A stretch of 40,654 bases of DNA from an uncultured Gammaproteobacteria bacterium (GTDB lineage: Bacteria; Patescibacteriota; Microgenomatia; UBA8517). Positions 1-40,654 of this stretch are shown here, piece by piece. Each line of letters opens with the position of its first letter. Position 1 is the stretch's first letter. The position numbers were made by a program, and so were the translations under genes. The stretch lies in contig CAYSJW010000019.1 in assembly GCA_964431555.1 (NCBI GenBank), positions 1 through 40,654 of the forward strand, in the 5' to 3' direction. The notes below the pieces were generated by a model. That model was not told where the DNA came from, made no database searches, and worked only from the letters and a program-made list of their open reading frames with translations.

Positions 1-137
1 CTTGTTTGAGCACCAGATGATCTTAAAATTACAATTTCATCTCTTTCCCAATCTTGTAATTTACTGTGTTTAATACTTTCTCACCCCCTTTGAAGCTAAA
101 TATTTTACTACTTAGGGGTTGCGATTGGATCTAGAAC
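1..137 (-). mobile_element. Possible left end of an IS30-family element (terminal-repeat-like sequence plus truncated HTH N-terminus), running off the window
   Basis: Minus frame from 74 reads IKHSKLQDWERDEIVILRSSGAQT, resembling IS30 transposase N-terminal HTH starts. It follows an SD-like AAGGGGGTGA (+81-90). ggggttgcgattggatctagaac (115-137) resembles IS30-type ends. Start is ATT, not ATG, and only 24 codons are visible. Confidence 0.3.
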
Positions 138-189
138 TTATGTAAATTCTAATAAAACCAGAAAAATGATAAACTAAATTATCACTGTA

Positions 190-1293
190 ATGATATCGTA
201 TAAAAATTTACACAAAATAGGCAAATTAAAATTGTGGCAAAAGTATTGCCAAATCCAACTTATAAAACATCCACTTAGTTATCTTTTTTGGGAATGTACT
301 TTAAGATGTAATCTCAACTGCCGGCATTGTGGAAGTTCTTGCGGCCCAGAAAGAGTTAGCAAAGAAGAACTCTCCACTGAAGAAATAAAAAATGCTTTTC
401 GCACAGTTGCAGAGGATTTCAACCCCAAAAAAATAACTATCGCAGTGACTGGCGGAGAACCACTTCTAAGAAAGGATATTTTTGAAGTAATGAGATATGC
501 CAGTGAACTAGGTTTCTCCTGGGGAATGGTAACCAATGGCACCTTAATCACTCCCGAAATTGTCAATCAAATGCGTAAAGCAAAAATATCCACAGTTTCT
601 GTGAGTTTAGATGGTTTGGAAAATAGCCACAATTGGCTTAGGAAAAATAAAAGTGCCTTTAAACGAACGGTTGATGGAATTAAATTACTAGTATCATCCA
701 AAAGTTTTAACGCGATTGAAATTATTTCGTGCATTAATCAAGTCAATTTTGAAGAATTAAAATTAATTTACCAAATGTGTAAAAATTTAGGAGTAGACAA
801 ACTGCGAATATCCACCATTTCCCCTATAGGCAGAGCAAAAGGTAATTCCAAACTTTTCTTGAATGGCAATCAATTACTTTACTTACTAAAATACATTAAG
901 AATAAACGCAAAAAAAAGAATAAACCAGAAGTGAGTTTCTGTGATGAAGGCTTTTTAGGCCTAGAATATGAGGGGGAAGTGAGAGATCAATTATTCTTTT
1001 GCTGGGCAGGAATTAGAGTGGGAAGTATACTCTATAATGGAGACATAGCTGCTTGTCCTAATTTATCCCGAGAACATACCCGACAGGGTAATGTGAGACA
1101 AGACAGATTTTCTGAAATTTGGAAAAAAAAATATGAATTGTTTCGCAATAGAAACTGGCGGAAATGCGGTTACTGCAAGAATTGCACGTGGTGGGAATTT
1201 TGCGAAGGTAATAGTATACATTTATGGAATTTTGAATCTAACCAACCAACATTGTGTAATTATAATTTAATTAACCGAAAAAAATCTAAATAA
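190..1293 (+). CDS. Radical SAM/SPASM-domain protein, putative peptide/protein maturase (resembles the rSAM/lipoprotein-system family; splicease candidate)
   Basis: CNLNCRHC (CxxxCxxC) within FWECTLRC, TGGEPLLR, VTNG, SVSLDG; C-terminal SPASM cysteines CWAG...GDIAACP...CGYCKNC...FCEG...LCNY. Confidence 0.9.
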   Translation: MISYKNLHKIGKLKLWQKYCQIQLIKHPLSYLFWECTLRCNLNCRHCGSSCGPERVSKEELSTEEIKNAFRTVAEDFNPKKITIAVTGGEPLLRKDIFEVMRYASELGFSWGMVTNGTLITPEIVNQMRKAKISTVSVSLDGLENSHNWLRKNKSAFKRTVDGIKLLVSSKSFNAIEIISCINQVNFEELKLIYQMCKNLGVDKLRISTISPIGRAKGNSKLFLNGNQLLYLLKYIKNKRKKKNKPEVSFCDEGFLGLEYEGEVRDQLFFCWAGIRVGSILYNGDIAACPNLSREHTRQGNVRQDRFSEIWKKKYELFRNRNWRKCGYCKNCTWWEFCEGNSIHLWNFESNQPTLCNYNLINRKKSK

Positions 1294-1300
1294 AAAAATT

Positions 1301-1609
1301 ATGCGAAAAAAAACAACTTCCAGGATAATAAAAGGTTTAAAAAAATTATGCAGTACTTTTTGGTATATTTCACTTTATTTAATATTTGTACTAACATTTG
1401 CAAAAGAAACCAAGGCTAAAATAACACCCGCATATGGAATTCAACCTCCCAAACCTAAAGAAACACTATTAAAGTCTCTTTCATTTATCATCATTTTGCC
1501 TATTCTCCTAGTCATTTCTTTACTGGTTGGATTAATCTGGTACAAAAAAAAGCAAAAGAATAAAAAGATTTTTAGGATCAAAAAAACTTCCAAACCCAAG
1601 CTGCCCTAA
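1301..1609 (+). CDS. Small membrane-anchored protein with signal-peptide-like N-terminus and PAYG motif; candidate substrate of the upstream rSAM enzyme
   Basis: Starts 7 nt after the rSAM stop. Basic N-terminus, hydrophobic segment ending ETKA, then KITPAYGIQPPKP, a second hydrophobic helix (FIIILPILLVISLLVGLIWY) and a Lys-rich tail. Confidence 0.7.
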   Translation: MRKKTTSRIIKGLKKLCSTFWYISLYLIFVLTFAKETKAKITPAYGIQPPKPKETLLKSLSFIIILPILLVISLLVGLIWYKKKQKNKKIFRIKKTSKPKLP

Positions 1610-1934
1610 TTTCACTTCCATTCTAAAATCACCACCCACTCTCCGGACAATGATTCTCAAACTTTCAATAAACTCATCCCTCAATTTTTCTTCCTCCTGA
1701 GATCTTCCACCATTAAATTCCATCGTTTCCATCTTATAGTAATTTTGAAAAACTTCTACCAAAATATAAACAAAATCAAACAACTATAATCTTGGACCTT
1801 ACGAAAAAGTTATACAACACTATTCAACCTACAGACTAAAGCCTATATTTTAATGCCTGGTGAAAATTTTACGTAGTAAATAATCAAAATTTTATATGAG
1901 AAAAGTTGTTCAAAAAGTGGCTTAAGGTAAAAGG

Positions 1935-2008
1935 TGCCAGCGACTGGGATTGAACCAGTGACCTTGGCGTTATGAATGCCACGCTCTAACCAACTGAGCT
2001 ACGCTGGC
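1935..2008 (-). tRNA. tRNA-Met(CAU), probably elongator
   Basis: Reverse complement folds GCCAGCG-TA-GCTC..GAGC-G-TGGCA-TTCATAA-CGCCA-AGGTC-ACTGG-TTCAATC-CCAGT-CGCTGGC-A. G1-C72 paired; CCA not fully encoded. Confidence 0.93.
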
Positions 2009-2155
2009 GTATAAGTATTTTAGCAATTCTCAAATAAAAAACCAAGCAAGTACTTTAGTATTTAGGGATTAAATCCAGCATTTTTTTTATTTTGGGTTTT
2101 GAAATTTGTTTAGTATTTAGATTGAAACTTATGATCTTTTACTTACCTTAGTTTA

Positions 2156-2164
2156 TGATATAAT
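2156..2164 (+). promoter_or_regulatory. Extended -10 promoter (TGnTATAAT) for the tRNA at 2181
   Basis: tgatataat ends 16 nt before the tRNA 5' end. Confidence 0.5.
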
Positions 2165-2180
2165 TTACCTTACCCAGACA

Positions 2181-2250
2181 TGCGGGGTAGTGTACGGCTG
2201 CACGGAAGGCTCATAATCTTCCAGATCAGGTTCAACTCCTGACCCCGCAA
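2181..2250 (+). tRNA. tRNA-Met(CAU), initiator-like acceptor stem, atypical
   Basis: TGCGGGG-TA-GTGT-ACGGCT-GCAC-G-GAAGG-CTCATAA-TCTTC-CAGA-TCAGG-TTCAACT-CCTGA-CCCCGCA-A. GCGGGG/CCCCGC acceptor as in tRNA-fMet. Confidence 0.88.
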
Positions 2251-2386
2251 CAAGTTTTTTATAAAATTAACCCCTTAGTTCATTTAAGCAACTCTAAACA
2301 AAGCTTTTTTGGTGTCTCTGGGTAAAATTACTTTCTCGCGTCTTAGTTTTTTTTAACTAAATGTTTTAGCTAATTTAGATTAAATT

Positions 2387-2785
2387 CTAAAAACCAAACA
2401 ATCTCATCCACTTTTTCCAACTCGGGTCAGGTAATAACTCCTCTTCTTCATCCATACGAGGGGCAAATTTTCTAACTTCCTCCTTATCGGGCAAAATAAT
2501 AACTATATCACCATCCTTTGCCATGCCCAGATTATCCCGTAGTTGTTTTTCTATATACTCTTCTGATTTAACAATTTCCAGATCTTTTTCTAATTTATTT
2601 TTCTCTTTTTCCAATTTAGTAATTTTTTCTTTCGTCTTATTAATACTCAAATTGGCCTTTTTTAGCTTCGAAATTCTGCCAACTAAGGACATCGTGAGAA
2701 AAATAAATAAACCGAGACTTACTATCAATGAAATTTTAGAAGAAATATTTTTCCTATTATCTTGTTTATTATTGAGTATTTTCAT
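2387..2785 (-). CDS. ftsB: Septum formation initiator FtsB/DivIC family protein
   Basis: One TM helix, coiled coil, then EYIEKQLRDNLGMAKDGDIV matching the FtsB/DivIC IE..AR..LG....GE motif. Confidence 0.8.
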   Translation of the reverse strand: MKILNNKQDNRKNISSKISLIVSLGLFIFLTMSLVGRISKLKKANLSINKTKEKITKLEKEKNKLEKDLEIVKSEEYIEKQLRDNLGMAKDGDIVIILPDKEEVRKFAPRMDEEEELLPDPSWKKWMRLFGF

Positions 2786-2796
2786 AAATAAATAAT

Positions 2797-2826
2797 TTGA
2801 CCTTTTTTAAAAAACTATGTTATCAT
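2797..2826 (+). promoter_or_regulatory. Sigma70-like promoter for the recombinase gene
   Basis: ttgacc (2797-2802), 18-nt spacer ending in tg-t, tatcat (2821-2826). Confidence 0.4.
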
Positions 2827-2875
2827 TGCAACTGCTTAAACGCGAGAAAAAACTCGCTAAATATCAATCAATAAT

Positions 2876-3739
2876 ATGACGGAGGAAATTCTTAAAAATC
2901 TGCTCTCTAATTTTATAACCAACCTTAAAGAAAAACAAAGGTCTCCCTCAACAATACTTGCCTACCGGGCTGACCTAGAACAACTTTTGACATTTCTAGA
3001 AAAAAGACAAAAAATCTTTGCCAGTCAAGTAGTTGAAAGCGACATAGAAGCTTTTAGAGATTCACTTTTAAATGAAAAGTACACTCCAAAAAGTGTATCA
3101 AGAAAATTAAATGCGATAAAAACATTCTTCAGGTACCTTATTGCCGAAAAGCACACCATGAGAGACCCTTCAGAAAATGTTTCCCATCCAAAAATAGAAT
3201 CGAACCAACCAAAATACCTCAGTCCTTTAGAATATAGAGTTCTGAGAGACGTTGTTAGAGAAGACGTAAAAATCGCCACAATTATCGAACTAATCTTACA
3301 AACAGGAATGAGAATATCAGAAGTAGCAAGTTTAAAACTTGAAAATATAAAAAGAGATGGAATAAAAATTGAAGCCTATGCAACACAACCGGAAAGAAAT
3401 ATCAAACTCAACCAGCCCGCCAGAAAGGCCTTACAAGAATATTTAGAACAAAGACCAAAGACAGATTCTCCATATGTCTTTGTAAGTAAAAATGGTAGAC
3501 CTCTAGCGATCAGAAATATCCGTTCTGCAATAGATAGATATTTCAAAAAAGCTGATATTGGCGAGTATTCTGTAAATGACTTAAGAACCACATTTATAGT
3601 GGAGAACCTGAAAAGTGGTGTTAATCTTATGCTCATTTCACATACAGTAGGTCATAAAAGACTTTCGACAACAGAACGTTATCTTAGTCTCGCGGGAATT
3701 AAAGTACCTGGCAGGAAACAAAGATTAATTGAACTTTAG
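2876..3739 (+). CDS. Tyrosine recombinase, XerC/XerD family
   Basis: N-terminal SPSTILAYRADL / SVSRKLNAIKTFF; catalytic TGMRISE, NDLR (normally HxLR), VGH, TTERY. Confidence 0.9.
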   Translation: MTEEILKNLLSNFITNLKEKQRSPSTILAYRADLEQLLTFLEKRQKIFASQVVESDIEAFRDSLLNEKYTPKSVSRKLNAIKTFFRYLIAEKHTMRDPSENVSHPKIESNQPKYLSPLEYRVLRDVVREDVKIATIIELILQTGMRISEVASLKLENIKRDGIKIEAYATQPERNIKLNQPARKALQEYLEQRPKTDSPYVFVSKNGRPLAIRNIRSAIDRYFKKADIGEYSVNDLRTTFIVENLKSGVNLMLISHTVGHKRLSTTERYLSLAGIKVPGRKQRLIEL

Positions 3740-3927
3740 TCCTCATCTTAAAATATTCCCAATAAAAGCTAACCAACCAAAAAGGTACTTTATTTCAACC
3801 TGTAAATTCTTGCTTTGCAAAATTTAAAAAATCGAAAACTATAAAAAGCTTCAATTTGAAGATATCTTACACATTAGAAAATTTAAACTTTAAAACTGTA
3901 AAAATATTTTAAAAATAAATAAAAAAG

Positions 3928-4000
3928 TGGTCCGGGATGGATTCGAACCATCGACTTCCATTTTATAAGAATGGCACTCTAACCGCTGAGTTACCGGACC
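3928..4000 (-). tRNA. tRNA-Ile(UAU)
   Basis: Reverse complement GGTCCGG-TA-ACTC-AGCGGTTA-GAGT-G-CCATT-CTTATAA-AATGG-AAGTC-GATGG-TTCGAAT-CCATC-CCGGACC-A. All stems perfect; anticodon TAT at +3965-3967. Confidence 0.93.
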
Positions 4001-4096
4001 TAAAAATTATTATTGCAAAAATAAAATCAGACTAACTATATTATAGCAAAGCCAAACTTGAATCACTACACAATTTTCTAACAAATCCAATTCATC

Positions 4097-6424
4097 TCAA
4101 AGCTTGGCACGAGTCATAATTTCATTTTCAACCAATCTTACATCCCTCCCGTATTTTAGCCTGCTCATCTCCTTGATTATCTGCGCGACTTTAGGATTTT
4201 TCATTTTCTTCCATTCTTCAATATCTTTTGCCACACTCATAGAAAAAGGAGGGACTGTCTCATTATTGACAATTGTTTTTACATAGATATGATATTTTTC
4301 AATATTTAAAAGATCATCCTCAGAAAATGTAGGGGCGAATTCTCTCGCCAAATAGTTGGCATCCGAAACCCCAACACGATAACACATTAGAGTTCCGATG
4401 TTACCAAAAATTGCGTTTTTTACCTCTTCATCAATCTGACCTATAAACTGATTGGCAACACACAAAGCAAGTCTAAACTTTCTTGCTTCGGACAAAATCT
4501 GAGCAAAATCCGGTGTAGCAAAATTCTGAAACTCATCTACATAAAGAAAAAAGTCACGTCGTTGATCTTCTGGAGTGTCTGCTCTACTCATAGCGGCAAT
4601 CAAAATTCTTGGAACCATAATTAAACCCAAGAAGCTTGAATTTTCTTCACCCAACTCCCCTTTGGACAAATTCATAAAGAGAATCTTACCCTGATCCATA
4701 ACCTCCCTAAAAGAAAATGATGATTTAGACTGGCCAATAATATTTCTTATCATCTTATTAGTGACAAAACGCCCAAACTTGGAGACTATATAATCCAACA
4801 CTTCAGACTTATGAAAATCCGAAGTTTGAGCTATCTGATCAGTCCAATAACGACGGACGATTGGGTCCTGAACCTTGGGAAGAAGCTCCTGAACATATTT
4901 TGAATCAGTTAAAGTTCTCATTACCTCTATGAAGGTATTACCTTCTTCACTCATAACCGTTAACATCGCGTTTCTTACCGCATGTTCAAAACGCGGACCG
5001 ACAATACCAGTTTTATAAGGATCAAAGAGTTTATACATCATATTAATAACCGCCGTTGCAGCAAAGTGCTTCTGGTCTTCAGTCTTAGCCTCCAATAAAT
5101 TCATACCCATAGGCCTTTCTGTATCAAATGGATTAAAATAAATCACATCTTCCGCTCTTTCAGGAGGTACCAACTCCAAAAGTTCTTCAACAGCATCTCC
5201 ATGAGGATCAATAAAACAAAGTCCCTTTCCGCTTTTCATATCTTGAAGAATCCAATCCTCCAAAAGCTTTGATTTACCCGTACCGGTTTTACCAATGAGA
5301 TACATATGCCTCATTCTGTCCTCATCAGAAATGTAAACTCCCCTTTCAACTCCCCTATAAATACTCTTTCCCATAAAAAGTCCCTCTGTGGGTATTTCCG
5401 CCGGGGCAGGTGCCCGCCTTGCATGAACCCAAAAGATATGAGGAGTGGTTATCAGCTTATTAGGAAAGTGAAAAATGGTTGCCAATTCTTCTGAATTAAG
5501 AATTGAAATTCTGTTTCCGAATATGTTAAACATAGGATGATACCTATATAGAAAATCTTCAACAAAAGCCCCTTTTCTTCTAATTTTTCGGGAAGTAAAT
5601 CCATTAAGATCACCGGAAAACTGCTCAAAAGCACTCATTATATTGGTTAAATGAGCGCTAGCTGAATGTTCATCGGAAGAAACACAAACTATCCTTATTG
5701 TGGTTTCAAATCCCGGCTTGGAAACTTTGTTTTCTATTGCTTCTAAAGTTTTTGCACCAACAGAAAACTTTGCCTTTTCGGGGTCAGATTCTTGTTTTTT
5801 AGTTGTCGAAATAAACGAGGAGCCTTCTTTTTGCCAACTACTTTCAGCTGGGGAAATTAAAACCTGTACCGCGGCAGATTCATTTTCCCCCATCTTGGCA
5901 AGAGCAGAGGTCAAAAGCGACAAAGGATCTGTGGGAAGCTCTTTAAATGTCTTAATAGGATAATAATTTTCTTTTCTCAACTGAAGCGATTTATAGGCAA
6001 CTTTGCCATCTTCCGTAAAAAGATTATATTCCGGAACCTCCTGAATGTCTGCGTCAGGATATACACCATGAATTTGCTTCTCTATAAGATCTTGAAACTC
6101 TCTTGGCGTCCAAACATAAAACCTAATATCTTCCTTCTTGGCAACGATCTCAAAGGAAACAACCGGCTGGCTTTTATACTTTTGTTTCCAACCCCCTTTC
6201 TTTATAGAATATAAAGCCGAAAAAAACTGCTCCATGGCATCTATCTTAATTTCATTATTTTTAGGGACCGCAACCTGAAGCAAAACCGAATCCAGAGATT
6301 TTTCTTCTCTATCCAAACTTTTCAACCTACTCCACAAAAAAACAACAACTCCAACAGAAATCAACAAAAAAATGCCAAATAAAAAAACCGTTAAAAAAAA
6401 TATCGTTAAATCAAAAGGAACCAT
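4097..6424 (-). CDS. VirD4/TraG/TraD-like (HerA/FtsK-superfamily) membrane-anchored ATPase
   Basis: N-terminal TM helix; RHMYLIGKTGTGKS (Walker A), FIDPHGD, LYVDEFQNF (Walker B), LSEARKF, ANQFIGQ, AIFGNIGT. Confidence 0.88.
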   Translation of the reverse strand: MVPFDLTIFFLTVFLFGIFLLISVGVVVFLWSRLKSLDREEKSLDSVLLQVAVPKNNEIKIDAMEQFFSALYSIKKGGWKQKYKSQPVVSFEIVAKKEDIRFYVWTPREFQDLIEKQIHGVYPDADIQEVPEYNLFTEDGKVAYKSLQLRKENYYPIKTFKELPTDPLSLLTSALAKMGENESAAVQVLISPAESSWQKEGSSFISTTKKQESDPEKAKFSVGAKTLEAIENKVSKPGFETTIRIVCVSSDEHSASAHLTNIMSAFEQFSGDLNGFTSRKIRRKGAFVEDFLYRYHPMFNIFGNRISILNSEELATIFHFPNKLITTPHIFWVHARRAPAPAEIPTEGLFMGKSIYRGVERGVYISDEDRMRHMYLIGKTGTGKSKLLEDWILQDMKSGKGLCFIDPHGDAVEELLELVPPERAEDVIYFNPFDTERPMGMNLLEAKTEDQKHFAATAVINMMYKLFDPYKTGIVGPRFEHAVRNAMLTVMSEEGNTFIEVMRTLTDSKYVQELLPKVQDPIVRRYWTDQIAQTSDFHKSEVLDYIVSKFGRFVTNKMIRNIIGQSKSSFSFREVMDQGKILFMNLSKGELGEENSSFLGLIMVPRILIAAMSRADTPEDQRRDFFLYVDEFQNFATPDFAQILSEARKFRLALCVANQFIGQIDEEVKNAIFGNIGTLMCYRVGVSDANYLAREFAPTFSEDDLLNIEKYHIYVKTIVNNETVPPFSMSVAKDIEEWKKMKNPKVAQIIKEMSRLKYGRDVRLVENEIMTRAKL

Positions 6425-6430
6425 AATTTT

Positions 6431-6781
6431 CTATTTTCCTCCTTTGGTAATTATTCTCCAACCAAAATGGATAGCTTTCTTTATCATCCTCAACCAAAAA
6501 AAAGCAAACCAAGTTAAAGATTCATCAGGAGAACCCTTTGACCAATCCTCCAATTGCTCACCAGAGGCGGGTATAGTAATTGTAATTACCTTTGGAGTAG
6601 GAATTTGAATAGGTGCAGCCTGTTTATCATCACCAACTTGAGTTTTTACTGGAAATTGCGTCGAAACAATTCCCTGCCCCTGTAAAGAGGGGGTAACTTC
6701 AATTTTTTCATCAGAAACCTCTTTTTTGCCATTTTCCTGTCCTTGAATAGTTGGTTTTTCAATTTCTGGTGTTACTGTCAT
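6431..6781 (-). CDS. Hypothetical protein, probably co-transcribed with the VirD4-like ATPase
   Basis: 116 aa with SD-like GGGGGAG upstream. Disordered N-terminus and Trp-rich amphipathic C-terminus (SLTWFAFFWLRMIKKA); ends 6 nt before the ATPase start. Confidence 0.7.
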   Translation of the reverse strand: MTVTPEIEKPTIQGQENGKKEVSDEKIEVTPSLQGQGIVSTQFPVKTQVGDDKQAAPIQIPTPKVITITIPASGEQLEDWSKGSPDESLTWFAFFWLRMIKKAIHFGWRIITKGGK

Positions 6782-6833
6782 ATAAACTCCCCCACTAAAT
6801 CATTTTAACGTATGTTAGATTAATTTCCAGAAG

Positions 6834-7388
6834 CTAAAGTTTCTTTGTATCCAAACTGCTCCAAGTTTCTTCTTTTATACCTATTTTATGGTTAACATAC
6901 CTTGCCAACACAAACAGATAATCAGACAAACGATTCATATAGACTAAAATTTGAGGGTTAAATTTTTCCTTTCTGTAAAGAGAAACAACCTCTCTTTCAG
7001 CTCTTCTTGCAATCGAGCGGGAAAAATGTAAATACGAAGAAAAAATACTTCCCCCTGGCAAGATAAAATTTGATATTCTAGTCAATCCAGCTTCGATGCT
7101 ATCTATCCTATTCTCCATTTTTTTTACTTCGGACGAACTAAATTTAATTTTAGCCCCGGCAATGATCGAGCCTATTCTAAAAAGATTTCTTTGAATTTCT
7201 TTAAGATTTACACTGACTTCCGGAAAATTAGAAAACGAAATAGCCAATCCCAAAAGACTATTCAACTCATCAATTGAACCTAAAACGTTTATTTTTAAGA
7301 CATCTTTTGGAACTCGACATTTCAAATTAGGTTTTTCAGTGTAAAGGCTGGTCATACCTTTATCTCCCTTTTTTGTATAAATTGACAT
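6834..7388 (-). CDS. pduO: ATP:cob(I)alamin adenosyltransferase, PduO type
   Basis: IYTKKGDKGMT, GSIDELNS, FILPGG, RSIARRAER, YMNRLSDYLF signature motifs. Confidence 0.93.
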   Translation of the reverse strand: MSIYTKKGDKGMTSLYTEKPNLKCRVPKDVLKINVLGSIDELNSLLGLAISFSNFPEVSVNLKEIQRNLFRIGSIIAGAKIKFSSSEVKKMENRIDSIEAGLTRISNFILPGGSIFSSYLHFSRSIARRAEREVVSLYRKEKFNPQILVYMNRLSDYLFVLARYVNHKIGIKEETWSSLDTKKL

Positions 7389-7456
7389 ATTTATTTAATA
7401 ATTTACAACTGAATCTCAAATTCTAACAAATTTATTATACAGAAGAGGTATTTTTA

Positions 7457-10138
7457 TTAACATTCGGAATAGGCGCAGGAGTAACACTTCATACAACCCT
7501 CTTCATAAACGAGCGAGCTTGCACCACACAACGGGCAGATATCTGCAATCTTATTAAAATGGATATTATCCTCAAAAGACAACTGCGAAGCTTTAGCTGA
7601 GGTCAAGTTGGACTCAGCGGAAGCCGTTGTGTGGTCGTCACCAAGTTTAACTCGGTCCTGGCGAGCAGGATTCTGCGCCAACATAACAGCTCCAGCTAAG
7701 TCCGACTGGACCCCAGCTTCTAGACCTTCCCCATTTAATTTTTTAAAACTATTATCAGCATAGTCTTTTCCATTTTTATAATCAATCACTGATTCTTTTG
7801 AAGAATTTTTATCTTTTGAAGGAAAAGAAAAGCCATTTATCCTCAAACCCAAATGAGTCGAAATTGCCGCCGCAACAGCATCTGGAAGAGAAAGTATCTT
7901 ATTGTTTCCAAAACCTACCGATCTCCTTCCACCTATGCCTGAGAGCTGTTCAGCAATTTCTTTTGCTCTTTCTACTCTGCTTAAATTACCCTTAAACCGT
8001 AAGGAAGTTGATATTGTCCTACCCAAAGCCTCTGCCATTGCCGTGACATCACTACCCGCCTTTCCAACATTAATAAAAACTTCCAATGGTTCTCCATTCT
8101 CATCTTGATTTATCGTAATAAAAGCATTTCCAACGGGAGTATTTAACTTATATGTTGCGCCATGGACAACAAAAGGTCTAGCCTGGATAGGTTCTTTTTC
8201 CTTTTCAAACTCTTTACTTAAATCATTTTTTAAGCCTAAGTTGATAACCTGCTCGTTCTTGCAACCATCACGGAAAATCGTAATACCTTTACACCCCGTT
8301 CTCCAAGCGCTCAAATATACCTGCCTGACCTCCTCAACACTTGCCTTGTTCTCTAAATTAATAGTTTTACTTACCGCATTTTCAGTATATTTTTGAAAGG
8401 CTGCCTGCATCTTGATATGCCAGCTAGAATCAATTTCATGAGCTGTTCCAAAAATACTCTTTAAATCAGCAGGCAATTCCTCCATACCCCTAACAACACC
8501 TTTCTCTGCCACTTTATTTTTGATATCTTCATCCCAAACTCCCCTTTCTTTAGCCATCCGCTCAAATTTGCTATTAAAAAAGGCAAGTGTTCTATTGATA
8601 TGTTTATCTTTAACAACGTGCTGAAAAGCAACTGCGAAAAGAGGTTCAATCCCGCTTGAAGTCCCGGCAATGATTGAAATTGAACCTGTTGGTGCAATCG
8701 TAGTTAAAGTCGAATTTCGTCTTGGTTCTTCATTTTTATAGATACTCAAAGGCCACAAAGGAAACGCTCCTCTTTCTTTAGCCAAATCTCTTGATGCCAA
8801 AACTGCTTCCTCATATATTGTTTTCATTACCTCCTCCGCCAGATTCAATGCCTCATCAGAATCGTATGGAATTCCCAAATCCACAAGCATATCAGCCCAG
8901 CCGCCCACTCCTAATCCAATTCTTCTTATCGCCAATGAAACTTTTCTTATTGACTCTAAAGGATAGGGATTAACCTCAATCACATTATCCAAAAATCTAA
9001 CCGATTTCCTAACCACTTTCTTCAACTTAACCCAGTCAACTTCCTTTTTACCTTTTTCATTTGTCACAAAATAGGTTAAAAATATACTTCCCAGATTGCA
9101 GGAATCGTAAGGATAAAGCGGTTGCTCACCACAGGGGTTGGTGGATTCAATAGGACCTAAAGAAGGCACAGGATTGGATAAACTCTGATTAATTCTATCA
9201 ATGAAAATAATACCGGGGTCTCCCGTTTTCCAAGCCGCCTCAACTATTTCATTAAAGACCTTTCTAGCATTAAGGGAGGATACCTTCTTCCCGTTTCTCG
9301 GATCGATTAAATCATAATCCCTGTCATCTTCGTAGGCCTTCATAAACTCATTGGTTACAGCAACCGAAATATTAAAATTCGTAATTCCTCCAGTTTCCTT
9401 ACAATGAATAAATTCCAAAATATCAGGGTGATCAATTCTTAAAATTCCCATGTTTGCTCCTCTTCTTTTTCCACCTTGCTTGACCTCATTTGTAGCGGCA
9501 TCAAAAATTCTCATAAAAGATACAGGTCCTGAAGCAATACCACTACTTGTCCTAACCCGCGATCCCTTAGGCCTAAGTCTGCTAAACGAAAATCCTGTCC
9601 CTCCACCGGTTTTGTGTATCATCGCTTGATACTTAATGGCATCAAATATACCCTCCATTGAATCCTCAACCGGAAGTACAAAACAAGCAGAATATTGCAA
9701 CCCATTTCCAGTCCCGGCGTTCATCAATGTTGGAGAATTCGGTAAAAACTCACGACTTACCATTAAATGATAAAAATCCCTTGCTTTGTCTAAAACCTCT
9801 TTCCTGCTGACTCCCCAATAAGCTTCAGCCGAAGCCACTTCCCAAGCAACCCTCCAAAGCATTTCTTCAGGAGTTTCTATTAATTTTCCTTCTTCATCTT
9901 TCATCAAATAACGCTCTTGCAAAACACTTAATGCCTGCTGAGTCCAATTACCATCAGGTAAATCACTGGGTTTTTTTGGTCTAGATCCCACCCTTTTTGA
10001 AATAATCTTTCTTAATTCTTCGTAAGGAGTTAGCTTTATATTCTCCAAATTTATCTTTTCATTATCTTTTATATCAATCAAGATAGTATCGGGAGACATT
10101 TTCTTATTTAGCTTTCGTTTTATAGTCTTCGTTTTCAT
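7457..10138 (-). CDS. nrdJ: Class II (adenosylcobalamin-dependent) ribonucleotide reductase
   Basis: FLPNSPTLMNAG, SACFV, GGGTG, TNPCGEQ, CNLGS, RRIGLGV, TIAPTG, SKTIN; C-terminal TSCPD-like region (ILSLPDA) and CPLC...CMKCYSC. Adjacent to pduO and nrdR. Confidence 0.95.
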   Translation of the reverse strand: MKTKTIKRKLNKKMSPDTILIDIKDNEKINLENIKLTPYEELRKIISKRVGSRPKKPSDLPDGNWTQQALSVLQERYLMKDEEGKLIETPEEMLWRVAWEVASAEAYWGVSRKEVLDKARDFYHLMVSREFLPNSPTLMNAGTGNGLQYSACFVLPVEDSMEGIFDAIKYQAMIHKTGGGTGFSFSRLRPKGSRVRTSSGIASGPVSFMRIFDAATNEVKQGGKRRGANMGILRIDHPDILEFIHCKETGGITNFNISVAVTNEFMKAYEDDRDYDLIDPRNGKKVSSLNARKVFNEIVEAAWKTGDPGIIFIDRINQSLSNPVPSLGPIESTNPCGEQPLYPYDSCNLGSIFLTYFVTNEKGKKEVDWVKLKKVVRKSVRFLDNVIEVNPYPLESIRKVSLAIRRIGLGVGGWADMLVDLGIPYDSDEALNLAEEVMKTIYEEAVLASRDLAKERGAFPLWPLSIYKNEEPRRNSTLTTIAPTGSISIIAGTSSGIEPLFAVAFQHVVKDKHINRTLAFFNSKFERMAKERGVWDEDIKNKVAEKGVVRGMEELPADLKSIFGTAHEIDSSWHIKMQAAFQKYTENAVSKTINLENKASVEEVRQVYLSAWRTGCKGITIFRDGCKNEQVINLGLKNDLSKEFEKEKEPIQARPFVVHGATYKLNTPVGNAFITINQDENGEPLEVFINVGKAGSDVTAMAEALGRTISTSLRFKGNLSRVERAKEIAEQLSGIGGRRSVGFGNNKILSLPDAVAAAISTHLGLRINGFSFPSKDKNSSKESVIDYKNGKDYADNSFKKLNGEGLEAGVQSDLAGAVMLAQNPARQDRVKLGDDHTTASAESNLTSAKASQLSFEDNIHFNKIADICPLCGASSLVYEEGCMKCYSCAYSEC

Positions 10139-10149
10139 TTAATCTTTTT

Positions 10150-10590
10150 TTATGTCTTTATTGCTTTTGCAAAATCCTCTAAATCTTCAAATTCTAAATA
10201 AACACTTGCAAATCTTAACCATGCAACTTTATCAATCTTCTTTAATCGCCTTAAAACCGCTTTTCCAATCGCTCTTGAGCTAACTTCTTCCTTTTCCTTT
10301 CTCAACATTTCCTGCTCGATCTGCTCTGTAATATCATCAACCAAATCCAAGGAAACCGGTCTTTTCTCCAGACTTCTCAAAATTCCCCTTTTAACTTTTT
10401 CTCTATCAAAAGGTTCTCTTCTTCCATCCTTTTTGATTACCCAAATTGCAGTTCCCCTAATTCTCTCGTAAGTTGTAAACCTCTTATCACACTTGATACA
10501 CTCTCTTCTTCGCCTAATAGACTTCCCTTCCTCTACACTTCTTGATTCTAATACCTTCGTTTTCAAGCTCCTGCAAAAGGGACATCTCAT
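10150..10590 (-). CDS. nrdR: Transcriptional repressor NrdR
   Basis: MRCPFC...IRRRRECIKC..RFTTYE zinc ribbon, ATP cone, RFASVY. Confidence 0.97.
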   Translation of the reverse strand: MRCPFCRSLKTKVLESRSVEEGKSIRRRRECIKCDKRFTTYERIRGTAIWVIKKDGRREPFDREKVKRGILRSLEKRPVSLDLVDDITEQIEQEMLRKEKEEVSSRAIGKAVLRRLKKIDKVAWLRFASVYLEFEDLEDFAKAIKT

Positions 10591-10697
10591 AAATCCAATA
10601 AATAGTTAGTCAATATATTTAGCCCAAAAATAACTTAAAAACAACTCCCAATTTACCTATTTTACAAAATACCTAATTTTCACAAGTGTAAAAAAAT

Positions 10698-10745
10698 TCG
10701 CTACAAGTAGTGACATGAAAGATGATTAAACACTAGATATATAAA
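10698..10745. promoter_or_regulatory. Tandem NrdR boxes upstream of nrdR-nrdJ-pduO
   Basis: tcgCtAcAagTaGtga (10698-10713) and acaCtAgATaTataaa (10730-10745) partly match the consensus acaCwAtATaTwGtgt. Starts are 32 bp apart, typical tandem spacing. Confidence 0.7.
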
Positions 10746-10922
10746 GTCAACTACCAACTTTTATGTCAAAATATATCAAGCTAGCTTTAACGCAAAGCTA
10801 AAATTTTAACGACAAAATTTACTTCTCAAAATAACCAACCAAGACAATGAAAATAATCTTTATTCCTTTTTGAAATTTCCACTTTATAACCCCAGTAAGA
10901 TTTACTCAATAATTTTAAATTT

Positions 10923-11549
10923 TTACCAATCGAAGGGATTATCAGGAGGAGTTTTCATCTTTTCTAAAATTCCATTTCTTGCTCTTTCGTAAGATTTTTT
11001 AGGATATTCTTGAATACTCAAGATAAGAGGAACTGTGTCCTCAGGTACAAATTCCAAAAGTTCCCTTATTACTTGGTAATGTTTGAGGGAAGAATTTGCC
11101 AATGCATAAAGCAAATCCGTTGTATCATAACCTTTCCTTCTGATAATCTCCTCCTCCAAACTCGCTTCCTCCAGATATTTTTCTGCCTTGGTTAGAGTGG
11201 TTAAAGCTTCACTGGCTTTCTTTTTCTTAAAAAGAATTTCTGATGCCCCCAACCTTTTATCGGCAAATAAAATTTTCAATTCAATCCTCCTCTTAGAATC
11301 AGTGGTAATCATCAGCCAAAACCTATCTCTTAAAGCTTTAAGGCTCCATAAAGGACTGTCTGGCAGAACCCTACCGGGATAAGCCAAAAAGTAATCTATT
11401 TTTAATCCTCTAGATTCATCTTGATTTTTTTGATCCCTCAAAGTACCACTTACTTCATACTTTACTGACGCAGTTCTCAAAACAGAAATAAGAAGAATGG
11501 CAAAAGCAAAAAATAACGTCAAAGAATAAATTCCTATCTTTCTCCACAT
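10923..11549 (-). CDS. DUF5667-like membrane-anchored helical protein
   Basis: N-terminal TM helix; VLPDSPLWSLKALRDR...ADKRL motif. Confidence 0.7.
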   Translation of the reverse strand: MWRKIGIYSLTLFFAFAILLISVLRTASVKYEVSGTLRDQKNQDESRGLKIDYFLAYPGRVLPDSPLWSLKALRDRFWLMITTDSKRRIELKILFADKRLGASEILFKKKKASEALTTLTKAEKYLEEASLEEEIIRRKGYDTTDLLYALANSSLKHYQVIRELLEFVPEDTVPLILSIQEYPKKSYERARNGILEKMKTPPDNPFDW

Positions 11550-11591
11550 CAAAGTGTAGGTTAATTCTATAACTTGCTTTCAGATAATACA

Positions 11592-11695
11592 AGTAAAAAT
11601 CCACAACCTAAAGGCTGTAGATTTCTTGGTTTGACTTAAACTACTCTACTTAAATGTGCTAAAGTACACGGCTCTATTTATTAGATGTAGTAAAA
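11592..11695. repeat. ~100-bp double-hairpin dispersed repeat, copy 1 (degenerate)
   Basis: aaatccacaacc-taaa-ggctgtagattt hairpin followed by cttggtttgacttaaactactctac...gctaaag...tagatgtagtaaaa. Colinear with 17503-17602. Confidence 0.8.
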
Positions 11696-11698
11696 CAA

Positions 11699-12346
11699 TC
11701 ACCTGAAAAAAACAATCGGCCATTCCCAAAAAACATGAAGAAGAATTGATGAAACTATATTCTTGGTTCTGGCATAAATTAAAGCAGAAGCCATACCAAA
11801 AATTGTTGTCAAGAAGATAAAACTTAAAACTCCAGCCAAACTAAGTTGCCACCAAAAAAGTGCTATCGGGATATGAACCAACGCCCAGAGAAAACTGGTT
11901 ATTATATTTGCCCACAACTCATTTTTCAAAATATGCCAGATTCTACCAAAAATATAGCCTCTAAAGGTCAATTCTTCGGATAATGCTGTTATAAAAGATA
12001 TTAAAAGAGCCGAAGTTAGGGAATTACTTGCCAGATTAGCCGAAAAATTTATGCCTTTATATTTAACAATATTTATCAAAAAACCTTCAACAGCAAAAAC
12101 AAAACCTAAAGTTACCGAAAAATAAATTGAGGGAAAAAAATTTTTTGTGGTTAGACCTATTGATGATAAATCTGCTTTTTCCTTACGTAAAAGATAAAAC
12201 ATCGGCAAAAGCCACATTATCGGCTTAATAACCACTTCTTCTACTTCCTCCGGAAGTTTAAATAATAAACGATAAAATCCCCAAAAAATTACAAGATAAA
12301 CGACTAGTATTGTTACATGCTTTACAATAATTTCCTTTTTGGGCAT
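11699..12346 (-). CDS. CPBP (CAAX protease / Abi family) intramembrane glutamic protease
   Basis: Multi-TM; SEELTFRG (EExxxR), LWALVH, LLHVFW motifs. ATG at 12346 preferred over the TTG at 12367. Confidence 0.88.
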   Translation of the reverse strand: MPKKEIIVKHVTILVVYLVIFWGFYRLLFKLPEEVEEVVIKPIMWLLPMFYLLRKEKADLSSIGLTTKNFFPSIYFSVTLGFVFAVEGFLINIVKYKGINFSANLASNSLTSALLISFITALSEELTFRGYIFGRIWHILKNELWANIITSFLWALVHIPIALFWWQLSLAGVLSFIFLTTIFGMASALIYARTKNIVSSILLHVFWEWPIVFFR

Positions 12347-12408
12347 AAACAAAGCTAATAAAAGCAAAAACTCCCTTCCAAATAATTATACTCTAATTTA
12401 TAAATCGC

Positions 12409-12906
12409 TTACTCTTTAAGATTCATTTTACACCCGCTGTAAGCTAAATCCATAGTTAAAAGTATCTTCTGGTAAATCCTTTTAGCTTCTTCGTAATCAA
12501 TTACATTTCTTTCCTTAGGAAACCAATGAAAAAGAAGATTCCTACCCTCCTTCCAAGTCTCCCATAATAAATTCGGCAGGGTGTCTCCTCCGCAAAAATC
12601 AACCAATTTATCATAGACGCTTTCATTTTCTCGAAAATCCTTTTCCAAATTTGGGTTTAGAGCTCTGCCTATTCTAAACCTTTTGCCAAAATATTCTTCA
12701 GCGCCAATTAAACCTAGATCGTAAAATAGCGTTTTCAGATAACCTTCATATGCTTTTGCCGCCGGAAAAACCAAAAAAGCATAATCGTGAAACTTTTCCT
12801 TCCAACTTCTTATTTTTTTAATTAAGATCTCACTTTCTCTTAAAAGATCTTTCAAATCATCATGAATATAATTCCACCAAATATGTTTTTCTAAAGCCTT
12901 TTCCAT
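12409..12906 (-). CDS. Stand-alone HEPN-domain protein resembling the RnlA/LsoA C-terminal RNase domain
   Basis: DYAFLVFPAAKAYEGYLK helix plus GRNLLFHW (R-x4-H), the motif pair typical of RNase LS-type HEPN domains. Confidence 0.6.
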   Translation of the reverse strand: MEKALEKHIWWNYIHDDLKDLLRESEILIKKIRSWKEKFHDYAFLVFPAAKAYEGYLKTLFYDLGLIGAEEYFGKRFRIGRALNPNLEKDFRENESVYDKLVDFCGGDTLPNLLWETWKEGRNLLFHWFPKERNVIDYEEAKRIYQKILLTMDLAYSGCKMNLKE

Positions 12907-12918
12907 ATTCAAACCAAT

Positions 12919-13365
12919 TCAGTTAATTTTTATTGTAACAGAAATTAAGCTTTTTCCCTTTTCTCCCAGAAAAACACCAGCAAAACCATCGCATCTATCA
13001 TTTTTAAAAGAGAATGTAAGAGATTCACTGGACGAAAAATTATCAACAACCTCCCACCCATTCAGTCTTAATTCGGATTTTATATTTTCAAAAACTAGCT
13101 CTTTTTCTTTCCTAACTTCCCAAATATAGGACTTGCCCTTATGATCATCACTTTCAGCGGAAGTTATAAGTTCCAAATCATTTAAAATAGGAAAATCACA
13201 GAGTAAACTACTGTTATCACTCGGGAGTATAATTTCATTTTTTATTTCTTTTTTAACCTTCCAACTTTCTTGACTTTTTAAAATCAATATAAATAAAATA
13301 ATCAATCCTAACGACAAAAGTGCCAGTAGAAAATAATTCCTGCTTAACTTTTTTCTGTTTCTCAT
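12919..13365 (-). CDS. Hypothetical single-pass membrane/exported protein
   Basis: 148 aa; basic N-terminus, TM helix, small extracytoplasmic domain (ELRLNGWEV). Confidence 0.65.
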   Translation of the reverse strand: MRNRKKLSRNYFLLALLSLGLIILFILILKSQESWKVKKEIKNEIILPSDNSSLLCDFPILNDLELITSAESDDHKGKSYIWEVRKEKELVFENIKSELRLNGWEVVDNFSSSESLTFSFKNDRCDGFAGVFLGEKGKSLISVTIKIN

Positions 13366-13425
13366 CTCAAATAAATTAAAATCTTAACTAATACTCCAAA
13401 ATCAAGGAGGGTATAATCAAATATT

Positions 13426-15825
13426 ATGCCAAGAAAAATGAAAAAACTAAACCAGAATTTAAAAACAGATCATCCAATCTCCAAAAGAAAAAGAAAGGAA
13501 ACCAAATCCTCCACAACAGTTCGTTTTAAAAAAATTATTTCTCAACTCACTGAAAGAAAAAGCAAATTTCTGGATAAAATAGCCTCCAAAAAAAGTAAAA
13601 AGAAATCAGAAAAGAAAAAAATAAAAACTCTACTCCAAAAAGTAACGAAAAATCCAAAACCAATAAAAAGACTAATCTACTGGGGTAGCTTGTTTTTGCT
13701 TTTTGTTTGGATTTTTTGGAAAACTCCCCTGCCAAGTAATCTCCTTTCAGAAAATGTACCCATTTCTACAAAAATATACGATAGAAATGGGAAATTAATC
13801 TATGAAATATACGCAGATAGGAGAAGTAACCCTATCAAACTAGAAGAAATACCCGATTATGTTAAATGGGCAACTATTGCCATAGAAGACAAGGATTTTT
13901 ACAAACACTACGGTGTTTCTTTCACTGGAATTGTACGCGCTATATACAAAACATTGGTCGAAAAAAAGCTCCAAGGAGGATCTACCCTAACCCAGCAGCT
14001 TGTCAAAAACTCACTTTTAACTCCAGAAAGAACTTTGAAAAGAAAAATTAGAGAATTTGCACTTACTTTAATTGTCGAAACAATATACAGCAAAGACCAA
14101 ATACTTGAACTTTATTTGAATCAAATCCCCTATGGAGGTACCTCATATGGAATAGGAGCAGCAGCAGAAATTTATTTTGGGAAAAATGCAAAAGATTTAA
14201 CTTTAGCTGAAGCTGCACTTTTAGCCGGACTACCTGCATCCCCATCTAAATTCTCCCCCTTCGGCGCACATCCAGAGCTAGCCAAAGGAAGACAAGAAGC
14301 TGTCCTAAAACGCATGGTGGCAGATAAATATATCTCGCAAGAAGAAGCTGATAAAGCTAAAGATGAGGAACTAAAATTCACTCAACCTGAAAAGCTTATA
14401 GCTCCTCATTTTGCCCTCTGGATAAAAGGAATTCTTGCCAACGAGTACGGAGAGGCTGTTACCGAAAAAGGCGGGCTACGCGTCTACACAACTTTAGATC
14501 TAGAATTGCAAGATTTTGCAGAAAAGGCTGTTGCCTCAGAAGTTGGAAAATTAAAAAAACAAAAAGTCAAAAACGGGGCAGCTTTGGTAACCCGCCCCAA
14601 AACCGGAGAAATTCTAGCCATGGTAGGCTCTAAAGATTATTTTGCTGAGGATGAAGACGGTAAGGTTAATATTATCTTTTCTAAAAGACAGCCCGGATCA
14701 GCAATAAAACCCTTAAACTATGCCCTTGCCCTTAGAGACAGAAAAATAACTCCATCTACTCCCCTAGCCGATGTGCCCACCTGCTTCAATGTTCAAGGTC
14801 AAAATCCCTATTGTCCAAAAAACTATGATGGAACCTTTCATGGAGCGGTCCAGGTTAGATTTGCACTTGGAAACTCTTACAACATCCCGGCTGTGAGAGT
14901 TTTAGCTCTTAATGGTATTGAAAAATTTATTGATTTCTGCAAAAAAATGGGAATTACTACCTTTTCCGATCCAAAGAATTATGGATTATCTTTAACACTA
15001 GGAGGAGGTGAAGTAATGCCTTATGATATGGCTCAAGCCTTTGGAGTTTTTGCCAATAGAGGAATTAGACAGCCCCTCATAGCCATAACCAAAATTACTG
15101 ACTGGAAAGGAAAAGTTTTGCAAGAAATAAATATCAAAGAAGTTGAACTTTCGGGAGAAAGGGTTTTAGATCAAAACGTTTCATTTTTAATTTCCCACAT
15201 ACTTCATGATAACAATGCCAGATCTGCCGCCTTCGGAGAAAACTCATACCTAGTGGTCAAAGGTCATCCTGAAGTTTCTGTCAAAACAGGAACAACCAAT
15301 GACCGGCGCGACAATTGGACTATTGGTTATACTGAACACGCTTTAGTTTTAACCTGGGTTGGTAATAACGACAACTCAGAAATGAGCGGTGCTGTTTCCG
15401 GAGTATCAGGAGCATCTCCTATTTGGAATACTATCATGAAAACGGTTTTGGATAAAGCAGAAAAAGGATTTTACGACAAAAACGAAAAAGATCACGCCTG
15501 GCCCAAACAACCTCAAGGAGTTATTGGAGCAAGTGTATGTGCAACCACAGGAAACCTGCCCGATGACCCAAATAATCCCGATTGCCCCATCAGATTTGAA
15601 TATTTTCTAGAAGATAAAATTGGGGCAGGGATAGAAACTGGAAGTAAAGATATAGAAGTATTCAAAGACACAGGACAACTTGCCAACGAAGAAGCTCTAC
15701 CCGAACAAAAAGAGGCTCAAAACCACCCCTTTTTGCTTGACCCACTAGGAACACTCGTTTGTCTTGATTGCCCAATTACCTCTTCATCAGCCAAAATAAA
15801 TTATCCCCTAATTACAACTAGGTAA
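13426..15825 (+). CDS. Class A penicillin-binding protein (PBP1A-like transglycosylase/transpeptidase)
   Basis: GT51 motifs EDKDFYKH, GGSTLTQQLVKN, RKIRE, KDQILELYLN; transpeptidase GSAIK, SYN, KTGT. Confidence 0.95.
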   Translation: MPRKMKKLNQNLKTDHPISKRKRKETKSSTTVRFKKIISQLTERKSKFLDKIASKKSKKKSEKKKIKTLLQKVTKNPKPIKRLIYWGSLFLLFVWIFWKTPLPSNLLSENVPISTKIYDRNGKLIYEIYADRRSNPIKLEEIPDYVKWATIAIEDKDFYKHYGVSFTGIVRAIYKTLVEKKLQGGSTLTQQLVKNSLLTPERTLKRKIREFALTLIVETIYSKDQILELYLNQIPYGGTSYGIGAAAEIYFGKNAKDLTLAEAALLAGLPASPSKFSPFGAHPELAKGRQEAVLKRMVADKYISQEEADKAKDEELKFTQPEKLIAPHFALWIKGILANEYGEAVTEKGGLRVYTTLDLELQDFAEKAVASEVGKLKKQKVKNGAALVTRPKTGEILAMVGSKDYFAEDEDGKVNIIFSKRQPGSAIKPLNYALALRDRKITPSTPLADVPTCFNVQGQNPYCPKNYDGTFHGAVQVRFALGNSYNIPAVRVLALNGIEKFIDFCKKMGITTFSDPKNYGLSLTLGGGEVMPYDMAQAFGVFANRGIRQPLIAITKITDWKGKVLQEINIKEVELSGERVLDQNVSFLISHILHDNNARSAAFGENSYLVVKGHPEVSVKTGTTNDRRDNWTIGYTEHALVLTWVGNNDNSEMSGAVSGVSGASPIWNTIMKTVLDKAEKGFYDKNEKDHAWPKQPQGVIGASVCATTGNLPDDPNNPDCPIRFEYFLEDKIGAGIETGSKDIEVFKDTGQLANEEALPEQKEAQNHPFLLDPLGTLVCLDCPITSSSAKINYPLITTR

Positions 15826-15867
15826 ACTCCTAATGAATAAGAGTAAATAATAGTGTAAGATAAAACT

Positions 15868-16593
15868 ATGGATAAAATTAAAGATAGTTTTAGCCCTGCT
15901 AATACACCCGTACCGAGCGATGTGATTATTGATAATTTAAACCCAAAACCAGAACAATCATTTTCTGAAACTCAACCACAGTTAGTATCAGAAACAGCCA
16001 CTAAATTTCCACTTCCCAGAAACAAAAATCAGAAAAAATTATCCTTTGGATTAATATTACTGTTTGCAGTTATTATCAGTGGAGGATATTTCCTCCTTCA
16101 AAACAAAAAAATTGAAACAACAAAGGAAAAGTTAATACAGAAAAATTTACCTTCAAAATCCGATTCAATTACAGAATGGAAAACATTTAAGAATGAAGAG
16201 CTAGGAATTACCTTCAAATATCCTTCAGATTGGCCGGATGCACAAGTAAATCAACAGTCTACCAGGACAGAGATTAACATTGGGAATGTTATGTATATTA
16301 TAGCTGGAAGATATTATAACCAAGATTTGCAAAGAGAAATGACCTACCGAGAACTTATAGATGAAACCAAGAAACACGCAATAATTATAAGTGACATTAC
16401 AATTGATCCTTATAAAGGTAAATTATTCCGATACCCACCGAAACAAGATAAAAACATCGACGAAGTACTATTAGCTTTGTCTGACGATTCAATAGACGTA
16501 ATAATTATTAGTTTTAGTTATCCTTCAGAAAATCCCAATGAGTCAAAAGTATTCAAACAAATCCTCTCCACATTTAAATTTATTAAAAACTGA
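15868..16593 (+). CDS. Membrane-anchored PsbP-like domain protein
   Basis: TM helix then WKTFKNEELGITFKYPSDW...FKQILSTFKF, the characteristic termini of this family. Confidence 0.75.
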   Translation: MDKIKDSFSPANTPVPSDVIIDNLNPKPEQSFSETQPQLVSETATKFPLPRNKNQKKLSFGLILLFAVIISGGYFLLQNKKIETTKEKLIQKNLPSKSDSITEWKTFKNEELGITFKYPSDWPDAQVNQQSTRTEINIGNVMYIIAGRYYNQDLQREMTYRELIDETKKHAIIISDITIDPYKGKLFRYPPKQDKNIDEVLLALSDDSIDVIIISFSYPSENPNESKVFKQILSTFKFIKN

Positions 16594-16682
16594 AAGTGGG
16601 TATAAAATAAATTAGAAATAAAATCTTTTAAATCCCTTGAAAAACAAAAACTTTTAATACCTTTATAGTAAAATCGATATAA

Positions 16683-17504
16683 ATGGAAGATAAACACATC
16701 TACACTACCTCTAATTGGACTAAATTAAAAGATAAACTCAATTATTTGTTCAAAGAAATAAAAGAAACTTCAAAAAATCTCCTTCCTAAAAAATCAAAAC
16801 CTACTATCAGCCAGACAATAACAAAAAAAGAAGATAGAATAAAAATTCAGCAAACTTCCATCTCGCAATCAGTAATAAAAAATCGCCCTCCAAAACCAAA
16901 ATTCGAAAAGATAAGAAAAACCAAAGAAGAAATTAAACACTTAAGAAAATTAGACCAAGAAACCTCGCTCAAAATTCTATCTATCGGTCTTTCAGTTTTA
17001 ATAATTTTAATATTCGGACTGGGAATATTTTTAACCTATAAAAATAATTTAAATAAAAAAGCCAATTCAAGAATCTCCACCAAAGGGAATTTTACCCAAA
17101 CCACTCCATCCTCCAATTGGAAGATATACTCAAACAACCAATACCAGTTCTCATTCAAATATCCAACCTATTACCAAATACAAGAATCTAATTTGGGAAA
17201 CGGTGATTTTAAAGTTTTCCTAGTCACAAATCCAATGGAGCAAACAGCAAGAGGTATAACCGTAATAAATAACCAGACTTTACCAGAGGTAATTGAAAAA
17301 ATTAAAACAAATCAAAAACAAGGAGAACAGATAATAGAGGAGAAAAGTATTGTTATAGACAATAATAATGCCAAACTTTTCGTTACCAAAACAATAAAGG
17401 GGCCGGAAAAGGCTAATATCATCCTGATAGAAAAATACAATAAAATCTATCGCTTCGATTGGCTTGATAACCAAATTCTTGCCACTTTTAAATTTATTGA
17501 ATAG
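16683..17504 (+). CDS. Membrane-anchored PsbP-like domain protein (paralogue)
   Basis: TM helix then WKIYSNNQYQFSFKYP...NQILATFKF. Confidence 0.75.
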   Translation: MEDKHIYTTSNWTKLKDKLNYLFKEIKETSKNLLPKKSKPTISQTITKKEDRIKIQQTSISQSVIKNRPPKPKFEKIRKTKEEIKHLRKLDQETSLKILSIGLSVLIILIFGLGIFLTYKNNLNKKANSRISTKGNFTQTTPSSNWKIYSNNQYQFSFKYPTYYQIQESNLGNGDFKVFLVTNPMEQTARGITVINNQTLPEVIEKIKTNQKQGEQIIEEKSIVIDNNNAKLFVTKTIKGPEKANIILIEKYNKIYRFDWLDNQILATFKFIE

Positions 17505-17602
17505 TAAGAAATCCACAGCCTAAAGGCCGTGGATTTCTTGGCTTCATCTAAACTATTCTACATCTACACGCTAAAGCGCCTTGCTTTATAGATGTAGTAA
17601 AA
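17503..17602. repeat. ~100-bp double-hairpin dispersed repeat, copy 2
   Basis: aagaaatccacagcc-taaa-ggccgtggatttctt (one mismatch), plus ctacatcta...cgctaaagcg...tagatgtag. Confidence 0.8.
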
Positions 17603-17654
17603 ATCCATCTTAAACCTCAAAAGAAAACACTCTTGTGTTAAAATATAGGCTGAA

Positions 17655-20405
17655 ATGGATCCCAAAATATTTTTTACCCAAAAAGAAAGACTTGTCCCGA
17701 AATTACCTAAAGAAATCTTAATATATATATTGAAATTTCTTTCTTTGCTTGGTAAACCGTTTTTCATTATCCTTTTTCTTTCCTTTGCTTTAATTCTCAA
17801 TACACTAAATATTTTAGTGTCTGTCATCAACTCTGTTTGGAAAATCTATAAAAAATCAAAACTCAATCGCAAAAGATTGATCATTTACAAGAAAAAAGGG
17901 TTGATCTTTTCTGCATTAAAGGAAAACTTTTACCAGAAAATAAATACTCTAAAGAACTTTCTCCAAAAACTTGCAGAAAAGTGGATTAAAATCACAACAA
18001 ATTTGACTAAAAAACCAAAAGAATTTCTTTGGAGATTTGAAGTCTTTACAATCGCTTTAGGGAAACTGGTTAAAAAAACATCAACATTTTTAAAAATAAA
18101 ATACCACCCCAAAAAAATTCTTTACCTTTCTTACCTCAAATTAAGTCTATTTCTTATTAAAACAAATGAAAAAATTAAAAAGATAAAAATTGTAAAAATT
18201 CCCAAACTCTCTTTCGTAAAGATATTAAGCCTCTTATTAGCAATTACATTTATAACGGGTTTTTTAGGTGGAATGATGTTTTGGTATTTTATTTTAAAAG
18301 ACTTACCCTCGCCTTTAGAATTAAAAACTAGGAAACAAACGGTGTCCACAAAAATTTACGATAGAAACGGAATACTCTTATATAACATCTATAGAGATCA
18401 AAACCGAACATTAGTTCCCCTTAACGAAATTCCAGCCCATGTTAAACTGGCTACAATTGCCGCAGAAGATGCTGAATTTTATACCCATCCAGGTTTCTCT
18501 ATAAAAGGAATTGTCAGGGCTGTCTTAAAATACTATAAAGAAAAGAAACTCACAGGAGGTTCAACAATTACTCAACAATTGGTTAAAAACGCTCTCCTTA
18601 CGCCGGAAAAGACCTTAATAAGAAAAATAAAGGAAATTATTTTAGCTATAGAAGTAGAACTTACCTTTACAAAAGACCAGATTCTTGAGATGTATCTTAA
18701 TGAGGTGCCTTATGGAGGAACAACCTACGGAATACAAGAAGCCTCCAGAACATACTTCGGCAAAGATGTTAAAAATCTTAGTTTAGCTGAAGCCGCACTT
18801 TTAGCCGGACTTCCCAAAAGTCCCACAGAATATTCTCCATTTGGAGCAAACCCCGAACTTACTAAAGAACGTCAGAAAGAAGTACTTAATCTTATGAAAA
18901 TAAACGGTTTTATTAAAGACGAACAAATGAAAAGTGCAGAAAATGAAGAAATTAAATTTGCCAATCCAAAAACAGATATTAAAGCTCCCCACTTTGTTAT
19001 GTACATAAGACAAATGCTGGAAAAAGAATACGGAAAAAATCTAATAGATTCCGGAGGACTAGAAATAATTACCTCTCTTGATTATTCCATCCAACTACTT
19101 TCCGAAAAGATAGTCAAAGAAGAACTGGAAAAACTTACCAAACTGCATGTTACAAACGCAGCAGTTATTGTACTAGATCCAAAAACTGGAGAAATACTGG
19201 CTATGGTAGGATCAAAGGACTACTTTGACACAAAAAATAACGGAAATGTAAATGTCACTCTAAGACCAAGACAACCAGGTTCTTCGATAAAAGTAATCAA
19301 TTATGCCTACGCCCTATCCAATGGAATGAATTTAACCACAGTGATTCCAGACTCTCCGGTTACTTTTCTTGTTGATGGTCAACCTCCTTACACTCCCAAA
19401 AATTATGAAGGCAATTTTCGCGGAAATATAACACTAAGAAGCGCGCTTGCCGAAAGCAGAAACATTCCCGCTGTCCGAGTCTTAGCCTCATATGGTGTTG
19501 AAAAAATGATCGATTTGGGGAAAAAAATGGGTATCACAACCTGGCAGGACCCCAAAAACTACGGCCTTTCATTAACATTGGGAGGAGGAGAAGTAAAACT
19601 TATTGATCTAGCTTTGGTTTACGCTACAATCGCAAACTACGGGGAACGCCCCAATCTCACACCCTTGATTAAAATCTCGGATTACCAAAAAAATATAATC
19701 TTTGAATCAAAATGCAAAAATGACAAAAACGATTTCCTGATCGCACAAGCCTTAGCTTCAAATAGTGCATCTTTTAAAAATGACAAGAATTGCAAAGGAG
19801 CACAAGTTCTTGATCCACGAGTTGCTTACCTAATAACCGATGTGCTAAAAGACAATCTCGCCCGCTCCCCCACCTTTGGACTCAATTCCCTAATGCTAAT
19901 CCCGAATCACCTTGAAGTCGCAGTAAAAACTGGAACAAGCAACAATCTGCGTGATAACTTAACAATCGGTTATAACCAAGACTACGTAGTTGCAGTCTGG
20001 GTAGGAAATAATGACAACTCACCAATGGAAAGAATTGCATCAGGAATAACCGGTGCCACACCAATATGGAATAAAATAATGACCGCGCTAACAGCCAATA
20101 AAGAAAGTAAGGAATGGGTAGTACCAGATGGAATTGTTTCAGCTTTAATTTGCCCCTATACAAATACTCTAGCATGCCAAGGTTGTGCAAACAGAAAAGA
20201 GCTCTTTCTAGAAGAAAATTTACCTCAAAAAGCCTGTGACCCTAAATGGTTTTTAATAAAAGAAAATAGCGAAAACAAAGATTTAGAGTCAAATAATTTA
20301 GATCAAAATGACATTAAAAATAATGAAATAGAGACAAAACCAGAAATAGTCAAGGTCGACTATAAAAATCGGTTTTTCCCCAAAAATAGAAAGAAAACAC
20401 TTTAA
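17655..20405 (+). CDS. Class A penicillin-binding protein with long basic N-terminal extension
   Basis: EDAEFYTH, GGSTITQQLVKN, RKIKE; GSSIK, SRN, KTGT. About 190 Lys-rich/hydrophobic residues precede the TM anchor. Confidence 0.95.
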   Translation: MDPKIFFTQKERLVPKLPKEILIYILKFLSLLGKPFFIILFLSFALILNTLNILVSVINSVWKIYKKSKLNRKRLIIYKKKGLIFSALKENFYQKINTLKNFLQKLAEKWIKITTNLTKKPKEFLWRFEVFTIALGKLVKKTSTFLKIKYHPKKILYLSYLKLSLFLIKTNEKIKKIKIVKIPKLSFVKILSLLLAITFITGFLGGMMFWYFILKDLPSPLELKTRKQTVSTKIYDRNGILLYNIYRDQNRTLVPLNEIPAHVKLATIAAEDAEFYTHPGFSIKGIVRAVLKYYKEKKLTGGSTITQQLVKNALLTPEKTLIRKIKEIILAIEVELTFTKDQILEMYLNEVPYGGTTYGIQEASRTYFGKDVKNLSLAEAALLAGLPKSPTEYSPFGANPELTKERQKEVLNLMKINGFIKDEQMKSAENEEIKFANPKTDIKAPHFVMYIRQMLEKEYGKNLIDSGGLEIITSLDYSIQLLSEKIVKEELEKLTKLHVTNAAVIVLDPKTGEILAMVGSKDYFDTKNNGNVNVTLRPRQPGSSIKVINYAYALSNGMNLTTVIPDSPVTFLVDGQPPYTPKNYEGNFRGNITLRSALAESRNIPAVRVLASYGVEKMIDLGKKMGITTWQDPKNYGLSLTLGGGEVKLIDLALVYATIANYGERPNLTPLIKISDYQKNIIFESKCKNDKNDFLIAQALASNSASFKNDKNCKGAQVLDPRVAYLITDVLKDNLARSPTFGLNSLMLIPNHLEVAVKTGTSNNLRDNLTIGYNQDYVVAVWVGNNDNSPMERIASGITGATPIWNKIMTALTANKESKEWVVPDGIVSALICPYTNTLACQGCANRKELFLEENLPQKACDPKWFLIKENSENKDLESNNLDQNDIKNNEIETKPEIVKVDYKNRFFPKNRKKTL

Positions 20406-20411
20406 AACCGT

Positions 20412-21497
20412 CTACTCAACATTTTCTTCCTCAAAGATAACCTTTGATATCAACGGAAAGGCAATATCAGCTTCTTTTTCCACAATACCCTTACTCATAA
20501 TAACTACTATATAAGGCTTTTTTGAAAAAACTATCCCCGCATCGTTAATAACATGAAGCTCTTTTCCAAATTTATGAGCTACACGAACATCTTCTGGAAC
20601 ACCGGCTGCAAGATAATTTTCATAACTCGTCTTTGTCAAATATTCCAAAAACTCTTCTCTAAAATCATCACCCAGCAATTCCCTAAGATAAAGTTTCTTA
20701 AAGAAAATGGCTATGTCTTTTGGCGTCGTTTTCTGTTTATCCCCCAAAACTGTCGTTCTCTCCATCCCTACAAACCTAACAATTTTCTCTATCCTCTCCT
20801 TTCCCAAAATATTTTTGGCAATATTATATGCGGTATTATCCGATTCTTTACCCATATAACGGATGAGCTCACGGTAAGACAAAACAAAGCCTTCAGGTTT
20901 GGACCTTAAGGATCCGGATCCTGATAGTTTGTCCGATTTCTTTAATACATACTCAGTTTCAGGATCAAAATTACCAGTTTCAAACCCCATAAAAAGTCCG
21001 AGCATAACAGGGAGCTTATTCAAAGAAGCAGGTTCAAACACTTCCTCCTCATTAAAACCGTAGGAAAAATCCCTCTCCAAATCTATAACATAGAAACCGT
21101 ACACCCCGCTTAAACCTTTGGTTATTTCATTAAACCTTGAAACCACTTTATTTGAAATCTCTCTTTCCTTTTTTCTCCCCTCAATTATTATTCTTTCTTC
21201 ACTCAATAAAGGCAATCCAATTTTGGGTAACTTAAAATTTAATCTGGGTAAACCGGGAAGTTTCCAAGAACGAGAGGTTAGAGTAAAAAAAGCCGAAATT
21301 AAGGAAAAGGTCATTACTATAAATAAAATAAATAGTCTTTCCTTCCTACCCCAGGGTTTTTTTGGTTCCTTTCTCCTTTTTCGATTCTCGGGCTTAAGAT
21401 CTTTAAAGTCCTTTGTTCTAGGTCTCTTTCTAACCTTCACTTCCTCCAATTCCTCTTCTTCAAAATCCTCGTCTTCTTTTTTTCCAAACGCCATCAT
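20412..21497 (-). CDS. Membrane-anchored serine hydrolase, class A beta-lactamase-like fold
   Basis: PASLNK (SxxK), SDN, HKFG (KTG variant); TM helix near the N-terminus. Confidence 0.85.
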   Translation of the reverse strand: MMAFGKKEDEDFEEEELEEVKVRKRPRTKDFKDLKPENRKRRKEPKKPWGRKERLFILFIVMTFSLISAFFTLTSRSWKLPGLPRLNFKLPKIGLPLLSEERIIIEGRKKEREISNKVVSRFNEITKGLSGVYGFYVIDLERDFSYGFNEEEVFEPASLNKLPVMLGLFMGFETGNFDPETEYVLKKSDKLSGSGSLRSKPEGFVLSYRELIRYMGKESDNTAYNIAKNILGKERIEKIVRFVGMERTTVLGDKQKTTPKDIAIFFKKLYLRELLGDDFREEFLEYLTKTSYENYLAAGVPEDVRVAHKFGKELHVINDAGIVFSKKPYIVVIMSKGIVEKEADIAFPLISKVIFEEENVE

Positions 21498-21586
21498 TGA
21501 TAGATAAATTTTATATCACTTTGCTGCCCAGATACAAAAAATTTCTTAAACACACCGGAGGATTAAAATTTCAAAGTGGTAAAACC

Positions 21587-22582
21587 TCAGATTTCAACAA
21601 CTCCTACTTGACTGCTTTTAGCCCTCTCAAGCCATAAAGGTATATCGTTTTCTTTCAACAAACCTTTCTGCGAACCAATATAACCAATAACAGAGGCTGA
21701 ATTTACTACTCCCCACAAAAGCGCTTCTTCCAAACTCTTACCCTTGATCAATGCTGAAATACAAGCTGATCCAAAAGCATCGCCGGCTCCGGTTCTCTCA
21801 TAAGGATCAACTGGTAACACACCCGCTTTCATAAACTTTACTCCATCATAGGCAAATGCCCCATTGGAACCATCTGTTATGATAGAAATTTTTGGACCTA
21901 TACTGGAAAGAGCTTTTAAAAGATCTTTATCTCTCCCATGAGAGTCACTAATTCCGGTTAATGTTTCAGCCTCCTCCCTGTTTACATAAATAATGTAGGT
22001 TCTTTTAAGTACAGGTTTCAAAACATTAGTTCCTGCTCTTATTTGGCGAGACCCCGGATTGAAAGCTAACTTTATCTGAGAGTTTTGAGAAACAAAATCT
22101 ATCAAATGATCATAAAATGGTTGAAAACTTTCCCCCATAGATGTCAAATAAATCCAGGGAGTAACCGGAAGATTACCAGGAAACTCATAAGACCTTGGAG
22201 CGTGATAGGTAAAAATAGTTCTCTCACCCGAATAATTAATTATCGCGGAAAGATTCGAGCTAGTCATAGGCTGTTGAACAACCCAATTCATATTAACTCC
22301 CTCCTTTTCTAATCTTTCAACTATCTGGCTACCAATTGAGTCTCCTCCCAATGTTGCAACAATTCCAACTTTTACTCCCAACCTTGCCGCTCCCACTGCA
22401 TTATTTGCCGCATTTCCTCCAATTGAGTATTCAACCTTCTTAACCGGTATTTTTTCACCATAAGAAAAGCAAATTAAACACTTTTTAATATCCGTAAAAC
22501 AGAGCGATTCGCTTTCAGTAGGAATCAAAAAAATATCCAGCGAAGCATCACCGATTGATAAAAGTTCCAATTCGCTACTCAT
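21587..22582 (-). CDS. PfkB/ribokinase-family carbohydrate kinase
   Basis: GGNAANNAVGAARLG, FNPG, VNREEA, TDGSNGA, ERTGAGDAF. Start moved to ATG 22582 (MSSELE), overlapping the fba stop. Confidence 0.9.
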   Translation of the reverse strand: MSSELELLSIGDASLDIFLIPTESESLCFTDIKKCLICFSYGEKIPVKKVEYSIGGNAANNAVGAARLGVKVGIVATLGGDSIGSQIVERLEKEGVNMNWVVQQPMTSSNLSAIINYSGERTIFTYHAPRSYEFPGNLPVTPWIYLTSMGESFQPFYDHLIDFVSQNSQIKLAFNPGSRQIRAGTNVLKPVLKRTYIIYVNREEAETLTGISDSHGRDKDLLKALSSIGPKISIITDGSNGAFAYDGVKFMKAGVLPVDPYERTGAGDAFGSACISALIKGKSLEEALLWGVVNSASVIGYIGSQKGLLKENDIPLWLERAKSSQVGVVEI

Positions 22583-23591
22583 TCTCCATCTCCTTTCTAT
22601 ATTCCCCTCTCCTGGCAAGACTGTTAAGTTTTGCTCTTTTGTAAAAAGCGCTTTGGGCACTTTTAATGTTTTCTCTTTTTCCCTGCCAAGCTTTTAGCAC
22701 TGGTTCTTGCAAAGCTCTACCAAAAGAAAAGCTAAACTCACAATCTATCTTCTTTATTTTATTAATTTCATTTAAATTCTCTGTTGCCTCAAACGGACTT
22801 TGCCCACCTGATAAAAAAACAATTCCAGGAAGCTCTTCAGGAATTAAACTTTCAAAACATCTAAGTGTTGCTTCAGCTACCTCAAAAGAAGATGGTTTTT
22901 TAAGACTTTCCTTTCCTGCAATAACCATATTCGGCTTAAGCAAAATCCCGGCTAAATCAATTCTATGATCCCTTAACTTTTTGAAAAGCAATTCTAGAAC
23001 TTTATTAGTTACCTCTTCACATTTTTCCAAGCTGTGGTCTCCGTCCATCAAGACTTCGGGCTCAACAATAGGCAAAAGATCAGCTTCTTGAGACAGACCG
23101 GCAAATCTAGCCAAAGATTCGCAATTTGTCTCAATACAGACATCTGTTGGTTTGTCAACTCCAATAGAAAAAACAGCTCTCCATTTTGTAAACTCTGCAC
23201 CCAAACTTTTATAATCTTTTAGTCTCTCTCTTAATCCATCCAAACCTTCAGTAATTTTTTCTCCTGGAAAATTCTCAAAGTCCACCGTCCCCTTATCAAC
23301 CTTAATTCCAGGAACAACACCTTTCTCTTTAAGAAGATTGGAAAAGGGAATTCCTTCATCTGATTTTTGTTTTATCGTCTCATCAAAAAGAATAACTCCT
23401 GATATAAATTCTTCAATACCCGGCGTGGTAAAAAGTATCTGCCTGTAAACCCTGTTTGTCTCGGGATTAGATTCTACTCCCACCGAACTTAATCTCTTTT
23501 TCATCGTCATTGTACTCTCATCTGCTGCCAATATCCCCTTACCTGAAGCAACAAGACTTTTCGCAAGATTACGAAGTTTATCTTTATCCAT
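22575..23591 (-). CDS. fba: Class I fructose-bisphosphate aldolase (eukaryote-like glycolytic family)
   Basis: GKGILAADES, GVILFDET, PGIKVDKG, KWR, PIVEPEVLMDG, LLKPNMV (Schiff-base Lys), FLSGGQS, SFGRALQ. Confidence 0.95.
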   Translation of the reverse strand: MDKDKLRNLAKSLVASGKGILAADESTMTMKKRLSSVGVESNPETNRVYRQILFTTPGIEEFISGVILFDETIKQKSDEGIPFSNLLKEKGVVPGIKVDKGTVDFENFPGEKITEGLDGLRERLKDYKSLGAEFTKWRAVFSIGVDKPTDVCIETNCESLARFAGLSQEADLLPIVEPEVLMDGDHSLEKCEEVTNKVLELLFKKLRDHRIDLAGILLKPNMVIAGKESLKKPSSFEVAEATLRCFESLIPEELPGIVFLSGGQSPFEATENLNEINKIKKIDCEFSFSFGRALQEPVLKAWQGKRENIKSAQSAFYKRAKLNSLARRGEYRKEMENE

Positions 23592-23679
23592 ATTTCAAAT
23601 TTAACATTTTATTAAGTTAATCAACAAGAGTAAAATCTAATCTACATTGAAGATTATCTTTTCATGATAGATAATTTAT

Positions 23680-24207
23680 ATGAGCATGGAAAACAAAAAA
23701 GAACTACAAGCCAAAAAACTAGATCCTTTTGATTTGGAAATCTTTACAAGCCTAAATTCCTATCTAAAACCTAAAAAACCCTTTTGGCAGGAAATACTCG
23801 AAAAAAACTCTGTTAAAACCGTTCTTACAATTATCCTACTTTTATTTCTTTTTGGATCAACCTTCCTGATTGCGGAAAAAATAGCCAAACCAACTCTTAC
23901 TATTTCCAAAGCGGATATTAAATACGTCCCGCAGGCAAAAATAAATATCCCCACTTATATTCCACAAAATCAAATCAAAAATAAAGTAAGTAACTGCCAA
24001 GAAGTAAAAGAAAAGTACGAAAAACAAACATTTTTATACTCTTTTTGTCAAGGAGAAATATGTAAAAACCAAAAAAATAAAGAATCTTGTGAATCAGTAG
24101 ATGTGATCGTCTTAAAGGATGAATTTTTATCAGAGGAAAGCGGACAAGATGGAATACAGGATTGTTTATGGGTTAATGAAGAATCCCTTTGCAAACCCAG
24201 ATATTAA
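23680..24207 (+). CDS. Hypothetical single-pass membrane protein with Cys-rich extracellular domain
   Basis: TM helix at about aa 47-65; six Cys in the C-terminal half. Confidence 0.65.
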   Translation: MSMENKKELQAKKLDPFDLEIFTSLNSYLKPKKPFWQEILEKNSVKTVLTIILLLFLFGSTFLIAEKIAKPTLTISKADIKYVPQAKINIPTYIPQNQIKNKVSNCQEVKEKYEKQTFLYSFCQGEICKNQKNKESCESVDVIVLKDEFLSEESGQDGIQDCLWVNEESLCKPRY

Positions 24208-24257
24208 AAAGATTGACAACCACTTCTCAATAAGTTCATAATGATCTTAGATTTAAA

Positions 24258-25193
24258 ATGACTGAATGGATAAAGAGAAATAAAATCTGGGTAATCTTTA
24301 TTCTTCTAATCTCATACTTTTTAGTTAAATTTATAAGCTCTTTTTTTGGCATAAACCTTTTTAGCACAAGCACCAAAACTGTTTCCAAAAGTGCCTATCC
24401 CAATCCTGAAAGCATAAATTTAGCAACAGATGGTCAATATTACGGTTTAAAAGACATTAAAATCAGAGAGCCTTACTCTCCCGCCGGCGATTATACTCCA
24501 CAAACTGACACTGAAAATCGTCTGGTAATCAAGGAGTCTAATATGTCCCTTCTTGTAAAAAATGTCACAGATGCAAGAAATAAAATTGTTGAATATGCAC
24601 AGAAAAGCGGTGGTTACATGGTATCCTCAAGTGTTTCAAACCCACAAGACACACCTTCAGCAACTGTTGTTATCAGAATACCTTCGGAAAAACTAGAAGA
24701 GTCTCTGGAATTTTTCCGATCCCTTTCTGTAAAGGTAGTATCAGAAAATCTATTAGGACAAGATGTTACCGATCAGTATATAGATATTGATAAACACATC
24801 CTGCAACTTGAAAGGTCAAAAGCGAGACTTGAGGAAATTCTTGAGAAGGCCGAAAATATTACAGACATAACCAACCTAACACAACAGATCATCAATTACC
24901 AAAATCAAATTGACTCTTATAAAGGCCAGCAGGACTATTTGGAAAAAAATGCCCAACTTGCAAAACTAACAATCTATATTTCCACAGATGAAATAGCCCT
25001 TCCTTATACTCCAAGCGAAACCTTCAGACCAGCGGTAATATTAAAACTCGCAGTAAGATCGCTCATTAAGACTTTAAGAGGTTTGGCAACACTTGGAATT
25101 TGGATTGGAGTATACGCTGTTATCTGGGTTCCTACACTAGGTGTCTACATCTTCCTTAAGAAGTGGCTAAAAAAAAGAAATCTTTCAAAATAA
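24258..25193 (+). CDS. DUF4349-like membrane protein
   Basis: RLVIKES...GGYMVSS...IRIPSE...GQDVTDQYID coiled coil and C-terminal TM. Promoter-like ttgaca-18-cataat at 24213-24242. Confidence 0.85.
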   Translation: MTEWIKRNKIWVIFILLISYFLVKFISSFFGINLFSTSTKTVSKSAYPNPESINLATDGQYYGLKDIKIREPYSPAGDYTPQTDTENRLVIKESNMSLLVKNVTDARNKIVEYAQKSGGYMVSSSVSNPQDTPSATVVIRIPSEKLEESLEFFRSLSVKVVSENLLGQDVTDQYIDIDKHILQLERSKARLEEILEKAENITDITNLTQQIINYQNQIDSYKGQQDYLEKNAQLAKLTIYISTDEIALPYTPSETFRPAVILKLAVRSLIKTLRGLATLGIWIGVYAVIWVPTLGVYIFLKKWLKKRNLSK

Positions 25194-25243
25194 AAATCTA
25201 ATCAGCTTTTTAATACTTTCTGCTAAATTACTCAAAAATAAGA

Positions 25244-25546
25244 TTAATTTTTAAAGAATTTTTTATAAAACAACTCAATTTCCCCAAACAGTTTAATAAT
25301 AATTCCAATAAACAAAACCAAGCCTGCCGGAAAAGTCAAAAATACAATTAAAACTGAAAAAATCACGCCTTCAAGCCCACAACCGTTTTTGCAAATGATA
25401 AGAGCCAGATATATTGGAGTGAAAAAAAGCAAAAGCATTACGCCCCAAAATATTTTGGCTCCTCTACTTCCCTTCTTCGTCCATCTAAATACCCAGATAA
25501 GAAAAAATAAAATATGAAAAATAAAAAATAAAAAGACTTTACTCAC
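25244..25546 (-). CDS. Small three-TM hypothetical protein
   Basis: GTG start overlaps the transketolase stop (GTGA); three hydrophobic segments; CxxxC loop. Confidence 0.55.
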   Translation of the reverse strand: MSKVFLFFIFHILFFLIWVFRWTKKGSRGAKIFWGVMLLLFFTPIYLALIICKNGCGLEGVIFSVLIVFLTFPAGLVLFIGIIIKLFGEIELFYKKFFKN

Positions 25547-26571
25547 TTTCGTCTATCTATCACCCTTTTAACCGCTCTAATTACATATTTTGACTTCAAC
25601 TTATATTTTTCCAACAATTCATCCGGTTCTCCTGACTCTCCAAACGAATCACGCACACCAATAAATTCCATTGGAACAGGATATTGTTTAGTCAATAATT
25701 CTGCTATTGCGCTACCTAAACCCCCTGCGATTTGATGCTCCTCCACTGTTACAACAGCTCCTGTTTTCTTAGCTACCTCAATAATTTTATTTTCATCCAA
25801 AGGTTTTATGGTATGACAATTGACAACAATCGTTTTTATATCCTCTTTCTCCAACTCCTTAGCTGCAAGCAGGGCTTCATAAACCAAAGGTCCACAGGCA
25901 ATTATAGTTACACTGTTGATGATGGGTGATTGGTGATTGGTTGATAGTCCAGAAACAACAGAATCCCAAAAAATTTCTGCCCTGCCTATCTTAAATGGCG
26001 AATCTTGCGTTGTTATAACCGGCGTTGCTTCTCTCGTAAACCTCAAATAAGTTGGTTTACCGTTAAAGGCAGCCTCCACAACCGCCTTTTTAGCTTCAAT
26101 CGCATCGCAGGGAACAACAACGATCATATTAGGCAGAACTCTCATCAAGGCTATATCTTCAAGCGCCTGGTGAGTTGCTCCATCAGGACCAACCGAAACT
26201 CCGGTATGGTGGCCTGCAATTTTTACCGGAACATTATTTAGAGCAACTGTAGTTCTTATCTGCTCCCAATTGCGCCCGGGAGAAAATGTAGCGTAAGATG
26301 CAATAAAAGGAATTTTGCCATAATTTGCCATCCCTGATGCCACAGTTGCCAAAGCCTGCTCTGCAACCCCAACTTCAATAAATCTATCTGGAAACTCTTT
26401 TTTAAAATAATCAGTTCTGGTTGATTCTGTTACATCGGCGCACAAAGCAACAACCCGAGAATCTTTCCTTCCTGCTTCAACCAAACCTTCTCCATAACCG
26501 TTTCTGGTAGGAATCTTCTCTATATCCTCTGTAAATATTTCCTCTGATAATCTCGCTTTTTTATTAAGCAT
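25543..26571 (-). CDS. tkt: Transketolase, C-terminal (pyrimidine-binding) subunit
   Basis: EVGVAEQ, GPDGATHQALED, YLRFTR, VTVEEH, GGLG. ATG at 26571 preferred. Confidence 0.93.
   Translation of the reverse strand: MLNKKARLSEEIFTEDIEKIPTRNGYGEGLVEAGRKDSRVVALCADVTESTRTDYFKKEFPDRFIEVGVAEQALATVASGMANYGKIPFIASYATFSPGRNWEQIRTTVALNNVPVKIAGHHTGVSVGPDGATHQALEDIALMRVLPNMIVVVPCDAIEAKKAVVEAAFNGKPTYLRFTREATPVITTQDSPFKIGRAEIFWDSVVSGLSTNHQSPIINSVTIIACGPLVYEALLAAKELEKEDIKTIVVNCHTIKPLDENKIIEVAKKTGAVVTVEEHQIAGGLGSAIAELLTKQYPVPMEFIGVRDSFGESGEPDELLEKYKLKSKYVIRAVKRVIDRRK
25914..25947. repeat. 7-nt tandem repeat tract inside the transketolase coding sequence
   Basis: tgttga tgatggg tgattgg tgattgg ttgatag, encoding LSTNHQSPIIN on the minus strand. 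Confidence 0.6.
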
Positions 26572-26703
26572 AACCTTTACATTAACTCCAAAATTTCTTG
26601 GCAATAAAATAGAAAAAAACCGACAGAAAACATCGCTAATTTCTTAAATGGCTGAGTATCTTCATAAAAAGTGCGCAATTAAAAAAATCTTTTTTACATT
26701 CTC

Positions 26704-26740
26704 AACTGTAACTTTAAACTTTGCACTTTGAATTTTTAAC
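26704..26740. repeat. Intergenic 7-nt tandem repeat tract
   Basis: aactgta actttaa actttgc actttga attttta ac. Confidence 0.55.
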
Positions 26741-27263
26741 TCTTCTTTCCGGAATCTCTCCATTTCCTGTACTCGGGGTCGTTTTGAAGATTATAATAAT
26801 GTTGCGTCTCAATTAAGGCAAAATCAACATATTCACGATTACCAGCCAAATAATCTAAAAGCAACTTTTTTGTATAAAAAGCAGTAAATTCTGAAGTGTC
26901 CATTTTTTCAATATCATAAGCGTTTACCCATCTGTAATCATTTATTCTTCCCTTTACTTCAAACTCCTTAAAAACTTTAGCAACTGCGATAAACATCAAA
27001 ACGGTCCTATCCGTATGCAATAATTCCTCAATCTTATATATCCCCAACGGTTCAATCTCCACACCAATCTCTTCCTGAAGAATACGTTTTAAAGCATCCC
27101 GTAAAGATTCTTTTAACTTTGGTCTCCCTCCCGGCAAGCCCCAGTGCAAAGGCATCCATTCATCACTTTCTGGTTCCTGTATAAGAAGTATGTTTCCTTC
27201 CTGGTTCTCTATAATCATCTTTGCCGAATTAATCTTTTTATAGTTATAATTTATATCTTTCAT
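26736..27263 (-). CDS. Nudix hydrolase
   Basis: WGLPGGRPKLKESLRDALKRILQEEIGV: Nudix box with RI in place of RE. Confidence 0.85.
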   Translation of the reverse strand: MKDINYNYKKINSAKMIIENQEGNILLIQEPESDEWMPLHWGLPGGRPKLKESLRDALKRILQEEIGVEIEPLGIYKIEELLHTDRTVLMFIAVAKVFKEFEVKGRINDYRWVNAYDIEKMDTSEFTAFYTKKLLLDYLAGNREYVDFALIETQHYYNLQNDPEYRKWRDSGKKS

Positions 27264-27266
27264 AGA

Positions 27267-27482
27267 TTAAAAGGTTACACACTTAGTTTTAAACAATAAC
27301 TTCAACAGTCTTTTCTCTATCGGTTCTGGCCCAATTCTCGGCATACAATCAATAGGAAATTTTATAAATGTTCTGACAAGCAAGTAGAGGACAGATACAA
27401 AAACGACTATCAGTAAAATCTTTATTAAAATTTTTTTCGATTTTAAATTCTTTGCTCTTACCAATGTATCAGTCTCACTCAT
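27267..27482 (-). CDS. Small single-TM hypothetical protein
   Basis: Overlaps the transketolase N-subunit stop; TM helix then IDCMP...C. Confidence 0.55.
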   Translation of the reverse strand: MSETDTLVRAKNLKSKKILIKILLIVVFVSVLYLLVRTFIKFPIDCMPRIGPEPIEKRLLKLLFKTKCVTF

Positions 27483-28320
27483 GTTCAGATTTAATTTTAC
27501 CAGATAACGTCCTTAAATTATTCAAAGCTTCTATAGTTTCGCCTAAATTTGGCGGCTTTCCATGCCATTCAGGAAGATTCTCCATAAACTCAACTCCCTT
27601 ACCCGGAATAGTTCTACATATAATCACTGTCGGATTTTCATGAATTGCTTTTGCCATATTGACTGCTTCAACTATCGCTTCAATATTGTGGCCATCAATT
27701 TCTAAAACTGACCAGTTAAACGACTCGTATTTTGCCCTAAGAGGTTCAAGCGGCATAATATCTTCTGTGTATCCGTCAATTTGAATATTGTTTCTATCAA
27801 CTAAGACAGTTAAATTGGAAAGATTGTTTTTACCAGCAAACATTACTCCCTCCCAGTGATTACCCTCCTGATGTTCTCCGTCGGAAGTTAGACAAAAAAT
27901 CCTAAACCTTCTTCCATCCATTCTTGCCGCGTACGCGTAGCCGGCAGCTTGCGCCAAACCAGATCCCAACGGTCCCGAAGTTATCTCAATACCCGGAAGT
28001 CTTTCTCTTTCCGGATGTCCTTGAAGCCGAGAACCCAACTTCCTTAAAGTCGCCAGCTCCTCACAGGGGAAAAAACCGGCATAAGCTAAGGTTGCATAAA
28101 GTAGCGGACAGATGTGCCCATTTGAAAGAAAAAGTCTATCCCTCTCCTCCCAATTTGGATTTTTTGAATCATAATTCATTACCCCCCCGAAATAAAGCGC
28201 TGTAAAAACATCCGCCATTCCCAAAGAACCAGCCGAGTGTCCGCTTCCCGCTTCAAGAAGCATTTTTATCACATCTTCACGGATTTCACCTGCTTTTCTC
28301 TGGAGATCCTCAATATACAT
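27475..28320 (-). CDS. tkt: Transketolase, N-terminal (TPP-binding) subunit
   Basis: SGHSAGSL, RDRLFLSNGH, RLQGHP, SGPLGSG, SDGEHQEG, DRNNIQIDG, WHGK. ATG at 28320 preferred. Confidence 0.95.
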   Translation of the reverse strand: MYIEDLQRKAGEIREDVIKMLLEAGSGHSAGSLGMADVFTALYFGGVMNYDSKNPNWEERDRLFLSNGHICPLLYATLAYAGFFPCEELATLRKLGSRLQGHPERERLPGIEITSGPLGSGLAQAAGYAYAARMDGRRFRIFCLTSDGEHQEGNHWEGVMFAGKNNLSNLTVLVDRNNIQIDGYTEDIMPLEPLRAKYESFNWSVLEIDGHNIEAIVEAVNMAKAIHENPTVIICRTIPGKGVEFMENLPEWHGKPPNLGETIEALNNLRTLSGKIKSEHE

Positions 28321-28346
28321 AAAAAGGCAATATTCCAAATCCAACT

Positions 28347-28979
28347 TCAGGTCATAAATGCTTTCTCTCGACAAACCTTGCAATGAGAATGGTCTATTTT
28401 GGAAAACTCATGCTCAATTTTCTCTATCGCGGGCAAAACCTCCGATTTTCTTTCTACTATTTCAAAAACGTCCAGCTCATCTTTACTCAAATTAAGGTTT
28501 TCCTTAAAACACCTTATAATGTTTTTCCAGAAACTTCCATACAAAATAAATGGCTTATGATGTCCATGATAAAGCTTTGCCAAAACCCACGCGGTTCCAA
28601 ACTCTGAAATAGTACCTGAACCTCCCCTGAAGATAATATACATATCGGCATGTTCAAGCAGTTTAAACATCCGGTCGATATAATTGGTTGTCACAATTTC
28701 CCGATCAGGAATATTTCCGACATACCTTCCCTCAAAACCAGGGGCATTTTCCGGATAAAAGGTCACTGTCAAGGTTTCCCCTCCTCCCTCCTCGGCCCCG
28801 TGAGTGGCCGCATCCATAACCCCCGGTCCTCCACCGTTAACAATGGTATAACCTTTGGAAGCCAAAAGCTTTGCCACATCAAAGGCCTGTTTATATAAAG
28901 GGCTTATTTTTTTTGCCGACGCATCCCCAAAAAAGGCAATGTTTTTAATTAAAGGCCTTGGCAAATAATCTTCACTCAT
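28347..28979 (-). CDS. LOG-family protein (putative nucleoside monophosphate phosphoribohydrolase)
   Basis: NGGGPGVMDAA...GAEEGGG and RGGSGTISE (PGGxGTxxE variant). Confidence 0.85.
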   Translation of the reverse strand: MSEDYLPRPLIKNIAFFGDASAKKISPLYKQAFDVAKLLASKGYTIVNGGGPGVMDAATHGAEEGGGETLTVTFYPENAPGFEGRYVGNIPDREIVTTNYIDRMFKLLEHADMYIIFRGGSGTISEFGTAWVLAKLYHGHHKPFILYGSFWKNIIRCFKENLNLSKDELDVFEIVERKSEVLPAIEKIEHEFSKIDHSHCKVCREKAFMT

Positions 28980-29026
28980 ATTAAAAATCTACAAAAAAGG
29001 GCTTTAGAGATTAAACTTATTAACAC

Positions 29027-29674
29027 TTAATTATCTCCTATTATTTTCTCTAATCTCTCTATATTTTCAATAAAATCATCCTTAAAAAGAGTTCTGCCTA
29101 TGGATACTTCGTCAGCTCCAGCAGAAACTATTCTTTTAATATTATCAAAATTTACTCCCCCATCAACATGGATTTTAAAAGGTGTTTCATCTTTCCTTCT
29201 TATTAAATCAAGTTTTTTTATTTTCTCCAAAACATCCTCATGGAACTTTTGCCCACCAAACCCAGCTTTGACACTCATCACCAAAACCACATCTAAGTTA
29301 TTAAGAATATCCGAATCTAAACTTTCAACCGGAGTTTCCAAATCAATAGCTAAACCTACTTTCACCCCAACTTCCTGAACCTTTCCAACAAATTCAGATT
29401 GAGAAGTCATCCTTTCTATATGACCTATAATCCTATCAGCTTGACCTCTTATACATCTTTCAATCCAATTAACAGGCTCCAGAACCATTAAGTGGTAATC
29501 TAAGTTAAAACTCGTGTCAATATCAGAGAAAAGATCTGGCGTAACAGTCTTATTATCAACAAATTTCCCATCAATAATATCAATAGAAACTCTTTTTAAT
29601 ACACCTTCACACTTATGTAAGATTTCTTTTGCTTCGTTAAAATCGGTAGTTAAAATTGAAGAAACTATTTCCAT
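29027..29674 (-). CDS. rpe: Ribulose-phosphate 3-epimerase
   Basis: IDIIDGKFVDN, DYHLMV, VLVMSVKAGFGGQKF, VDGGVN. Confidence 0.92.
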   Translation of the reverse strand: MEIVSSILTTDFNEAKEILHKCEGVLKRVSIDIIDGKFVDNKTVTPDLFSDIDTSFNLDYHLMVLEPVNWIERCIRGQADRIIGHIERMTSQSEFVGKVQEVGVKVGLAIDLETPVESLDSDILNNLDVVLVMSVKAGFGGQKFHEDVLEKIKKLDLIRRKDETPFKIHVDGGVNFDNIKRIVSAGADEVSIGRTLFKDDFIENIERLEKIIGDN

Positions 29675-29744
29675 CCTTAATTTCCTTTAATTAAAGGTTT
29701 AATACTTTCCATAATATACAAATTTAACCAGTTAAAGTTTCTTC

Positions 29745-30857
29745 CTAATCGTTTCTAAAAGATAAGGTTATTGGATCGCTTGGAGCTTTATCAATATTTA
29801 ACCTTTGTCCAACTCTTATCACCTGTTCAATCAATCTATTGGCATAGCCCCATTCGTTATCATACCAAGCAAAAACCTTAACTAAATTTCCTCCAACCAC
29901 TTGAGTAAGCGATAGATCAACAATAGCAGATTCGCTTCTCCCGATTATATCACTTGATACCAAAGGTTCATCAGAAACAGCCAATATTCCCTTGTACAAG
30001 GCATTTTCCTCTGCAGCTTTTTTCAAAGAATTATTAACTTCATCAACAGTTACATTCTTTTTTAATAAAAAGGTAAAATCAGAAATGGATCCAGTTGCAG
30101 TTGGAACCCTTATAGCCACACCATCAAAGCGGTTCTTCAAATCAGGAATTGTTTCGGTTGTTGCAACTGCTGCACCCGTTGTTGTTGGAATTATATTTTC
30201 CGCCGCGGCTCTAGCTCTACGCAAGTCTCTGTGAGAATTATCTTGTAAATTCTGGTCATCCGTATATGAATGAATTGTGGTCATCAAAGCCTTTTCAATC
30301 CCAAATGCTGAATGAATCACAGCAGCAACAGGTGCAATACAATTCGTCGTACAACTAGCGTTATTTATAACTTGAGCCTTGCCATCGTATTCATTCACCC
30401 CCAAAACATAAGTGCCTACATTTCCTCCCTTTGAAGGAGCTGAAATCACCACCCTCTTCGCCCCACCCAAAGCATGCTTTTTAGCTTCCTCTTCTGAAGT
30501 AAATTTACCCGTTGATTCAATGACCACATCTACCCCGTAATTTTTCCAGGGGATTCTCGCCGGATCCCTTTGAGCTAAAACCGGAATCCTTTTATTCTTT
30601 TCTCCCACCAAAAGATAACCAATCAAAGGATCTTCATCTGTTACCTCCTTGGGATCTTTTAGATTCTGACTCTGAACATTAAACTCAAACTTACGATACA
30701 TTGTGTCATAATTAACCAGATGAGCCCAACCTGAAGCATCCATACTCCCCGAGGTGTTTATAGCAGTTATATCCATCTCATTCCAATGTTTTAGAAGCCA
30801 AATTCTAAAGGCAATCCTTCCTATCCTTCCAAATCCATTTATACCAACTTTTATCAT
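29745..30857 (-). CDS. gap: Type I glyceraldehyde-3-phosphate dehydrogenase
   Basis: GINGFGRIGR, ESTG, NASCTTNC, RRARAAA, WYDNEWGY. Confidence 0.97.
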   Translation of the reverse strand: MIKVGINGFGRIGRIAFRIWLLKHWNEMDITAINTSGSMDASGWAHLVNYDTMYRKFEFNVQSQNLKDPKEVTDEDPLIGYLLVGEKNKRIPVLAQRDPARIPWKNYGVDVVIESTGKFTSEEEAKKHALGGAKRVVISAPSKGGNVGTYVLGVNEYDGKAQVINNASCTTNCIAPVAAVIHSAFGIEKALMTTIHSYTDDQNLQDNSHRDLRRARAAAENIIPTTTGAAVATTETIPDLKNRFDGVAIRVPTATGSISDFTFLLKKNVTVDEVNNSLKKAAEENALYKGILAVSDEPLVSSDIIGRSESAIVDLSLTQVVGGNLVKVFAWYDNEWGYANRLIEQVIRVGQRLNIDKAPSDPITLSFRND

Positions 30858-30905
30858 ACCTTTTTCAGTTTAGCAAAACTTAGCAAAAATCAAAAGCTGG
30901 AAAAT

Positions 30906-31607
30906 CTAAACAGAGTGCCATTTATGAACAGGGTGATGTAAAAAAAACGTATAAATTGTCTTTTTGAAATATCTAATGAGATACAAAGGATCGCTTTTTA
31001 ACCTCCTCCCCGAGATTGGCATTACCAAGGAAGGAACAAAAACTATTTTACCTTGTGAACAAAGATGACAAGCTATATCTTGATCTTCATGAACTTTGCT
31101 ATCATTCTCATGAAATCTAATCCCATTTAGCGTATATTTCCTTACGGCAAAATTAGGCCCGCTTAACTGATAATGTCCAAAAAACATCCTTATGAGATAA
31201 AAATTCATTAAAAAAAGAAATCTCGAAATATATTTAAGCAAAATTCCCTGATCAAAAAATTCATCACTCCCAGTTACTGCAACTACCTTTGGATCCTCTT
31301 CAAAAACCTCGTAAATCCTGCTAAGCCAGTTTTTGGGAGGAATTGCATCAGCGTCAGTTCTGGCAATAATTTCTCCAAGTGCTTTGGAAAATCCTTTATT
31401 TCGTGCATACGAAAGCCCAGTTTTCCTTTCAAAAACCAAACGAACTTTATACTGTTTCGCAATAGATGAAGTATTATCTGTGGAGGCATTATCTACCACT
31501 ATTACTTCGTAACTCTGAAAGTCTTGCCTCAAAAGTGCTTCAAGACAACTCCCTAAGTATTTTTCTTCATTCCTAGCTGGTACAACTACTGAAATCAGAG
31601 GTTTCAT
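30906..31607 (-). CDS. Family 2 glycosyltransferase
   Basis: ISVVVPARNEE, VVDNASTD, ARNKG, TDAD (DxD), HED. Confidence 0.92.
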   Translation of the reverse strand: MKPLISVVVPARNEEKYLGSCLEALLRQDFQSYEVIVVDNASTDNTSSIAKQYKVRLVFERKTGLSYARNKGFSKALGEIIARTDADAIPPKNWLSRIYEVFEEDPKVVAVTGSDEFFDQGILLKYISRFLFLMNFYLIRMFFGHYQLSGPNFAVRKYTLNGIRFHENDSKVHEDQDIACHLCSQGKIVFVPSLVMPISGRRLKSDPLYLIRYFKKTIYTFFLHHPVHKWHSV

Positions 31608-31768
31608 AAAATAAAATTATAAAAATATTAAATCAAAAAATACCGTTTAATAATTTATATACCATTATATTTTTCAAAAAACAAAATTAAACGATGAAAA
31701 AAATATCCGTTTAGTTTAGAATAACAAATTGGACAATTAACCCTAAAAATTTAAGAGTAAATTTTTTT

Positions 31769-33019
31769 ATGAATATTGCAATATTTACAGATACTTATTT
31801 ACCTGAAATAAACGGGGTCTCTATTTCAGTTTTTCAATTGGCAAATGAACTTTCAAAGAATAACAAGGTAATTGTTTTTTGCCCAAAATACCCAAAAGGA
31901 AACAACAAAGGCAAAGGTGAATTTAAAATAGTCAGAATAAAATCAGTACCCTTGCCAATTTACAAAACCTTAAGGTTCTCTCTACCCAACTTACTATCTA
32001 TCTACAAAACATTAAAAAAATTCAAACCGGACATTACCCACTTTCACTCTCCGGGTCCTTTAGGTATTGCCTGTCTAATAATCTCAAAATACCTTAAAAT
32101 ACCCGTCATTGCCACCTATCACACTCTTTACAACGAACTTATTTTTTACGTATCCCCCATAGAAAAGATTAAAAAATTGCTATCGGAAAAAATTTTAGAA
32201 AACTTGTGGTCAACACAAAAACCAGTTAAGAAATTTACTTTCGTTTGGAAAAAAATTTGGAAAAATAATCGCAAAAAAGAAAGCCGGCTGGAAAAAATAA
32301 CCTGGAAAGCAATAAAAGAATTTCACGCATCTTGTAATAAGATAATAATTCCTTCACCTTTCGTTAAAAAACTGATGGACAAAAAGGGATTAAAAGGCAA
32401 AACGATAAACATCTTTAATGGAGTTGATATATTTAAAAAATTTCCTGCAAAAAAGGATTACTCACTTAAAAATAACATTCTTTTTGTGGGAAGACTGGCT
32501 GAAGAAAAAAGATTAGATTTATTGATCAAATCTTTTTATTTAGCTAAGAAAGTCTTACCCAATTTAATCCTAACAATTTCAGGTGATGGTCCTGAAATGG
32601 AGAGATTAAAAAAACTCACTGCAAAACTAAATATCGAAAACTCCGTAAAATTTCTGGGAATGGTTCCTCAAGAAAAACTTACCCAAATTTACCATAACTC
32701 GGATATCTTTGTAATTACTTCAAAGACTGAAAACCAACCCCTGGTTGTCTTGGAAGCAATGGCATCAGGTTTACCAATAATAGGAGTCAAAAAACACGGT
32801 CTCACCGACCTCATAGATAATTCTGTCAACGGATACTTACTAGATCCAAAAAATATAAAGCTTTTATCAAAATACATAATCAAATTAATAAAAAATCAAA
32901 AACTTCGAGAAAAATTAGGTAAAAATTCCAGAAGAAAAGCAAAAGACTACGACATTCAAAAAACTGCCTCTAAAACATTTGATCTTTATAAAAGCATCAT
33001 TCAAAAAAAAACTAACTAA
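31769..33019 (+). CDS. Family 4 (GT-B) glycosyltransferase, diacylglycerol glucosyltransferase-like
   Basis: FTDTYLPEINGVS, ATYHT, VGRLAEEK, GDGP, ENQPLVVLEAMASG. Confidence 0.92.
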   Translation: MNIAIFTDTYLPEINGVSISVFQLANELSKNNKVIVFCPKYPKGNNKGKGEFKIVRIKSVPLPIYKTLRFSLPNLLSIYKTLKKFKPDITHFHSPGPLGIACLIISKYLKIPVIATYHTLYNELIFYVSPIEKIKKLLSEKILENLWSTQKPVKKFTFVWKKIWKNNRKKESRLEKITWKAIKEFHASCNKIIIPSPFVKKLMDKKGLKGKTINIFNGVDIFKKFPAKKDYSLKNNILFVGRLAEEKRLDLLIKSFYLAKKVLPNLILTISGDGPEMERLKKLTAKLNIENSVKFLGMVPQEKLTQIYHNSDIFVITSKTENQPLVVLEAMASGLPIIGVKKHGLTDLIDNSVNGYLLDPKNIKLLSKYIIKLIKNQKLREKLGKNSRRKAKDYDIQKTASKTFDLYKSIIQKKTN

Positions 33020-33914
33020 GCGCCTCTATTCCTGGCAAAGTACCTTTAGCCAAAAATTCAAGCATTGCTCCACCACCAACTGAAATCCAATCAAATTTTT
33101 CTGTTAGTCCGTATTTGGAAATAGCAGCTTCTATATCTCCTCCACCAGCTACTTTAAAGGCTTTGAAATTATCAGCTATAGCTTGCAAGATCATTCTTGT
33201 TCCTTTACTGGCATTCTCATCTTCATACTTCCCCATCACACCCGCCGCCAATATCACATCCGCCTCCTTTATCTTTCCCACATAATCTTCGATTACCTCA
33301 TCTGAAATATCCAATCCATCCGATCGCAGAGTAACTCCGGGCAAAAGCCCTCCTTTCAAAACATATAAAAATTTATCCTTCATTTGTTCTGAAAATCTTT
33401 GCTTATCTTCGATTTTAGTTCCGCCAATAACCAAAACCCTTTTTCCTTGCCTTTCCCAAACTTTTGAAAGCATTTCAATTTCCTTTTCAAAACGAATTCC
33501 AGCACAAACGAATTTGGAGGAAGACCTAAAAAACTTTGGCAGGGCAACTATTGAAGTATGAACCCTGTGAGAAGTTGCAAATGATTCATTTATATAAACA
33601 TCCCAACCTTCTGCCAGCTCCCGTGCGAATTCAGAATTATTTTCTTTTTCCCTCGGATCTTTTCTCAAGCCGGAATAAAACTCAATCCCTGAAAATTCCT
33701 GGCTTAGTTGCGAGGCTAAATCATATTCCGTCTCAGTATGACCAATAACCTTAATTTTCAAAGCCCCCTTTTCCAAAAGAAATCTAATTATTTCCCTAAT
33801 CGAATTAGCTCTGGGGTTATCCCCATCATCAACATCGAAATCCCCCCTCACCAAGACATTTTTCCCTTCAAATTCTATTTGGCTGACTTTGGGAAAATTC
33901 AACATATCAAACAC
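33012..33914 (-). CDS. pgk: Phosphoglycerate kinase, unusually short (~300 aa)
   Basis: VRGDFDV, INESFATSHRVHTS, GGTKIEDK, GLDI, GVMGKYE, AGGGD, ISVGGGAMLEFL..GTLPG. Alternative ATG at 33905. Confidence 0.85.
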   Translation of the reverse strand: MFDMLNFPKVSQIEFEGKNVLVRGDFDVDDGDNPRANSIREIIRFLLEKGALKIKVIGHTETEYDLASQLSQEFSGIEFYSGLRKDPREKENNSEFARELAEGWDVYINESFATSHRVHTSIVALPKFFRSSSKFVCAGIRFEKEIEMLSKVWERQGKRVLVIGGTKIEDKQRFSEQMKDKFLYVLKGGLLPGVTLRSDGLDISDEVIEDYVGKIKEADVILAAGVMGKYEDENASKGTRMILQAIADNFKAFKVAGGGDIEAAISKYGLTEKFDWISVGGGAMLEFLAKGTLPGIEALS

Positions 33915-33993
33915 TTAATCATAAATTATATATCCTAGACCGTAAACCCCGAGTTTATATCCCCTCTAAATAAAGTTATCTAGATAATAAAAT

Positions 33994-34473
33994 TTAATTA
34001 TTCGCTTCAATTTTCCTTATTTCCTCTAAACGTCTTTTATGCCTTTCTTTTTTATCAAAGTCGGTTTTTAAGAAAGCCTCAACCATATTTTTTGCTTCAT
34101 TATAAGTAGTATAATCCGCGGCAATTACCAAGACATTCATGTCATCATCTCGCCTCCCTGCTTCAACCTGTTTAGCCGTCTTTCCGACAGAAGCTCTTAT
34201 CCCATCAAATTTATTAGCCGTCACATCAACACCAACCCCGCTTCCGCATAAAAGAATACCACGAGATTTTTTCTCTTTAGCAACCAGAGAAGCAACTTCA
34301 GAAGCATAAAGTGTATAATCATCTTCAGGATCAAAGTGGCTGGCGCCTACATCCAAAAATTCAAATCCGTTCTCATATAAAAGTTTTACAATCTTTTCTT
34401 TCAATTCAAAACCCCGATGGTCCGCGCCTATATAAACTTTTAGATCCTTGCCTTTATTTACAAGCTTTGACAT
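33994..34473 (-). CDS. rpiB: Ribose-5-phosphate isomerase B
   Basis: GADHRGF, DDY, GILLCGSGVG, ANKFDGIRA, RHKRR. Confidence 0.93.
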   Translation of the reverse strand: MSKLVNKGKDLKVYIGADHRGFELKEKIVKLLYENGFEFLDVGASHFDPEDDYTLYASEVASLVAKEKKSRGILLCGSGVGVDVTANKFDGIRASVGKTAKQVEAGRRDDDMNVLVIAADYTTYNEAKNMVEAFLKTDFDKKERHKRRLEEIRKIEANN

Positions 34474-34489
34474 TTATATACACCTAACT

Positions 34490-35149
34490 TTATAGAAAAC
34501 CTTCGACCAAATCCTGCAATTCCCTACCGGGATTTTCGGCTTTGACAATATCACTGGCTACTGCAATACCGCTTGCACCCAAACTCAGACTTACTCTTAC
34601 ATCATTTGTGTCCTTAATACCCGCTCCCACTATCAAAGGAATTCCCTTCTGTTTTGAAATTTCAACCGCTTTGGAAATAACCTCGGGCTTTTCTCTGGCA
34701 ACCGATGTTGTCAAACTACCCACCAATTCCGGAGGCTCATAAGATACATAATCAGGCTTCAATTCCAAAACTTTATCCAATTCGCGAAGATCCTTGGTAA
34801 AAATTAAAGTCCTCAAACCAACCTTTTTTGCTCTATTATTGGCAAGCTCAAGGTCAGAAAAATCTTTAAACCTTCTTTCTGAATGATTCAAGAAAGTACC
34901 AGAAGCCCCATCTTCATAGACAGCCTCGGGGATTATCGCGCCTGTGTGAGCGCCGTACTCAATAGGATCAATGTGCTGTGTCCAAATTTCCAGCTTTGAA
35001 ATCGACACTACTTCCTTCACATCGGCGGCTTGAACAACAGGAATTATCTTAATCTGCATCTTGCTGGCAACCTCTTCGATAACTTTGACCAAATAGAGAG
35101 CATTTTCCCCGCTTCCCTCTTTATAGGTTTTAAAATTCACAAAAATCAT
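34490..35149 (-). CDS. tpiA: Triosephosphate isomerase, short archaeal-type
   Basis: VNFKTY, QHID, GAHTG, LNHSE, YEPPELVG, VGAGI; about 219 aa. Confidence 0.92.
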   Translation of the reverse strand: MIFVNFKTYKEGSGENALYLVKVIEEVASKMQIKIIPVVQAADVKEVVSISKLEIWTQHIDPIEYGAHTGAIIPEAVYEDGASGTFLNHSERRFKDFSDLELANNRAKKVGLRTLIFTKDLRELDKVLELKPDYVSYEPPELVGSLTTSVAREKPEVISKAVEISKQKGIPLIVGAGIKDTNDVRVSLSLGASGIAVASDIVKAENPGRELQDLVEGFL

Positions 35150-35227
35150 CAAAATAAATATTCGTTATAAAACATTTTCCAGCAAAGAAATAATTTAGTT
35201 TAATAAAATAAATCTATACTCTACAAG

Positions 35228-35485
35228 CTAATCACCACCAATTTTCAATATTCCATCTATCTTTCCTTTGTCAAATCCTAAAACAGTTTCCTTTGTCCCG
35301 TCATCCCTAATTATCAAAGTAAAAGGAACTCCCATAAAACCATTAGATTCCAAAATCATCTCCTTTTGCGCAGAATCATCTAAGTCAATCAATTTTTCCT
35401 CAAAGGAAAAACCCTTTTCCGAAAGATAATCTTTTAACATTTTGCAATAAGGACAAGTTGTCGTTGAATAAATAATTATCTTCAT
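35228..35485 (-). CDS. Glutaredoxin/NrdH-like redoxin
   Basis: YSTTTCPYC, GVP, GFD. ATG at 35485 (MKIII) preferred. Confidence 0.9.
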   Translation of the reverse strand: MKIIIYSTTTCPYCKMLKDYLSEKGFSFEEKLIDLDDSAQKEMILESNGFMGVPFTLIIRDDGTKETVLGFDKGKIDGILKIGGD

Positions 35486-35486
35486 C

Positions 35487-36221
35487 TTAAGAAAAAAAGA
35501 AACCGATAATCTTGTACCAAAACGGTCCATCGATAGAGACTGTTTCTCCAGTTATAGCCGATACCTTTAAAGAAACTGGTACAGAATATTCAAAAAAATT
35601 AAAGATGTTAAAAACTTTTTCCCCTGAAAACGAATACTGAAGATCTCTTTTTTCCTCTTTAATCTCCAATAAATTATCCTTGACTCTGCTAATAAGCTTA
35701 GATTTTAAAACACCTCTTACTACATCTGATGGCAACATCGCCAAGAATCTTTCTCCACTTTCAGTTTTCAGCGATATTCTGGCAGATTTTGGATCTACCT
35801 GAATCGGATATTCCGTCAAAGCAAGAAATTTTCCCTGACTAATGCTAAATTTATTATCAACAACTCCTATGTTAAATCTTTGGACTTCAGCTCTCTCCTC
35901 AACCTCTATAAGATCCTCTCTGAATCCGTTTACACTTATCTCTCTACTTTCATTATCATTAAAAACACTTAAGCTTATTTTCCCATCATCTTTTCTAAGC
36001 TCAATTAGTGATTTAGGATTAACACTATCATCAAACACCTTTTTTACTTCAATGGATGAATGAGAAGGAACACTTATATCCAAACTGTCCTCTTGAGACA
36101 ATACCTTCCAGATAATCTCACCGTTTTTTCCAACAGACAAAACGCTGGCATAAACACTTGAAGAGCTCAAATTCAAAAAAATAACAAACAAAAACAAAAG
36201 AATAATGACTTTCTTAACCAT
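35487..36221 (-). CDS. Hypothetical exported protein
   Basis: Signal-peptide-like N-terminus ending VYA; beta-rich; C-terminal VSAITGETV..PFW. Confidence 0.7.
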   Translation of the reverse strand: MVKKVIILLFLFVIFLNLSSSSVYASVLSVGKNGEIIWKVLSQEDSLDISVPSHSSIEVKKVFDDSVNPKSLIELRKDDGKISLSVFNDNESREISVNGFREDLIEVEERAEVQRFNIGVVDNKFSISQGKFLALTEYPIQVDPKSARISLKTESGERFLAMLPSDVVRGVLKSKLISRVKDNLLEIKEEKRDLQYSFSGEKVFNIFNFFEYSVPVSLKVSAITGETVSIDGPFWYKIIGFFFS

Positions 36222-36284
36222 TAAATAAAGATACCACAGATTGAAAAATAAAAACCAGTATCCTTATATCTGCCCAAGAAGATT

Positions 36285-36782
36285 TTAGAAACTACCTTCA
36301 AGAACTTTCTTTTCCAAAGCATTGTCAAAAGCTTTTTCCAAGCTAACAACAACTTTAGGATAATCACTCAAATCTTTTGATGAAGTATAATCAAGCATCC
36401 AACCCCCCTTAGCCAACCTTAATTTCCCGGTTGATAGAAGCGAATAATCACCCTCCCCCTCGGTTCCTTTTGCCAACCATCCCTGATAAAAATAACCTTT
36501 TTCAGGGTCAGGCAGATCAACTAAAACACTATGACTAAATTTACCGTTCTCAAATTCCCTCGTTGCGATACCTGAACCCCCTGCCCCTCCAACATCTCTT
36601 AATTCAGCCTTATCAACGTTGTCAGGAATCTGGATATTAAACTTTTCTTCAATAGTCTCTTCAGAAGACAAAGTTTCCGGAATAACCATCTCCTCCTTAG
36701 GTTTTGAACGCTGCCTTATATAGATTACCCCAGCGAAAAGAAGCAAAACTGCAAGACCAATTACTATATCCCTATTTTTCAT
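36285..36782 (-). CDS. Membrane-anchored protein with anti-sigma-K (RskA C-terminal)-like domain
   Basis: N-terminal TM; LPDPEKGYFYQGWL...VVVSLE...VLEG pattern. ATG at 36782 preferred. Confidence 0.6.
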   Translation of the reverse strand: MKNRDIVIGLAVLLLFAGVIYIRQRSKPKEEMVIPETLSSEETIEEKFNIQIPDNVDKAELRDVGGAGGSGIATREFENGKFSHSVLVDLPDPEKGYFYQGWLAKGTEGEGDYSLLSTGKLRLAKGGWMLDYTSSKDLSDYPKVVVSLEKAFDNALEKKVLEGSF

Positions 36783-36929
36783 TAACAGAAGATTATCAAA
36801 TTTCTGGCCAAAAGTCAACGACAAGAGGCCTATTTTGCAAAATTATAAGATAGATAATCCCAACTAAAATTTTTCTATTTCCGCATATTTAACGCACTAT
36901 TTCCGCAAGATACACTTTATCTAAAAACC

Positions 36930-37106
36930 TCAGGCCAGCAACTTAGTGTAAACACCAAACAAAGCCAAAACAGACGCCACCAAAAGCCACTGCGTCGAGG
37001 CCAACCAAATATCATATCCCAGATAACCTATTGCTGAAAAAACCACACAAACAAGGGAACTTACCATTAATACCTGCGAAAGGGTTTTAATATCCTTTTT
37101 ATTCAT
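36930..37106 (-). CDS. 58-aa two-TM small protein (not in the ORF track)
   Basis: MNKKDIKTLSQVLMVSSLVCVVFSAIGYLGYDIWLASTQWLLVASVLALFGVYTKLLA*; strong SD-like AGAGGGGGTGA just upstream of the ATG. Confidence 0.75.
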   Translation of the reverse strand: MNKKDIKTLSQVLMVSSLVCVVFSAIGYLGYDIWLASTQWLLVASVLALFGVYTKLLA

Positions 37107-37317
37107 ACTTGCTCACCCCCTCTCAAGCACCTTCCATAAATCGTCCGTAAATTCCGGATAATAAACTTCAGAAAGACATTCTCAAACTAATATAACAATC
37201 TGAAATCAGGCATAAAAATTAGATAAAAAAACCAACAACATATAATCAATAATCTATATTTATAGTAACACAAATTGGGTGTTGAAAAATAATAAATAAA
37301 TAAGATAATCTTCATAA

Positions 37318-37440
37318 AGAGTTGTGTTCAAGGAACTGGGTGCCCTGCCAAAAAAGCGACAGGAATTCCCAGACTGTGCCGCAACTGTAACCGATCCGAA
37401 GCTGAAAACCAAGGACGGAAGTCAGAAAACTAGCAACTCT
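37318..37440 (+). promoter_or_regulatory. Cobalamin riboswitch (compact type)
   Basis: Closing stem agagttg/caactct; aggaa-ctggg...aattcccag-actgtgccgcaactgtaa core; B12-box-like aagtcagaa. Lies directly upstream of DUF4430/DUF6580-like genes. Confidence 0.85.
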
Positions 37441-37516
37441 AATTAGAGTAAAAGAGCTTAAAGGATGAAAACCTAAAAACTCTTTTTCTCTATAAAATCC
37501 CGAGACAAGGAGAAAA

Positions 37517-37957
37517 ATGAAAAATAAATTTTTACCGTTTTTACTAGCAATTACAGGAATCATATTCTTTTCTTCAATAGTTTTATTTAAACAACAATTT
37601 CCCTCAAAAAACAATGTCACAAACTACTCGCTTTCTCCCTCTCCAGTCCCCCAGCAAACGCGCGTGGTAATCTCAGCAGCCGAAGAAAATTTTTATCTTG
37701 AATACAAAGCAAAAGATAAAAAAGTCTATTCACCTTTCAGTATCCTCAAAGAAGCGCTTGAACAAAATAATATTCCACTGGAAATTAAAAACTATGACTT
37801 CGGCGTATTCGTAAAATCTATAAACGCACTTGAGAGTTCAAACGAAAAAGCTTGGATCTATTTTGTAAACGGAGAATCAGGCCAAGTAGCGGCAGATAAA
37901 ATGGATCTCAAAGAAGGAGATCTTGTTGAATGGAGATATATAACTCCTTCAGAGTAA
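37517..37957 (+). CDS. DUF4430 (transcobalamin-like C-terminal domain) membrane-anchored protein; putative B12-binding protein
   Basis: TM anchor; YDFGVFVKSIN...AWIYFVNGESGQVAADK..LKEGDLVEWRY. Downstream of the riboswitch. Confidence 0.85.
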   Translation: MKNKFLPFLLAITGIIFFSSIVLFKQQFPSKNNVTNYSLSPSPVPQQTRVVISAAEENFYLEYKAKDKKVYSPFSILKEALEQNNIPLEIKNYDFGVFVKSINALESSNEKAWIYFVNGESGQVAADKMDLKEGDLVEWRYITPSE

Positions 37958-38000
37958 ATTCAAAATTCAAAATTTATCTATAAATTATCATTTATCGATT
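37957..38000. repeat. Intergenic 7-nt tandem repeat tract
   Basis: aattcaa aattcaa aatttat...attatca tttatcg. Confidence 0.45.
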
Positions 38001-38009
38001 AAGGCTAAT

Positions 38010-38690
38010 ATGAAAGATCAACATAAATTTTCCCCTACTACTTGCTACATACTCCTTGCCATATTGTTTCTTATCGCATTTGCAGAAAGAGTTTTTTTTG
38101 ATCTAGGCCCGAATTTTGAACTTGTCACAACTGCTTTAATACTCTCTTCTTTTTATTTCGGCAAAAAAGAAAGTTTTCTACTCGTATTTTTCATAATGCT
38201 TTTTTCAGATTTTATAATAGGCAATACCAATATCTTTATTTTTACCTGGAGTGGTTTTCTTATACCAGCCCTTTTTTCCACCAACCTAATTAACCGTATA
38301 TCTTATTCAATTAATAATCTATCTCTAAAGACCAGAAATCTTCTTTTAAGCAAAAGTTTTCCAAAAAATAAAAGCCAATCACAAATCACCAGTAAAATAT
38401 TCACTTTTCTATCCTTAACTCTTTCTGGTCTTATATCTAACCTATTTTTCTTCTTCTGGACTAATTTTGGAGTCTGGCTTCTTGATTCATGGAATATGTA
38501 TCCTAACAGTTTTCAAGGCTTGATAATGGCATACATCAATGCTCTACCCTTTCTAAAATATCAAACTCTAAGTACACTTTTACTTTTACCTAACGGATTT
38601 CTTCTAACCGAAACGTTTATATTTTTTTACAAAAATATCTCCCCGATCCAAACAAGAAATTTTCAACCAACTCCAGATAAAGCAAGATAA
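38010..38690 (+). CDS. DUF6580-like membrane protein (ECF S-component-like putative cobalamin transporter)
   Basis: Multi-TM; PNFELVT, FSDFIIG, FFFWTNFGVW, YPNSFQGLIMAYINALPF motifs. Confidence 0.78.
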   Translation: MKDQHKFSPTTCYILLAILFLIAFAERVFFDLGPNFELVTTALILSSFYFGKKESFLLVFFIMLFSDFIIGNTNIFIFTWSGFLIPALFSTNLINRISYSINNLSLKTRNLLLSKSFPKNKSQSQITSKIFTFLSLTLSGLISNLFFFFWTNFGVWLLDSWNMYPNSFQGLIMAYINALPFLKYQTLSTLLLLPNGFLLTETFIFFYKNISPIQTRNFQPTPDKAR

Positions 38691-38730
38691 ACAAAACCCA
38701 TAAGATATTTCTATATTTCGAAAAATACTC

Positions 38731-38760
38731 TTGACAAAAACAAACAAATTCTCCTACTAT
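38731..38760 (+). promoter_or_regulatory. Sigma70-like promoter
   Basis: ttgaca (38731-38736), 18 nt, tactat (38755-38760). Confidence 0.5.
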
Positions 38761-38793
38761 TTTTTTAAACAGAATAGTTGAGATAAAAGTTTT

Positions 38794-39657
38794 ATGAAAA
38801 AAAATCTAATCATAAGATTGGTAAAAATATCATTTCTTACAATTTCAATCTTCTACACTCTTCCCCTCCTCAAAACACAAACAGCTAAATCAGCGACAAC
38901 ACACCTAGTTATATCAGAAGTTCAAATAGCAGGTCTGGGAGGAGTTAATGAGGATTTTATAGAGATTTATAATCCCACTCCAAATGCTATCGACCTTAAA
39001 GGCTATAGACTGGTAAAAAGATCAGCAAATGGCACCAGCGACACTTCAATCAAGGCATGGAGCAGTCAGACGTTAATCCCTGCCGGAGGCTATTATCTTT
39101 GGGCAAATAGCAGCTGGACACCTCCGGTTACCCCCGACGCGGCGACATCACAGACAATTTCAGCCAATAATGGAATTGCCCTTCGTTTTGGACCAGAAAA
39201 CACCGGCACAATAATAGATAGTGTCGCTTGGGGATCCGTCGCAAACGCTTTTGTTGAGGGAAGTCCATTTCCGACTAACCCAGCCGCTGGACAAAGTTTA
39301 GAACGCATTGGAGATGACACAGACAATAACAGTATTGATTTTATCCTCCAAACTAATCCCAATCCGCAAAATTCAGAAATTGTCCTAAACCCAACAACAA
39401 TACCAACTCCCACAGATATTTCAACAGCTACCCCCACAATAACAACACCATCTGCAACTCCAACTCCAATACCACCTTCCTCAACTCCAACACCAACGAT
39501 TCAACCAACGCCGACTCCCCTACCAACTCCGACTTTAGCTGAAAAAATTGTGGGAAGATTTTGGCTTGAGCCAAATAAAACATCGTGTACATTTAGCTTC
39601 AGAGTAAAATCCCTTAAGTTTTTTATATTGCTAATCCCCAGAATCATCTGTAAATAA
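38794..39657 (+). CDS. Exported lamin-tail-domain protein with Pro/Thr-rich linker
   Basis: Signal-like N-terminus; LVISEV...DFIEIYNPT..IDLKGYRL; GQSLER..DTDNNSIDF; (PT)n tract. Confidence 0.85.
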   Translation: MKKNLIIRLVKISFLTISIFYTLPLLKTQTAKSATTHLVISEVQIAGLGGVNEDFIEIYNPTPNAIDLKGYRLVKRSANGTSDTSIKAWSSQTLIPAGGYYLWANSSWTPPVTPDAATSQTISANNGIALRFGPENTGTIIDSVAWGSVANAFVEGSPFPTNPAAGQSLERIGDDTDNNSIDFILQTNPNPQNSEIVLNPTTIPTPTDISTATPTITTPSATPTPIPPSSTPTPTIQPTPTPLPTPTLAEKIVGRFWLEPNKTSCTFSFRVKSLKFFILLIPRIICK

Positions 39658-39667
39658 ATAAAAATTA

Positions 39668-39931
39668 TTATGAATTGGGAACTCTTTTTAGATTGGCAAA
39701 AGTACCCAATGATCCCCCCAATGAATAAGAAATAAAAATAGGCCAATTGTTATCAAGATTGTTAATAAATTGGAAAAGAATTATAAAATATAAAATATTT
39801 TCTATAAATACAATCGCAGAAGCACTAAAGGTCTTCCCCTTCGCAATCAAAGAGGTTCGAGCCGTTGCCAAAAACATTTCGATAAATCCCACAAAGAGAT
39901 AAATTATAGCCTGCAATATTGTGTTTAACAT
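39668..39931 (-). CDS. DUF5698/DUF2179-like small membrane protein
   Basis: Three TM segments; LATART...G..ASAIVFIE...YSLGGSLGT. ATG at 39931 with GGAGG upstream. Confidence 0.75.
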   Translation of the reverse strand: MLNTILQAIIYLFVGFIEMFLATARTSLIAKGKTFSASAIVFIENILYFIILFQFINNLDNNWPIFISYSLGGSLGTFANLKRVPNS

Positions 39932-40091
39932 ATGATTCCCTCCTCCCCAAAGGATCAAAATCAGAGCTGATAAAATCTTTTTCCATGGTTTTTGAAAACG
40001 GAACGAAAGAATTGTCCCGAGTTGTAGTTGTTATTTTAGACTAAATAACTTCTTCTTTCAAGCTTAAAAAATGATATAATTAAAAAATTAA

Positions 40092-40140
40092 GTACTTGGT
40101 ATTTAGTATTTAGGTATTAGGAATTAGAAATTAGAACTTT
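40092..40140. repeat. 7-nt tandem repeat tract in the tRNA-Asn leader
   Basis: gtacttg gtattta gtattta ggtatta ggaatta gaaatta gaacttt, between tgatataat (40072-40080) and the tRNA. Confidence 0.6.
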
Positions 40141-40152
40141 AAAATGAGATAA

Positions 40153-40224
40153 TCCTCGGTAGCTCAGCGGTAGAGCGGGCCCCTGTTAAGGGCAAGGTCG
40201 TAGGTTCGAATCCTACCCGAGGAG
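40153..40224 (+). tRNA. tRNA-Asn(GUU)
   Basis: TCCTCGG-TA-GCTC-AGCGGTA-GAGC-G-GGCCC-CTGTTAA-GGGCA-AGGTC-GTAGG-TTCGAAT-CCTAC-CCGAGGA-G. Confidence 0.95.
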
Positions 40225-40320
40225 CACTTCGACAAGCTCAGTGCAAGCACATTCAGTTAAGTCAGTGCAAGTACATTCAGTTAATTAAGTACAAGCACAT
40301 TCAGTTAATTCAGTACAAGC
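40224..40320 (+). repeat. Tandem array of four 23-24-bp units
   Basis: gcacttcgacaagctcagtgcaa / gcacattcagttaagtcagtgcaa / gtacattcagttaattaagtacaa / gcacattcagttaattcagtacaa / gc. Confidence 0.85.
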
Positions 40321-40327
40321 CAATTTT

Positions 40328-40600
40328 ATGAACAATGAAATTTGGTATGTTTATATGCTTCTTTGCGATCAGAAAACTTTTTATGTCGGGATAACTGCCG
40401 ATTTAGTTAACAGAATTAAGCAACACAAAAATAAACAATCATTTTTTACTAAAAAGTTTTCTGATATAAAACTAATATACTGCGAAAGATACCAAAACAA
40501 ACATCAAGCTGCGATAAGAGAAAAACAAATAAAGGGTTGGTCTACAGAAAAGAAACAAATGCTAATAAATTGGCTATCTTGTAAGACTAAATTCAATTAG
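40328..40600 (+). CDS. Stand-alone GIY-YIG nuclease (UPF0213-like)
   Basis: WYVYML...FYVGIT.DL.NRIKQH...AAIREKQIKGWS.EKK. Confidence 0.9.
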   Translation: MNNEIWYVYMLLCDQKTFYVGITADLVNRIKQHKNKQSFFTKKFSDIKLIYCERYQNKHQAAIREKQIKGWSTEKKQMLINWLSCKTKFN

Positions 40601-40654
40601 TTCTCTCTTAATATTTTCATCACTAGTTTCAAACCCTTTCATAAAATTGATTTT

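What the first reader, a model, noticed from the sequence alone, without database searches (positions are those of the whole stretch)
190..1609. Candidate Tyr-excising 'splicease' paired with a membrane-tethered XYG peptide in a CPR-like genome
Seen: an rSAM/SPASM gene followed 7 nt later by a 102-aa ORF built as signal-like segment (..ETKA) + short exposed loop KITPAYGIQPPKPKET + TM helix + Lys-rich tail; A-Y-G is encoded at 1430-1438. Established: PlpX-type rSAM/SPASM spliceases remove tyramine from XYG motifs, leaving an alpha-keto-beta-amino acid, a ketoamide of the kind used as a protease-inhibitor warhead. Inference: this pair makes a surface-displayed, membrane-anchored ketoamide peptide rather than a secreted RiPP, possibly acting on host proteases. 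No RRE/PlpY partner, peptidase or exporter is visible nearby. Dedicated RiPP-type chemistry is unexpected in such a reduced genome.
Basis: partly seen in the sequence, partly recalled or inferred. Interest (0 to 1): 0.85.

Follow-up and report, generated by a model that had tools for sequence, protein, structure and literature searches.

The report
Radical SAM enzyme with YG-peptide partner
A radical-SAM enzyme gene sits next to a tiny exported, membrane-anchored protein whose conserved tyrosine-glycine pair is probably the enzyme's target, and the same pairing recurs in many bacterial phyla, though the chemistry has not been measured.

Summary
A 367-aa rSAM/SPASM gene (190-1293) is followed after 7 nt by a 102-aa ORF (1301-1609). 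That ORF has a signal peptide, a short loop with A-Y-G (1430-1438), a TM helix and a Lys-rich tail.

The enzyme is not a PlpX-family member: TIGR04103 scores 135.8 bits against a cut-off of 725. Its best family is TIGR04133, the "rSAM with lipoprotein" family, at 350.8 bits, below the cut-off of 425. It forms one clade with true TIGR04133 proteins (99/99).

In 103 of 125 dereplicated homologous loci, an adjacent same-strand ORF has an N-terminal hydrophobic segment plus YG, against 2.9% of control ORFs. These partners are Bacteroidota TIGR04134 lipoproteins, short lipoproteins or TM-anchored mini-proteins like this one. The motif context, P-x-Y-G-hydrophobic-(x)-P, resembles splice sites of characterised spliceases.

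The nearest annotated outgroups include the TIGR04103/TIGR03913 clade, but that grouping is only moderately supported.

My reading is a maturase-substrate pair acting at Tyr45-Gly46 before Sec export. Tyramine excision is the most likely chemistry, about 55%, and is unproven. The system is rare in its phylum, found in 5 of 401 sampled genomes.

It is a new variant of a known but uncharacterised system. Whether Scott et al. 2022 already lists it could not be checked.

The parts
190..1293 (+). rSAM/SPASM enzyme gene (367 aa), TIGR04133-like; no N-terminal RRE domain (the rSAM core starts at about residue 31)
   Evidence: ORF. Pfam PF04055 and PF13186. NCBIfam TIGR04133 at 350.8 bits (cut-off 425), against TIGR04103 at 135.8 bits. 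Monophyletic with true TIGR04133 proteins at 99/99.
307..330 (+). Codons for C40-x3-C44-x2-C47, the radical-SAM [4Fe-4S] motif. It is followed by G48-S49, which the family shares with the TIGR04103/TIGR03913 clade.
   Evidence: Invariant in 21 homologues; positions. G48/S49 occur in 30/30 family rows and 5/5 splicease-type rows, against 0/11 and 1/11 other SPASM outgroups.
1000..1257 (+). SPASM region with conserved Cys 271, 289, 329, 332, 338 and 356 (auxiliary Fe-S clusters)
1294..1300 (+). 7-nt spacer between the two genes, consistent with co-transcription (inferred)
   Evidence: No promoter- or terminator-like site above shuffle expectation in 1-2300.
1301..1609 (+). 102-aa partner gene: the predicted substrate, exported and membrane-anchored
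   Evidence: Architecture conserved next to the closest enzymes. No Pfam or NCBIfam family, TIGR04134 included.
1301..1417 (+). Residues 1-39: basic N-terminus, hydrophobic core and T-K-A. A Sec-type signal peptide with predicted cleavage after A39 (my reading of the sequence).
   Evidence: Hydropathy. Relatives have AKA|Q, TKA|Q and ARA|Q at the aligned place.
1430..1438 (+). A44-Y45-G46: the predicted modification site. It lies 5-7 residues after the predicted mature N-terminus, in the context T-P-A-Y-G-I-Q-P-P.
   Evidence: Y45 and G46 are the only invariant columns in 16 partner sequences (the rows were chosen among YG-flagged ORFs). Enrichment statistics.
1475..1543 (+). Residues 59-81: transmembrane anchor, ending in G-L-I-W-Y
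   Evidence: Hydropathy up to 3.35. GLIWY(K/R)K is conserved in L103, L105 and L023.
1544..1606 (+). Residues 82-102: Lys-rich tail, predicted cytoplasmic by the positive-inside rule (inference)

Best explanation
The two genes are a maturase-substrate cassette. The cytoplasmic rSAM/SPASM enzyme recognises the unfolded region just behind the signal peptide of the 102-aa protein, through the P-x-Y-G-hydrophobic-x-P motif, and modifies Tyr45-Gly46 before the protein leaves through the Sec pathway. The hydrophobic signal helix may play the part of a leader.

The most likely chemistry is the one known for XYG motifs. [quoted passage not shown] After signal-peptidase cleavage (predicted after A39), the product would be a 63-residue type-I membrane peptide. 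Its 19-residue outer segment would carry the electrophilic ketoamide about five residues from the new N-terminus.

Shown here: the gene pair, its architecture, the conserved adjacency across phyla and the conserved YG.

Inferred: that the partner is the substrate, the timing before export, the cleavage site, the chemistry and the biological role. The ketoamide could be a protease-directed or otherwise reactive surface group.
For: 1. Conserved adjacency. 160 related loci were fetched. With the window that makes 161, of which 154 had a callable enzyme ORF, collapsing to 136 representatives at 90% identity.
   - Of the 125 with at least 150 nt on both sides, 103 have an adjacent same-strand ORF with an N-terminal hydrophobic segment and YG.
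   - The control is 175 of 5952 ORFs (2.9%) elsewhere in the same loci.
   - The partner is downstream only in 25 representatives, upstream only in 71 and on both sides in 13.
2. Motif density. YG occurs at 0.89 per 100 aa in downstream partners against 0.15 in controls. YG.{0,2}P is present in 33 of 56 downstream partners against 49 of 2853 control ORFs.
3. Position. In 121 of 134 partner ORFs a YG follows the N-terminal hydrophobic segment, at a median of 13 residues (IQR 9-19).
4. Divergence around a fixed site. Among 16 TM-type partners (mean column identity 22%), only Y45 and G46 are invariant. Partner type changes (TIGR04134 lipoproteins at 52-150 bits, short lipoproteins, TM-anchored peptides) while YG stays.
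5. No second invariant residue exists that could serve as a cross-link partner. The residue before Tyr varies widely (K 45, E 40, L 30, M 24, C 14, A 11). Spliceases are reported to accept many X residues (passages of PMC9811515).
6. Motif likeness to real splice sites.
   - The PlpA tags PIRPLYGLPI and AVAAGYGVVFP are quoted in PMC10533398.
   - A Nostoc Nif11 precursor next to a TIGR04103 enzyme ends ...SIALYGLPPELF.
   - The window has TPAYGIQPPKPKE.
7. Relatedness.
   - After three TIGR04133 hits, the best plasmid-borne relative is a TIGR04103 enzyme (30.9% identity over 92% of the query, 130 bits), level with an MftC.
   - In trees the family (99/99) sits with the TIGR04103/TIGR03913 clade and PqqE at 82/89. 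A 57-row tree separates these from the MftC/NirJ-like rows at SH-aLRT 95.
   - G48, S49, W205 and P290 are shared by 27-30 of 30 family rows and 4-5 of 5 splicease-type rows, but by at most 2 of 11 other SPASM outgroups. The same test on a NirJ-like group found 1 position.
8. Binary spliceases without a Y protein or RRE are described (whole-text part 1 of PMC11414181). This fits the absence of PqqD in this genome.
9. Complex prediction gave weak support only.
   - Score 0.48 (runs 0.48, 0.40, 0.54); best of 3 controls 0.02.
   - The mark was reached by 58 of 80 solved complexes and 2 of 110 mismatched pairs. At 0.60 or under, it was reached by only 7 of those 80 and by both mismatches that passed.
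   - The runs agree in at least 78% of contacts, and the partner's pLDDT is at least 62.
   - My own alignments and the added ligands differ from the calibration, and no contacts were given.
Against: - The enzyme fails the splicease family model (TIGR04103 at 135.8 bits against 725). Heme-type SPASM models (AhbD 161.4, NirJ2 152.5) and MftC (150.5) score higher than TIGR04103.
- The grouping with the splicease-type clade is not strongly supported and includes the long PqqE branch.
- Five family-conserved positions (P91, L92, N116, R215, F307) are shared with most other SPASM outgroups but not with the splicease-type clade.
- Known spliceotide precursors carry Nif11/NHLP-type leaders and use PCAT-type export, not Sec signal peptides. 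A cytoplasmic Fe-S enzyme must therefore act before export or membrane insertion, which is unproven here.
- 22 of the 125 loci showed no partner by my criterion. At least four of these 22 do have one that the criterion missed: L104 runs off the contig end, L109, L118 and L130.
- The criterion is loose and my ORF caller takes the longest ORF.
- The 16 rows of alignment A2 were picked from ORFs already flagged for YG, so their invariant YG is partly built in.
- No mass, activity or expression data exist.
Confidence: 0.55

Rival explanations
1. Same maturase-substrate pair and same target (Tyr45-Gly46), but a different radical chemistry. Candidates are epimerisation, C-beta or ring functionalisation of Tyr, an oxidative change such as that made by MftC on its C-terminal Val-Tyr, or a link from Tyr to a non-protein group such as a lipid or cell-wall component.
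For: All the pairing evidence applies equally. SPASM relatives that act on Tyr by other reactions are about as close as the spliceases: MftC scores 150.5 bits and PqqE 90.5, MftC ties with TIGR04103, and PqqE sits in the same weakly supported group. The family is a separate clade at about 28-31% identity to the TIGR04103/TIGR03913 enzymes, which leaves room for a change of reaction.
Against: An internal X-Y-G with a variable X and no second invariant residue is the signature of tyramine splicing. It is not the signature of PqqE (Glu-Tyr pair) or MftC (C-terminal Tyr) substrates. The flanking P/hydrophobic/P context matches known splice tags.
Confidence: 0.3
2. The small ORF is a real membrane protein but not a substrate. 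The enzyme would make a cofactor or small molecule (AhbD/NirJ-like tetrapyrrole chemistry, for instance), and the neighbour would only anchor, regulate or use it.
For: The second-best NCBIfam hits are heme-pathway SPASM enzymes (AhbD 161.4, NirJ2 152.5 bits). No leader-peptide family, peptidase or exporter is seen downstream.
Against: Those scores are far below the cut-offs of 500. In the tree the NirJ/TIGR04053/TIGR04347 rows fall on the other side from this family. A non-substrate neighbour would not be expected to keep only a Tyr-Gly at a fixed place while changing from lipoprotein to TM peptide across phyla. Neighbouring genes other than the pair are not conserved among close relatives.
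Confidence: 0.08
3. ORF2 is a chance open frame in AT-rich DNA and the enzyme stands alone.
For: The DNA is about 33% G+C and short ORFs are common. ORF2 matches no family and scored under 0.8 in the protein atlas. No Shine-Dalgarno-like sequence is obvious before it.
Against: ORFs of the same length, strand, spacing and architecture follow the closest enzymes. They keep the signal-peptidase-like site, YG, the TM segment and GLIWY(K/R)K at only 25-30% overall identity, which is the pattern of a protein under selection.
Confidence: 0.03

Closest known systems
Spliceotide systems: PlpX/PcpX/RhaX-type tyramine spliceases (NCBIfam TIGR04103; the related TIGR03913 enzymes with DUF1843 'GDL motif' peptides) and their XYG precursors
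   Same: The enzyme is rSAM plus SPASM. The precursor gene is adjacent. The target-like motif is X-Y-G with a hydrophobic residue and Pro after Gly and often Pro at -2. One to several YG sites occur per precursor. Binary forms without a Y protein or RRE exist. G48-S49 after the CxxxCxxC motif is shared.
   Different: It is not a member by HMM (135.8 against 725 bits) and forms a separate clade at about 28-31% identity. The partner has a Sec-type signal peptide and a membrane anchor, not a Nif11/NHLP leader, and no PCAT or peptidase is seen downstream. The chemistry is unmeasured here. Scott et al. 2022 (Chem 8:2659) reportedly predicts 939 systems, but I could not read it or its supplements, so this family may already be listed there.
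TIGR04133 rSAM/SPASM protein with TIGR04134 'radical SAM-associated putative lipoprotein' (NCBIfam hypothetical equivalogs, function unknown)
   Same: TIGR04133 is the best-scoring family for the enzyme (350.8 bits). The enzyme is monophyletic with true members, including an annotated Treponema pair. The partner is exported and carries YG a few residues behind its signal or lipobox.
   Different: The score is below the curated cut-off of 425. Only 6 of 24 tested relatives, all from Bacteroidota-labelled or Bacteroidota-like loci, pass it, at 540-605 bits. The window's partner has no lipobox, no CarboxypepD_reg-like domain and no TIGR04134 match. It is held by a C-terminal TM helix instead of a lipid.
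Anaerobic sulfatase-maturating enzymes (anSME/AtsB/ChuR) with sulfatases
   Same: This is an rSAM/SPASM enzyme acting in the cytoplasm on a short motif of a protein that is then exported, which is a precedent for modification before export (recalled knowledge). anSME is among the solved relatives (4k37, E 2e-14).
   Different: anSME oxidises Cys/Ser to formylglycine in a C/S-x-P-x-R motif of large enzymes. The relationship is distant and the motif differs.
MftC and PqqE (Tyr-directed SPASM maturases)
   Same: Both act on Tyr of a small gene-encoded peptide. Their similarity to the window enzyme is comparable to that of TIGR04103.
   Different: They need RRE chaperones (MftB, PqqD), which are absent here. 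Their substrates have a C-terminal Val-Tyr or a Glu-x3-Tyr pair, not an internal X-Y-G.

Membership tests
Tyramine splicease / spliceotide system | Radical SAM CxxxCxxC core plus a SPASM domain with auxiliary-cluster cysteines | tested here: met
   PF04055 at 86.4 bits and PF13186 at 40.3 bits. C40/C44/C47 and C271/289/329/332/338/356 are invariant in 21 homologues.
Tyramine splicease / spliceotide system | Adjacent precursor gene with one or more X-Y-G motifs, conserved among homologous loci | tested here: met
   A-Y-G at 1430-1438. 103 of 125 representative loci against 2.9% of control ORFs. Y and G are the only invariant columns in A2 (rows pre-selected for YG).
Tyramine splicease / spliceotide system | Enzyme scores as NCBIfam TIGR04103 (nif11-class peptide radical SAM maturase 3) or TIGR03913 | tested here: not met
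   TIGR04103 at 135.8 bits (cut-off 725); TIGR03913 at 101.8 bits (cut-off 591.75).
Tyramine splicease / spliceotide system | Phylogenetic placement with experimentally validated spliceases | tested here: inconclusive
   No validated splicease sequence was available. With annotated TIGR04103/TIGR03913 stand-ins, the family groups with them and PqqE at 82/89, and apart from the MftC/NirJ-like rows at SH-aLRT 95.
Tyramine splicease / spliceotide system | Nif11/NHLP-type leader, with a Y protein/RRE in type I systems | tested here: not met
   The ORF2 N-terminus is a signal peptide. No PqqD match was found in the genome. Binary systems lack the Y protein, so this feature does not define all types.
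Tyramine splicease / spliceotide system | [quoted passage not shown] | not testable with these tools
   Needs co-expression and LC-MS/MS.
TIGR04133 / TIGR04134 rSAM-lipoprotein pair | Enzyme reaches the curated TIGR04133 cut-off (425 bits) | tested here: not met
   350.8 bits. 18 of 24 relatives, including the window's clade, score 288-389; 6 score 540-605.
TIGR04133 / TIGR04134 rSAM-lipoprotein pair | Enzyme forms one clade with true TIGR04133 proteins | tested here: met
   Family clade at 99/99, including the annotated Treponema TIGR04133 protein and the Bacteroidota members.
TIGR04133 / TIGR04134 rSAM-lipoprotein pair | Partner matches TIGR04134 (lipobox plus a CarboxypepD_reg-like domain) | tested here: not met
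   ORF2 has no TIGR04134 hit. Partners of L103, L105, L023 and L024 have none either, while partners from Bacteroidota-labelled or Bacteroidota-like loci and an Alkaliphilus locus score 52-150 bits.
TIGR04133 / TIGR04134 rSAM-lipoprotein pair | Partner is exported and carries YG shortly behind the signal sequence | tested here: met
   (median 13 residues behind the hydrophobic segment; 11 in the window).

The most novel reading that the evidence does not exclude
Sec signal peptides and lipoprotein signals serve as the 'leaders' of a large, cross-phylum class of splicease substrates. Cells from gut Bacteroidales to ultra-small Patescibacteria would then display lipid- or helix-anchored proteins with a backbone alpha-ketoamide a few residues from the mature N-terminus. 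In the window's organism the whole product would be little more than this reactive group on a membrane stalk: a tethered electrophile aimed at proteases, or at amine or thiol groups, of a host cell or of the cell's own envelope. It would not be a secreted RiPP.
Probability: 0.35. Interest if true: 0.8.

Novelty: new variant of a known kind. Interest (0 to 1): 0.6.

Why it matters
If the chemistry is tyramine splicing, beta-amino-acid ketoamides would not be confined to secreted RiPPs. They would also be a post-translational mark of exported, surface-anchored proteins in many phyla, including abundant gut Bacteroidales and reduced episymbiotic bacteria.

It would give a function to two NCBIfam families that are only 'hypothetical equivalogs' (TIGR04133 and TIGR04134). 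It would be a second case, beside anSME, of a radical SAM enzyme acting on Sec substrates before export.

The window's 102-aa partner is close to the smallest form of the system (Firmicutes-like loci such as L120 have 42-51-aa lipoprotein partners): signal peptide, motif and anchor. That makes it a convenient test substrate. If the chemistry differs, the pair marks a new Tyr-Gly-directed radical modification.

Tried and rejected
- Literature. No paper in the library holds 'TIGR04133' or both 'splicease' and 'lipoprotein'. 'TIGR04134' occurs in one unrelated T9SS review, seen in the search listing only. A four-term search gave only irrelevant gut-metabolome papers.
  - Scott et al. 2022 (Chem 8:2659) is not held. 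I know it only through passages in citing papers and from memory.
  - Supplements are closed, so I cannot say whether this family is among its 939 predicted or 27 validated systems.
- Earlier findings of this scan were not open to the session.
- Solved structures. No splicease structure was found. The best matches are SkfB (8.1e-23), a 'Radical SAM domain protein' (5wgg, 2.8e-21), a cytosylglucuronate decarboxylase, anSME and PqqE, so no fold search was run.
- Protein atlas for ORF2: best score 0.79, with nothing usable.
- Sequencing runs: only one DNA run, possibly the source sample. No RNA holder was listed, and read laying was not used.
- Promoter and terminator scan of 1-2300: nothing above shuffle expectation.
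- Composition: about 0.33 G+C across the pair and its surroundings, with no sign of recent transfer.
- Synteny: genes around the pair differ among the closest relatives, so no conserved peptidase or exporter was found.
- The idea that motif, TM helix and basic tail form a sortase- or exosortase-like C-terminal sorting signal was considered and dropped. Lipoprotein-type partners keep YG at the N-terminus without any C-terminal TM segment.
- Close kin: 60 relatives of the same family, order or class had no orthologue with this query. The best was 27% identity at E 6.5e-22.
Full report
**Observation**

The window holds an ATG-started ORF at 190-1293 (+, 367 aa). After a 7-nt spacer comes an ATG-started ORF at 1301-1609 (+, 102 aa). 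The codons GCA-TAT-GGA for A44-Y45-G46 lie at 1430-1438.

ORF1 carries Pfam Radical_SAM (residues 36-195) and SPASM (271-333). C40-x3-C44-x2-C47 and six SPASM-region cysteines are invariant among 21 homologues.

ORF2 reads as follows:
- a basic N-terminus;
- a hydrophobic core at about residues 19-34;
- T-K-A followed by K40;
- a 19-residue polar loop that contains T-P-A-Y-G-I-Q-P-P;
- a very hydrophobic segment at 59-81;
- a Lys-rich tail.

The window begins at base 1 of its contig in a 0.996-Mb, 35-contig genome rated 99.5% complete. Nothing upstream of the enzyme gene can be judged.

**What the enzyme is**

Against NCBIfam the best model by far is TIGR04133, 'rSAM_w_lipo', a hypothetical equivalog. 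It scores 350.8 bits, below its cut-off of 425.

The PlpX-type model TIGR04103 scores 135.8 bits (cut-off 725) and TIGR03913 scores 101.8 bits. AhbD (161.4), NirJ2 (152.5) and MftC (150.5) all score above TIGR04103. The protein is not a PlpX-family member.

Of 24 relatives tested, 6 pass the TIGR04133 cut-off at 540-605 bits, all from Bacteroidota-labelled or Bacteroidota-like loci. The other 18 score 288-389, including the window's closest relatives. The window enzyme thus belongs to a wider clade around TIGR04133.

A database search found 4043 homologues. The close ones (60-79% identity) come from metagenomes. Named hits come from Patescibacteria, Chloroflexota and Methanocella.

**The neighbour test**

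I fetched 80 loci from genome assemblies and 80 from metagenomes. With the window that makes 161, of which 154 had a callable enzyme ORF.

The enzymes closest to the window's are L102/L103 and L104/L105 (70-72% identity) and L023 (60%). Each is followed by a small ORF with the same build:
- a signal peptide ending AKA|Q, TKA|Q or ARA|Q;
- a short stretch with P-x-Y-G or Y-Y-G;
- ...PEE;
- a TM helix ending G-L-(I/L)-W-Y-(K/R)-(K/N)-(K/R).

These small proteins are only 25-30% identical to ORF2.

In many other loci the partner lies upstream on the same strand. Bacteroidales loci have ~130-185-aa lipoproteins with ...C...(E/M)-Y-G-(T/S/V)-P. Others have short lipoproteins with repeated K-Y-G-P-P-P, and Firmicutes-like loci have 42-65-aa lipoproteins.

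After dereplication at 90% identity there are 136 representatives, 125 of them with at least 150 nt on both sides. In 103 of those 125, an adjacent same-strand ORF of at least 22 aa has an N-terminal hydrophobic segment and YG. The same criterion is met by 175 of 5952 (2.9%) other ORFs in these loci.

At least four of the 22 misses are failures of my criterion rather than true absences (L104, L109, L118, L130).

Other measures:
- YG density is 0.89 per 100 aa in downstream partners against 0.15 in controls.
- A YG follows the hydrophobic segment in 121 of 134 partner ORFs, at a median of 13 residues.
- In an alignment of 16 TM-type partners (mean column identity 22%), Y45 and G46 are the only invariant columns. 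I chose these rows among ORFs already flagged for YG, so that result is partly built in. The independent evidence is the enrichment.

The Bacteroidales-type partners, an Alkaliphilus partner and an annotated Treponema one are TIGR04134, 'radical SAM-associated putative lipoprotein'. They have a weak CarboxypepD_reg-like domain. ORF2 and its close relatives match no family.

**Relation to spliceases**

[quoted passage not shown] Binary systems without a Y protein exist. Scott et al. 2022 found further systems by looking for YG-rich neighbours of rSAM-SPASM genes, with 27 characterised and 939 predicted.

That paper is not in the library and supplements are closed. I cannot tell whether TIGR04133-type pairs are among them. 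From memory I think it likely that some are, but this is recall, not a result.

A tblastn search of plasmids gave three TIGR04133 proteins first. Next came a Nostoc 'nif11-class peptide radical SAM maturase 3' (30.9% identity over 92% of the query, 130 bits), level with a Thermomicrobium MftC.

The Nostoc enzyme's neighbouring Nif11 precursor ends ...SIALYGLPPELF. DUF1843 peptides next to TIGR03913-type enzymes start with (P/L)-x-Y-(G/A/M). The PlpA splice tags printed in PMC10533398 are PIRPLYGLPI and AVAAGYGVVFP. The family's consensus is P at -2, L/K/E/M/A at -1, V/P/I/T after Gly, then P. It is of the same kind, and the window has T-P-A-Y-G-I-Q-P-P.

In an IQ-TREE analysis of 46 rows:
- the family is monophyletic (99/99);
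- it lies in a group with PqqE and a clade of TIGR04103, TIGR03913 and three unnamed enzymes (that clade at 100/98), and this grouping has only 82/89 support;
- MftC, NirJ, TIGR04053, TIGR04347 and GrrM fall elsewhere.

A quicker 57-row tree separated the family plus the splicease-type clade from five MftC/NirJ-like rows at SH-aLRT 95.

Four family-conserved positions are shared with 4-5 of the 5 splicease-type rows and at most 2 of 11 other outgroups: G48 and S49 directly after the cluster motif, W205 and P290. Five others go the opposite way. The relationship is suggestive, not settled.

**Mechanism**

The enzyme has no signal peptide and needs Fe-S clusters and SAM, so it should work in the cytoplasm (inference). 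Its partner is built for export.

The simplest sequence of events is recognition of the unfolded stretch behind the signal peptide, radical chemistry at Tyr45-Gly46, then Sec export, signal-peptidase cleavage (predicted after A39) and anchoring by the C-terminal helix. anSME acting on sulfatases before export is a precedent for this order (recalled knowledge). anSME is also among the solved relatives.

Two observations favour a reaction confined to X-Y-G, for which tyramine excision is the only known precedent. There is no second invariant residue that could serve as a cross-link partner. The residue before Tyr varies freely.

With X = Ala, the product would be a methyl-bearing alpha-keto-beta-amino acid about five residues from the mature N-terminus, on a 19-residue outer segment.

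A complex prediction of the enzyme with residues 1-62 of ORF2, SAM and three clusters gave weak support only:
- The score was 0.48 (runs 0.48, 0.40, 0.54), and the best of 3 controls was 0.02.
- The mark was reached by 58 of 80 solved complexes and 2 of 110 mismatches. At 0.60 or under, it was reached by only 7 of those 80 and by both mismatches that passed.
- The runs agree in at least 78% of contacts, and the partner's pLDDT is at least 62.
- My own alignments and the ligands differ from the calibration, and no contacts were returned.

My estimates are about 85% that ORF2 is the enzyme's substrate with YG as the site. Given that, I put about two in three on tyramine splicing, which makes 0.55 for the whole statement.

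**Context and distribution**

Downstream lie two tRNA-Met genes, a DivIC-like gene, a XerC-like recombinase, tRNA-Ile(UAU), a TrwB/VirD4-like ATPase, a cobalamin adenosyltransferase, a class II ribonucleotide reductase and NrdR. None suggests a peptidase or exporter for the pair.

Genes around the pair are not conserved among close relatives. G+C is even at about 0.33. No PqqD/RRE match exists in the genome.

Among 60 relatives of the same family, order or class, no orthologue was found with this query (best 27% identity). Among 401 genomes sampled across the phylum, 5 including this one have a match at E <= 1e-50. Three of the other four have YG partners. The system is rare and patchy in this lineage.

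**Verdict**

The pair is a TM-anchored, minimal variant of the uncharacterised TIGR04133/TIGR04134 system, linked here to splicease-type substrates by motif and by moderate phylogenetic evidence.

Noticed in passing
window 3927-4000 (-): A tRNA-Ile gene with anticodon TAT (UAU). I recall this as an uncommon way for bacteria to read AUA, with no check made here. Two tRNA-Met(CAT) genes lie nearby at 1933-2008 (-) and 2181-2251 (+); one of them could be an Ile2-type or an initiator.
   Followed up: no
window 2876-3739 (+) and 4097-6424 (-): A XerC/phage-integrase-type recombinase and a 775-aa TrwB/VirD4-like coupling-protein homologue lie between tRNA genes just downstream of the pair. This could mark a mobile or formerly mobile region, but G+C is even.
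   Followed up: partly
own genome G000: C5:20995-21873 (-) and C31:53206-54834 (-): Two larger predicted exported proteins (292 and 542 aa) carry ...QSLYGTPGD... and ...FTYGPLEDPE... shortly after a signal peptide. They might be further substrates of the enzyme, or chance matches: 8 of 4837 ORFs met the loose pattern.
   Followed up: no
L023:3649-3972 (+): Just upstream of the 60%-identical enzyme lies a second small exported ORF. It has a signal peptide...AAQTQYPEE... and a TM segment, so it has Tyr but no Gly after it. It may be a paralogue that has lost the motif, or one that never had it.
   Followed up: no
L035:3456-4014, L118:4003-4733, L120:2380-2672, L141:332-1834, L145:635-1659: Several loci carry two or three tandem partner genes, each with its own YG motif(s), next to one enzyme gene. 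This resembles multi-precursor RiPP clusters.
   Followed up: no
L022:537-959 and L022:5209-5622 (+): In the 69%-identical Saccharibacteria-labelled locus, the downstream ORF and a similar ORF 3 kb upstream have an N-terminal TM helix and a shared G-G-Y-G-x-(I/V)-K motif, followed by a ~90-aa domain. This is a different partner type for a very similar enzyme.
   Followed up: no
L198 (G169:C73:599-1678, -): The orthologue in one genome of the phylum shows two in-frame TAA codons within the match, although its YG partner gene is intact. This could be a pseudogene, an assembly error or a recoding event.
   Followed up: no
L195:1674-5029 (Tropicibacter oceani plasmid): An unnamed radical SAM protein that groups with the TIGR04103 enzyme (94/44) is followed by a trypsin-like peptidase gene and an M23 peptidase gene. 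This is an interesting neighbourhood if its product is a protease-directed ketoamide.
   Followed up: no
window 12409-12912 (-): A 167-aa ORF has weak, below-cut-off matches to the RnlA/RNase LS toxin DNA-binding and HEPN domains (26.0 and 24.7 bits). It may be a toxin-antitoxin or defence remnant.
   Followed up: no

Follow-up and report, generated by a model that had tools for sequence, protein, structure and literature searches.

A conserved gene cluster joins a LOG-family protein to pentose-phosphate genes in Microgenomates-type CPR bacteria and may route nucleotide ribose to pyruvate

A divergent LOG-family protein is encoded within, and in some relatives fused to, the enzymes of the non-oxidative pentose-phosphate pathway (PPP) in Microgenomates-type CPR bacteria. 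With moderate confidence, and mostly on comparative grounds, we interpret the gene set in the window as a conserved "pentose-phosphate funnel" that may carry the ribose of nucleoside 5'-monophosphates (NMPs) to pyruvate. The position of LOG within or fused to sugar-phosphate genes points to a simple way of living off scavenged nucleotides.

Results

The window, i.e., the whole 40,654-nucleotide stretch analyzed here, comes from a tiny uncultured groundwater-type bacterium. The open reading frame listing, together with Pfam and NCBIfam profiles, bore out the run of eleven minus-strand pathway genes described by the original prediction, each at the place given there (Table 1). The interleaving with transketolase genes was likewise confirmed: the Nudix gene separates tktC from tktN, and LOG is the gene immediately upstream of tktN. 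Translation of pfkB probably begins at the ATG at 22582, which follows the fba stop by 5 nt, and the pgk product is unusually short (300 aa, with 56 gap positions when aligned to a 347-aa relative). A glutaredoxin-like gene is a conserved neighbor upstream of tpi in most of the close loci surveyed below, in the order grx-tpi-rpiB. The gene run is interrupted twice, between fba and tktC and between gap and pgk, a point absent from the earlier description. The GT2/GT4 pair (30906..33019) is variably present in relatives and DUF4349 occurs in few close loci only; the genes in both gaps lie outside the conserved module.

Table 1 Features of the gene run in the window
Feature	Position	Strand	Profile evidence
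pfkB-family sugar or sugar-phosphate kinase	21587..22660	-	PF00294, E 2.6e-40
Class I fructose-bisphosphate aldolase (fba)	22575..23591	-	PF00274, E 3.6e-129; NF033379, 470.7 bits (cut-off 250)
Between fba and tktC: 175-aa hypothetical protein and DUF4349 protein (both +), 100-aa membrane ORF (-)	23680..25546	+, +, -	
tktC, transketolase C-terminal half (pyrimidine-binding and C-terminal domains)	25543..26604	-	PF02779, E 1.4e-43; PF02780, E 1.8e-28
Nudix-fold protein	26736..27263	-	PF00293, 47 bits
tktN, transketolase N-terminal half (ThDP-binding)	27475..28383	-	PF00456, E 1.2e-56
Divergent LOG-family protein (SLOG cluster 4 / type II LOG-like)	28347..28979	-	PF18306, 60.6 bits; PF03641, 44 bits
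rpe, ribulose-phosphate 3-epimerase	29027..29674	-	PF00834, E 4.6e-46; NF004076, 173.1 bits (cut-off 165)
gap, type I glyceraldehyde-3-phosphate dehydrogenase	29745..30857	-	TIGR01534, 385.8 bits (cut-off 367.2)
GT2 glycosyltransferase, between gap and pgk	30906-31607	-	Pfam
GT4 glycosyltransferase, between gap and pgk	31769-33019	+	Pfam
pgk, phosphoglycerate kinase	33012..33914	-	PF00162, E 2.8e-50, two stretches
rpiB, ribose-5-phosphate isomerase B	33994..34473	-	NF004051, 154.6 bits (cut-off 135)
tpi, triose-phosphate isomerase	34490..35152	-	Best NCBIfam model NF003302, 221 bits (cut-off 132)
Glutaredoxin-like protein	35228..35530	-	PF00462, E 2.2e-12

The linkage of LOG to pentose-phosphate genes was surveyed in 101 related loci, 64 close and 37 distant (other families, LOG 41–60% identical), and in nearly all of them LOG is positioned between rpe or gap and tktN. 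Distances in close loci were counted for the 63 of 64 in which LOG was re-detected: tktN is present in 59 and lies ≤400 bp from LOG in 55, and rpe lies ≤400 bp from LOG in all 26 loci that hold it, gap being the neighbor otherwise (35). Among the 37 distant loci, rpe adjoins LOG in 33 of 34, with rpiB in 33, tktN in 26, and pfkB in 27. The older core reads rpiB-rpe-LOG-tktN-tktC-pfkB, which fba, tpi, gap, and pgk have joined in Woesebacteria. With 64 close and 37 distant loci showing it again, the arrangement is no product of chance; conservation of gene order among relatives is in part a matter of descent and does not constitute independent evidence. The Nudix gene, previously taken as a pathway member, must be set aside: it occurs at this site in 3 of the 64 close and none of the 37 distant loci, and its Nudix box is degenerate ("RE" reads RI, RT, or RK, the glutamate missing). 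Its presence between the tkt halves is a lineage-specific insertion, and the conserved unit does not include it.

Gene fusions, among which the Rpe-LOG type is common, reinforce this linkage. Rpe and LOG form single open reading frames of 402–413 aa in three loci (L092, L093, and L101), and an Rpe-LOG fusion used as protein query returned 205 matches at E ≤ 1e-20; among the 120 matches listed, PF00834 and LOG domains are present throughout, and 118 span ≥98% of the query. A triple fusion also exists (P0082), with the architecture RpiB(5-139)-Rpe(155-341)-LOG(364-537). Of 20 control loci with other LOG clades, 4 also have pentose-phosphate genes next to LOG, and at L121 the order is rpe-tktN-tktC-fbaII-pfkB with a 651-aa LOG protein after pfkB. 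Overall, comparison shows the LOG–tkt–rpe linkage to be conserved far outside this genome and strongly supports what the earlier interpretation said about LOG.

Transaldolase is absent from the window, as predicted, and from the whole 99.5%-complete genome (G000), where PF00923 had no match (the control was positive in 10 of 14 known genomes). Neither PfkA nor RuBisCO was found in this genome, and RuBisCO is missing from all 43 module genomes, in keeping with the RuBisCO-independent route originally proposed. Transketolase is present in 41 of these 43 genomes and transaldolase missing in 39, but the latter absence, like that of phosphoribosyl pyrophosphate (PRPP) synthase, is not specific to the module, since both enzymes are scarce across Patescibacteria (7/37 and 11/37 controls, respectively). 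AMP/thymidine phosphorylase and the IF-2B-family (R15P) isomerase each gave no hit in the genome itself and five family members (0/6). PRPP synthase, 6PGD, and PGI were not found in the genome, the oxidative PPP is missing, and ComF is the only PRT-fold protein. With neither 6PGD nor PRPP synthase, and only ComF as PRT-fold protein, ribose-5-phosphate (R5P) has no oxidative source and is not drawn off into PRPP. Given the lack of PRPP synthase, oxidative PPP, and PGI, a catabolic direction of flux appears likeliest. Lower glycolysis to pyruvate is represented by enolase, iPGM, and a PEP synthase/PPDK-type enzyme, and the genome search found no L-lactate dehydrogenase-type NADH sink.

In the proposed route, the LOG-family enzyme would hydrolyze NMPs to free base and R5P, from which RpiB and Rpe would form ribulose-5-phosphate and xylulose-5-phosphate, and the split transketolase would then yield sedoheptulose-7-phosphate (S7P), glyceraldehyde-3-phosphate, and fructose-6-phosphate (F6P). 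As transaldolase and PfkA are both lacking, phosphorylation of F6P, and probably of S7P, would fall to the single PfkB. The adjacent aldolase would cleave the resulting bisphosphates (FBP/SBP) to triose phosphates (plus erythrose-4-phosphate), and TPI, GAPDH, PGK, iPGM, enolase, and the PEP synthase/PPDK-type enzyme would convert triose phosphates to pyruvate with a gain of ATP. Taken as a whole, the ribose-catabolism reading is partly supported, in its favor being the LOG–tkt–rpe linkage and fusions, the gene absences, the PfkB–aldolase pairing, and the lower glycolysis, while the role once assigned to Nudix drops out. The analysis establishes which gene families are present, their conserved order, the fusions, and what the genome lacks; which substrates LOG and PfkB use and in which direction carbon flows are inferred.

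The PfkB is the only one in the genome (single PF00294 match). Its gene adjoins class I fba in 32 of the 33 close loci with both genes, and among distant loci it is next to class II fba in 10 of 12. The partner is a class I aldolase in Woesebacteria and an unrelated class II enzyme elsewhere, a pattern that fits a kinase-plus-aldolase step. An FBA-PfkB fusion exists (P0121), and the nearest longer relatives are kinase-aldolase fusions. For the predicted kinase-plus-aldolase shunt, this coupling of a sole PfkB to two aldolase classes is favorable evidence; 12 of the 43 module genomes, searched for both classes, have neither and count against it. A doubtful but possible alternative is that PfkB acts as a ribokinase or nucleoside kinase and not as a phosphofructo/sedoheptulo-kinase: free ribose would then feed the pentose module, or a nucleoside kinase would act just ahead of LOG, turning nucleosides into the NMPs that LOG splits into base and R5P, and F6P would serve biosynthesis (e.g., amino sugars) instead of glycolysis. 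The first Foldseek neighbors are indeed ribokinases and the M. jannaschii nucleoside kinase (TM 0.75–0.78), with other PfkB kinases scoring almost as high, and the NCBIfam ribokinase and IolC models tie at about 102 bits, yet the protein remains far below all equivalog cut-offs, scoring about a third of them. In several distant loci (L067-L071, L076, and L080-L086), pfkB directly follows tktC or LOG with no aldolase nearby, a second PfkB type (group B) occupies its place in some lineages, and a map legend in the accessible part of Kadnikov et al. lists ribokinase (RK) for a related genome (PMC7143001). However, E. coli ribokinase binds ribose through Lys43, which is replaced by Asn here, and its Glu143 aligns to no acidic residue; K44 and R121 are invariant and suggest an anionic substrate. 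A ribokinase would also not be expected beside two aldolase classes or in kinase-aldolase fusions, and without any phosphofructokinase and transaldolase it would leave S7P and F6P as dead ends.

The LOG protein, the sole one in the genome, falls below the TIGR00730 cut-off (65.9 versus 96.35 bits). Its predicted structure (pLDDT 82.9) matches LOG/YgdH structures at TM 0.65–0.72, with YgdH and type II LOGs as best Foldseek matches (9us2, 5wq3, 1wek, and 5zi9; probability 1.0) and PpnN (6gfl) also matched. The phosphate-/ribose-binding and catalytic residues of the N-glycosidase site are invariant (GGGPGVM, R103, and GTxSE126), with R103 and E126 kept in 32 of 32 orthologs and T123 likewise invariant. 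According to the accessible text of PMC5379747, the counterparts of R103, T123, and E126 are essential in CgLOGII, and both CgLOGII and TT1465 convert AMP to adenine and R5P. We propose that the window LOG is a nucleoside 5'-monophosphate phosphoribohydrolase yielding R5P. This NMP-cleavage reading is weakened by changes at two functional residues: an invariant Met takes the place of the Lys that adjoins the catalytic Arg (K156, essential in CgLOGII), and an invariant Ser replaces the adenine-binding Asp177 of assayed LOGs. Moreover, in PGGxGTxxE the first Pro is not conserved. Residues 75-92 form a family-specific conserved insertion.

Another weakening of the ribose-catabolism reading comes from the 37 of 101 loci with no rpe near LOG, essentially one large sister clade that keeps LOG, RpiB, Tkt, PfkB, and Fba. 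In the one member checked whole, the complete genome G032, no Rpe was found at E ≤ 10 with a profile that detects the window Rpe at 1.7e-85. Lacking both Rpe and transaldolase, such cells would have no net R5P flux through transketolase. LOG could alternatively be a housekeeping or regulatory enzyme of the nucleotide pool (e.g., AMP disposal or nucleotide sensing) that feeds no carbon, its operon place reflecting inherited synteny or co-regulation with energy metabolism, and the cluster mainly balancing sugar phosphates from a host. We regard this as unlikely. It would accommodate the retention of LOG in the rpe-less clade despite blocked flux, the lack of PPP neighbors in 16 of 20 generic LOG loci of other Patescibacteria, the regulation of purine metabolism by the relative PpnN under alarmone control (PMC6717881, as far as its available text goes), and the long incubation that assayed type II LOGs need to turn over AMP (PMC5379747, same limit). 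It would hardly explain, without shared metabolites, the Rpe fusion in at least 118 protein clusters and in P0082, nor a linkage that outlived many rearrangements (insertion of gap, loss of rpe, exchange of the aldolase class) and independent LOG clades again beside tkt, fba, and pfkB; there is, moreover, no PRPP-based base salvage to serve. Very improbable, finally, is a LOG fold turned sugar-phosphate enzyme that supplies the step missing from a transaldolase-less, and in one clade Rpe-less, pathway: its place between rpe and tkt, the scarcity of transaldolase, its retention without Rpe, the altered base-side residues, and the insertion would fit, but the N-glycosidase site is invariant, LOG co-occurs and fuses with intact Rpe and is thus no simple replacement for it, four module genomes have both LOG and transaldolase, and we know of no LOG-fold aldolase or epimerase.

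Discussion

The window LOG shares its fold with type II LOGs (C. glutamicum Cg1261 and T. thermophilus TT1465) and YgdH/PpnN, as well as the GGGPGVM loop, the catalytic Arg and Glu, and the GT-motif Thr; the known reaction of these enzymes gives base and R5P, and PpnN acts so on NMPs (accessible text of PMC5379747 and PMC6717881). It differs from type II LOGs by Met for Lys156, Ser for Asp177, the missing leading motif Pro, and a conserved loop 7 residues longer, and from PpnN by the lack of PAG domains. Literature searches gave no description of a LOG encoded among, or fused to, RpiB/Rpe.

Among related bacteria, the Microgenomates genome Ch65, "Ca. Chazhemtobacterium aquaticus", likewise lacks glucokinase, phosphofructokinase, and transaldolase, and its authors suggested either a possible transaldolase role for the aldolase or an import of intermediates; the available portion of that account mentions neither a LOG gene nor a role for a PfkB kinase (PMC7143001). 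In TM7x, also a Patescibacterium without canonical phosphofructokinase, a "ribokinase" shares an operon with fructose-bisphosphate aldolase, and its predicted function is that of a pfkB-type phosphofructokinase, but the lineage is different and the accessible text mentions no LOG or PPP linkage (PMC12815258). An SBP route from S7P to erythrose-4-phosphate and DHAP replaces transaldolase in cellulolytic clostridia, as shown experimentally in the accessible part of PMC7029132, and both systems combine the absence of transaldolase with transketolase and an available kinase and aldolase. The clostridial kinase is a PfkA-family phosphofructokinase, whereas the only candidate here is a PfkB-family kinase and the route is inferred from gene order. 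The clostridial enzyme is reportedly PPi-dependent.

The archaeal and CPR AMP (pentose-bisphosphate) pathway, with form II/III or III-like RuBisCO, has the same proposed purpose, i.e., the use of nucleotide or nucleoside ribose as an energy source by organisms whose metabolism is otherwise sparse (PMC5113843). All three of its enzymes are absent from this genome and its five family members, and entry would instead proceed by hydrolysis to R5P, which the non-oxidative PPP would then process.

A LOG-family gene within a pentose phosphate and glycolysis gene run

The genome to which the window belongs as contig C19 (995,585 bp in 35 contigs, 99.5% complete, 0.92% contaminated) carries a run of sugar-phosphate genes that includes a LOG-family gene. 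Gene calls combining an ORF listing with Pfam and NCBIfam matches verified the placement of these genes on the minus strand in the original prediction. The run is broken twice: fba is parted from tktC by two genes on the plus strand and one small membrane ORF, and gap from pgk by GT2 and GT4 glycosyltransferases. A scan of positions 21000-36500 for promoters and terminators returned chance-level counts (48 promoter-like signals vs 44.4 expected, 8 terminator-like signals vs 10.6 expected), and thus holds no information on operon limits. In a tblastn search of the window's own genome with the cluster proteins, none of pfkB, fba, tkt, LOG, rpe, gap, pgk, rpiB, and tpi had a further copy.

Sugar-phosphate and associated genes of the window, from ORF listing, Pfam, and NCBIfam
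Gene	Position	Strand	Basis or remark
pfkB	21587-22660	-	Likely ATG at 22582, 5 nt past the fba stop
Class I fba	22575-23591	-	ORF, Pfam/NCBIfam
tktC	25543-26604	-	ORF, Pfam/NCBIfam
Nudix protein	26736-27263	-	ORF, Pfam/NCBIfam
tktN	27475-28383	-	ORF, Pfam/NCBIfam
LOG-family protein	28347-28979	-	ORF, Pfam/NCBIfam
rpe	29027-29674	-	ORF, Pfam/NCBIfam
gap	29745-30857	-	ORF, Pfam/NCBIfam
pgk, short	33012-33914	-	ORF, Pfam/NCBIfam
rpiB	33994-34473	-	ORF, Pfam/NCBIfam
tpi	34490-35152	-	ORF, Pfam/NCBIfam

The encoded phosphoglycerate kinase (PGK) is 300 aa long, and its alignment with a 347-aa relative contained 56 gap positions, most of them N-terminal; usual PGKs are longer than both. Elsewhere in the window, an 893-aa ribonucleotide reductase large subunit that includes a TSCPD domain (6834-10590, minus strand) occurs with NrdR and a cobalamin adenosyltransferase, a nucleotide-metabolism group near the cluster that fits a nucleotide-scavenging lifestyle. 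At 2876-6424, a tyrosine recombinase of the phage integrase family adjoins a 775-aa TrwB/type IV coupling-protein-like ATPase, a pair that may be the remnant of a mobile element. At 13426-21497, two class A penicillin-binding proteins of 799 and 916 aa precede a Beta-lactamase2-family protein whose N-terminus is long and charged. GC skew was below zero in all 2-kb bins of the window (1-40654; -0.05 to -0.33), in agreement with the one-strand enrichment of C over G reported for Microgenomates genomes (PMC7143001).

Conserved gene order and gene fusions place LOG in a pentose core

The linkage of LOG with tkt and rpe, whose conservation across CPR the original prediction had named as a check, was kept in close and distant loci alike and also appears as gene fusions. 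Scanning one genome per species yielded 64 close loci with a LOG 56–83% identical to that of the window, which were annotated by tblastn with the window proteins (LOG was re-detected by the filter in 63). Their usual order was grx-tpi-rpiB-pgk-gap-(rpe)-LOG-tktN-tktC-(fba)-pfkB. With the proviso that many loci stop at a contig edge, i.e., that a gene missing from a locus is not necessarily absent, tktN was present in 59/63 close loci (<400 bp from LOG in 55), rpe was present in 26 and adjoined LOG in all 26, and gap adjoined LOG in 35.

We then ran a profile of 32 LOG orthologs (A1) over 401 genomes spread across the phylum. It matched 185 of them, with a score gap between 43 genomes at or above 162.9 bits, hereafter module genomes, and the next at 104.6 bits. 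The ortholog loci from outside the window's own family (n = 37) shared the core order rpiB-rpe-LOG-tktN-tktC-pfkB, with rpe in 34 (adjoining LOG in 33), rpiB in 33, pfkB in 27, and tktN in 26. The genes gap, pgk, and tpi were each found in only two of these distant loci, pointing to the glycolytic genes as later additions in the Woesebacteria line; the Nudix gene occurred in none. LOG is thus a member of the old pentose core.

Three loci, all from the same family (L092, L093, and L101), encode Rpe and LOG as a single ORF of 402–413 aa. Searched against a large protein collection, the L092 fusion retrieved 205 proteins at E ≤ 1e-20; among the 120 matches listed, all had both PF00834 and LOG domains, 118 covered at least 98% of the query, identity went as low as 43%, and those with a name came from candidate division WWE3 or bore the label “LOG family protein”. 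One collection protein (P0082, 554 aa, 21 member sequences) joins RpiB (5–139), Rpe (155–341), and LOG (364–537). In another locus, a 424-aa LOG ortholog with a C-terminal SAM-methyltransferase domain (L072:7935-9209, plus strand) directly follows an rpe-like ORF. A literature search conducted mostly outside subscription journals found no published link of LOG to the pentose phosphate pathway in CPR and no published Rpe-LOG fusion.

As a control, we used 20 loci with generic LOG paralogs (24–33% identical), of which 16 had no pentose phosphate or glycolysis neighbors and 4 did. LOG directly follows class I fba in L109, L111, and L115, with tkt upstream in the first two, and in L121, 1 nt past the pfkB stop of the run rpe-tktN-tktC-fbaII-pfkB, begins a 651-aa protein (L121:4588-6543, plus strand) with a canonical LOG domain at its C-terminus (465–638; PF03641, 100.6 bits) and a 460-aa N-terminal part without a Pfam match. 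Judging by these control loci, more than one LOG clade gained or kept the tie to sugar-phosphate genes. Frames resembling the L121 LOG protein, 654–657 aa long, also occur in two comparison genomes (G109 and G131).

The original prediction also gave the Nudix protein a role in the pathway, and here it was wrong. Besides the window, a Nudix gene occupies the site between the tkt halves in just three of the 63 close loci, those of the window's nearest relatives, and although the protein belongs to the fold family (PF00293, 47 bits), its Nudix box (consensus GX5EX7REUXEEXGU) is degenerate: the Glu of “RE” is replaced by Ile in the window protein and, across the three homologs, by Thr, Thr, and Lys, and one homolog also has GD where EE is expected. 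We therefore dropped it as a pathway member.

The LOG site reads as conserved around ribose-5'-phosphate and altered toward the base

The window LOG protein has the Rossmann-like LOG fold (PF03641, 44 bits vs a cut-off of 27), and the solved structures nearest to it in sequence were TT1465 and type II LOGs (E = 1.9e-14 to 5e-11). Its AlphaFold model (pLDDT 82.9, pTM 0.82) had 9us2, 5wq3, 1wek, and 5zi9 as top Foldseek matches (probability 1.0, TM 0.65–0.72), with YgdH of N. meningitidis, type II LOGs, AMP-bound type I LOGs, and E. coli PpnN all matched in this range. The GGGPGVM loop, R103, G119, G120, G122, T123, and E126 are invariant in A1, so that the catalytic Arg/Glu pair (R103 and E126) is present in 32/32 orthologs. 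The PGGxGTxxE region reads [R/K/N/Q/S]GG[S/T]GTxSE in the orthologs, with invariant Gly, Thr, and Glu positions and no leading Pro.

For the type II enzyme CgLOGII, it is reported that Arg155 and Glu178 are catalytic residues shared by every LOG subgroup, that activity is lost when Arg155, Lys156, Thr175, or Glu178 is replaced by Ala, and that Asp177 binds adenine (PMC5379747). Compared to CgLOGII, the window LOG keeps the Arg, Thr, and Glu, but has Met at the Lys156 site (M104, invariant in 32/32 orthologs, with Thr in the Rpe-LOG fusions) and Ser at the Asp177 site (S125, likewise invariant) in place of the acidic residue in contact with adenine. Judged from these residues, the site reads as preserved on its ribose-5'-phosphate and catalytic side and changed on its base side, and Ser in place of Asp suggests an altered or wider base preference. 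Type II LOGs that were assayed, TT1465 included, are reported to turn AMP slowly into adenine plus ribose-5-phosphate (R5P) (PMC5379747), and PpnN to cleave 5'-NMPs to base and R5P (PMC6717881); the predicted substrate of the window LOG is most likely a nucleoside 5'-monophosphate.

Two further features of the protein were observed. A lengthened loop (residues 75–92) is conserved and was modeled with low confidence, and the window protein and about a dozen close orthologs end in a DH-x-HC-x-VC ... AFMT tail (window 28347-28400), missing from the rest, which may be metal-binding.

The sugar-phosphate network is closed from pentose phosphates to pyruvate

The original prediction left transaldolase (TAL) and pfkA to a genome check, and both proved absent. 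Family-by-family searches of the window's whole genome detected no TAL (PF00923) and no RuBisCO large subunit (PF00016), and single-family searches likewise detected no PfkA, pyruvate kinase, or PRPP-synthase N domain. When five complete or near-complete genomes of the same family were added, 6-phosphogluconate dehydrogenase, PGI, Ldh_1_N, the IF-2B-type ribose-1,5-bisphosphate isomerase (PF01008), and AMP/thymidine phosphorylase (PF00591) were each found in 0/6. Taken together, these family absences leave pentose phosphates without an oxidative source, a PRPP drain, or a link to glucose-6-phosphate.

The same genome encodes a single PfkB and a single LOG, both inside the cluster, an iPGM-type mutase, and, on contig C33, an enolase next to a PPDK_N/PEP-synthase-type enzyme. 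ComF is its sole PRT-fold protein, and its sole PNP-fold protein lies on a 2.2-kb contig and bears a faint likeness to AMP nucleosidase (35.9 bits). Overall, the sugar-phosphate network in this genome is closed from pentose phosphates to pyruvate.

Among the 43 module genomes, TAL was detected in 4, Tkt_N (PF00456) in 41, and PRPP synthase in 8, compared to TAL in 7 and PRPP synthase in 11 of 37 other Patescibacteria, chosen in handle order; since absences of TAL and PRPP synthase are frequent across the phylum, we did not treat them as markers of the module or use them as a correlation. RuBisCO (PF00016), which the proposed nucleotide-ribose route of CPR needs, was rare in both sets (0/43 vs 2/37), so that these counts do not bear on whether module and RuBisCO exclude each other.

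The PfkB kinase is tied to aldolase genes

The kinase encoded in the run is a PfkB-superfamily member (PF00294, 139 bits) with conserved GGN and TGAGD motifs, and its model (pLDDT 92.4) superposed on PfkB kinases with TM 0.73–0.79. In both sequence and fold, KDG kinase, ribokinases, sulfofructose kinase, and nucleoside kinase were all equally distant from it, and with scores this alike such comparisons do not settle its substrate. It reached at most one third of each NCBIfam equivalog cut-off, and only 28.1 bits against the Pfk-2 equivalog NF007632 (cut-off 353).

An alignment of 66 module PfkBs separated two types. Group A, the window type, has invariant K44 and R121 and includes all PfkBs beside an aldolase: it stands next to the class I enzyme in 32 of the 33 close loci with both genes (Woesebacteria), and next to the unrelated class II enzyme in 10/12 loci of WWE3-type and other lineages. 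One 668-aa protein known from a single sequence (P0121) combines a PfkB domain with one of class I FBA and shares 65% identity with the window PfkB along the full length of the latter; it represents either a true fusion of neighboring genes or an assembly read-through. Longer relatives also include proteins with DUF2090 and PfkB domains (37–40% identity to the window PfkB), which NCBIfam match NF047869 suggests are kinase-aldolase fusions. Group B, found at nine loci (L008, L009, L013, L020, L067, L071, L076, L081, and L089), none beside an aldolase, occupies the pfkB place with motifs GGGxTN and DxTGAGD and 27–33% identity to the window PfkB, and may act on a different substrate.

Given the absence of PfkA and TAL, phosphorylation of fructose-6-phosphate (F6P) and sedoheptulose-7-phosphate (S7P) ahead of the aldolase is the most economical role for this PfkB. 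A function like that of an F6P/S7P kinase, argued from gene context, is likely but contested, a ribokinase or nucleoside kinase being a real rival to which the fold lies equally close. Lys43 (within GGKGANQA) and Glu143 are key ribose-binding residues of E. coli RbsK (cf. PMC12621476); in an HMMER alignment to 1gqt, the window PfkB has Asn in place of K43 and lacks an acidic residue opposite E143, and it scored 102.5 bits against the ribokinase model TIGR02152 (cut-off 299.65). Absence of the isomerase and of RuBisCO led us to reject a role as ribose-1-phosphate kinase of the pentose-bisphosphate route.

A clade without rpe near LOG lowers confidence in the general model

In a LOG tree of 101 loci, 37 had no rpe near LOG, nearly all of them in one large Woesebacteria clade (most of L024–L064) that kept rpiB, split tkt, LOG, pfkB, and fba. 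We took one complete member, G032 (766,412 bp; L131–L169), in full and searched its ORFs of at least 60 aa. A 61-sequence Rpe profile, which matched the window Rpe at 1.7e-85, found no Rpe in G032 at E ≤ 10, although this genome retains pfkB-fba-tktC-tktN-LOG-gap-pgk-rpiB-tpi-grx. Locus listings revealed no consistent extra gene inside the Rpe-less clusters as a replacement epimerase.

The donor of transketolase must be a threo-ketose, and without Rpe no xylulose-5-phosphate can be formed from R5P. By the bookkeeping of C2 and C3 transfers, the lack of both Rpe and TAL would leave R5P without a net route to trioses. Either this clade has an unrecognized epimerase or donor, or its module serves a role besides bulk pentose catabolism, and confidence in the general model is lowered accordingly. 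The window genome itself does have Rpe, and its pathway is complete on paper.

Discussion

The original prediction was of a nucleotide-to-glycolysis route via R5P that dispenses with TAL and RuBisCO. Conserved gene order and fusions back the LOG part of this idea; the Nudix part did not stand, and the role given to the kinase, though likely, is contested. That LOG feeds nucleotide ribose into a TAL-less, RuBisCO-free pentose/glycolysis route is the best available reading, to which we give even chances. We consider it quite improbable that the LOG-fold protein fused to RpiB and Rpe was instead recruited as a sugar-phosphate enzyme for the missing TAL step (and for 3-epimerization in one large clade) and is something other or more than a nucleotide hydrolase; if true, the LOG fold would have acquired a catalytic use new to it, and non-oxidative pentose phosphate metabolism a new variant.

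CPR/Patescibacteria are very abundant, and what sustains them is unclear. Were LOG indeed the entry point for nucleotide ribose, Microgenomates and WWE3-type bacteria would have a simple hydrolytic way from scavenged RNA and nucleotides into ATP-yielding fermentation, and a reason for keeping a pentose phosphate pathway without PRPP synthase. A LOG subfamily would gain a bulk catabolic role and an orphan PfkB kinase a glycolytic one.

The route would differ from the RuBisCO nucleoside pathway already known from CPR (PMC5113843), i.e., the AMP/pentose-bisphosphate pathway, whose RuBisCO, AMP phosphorylase, and ribose-1,5-bisphosphate isomerase are all lacking in the window genome. CPR genomes without PFK and TAL, and a Microgenomates class I aldolase downstream of tkt, have been described (PMC7143001), and a PFK-like role has been predicted for a pfkB-type kinase of TM7x (PMC12815258). 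A bypass of TAL through sedoheptulose-1,7-bisphosphate (SBP) has been shown in clostridia (PMC7029132). The window genome has the transketolase without TAL that such a bypass presupposes, and the genes for the candidate S7P kinase and the candidate SBP aldolase are adjacent. However, while class I FBA was found in 12/43 module genomes and 19 of the remaining 31 had class II FBA, 12/43 had neither.
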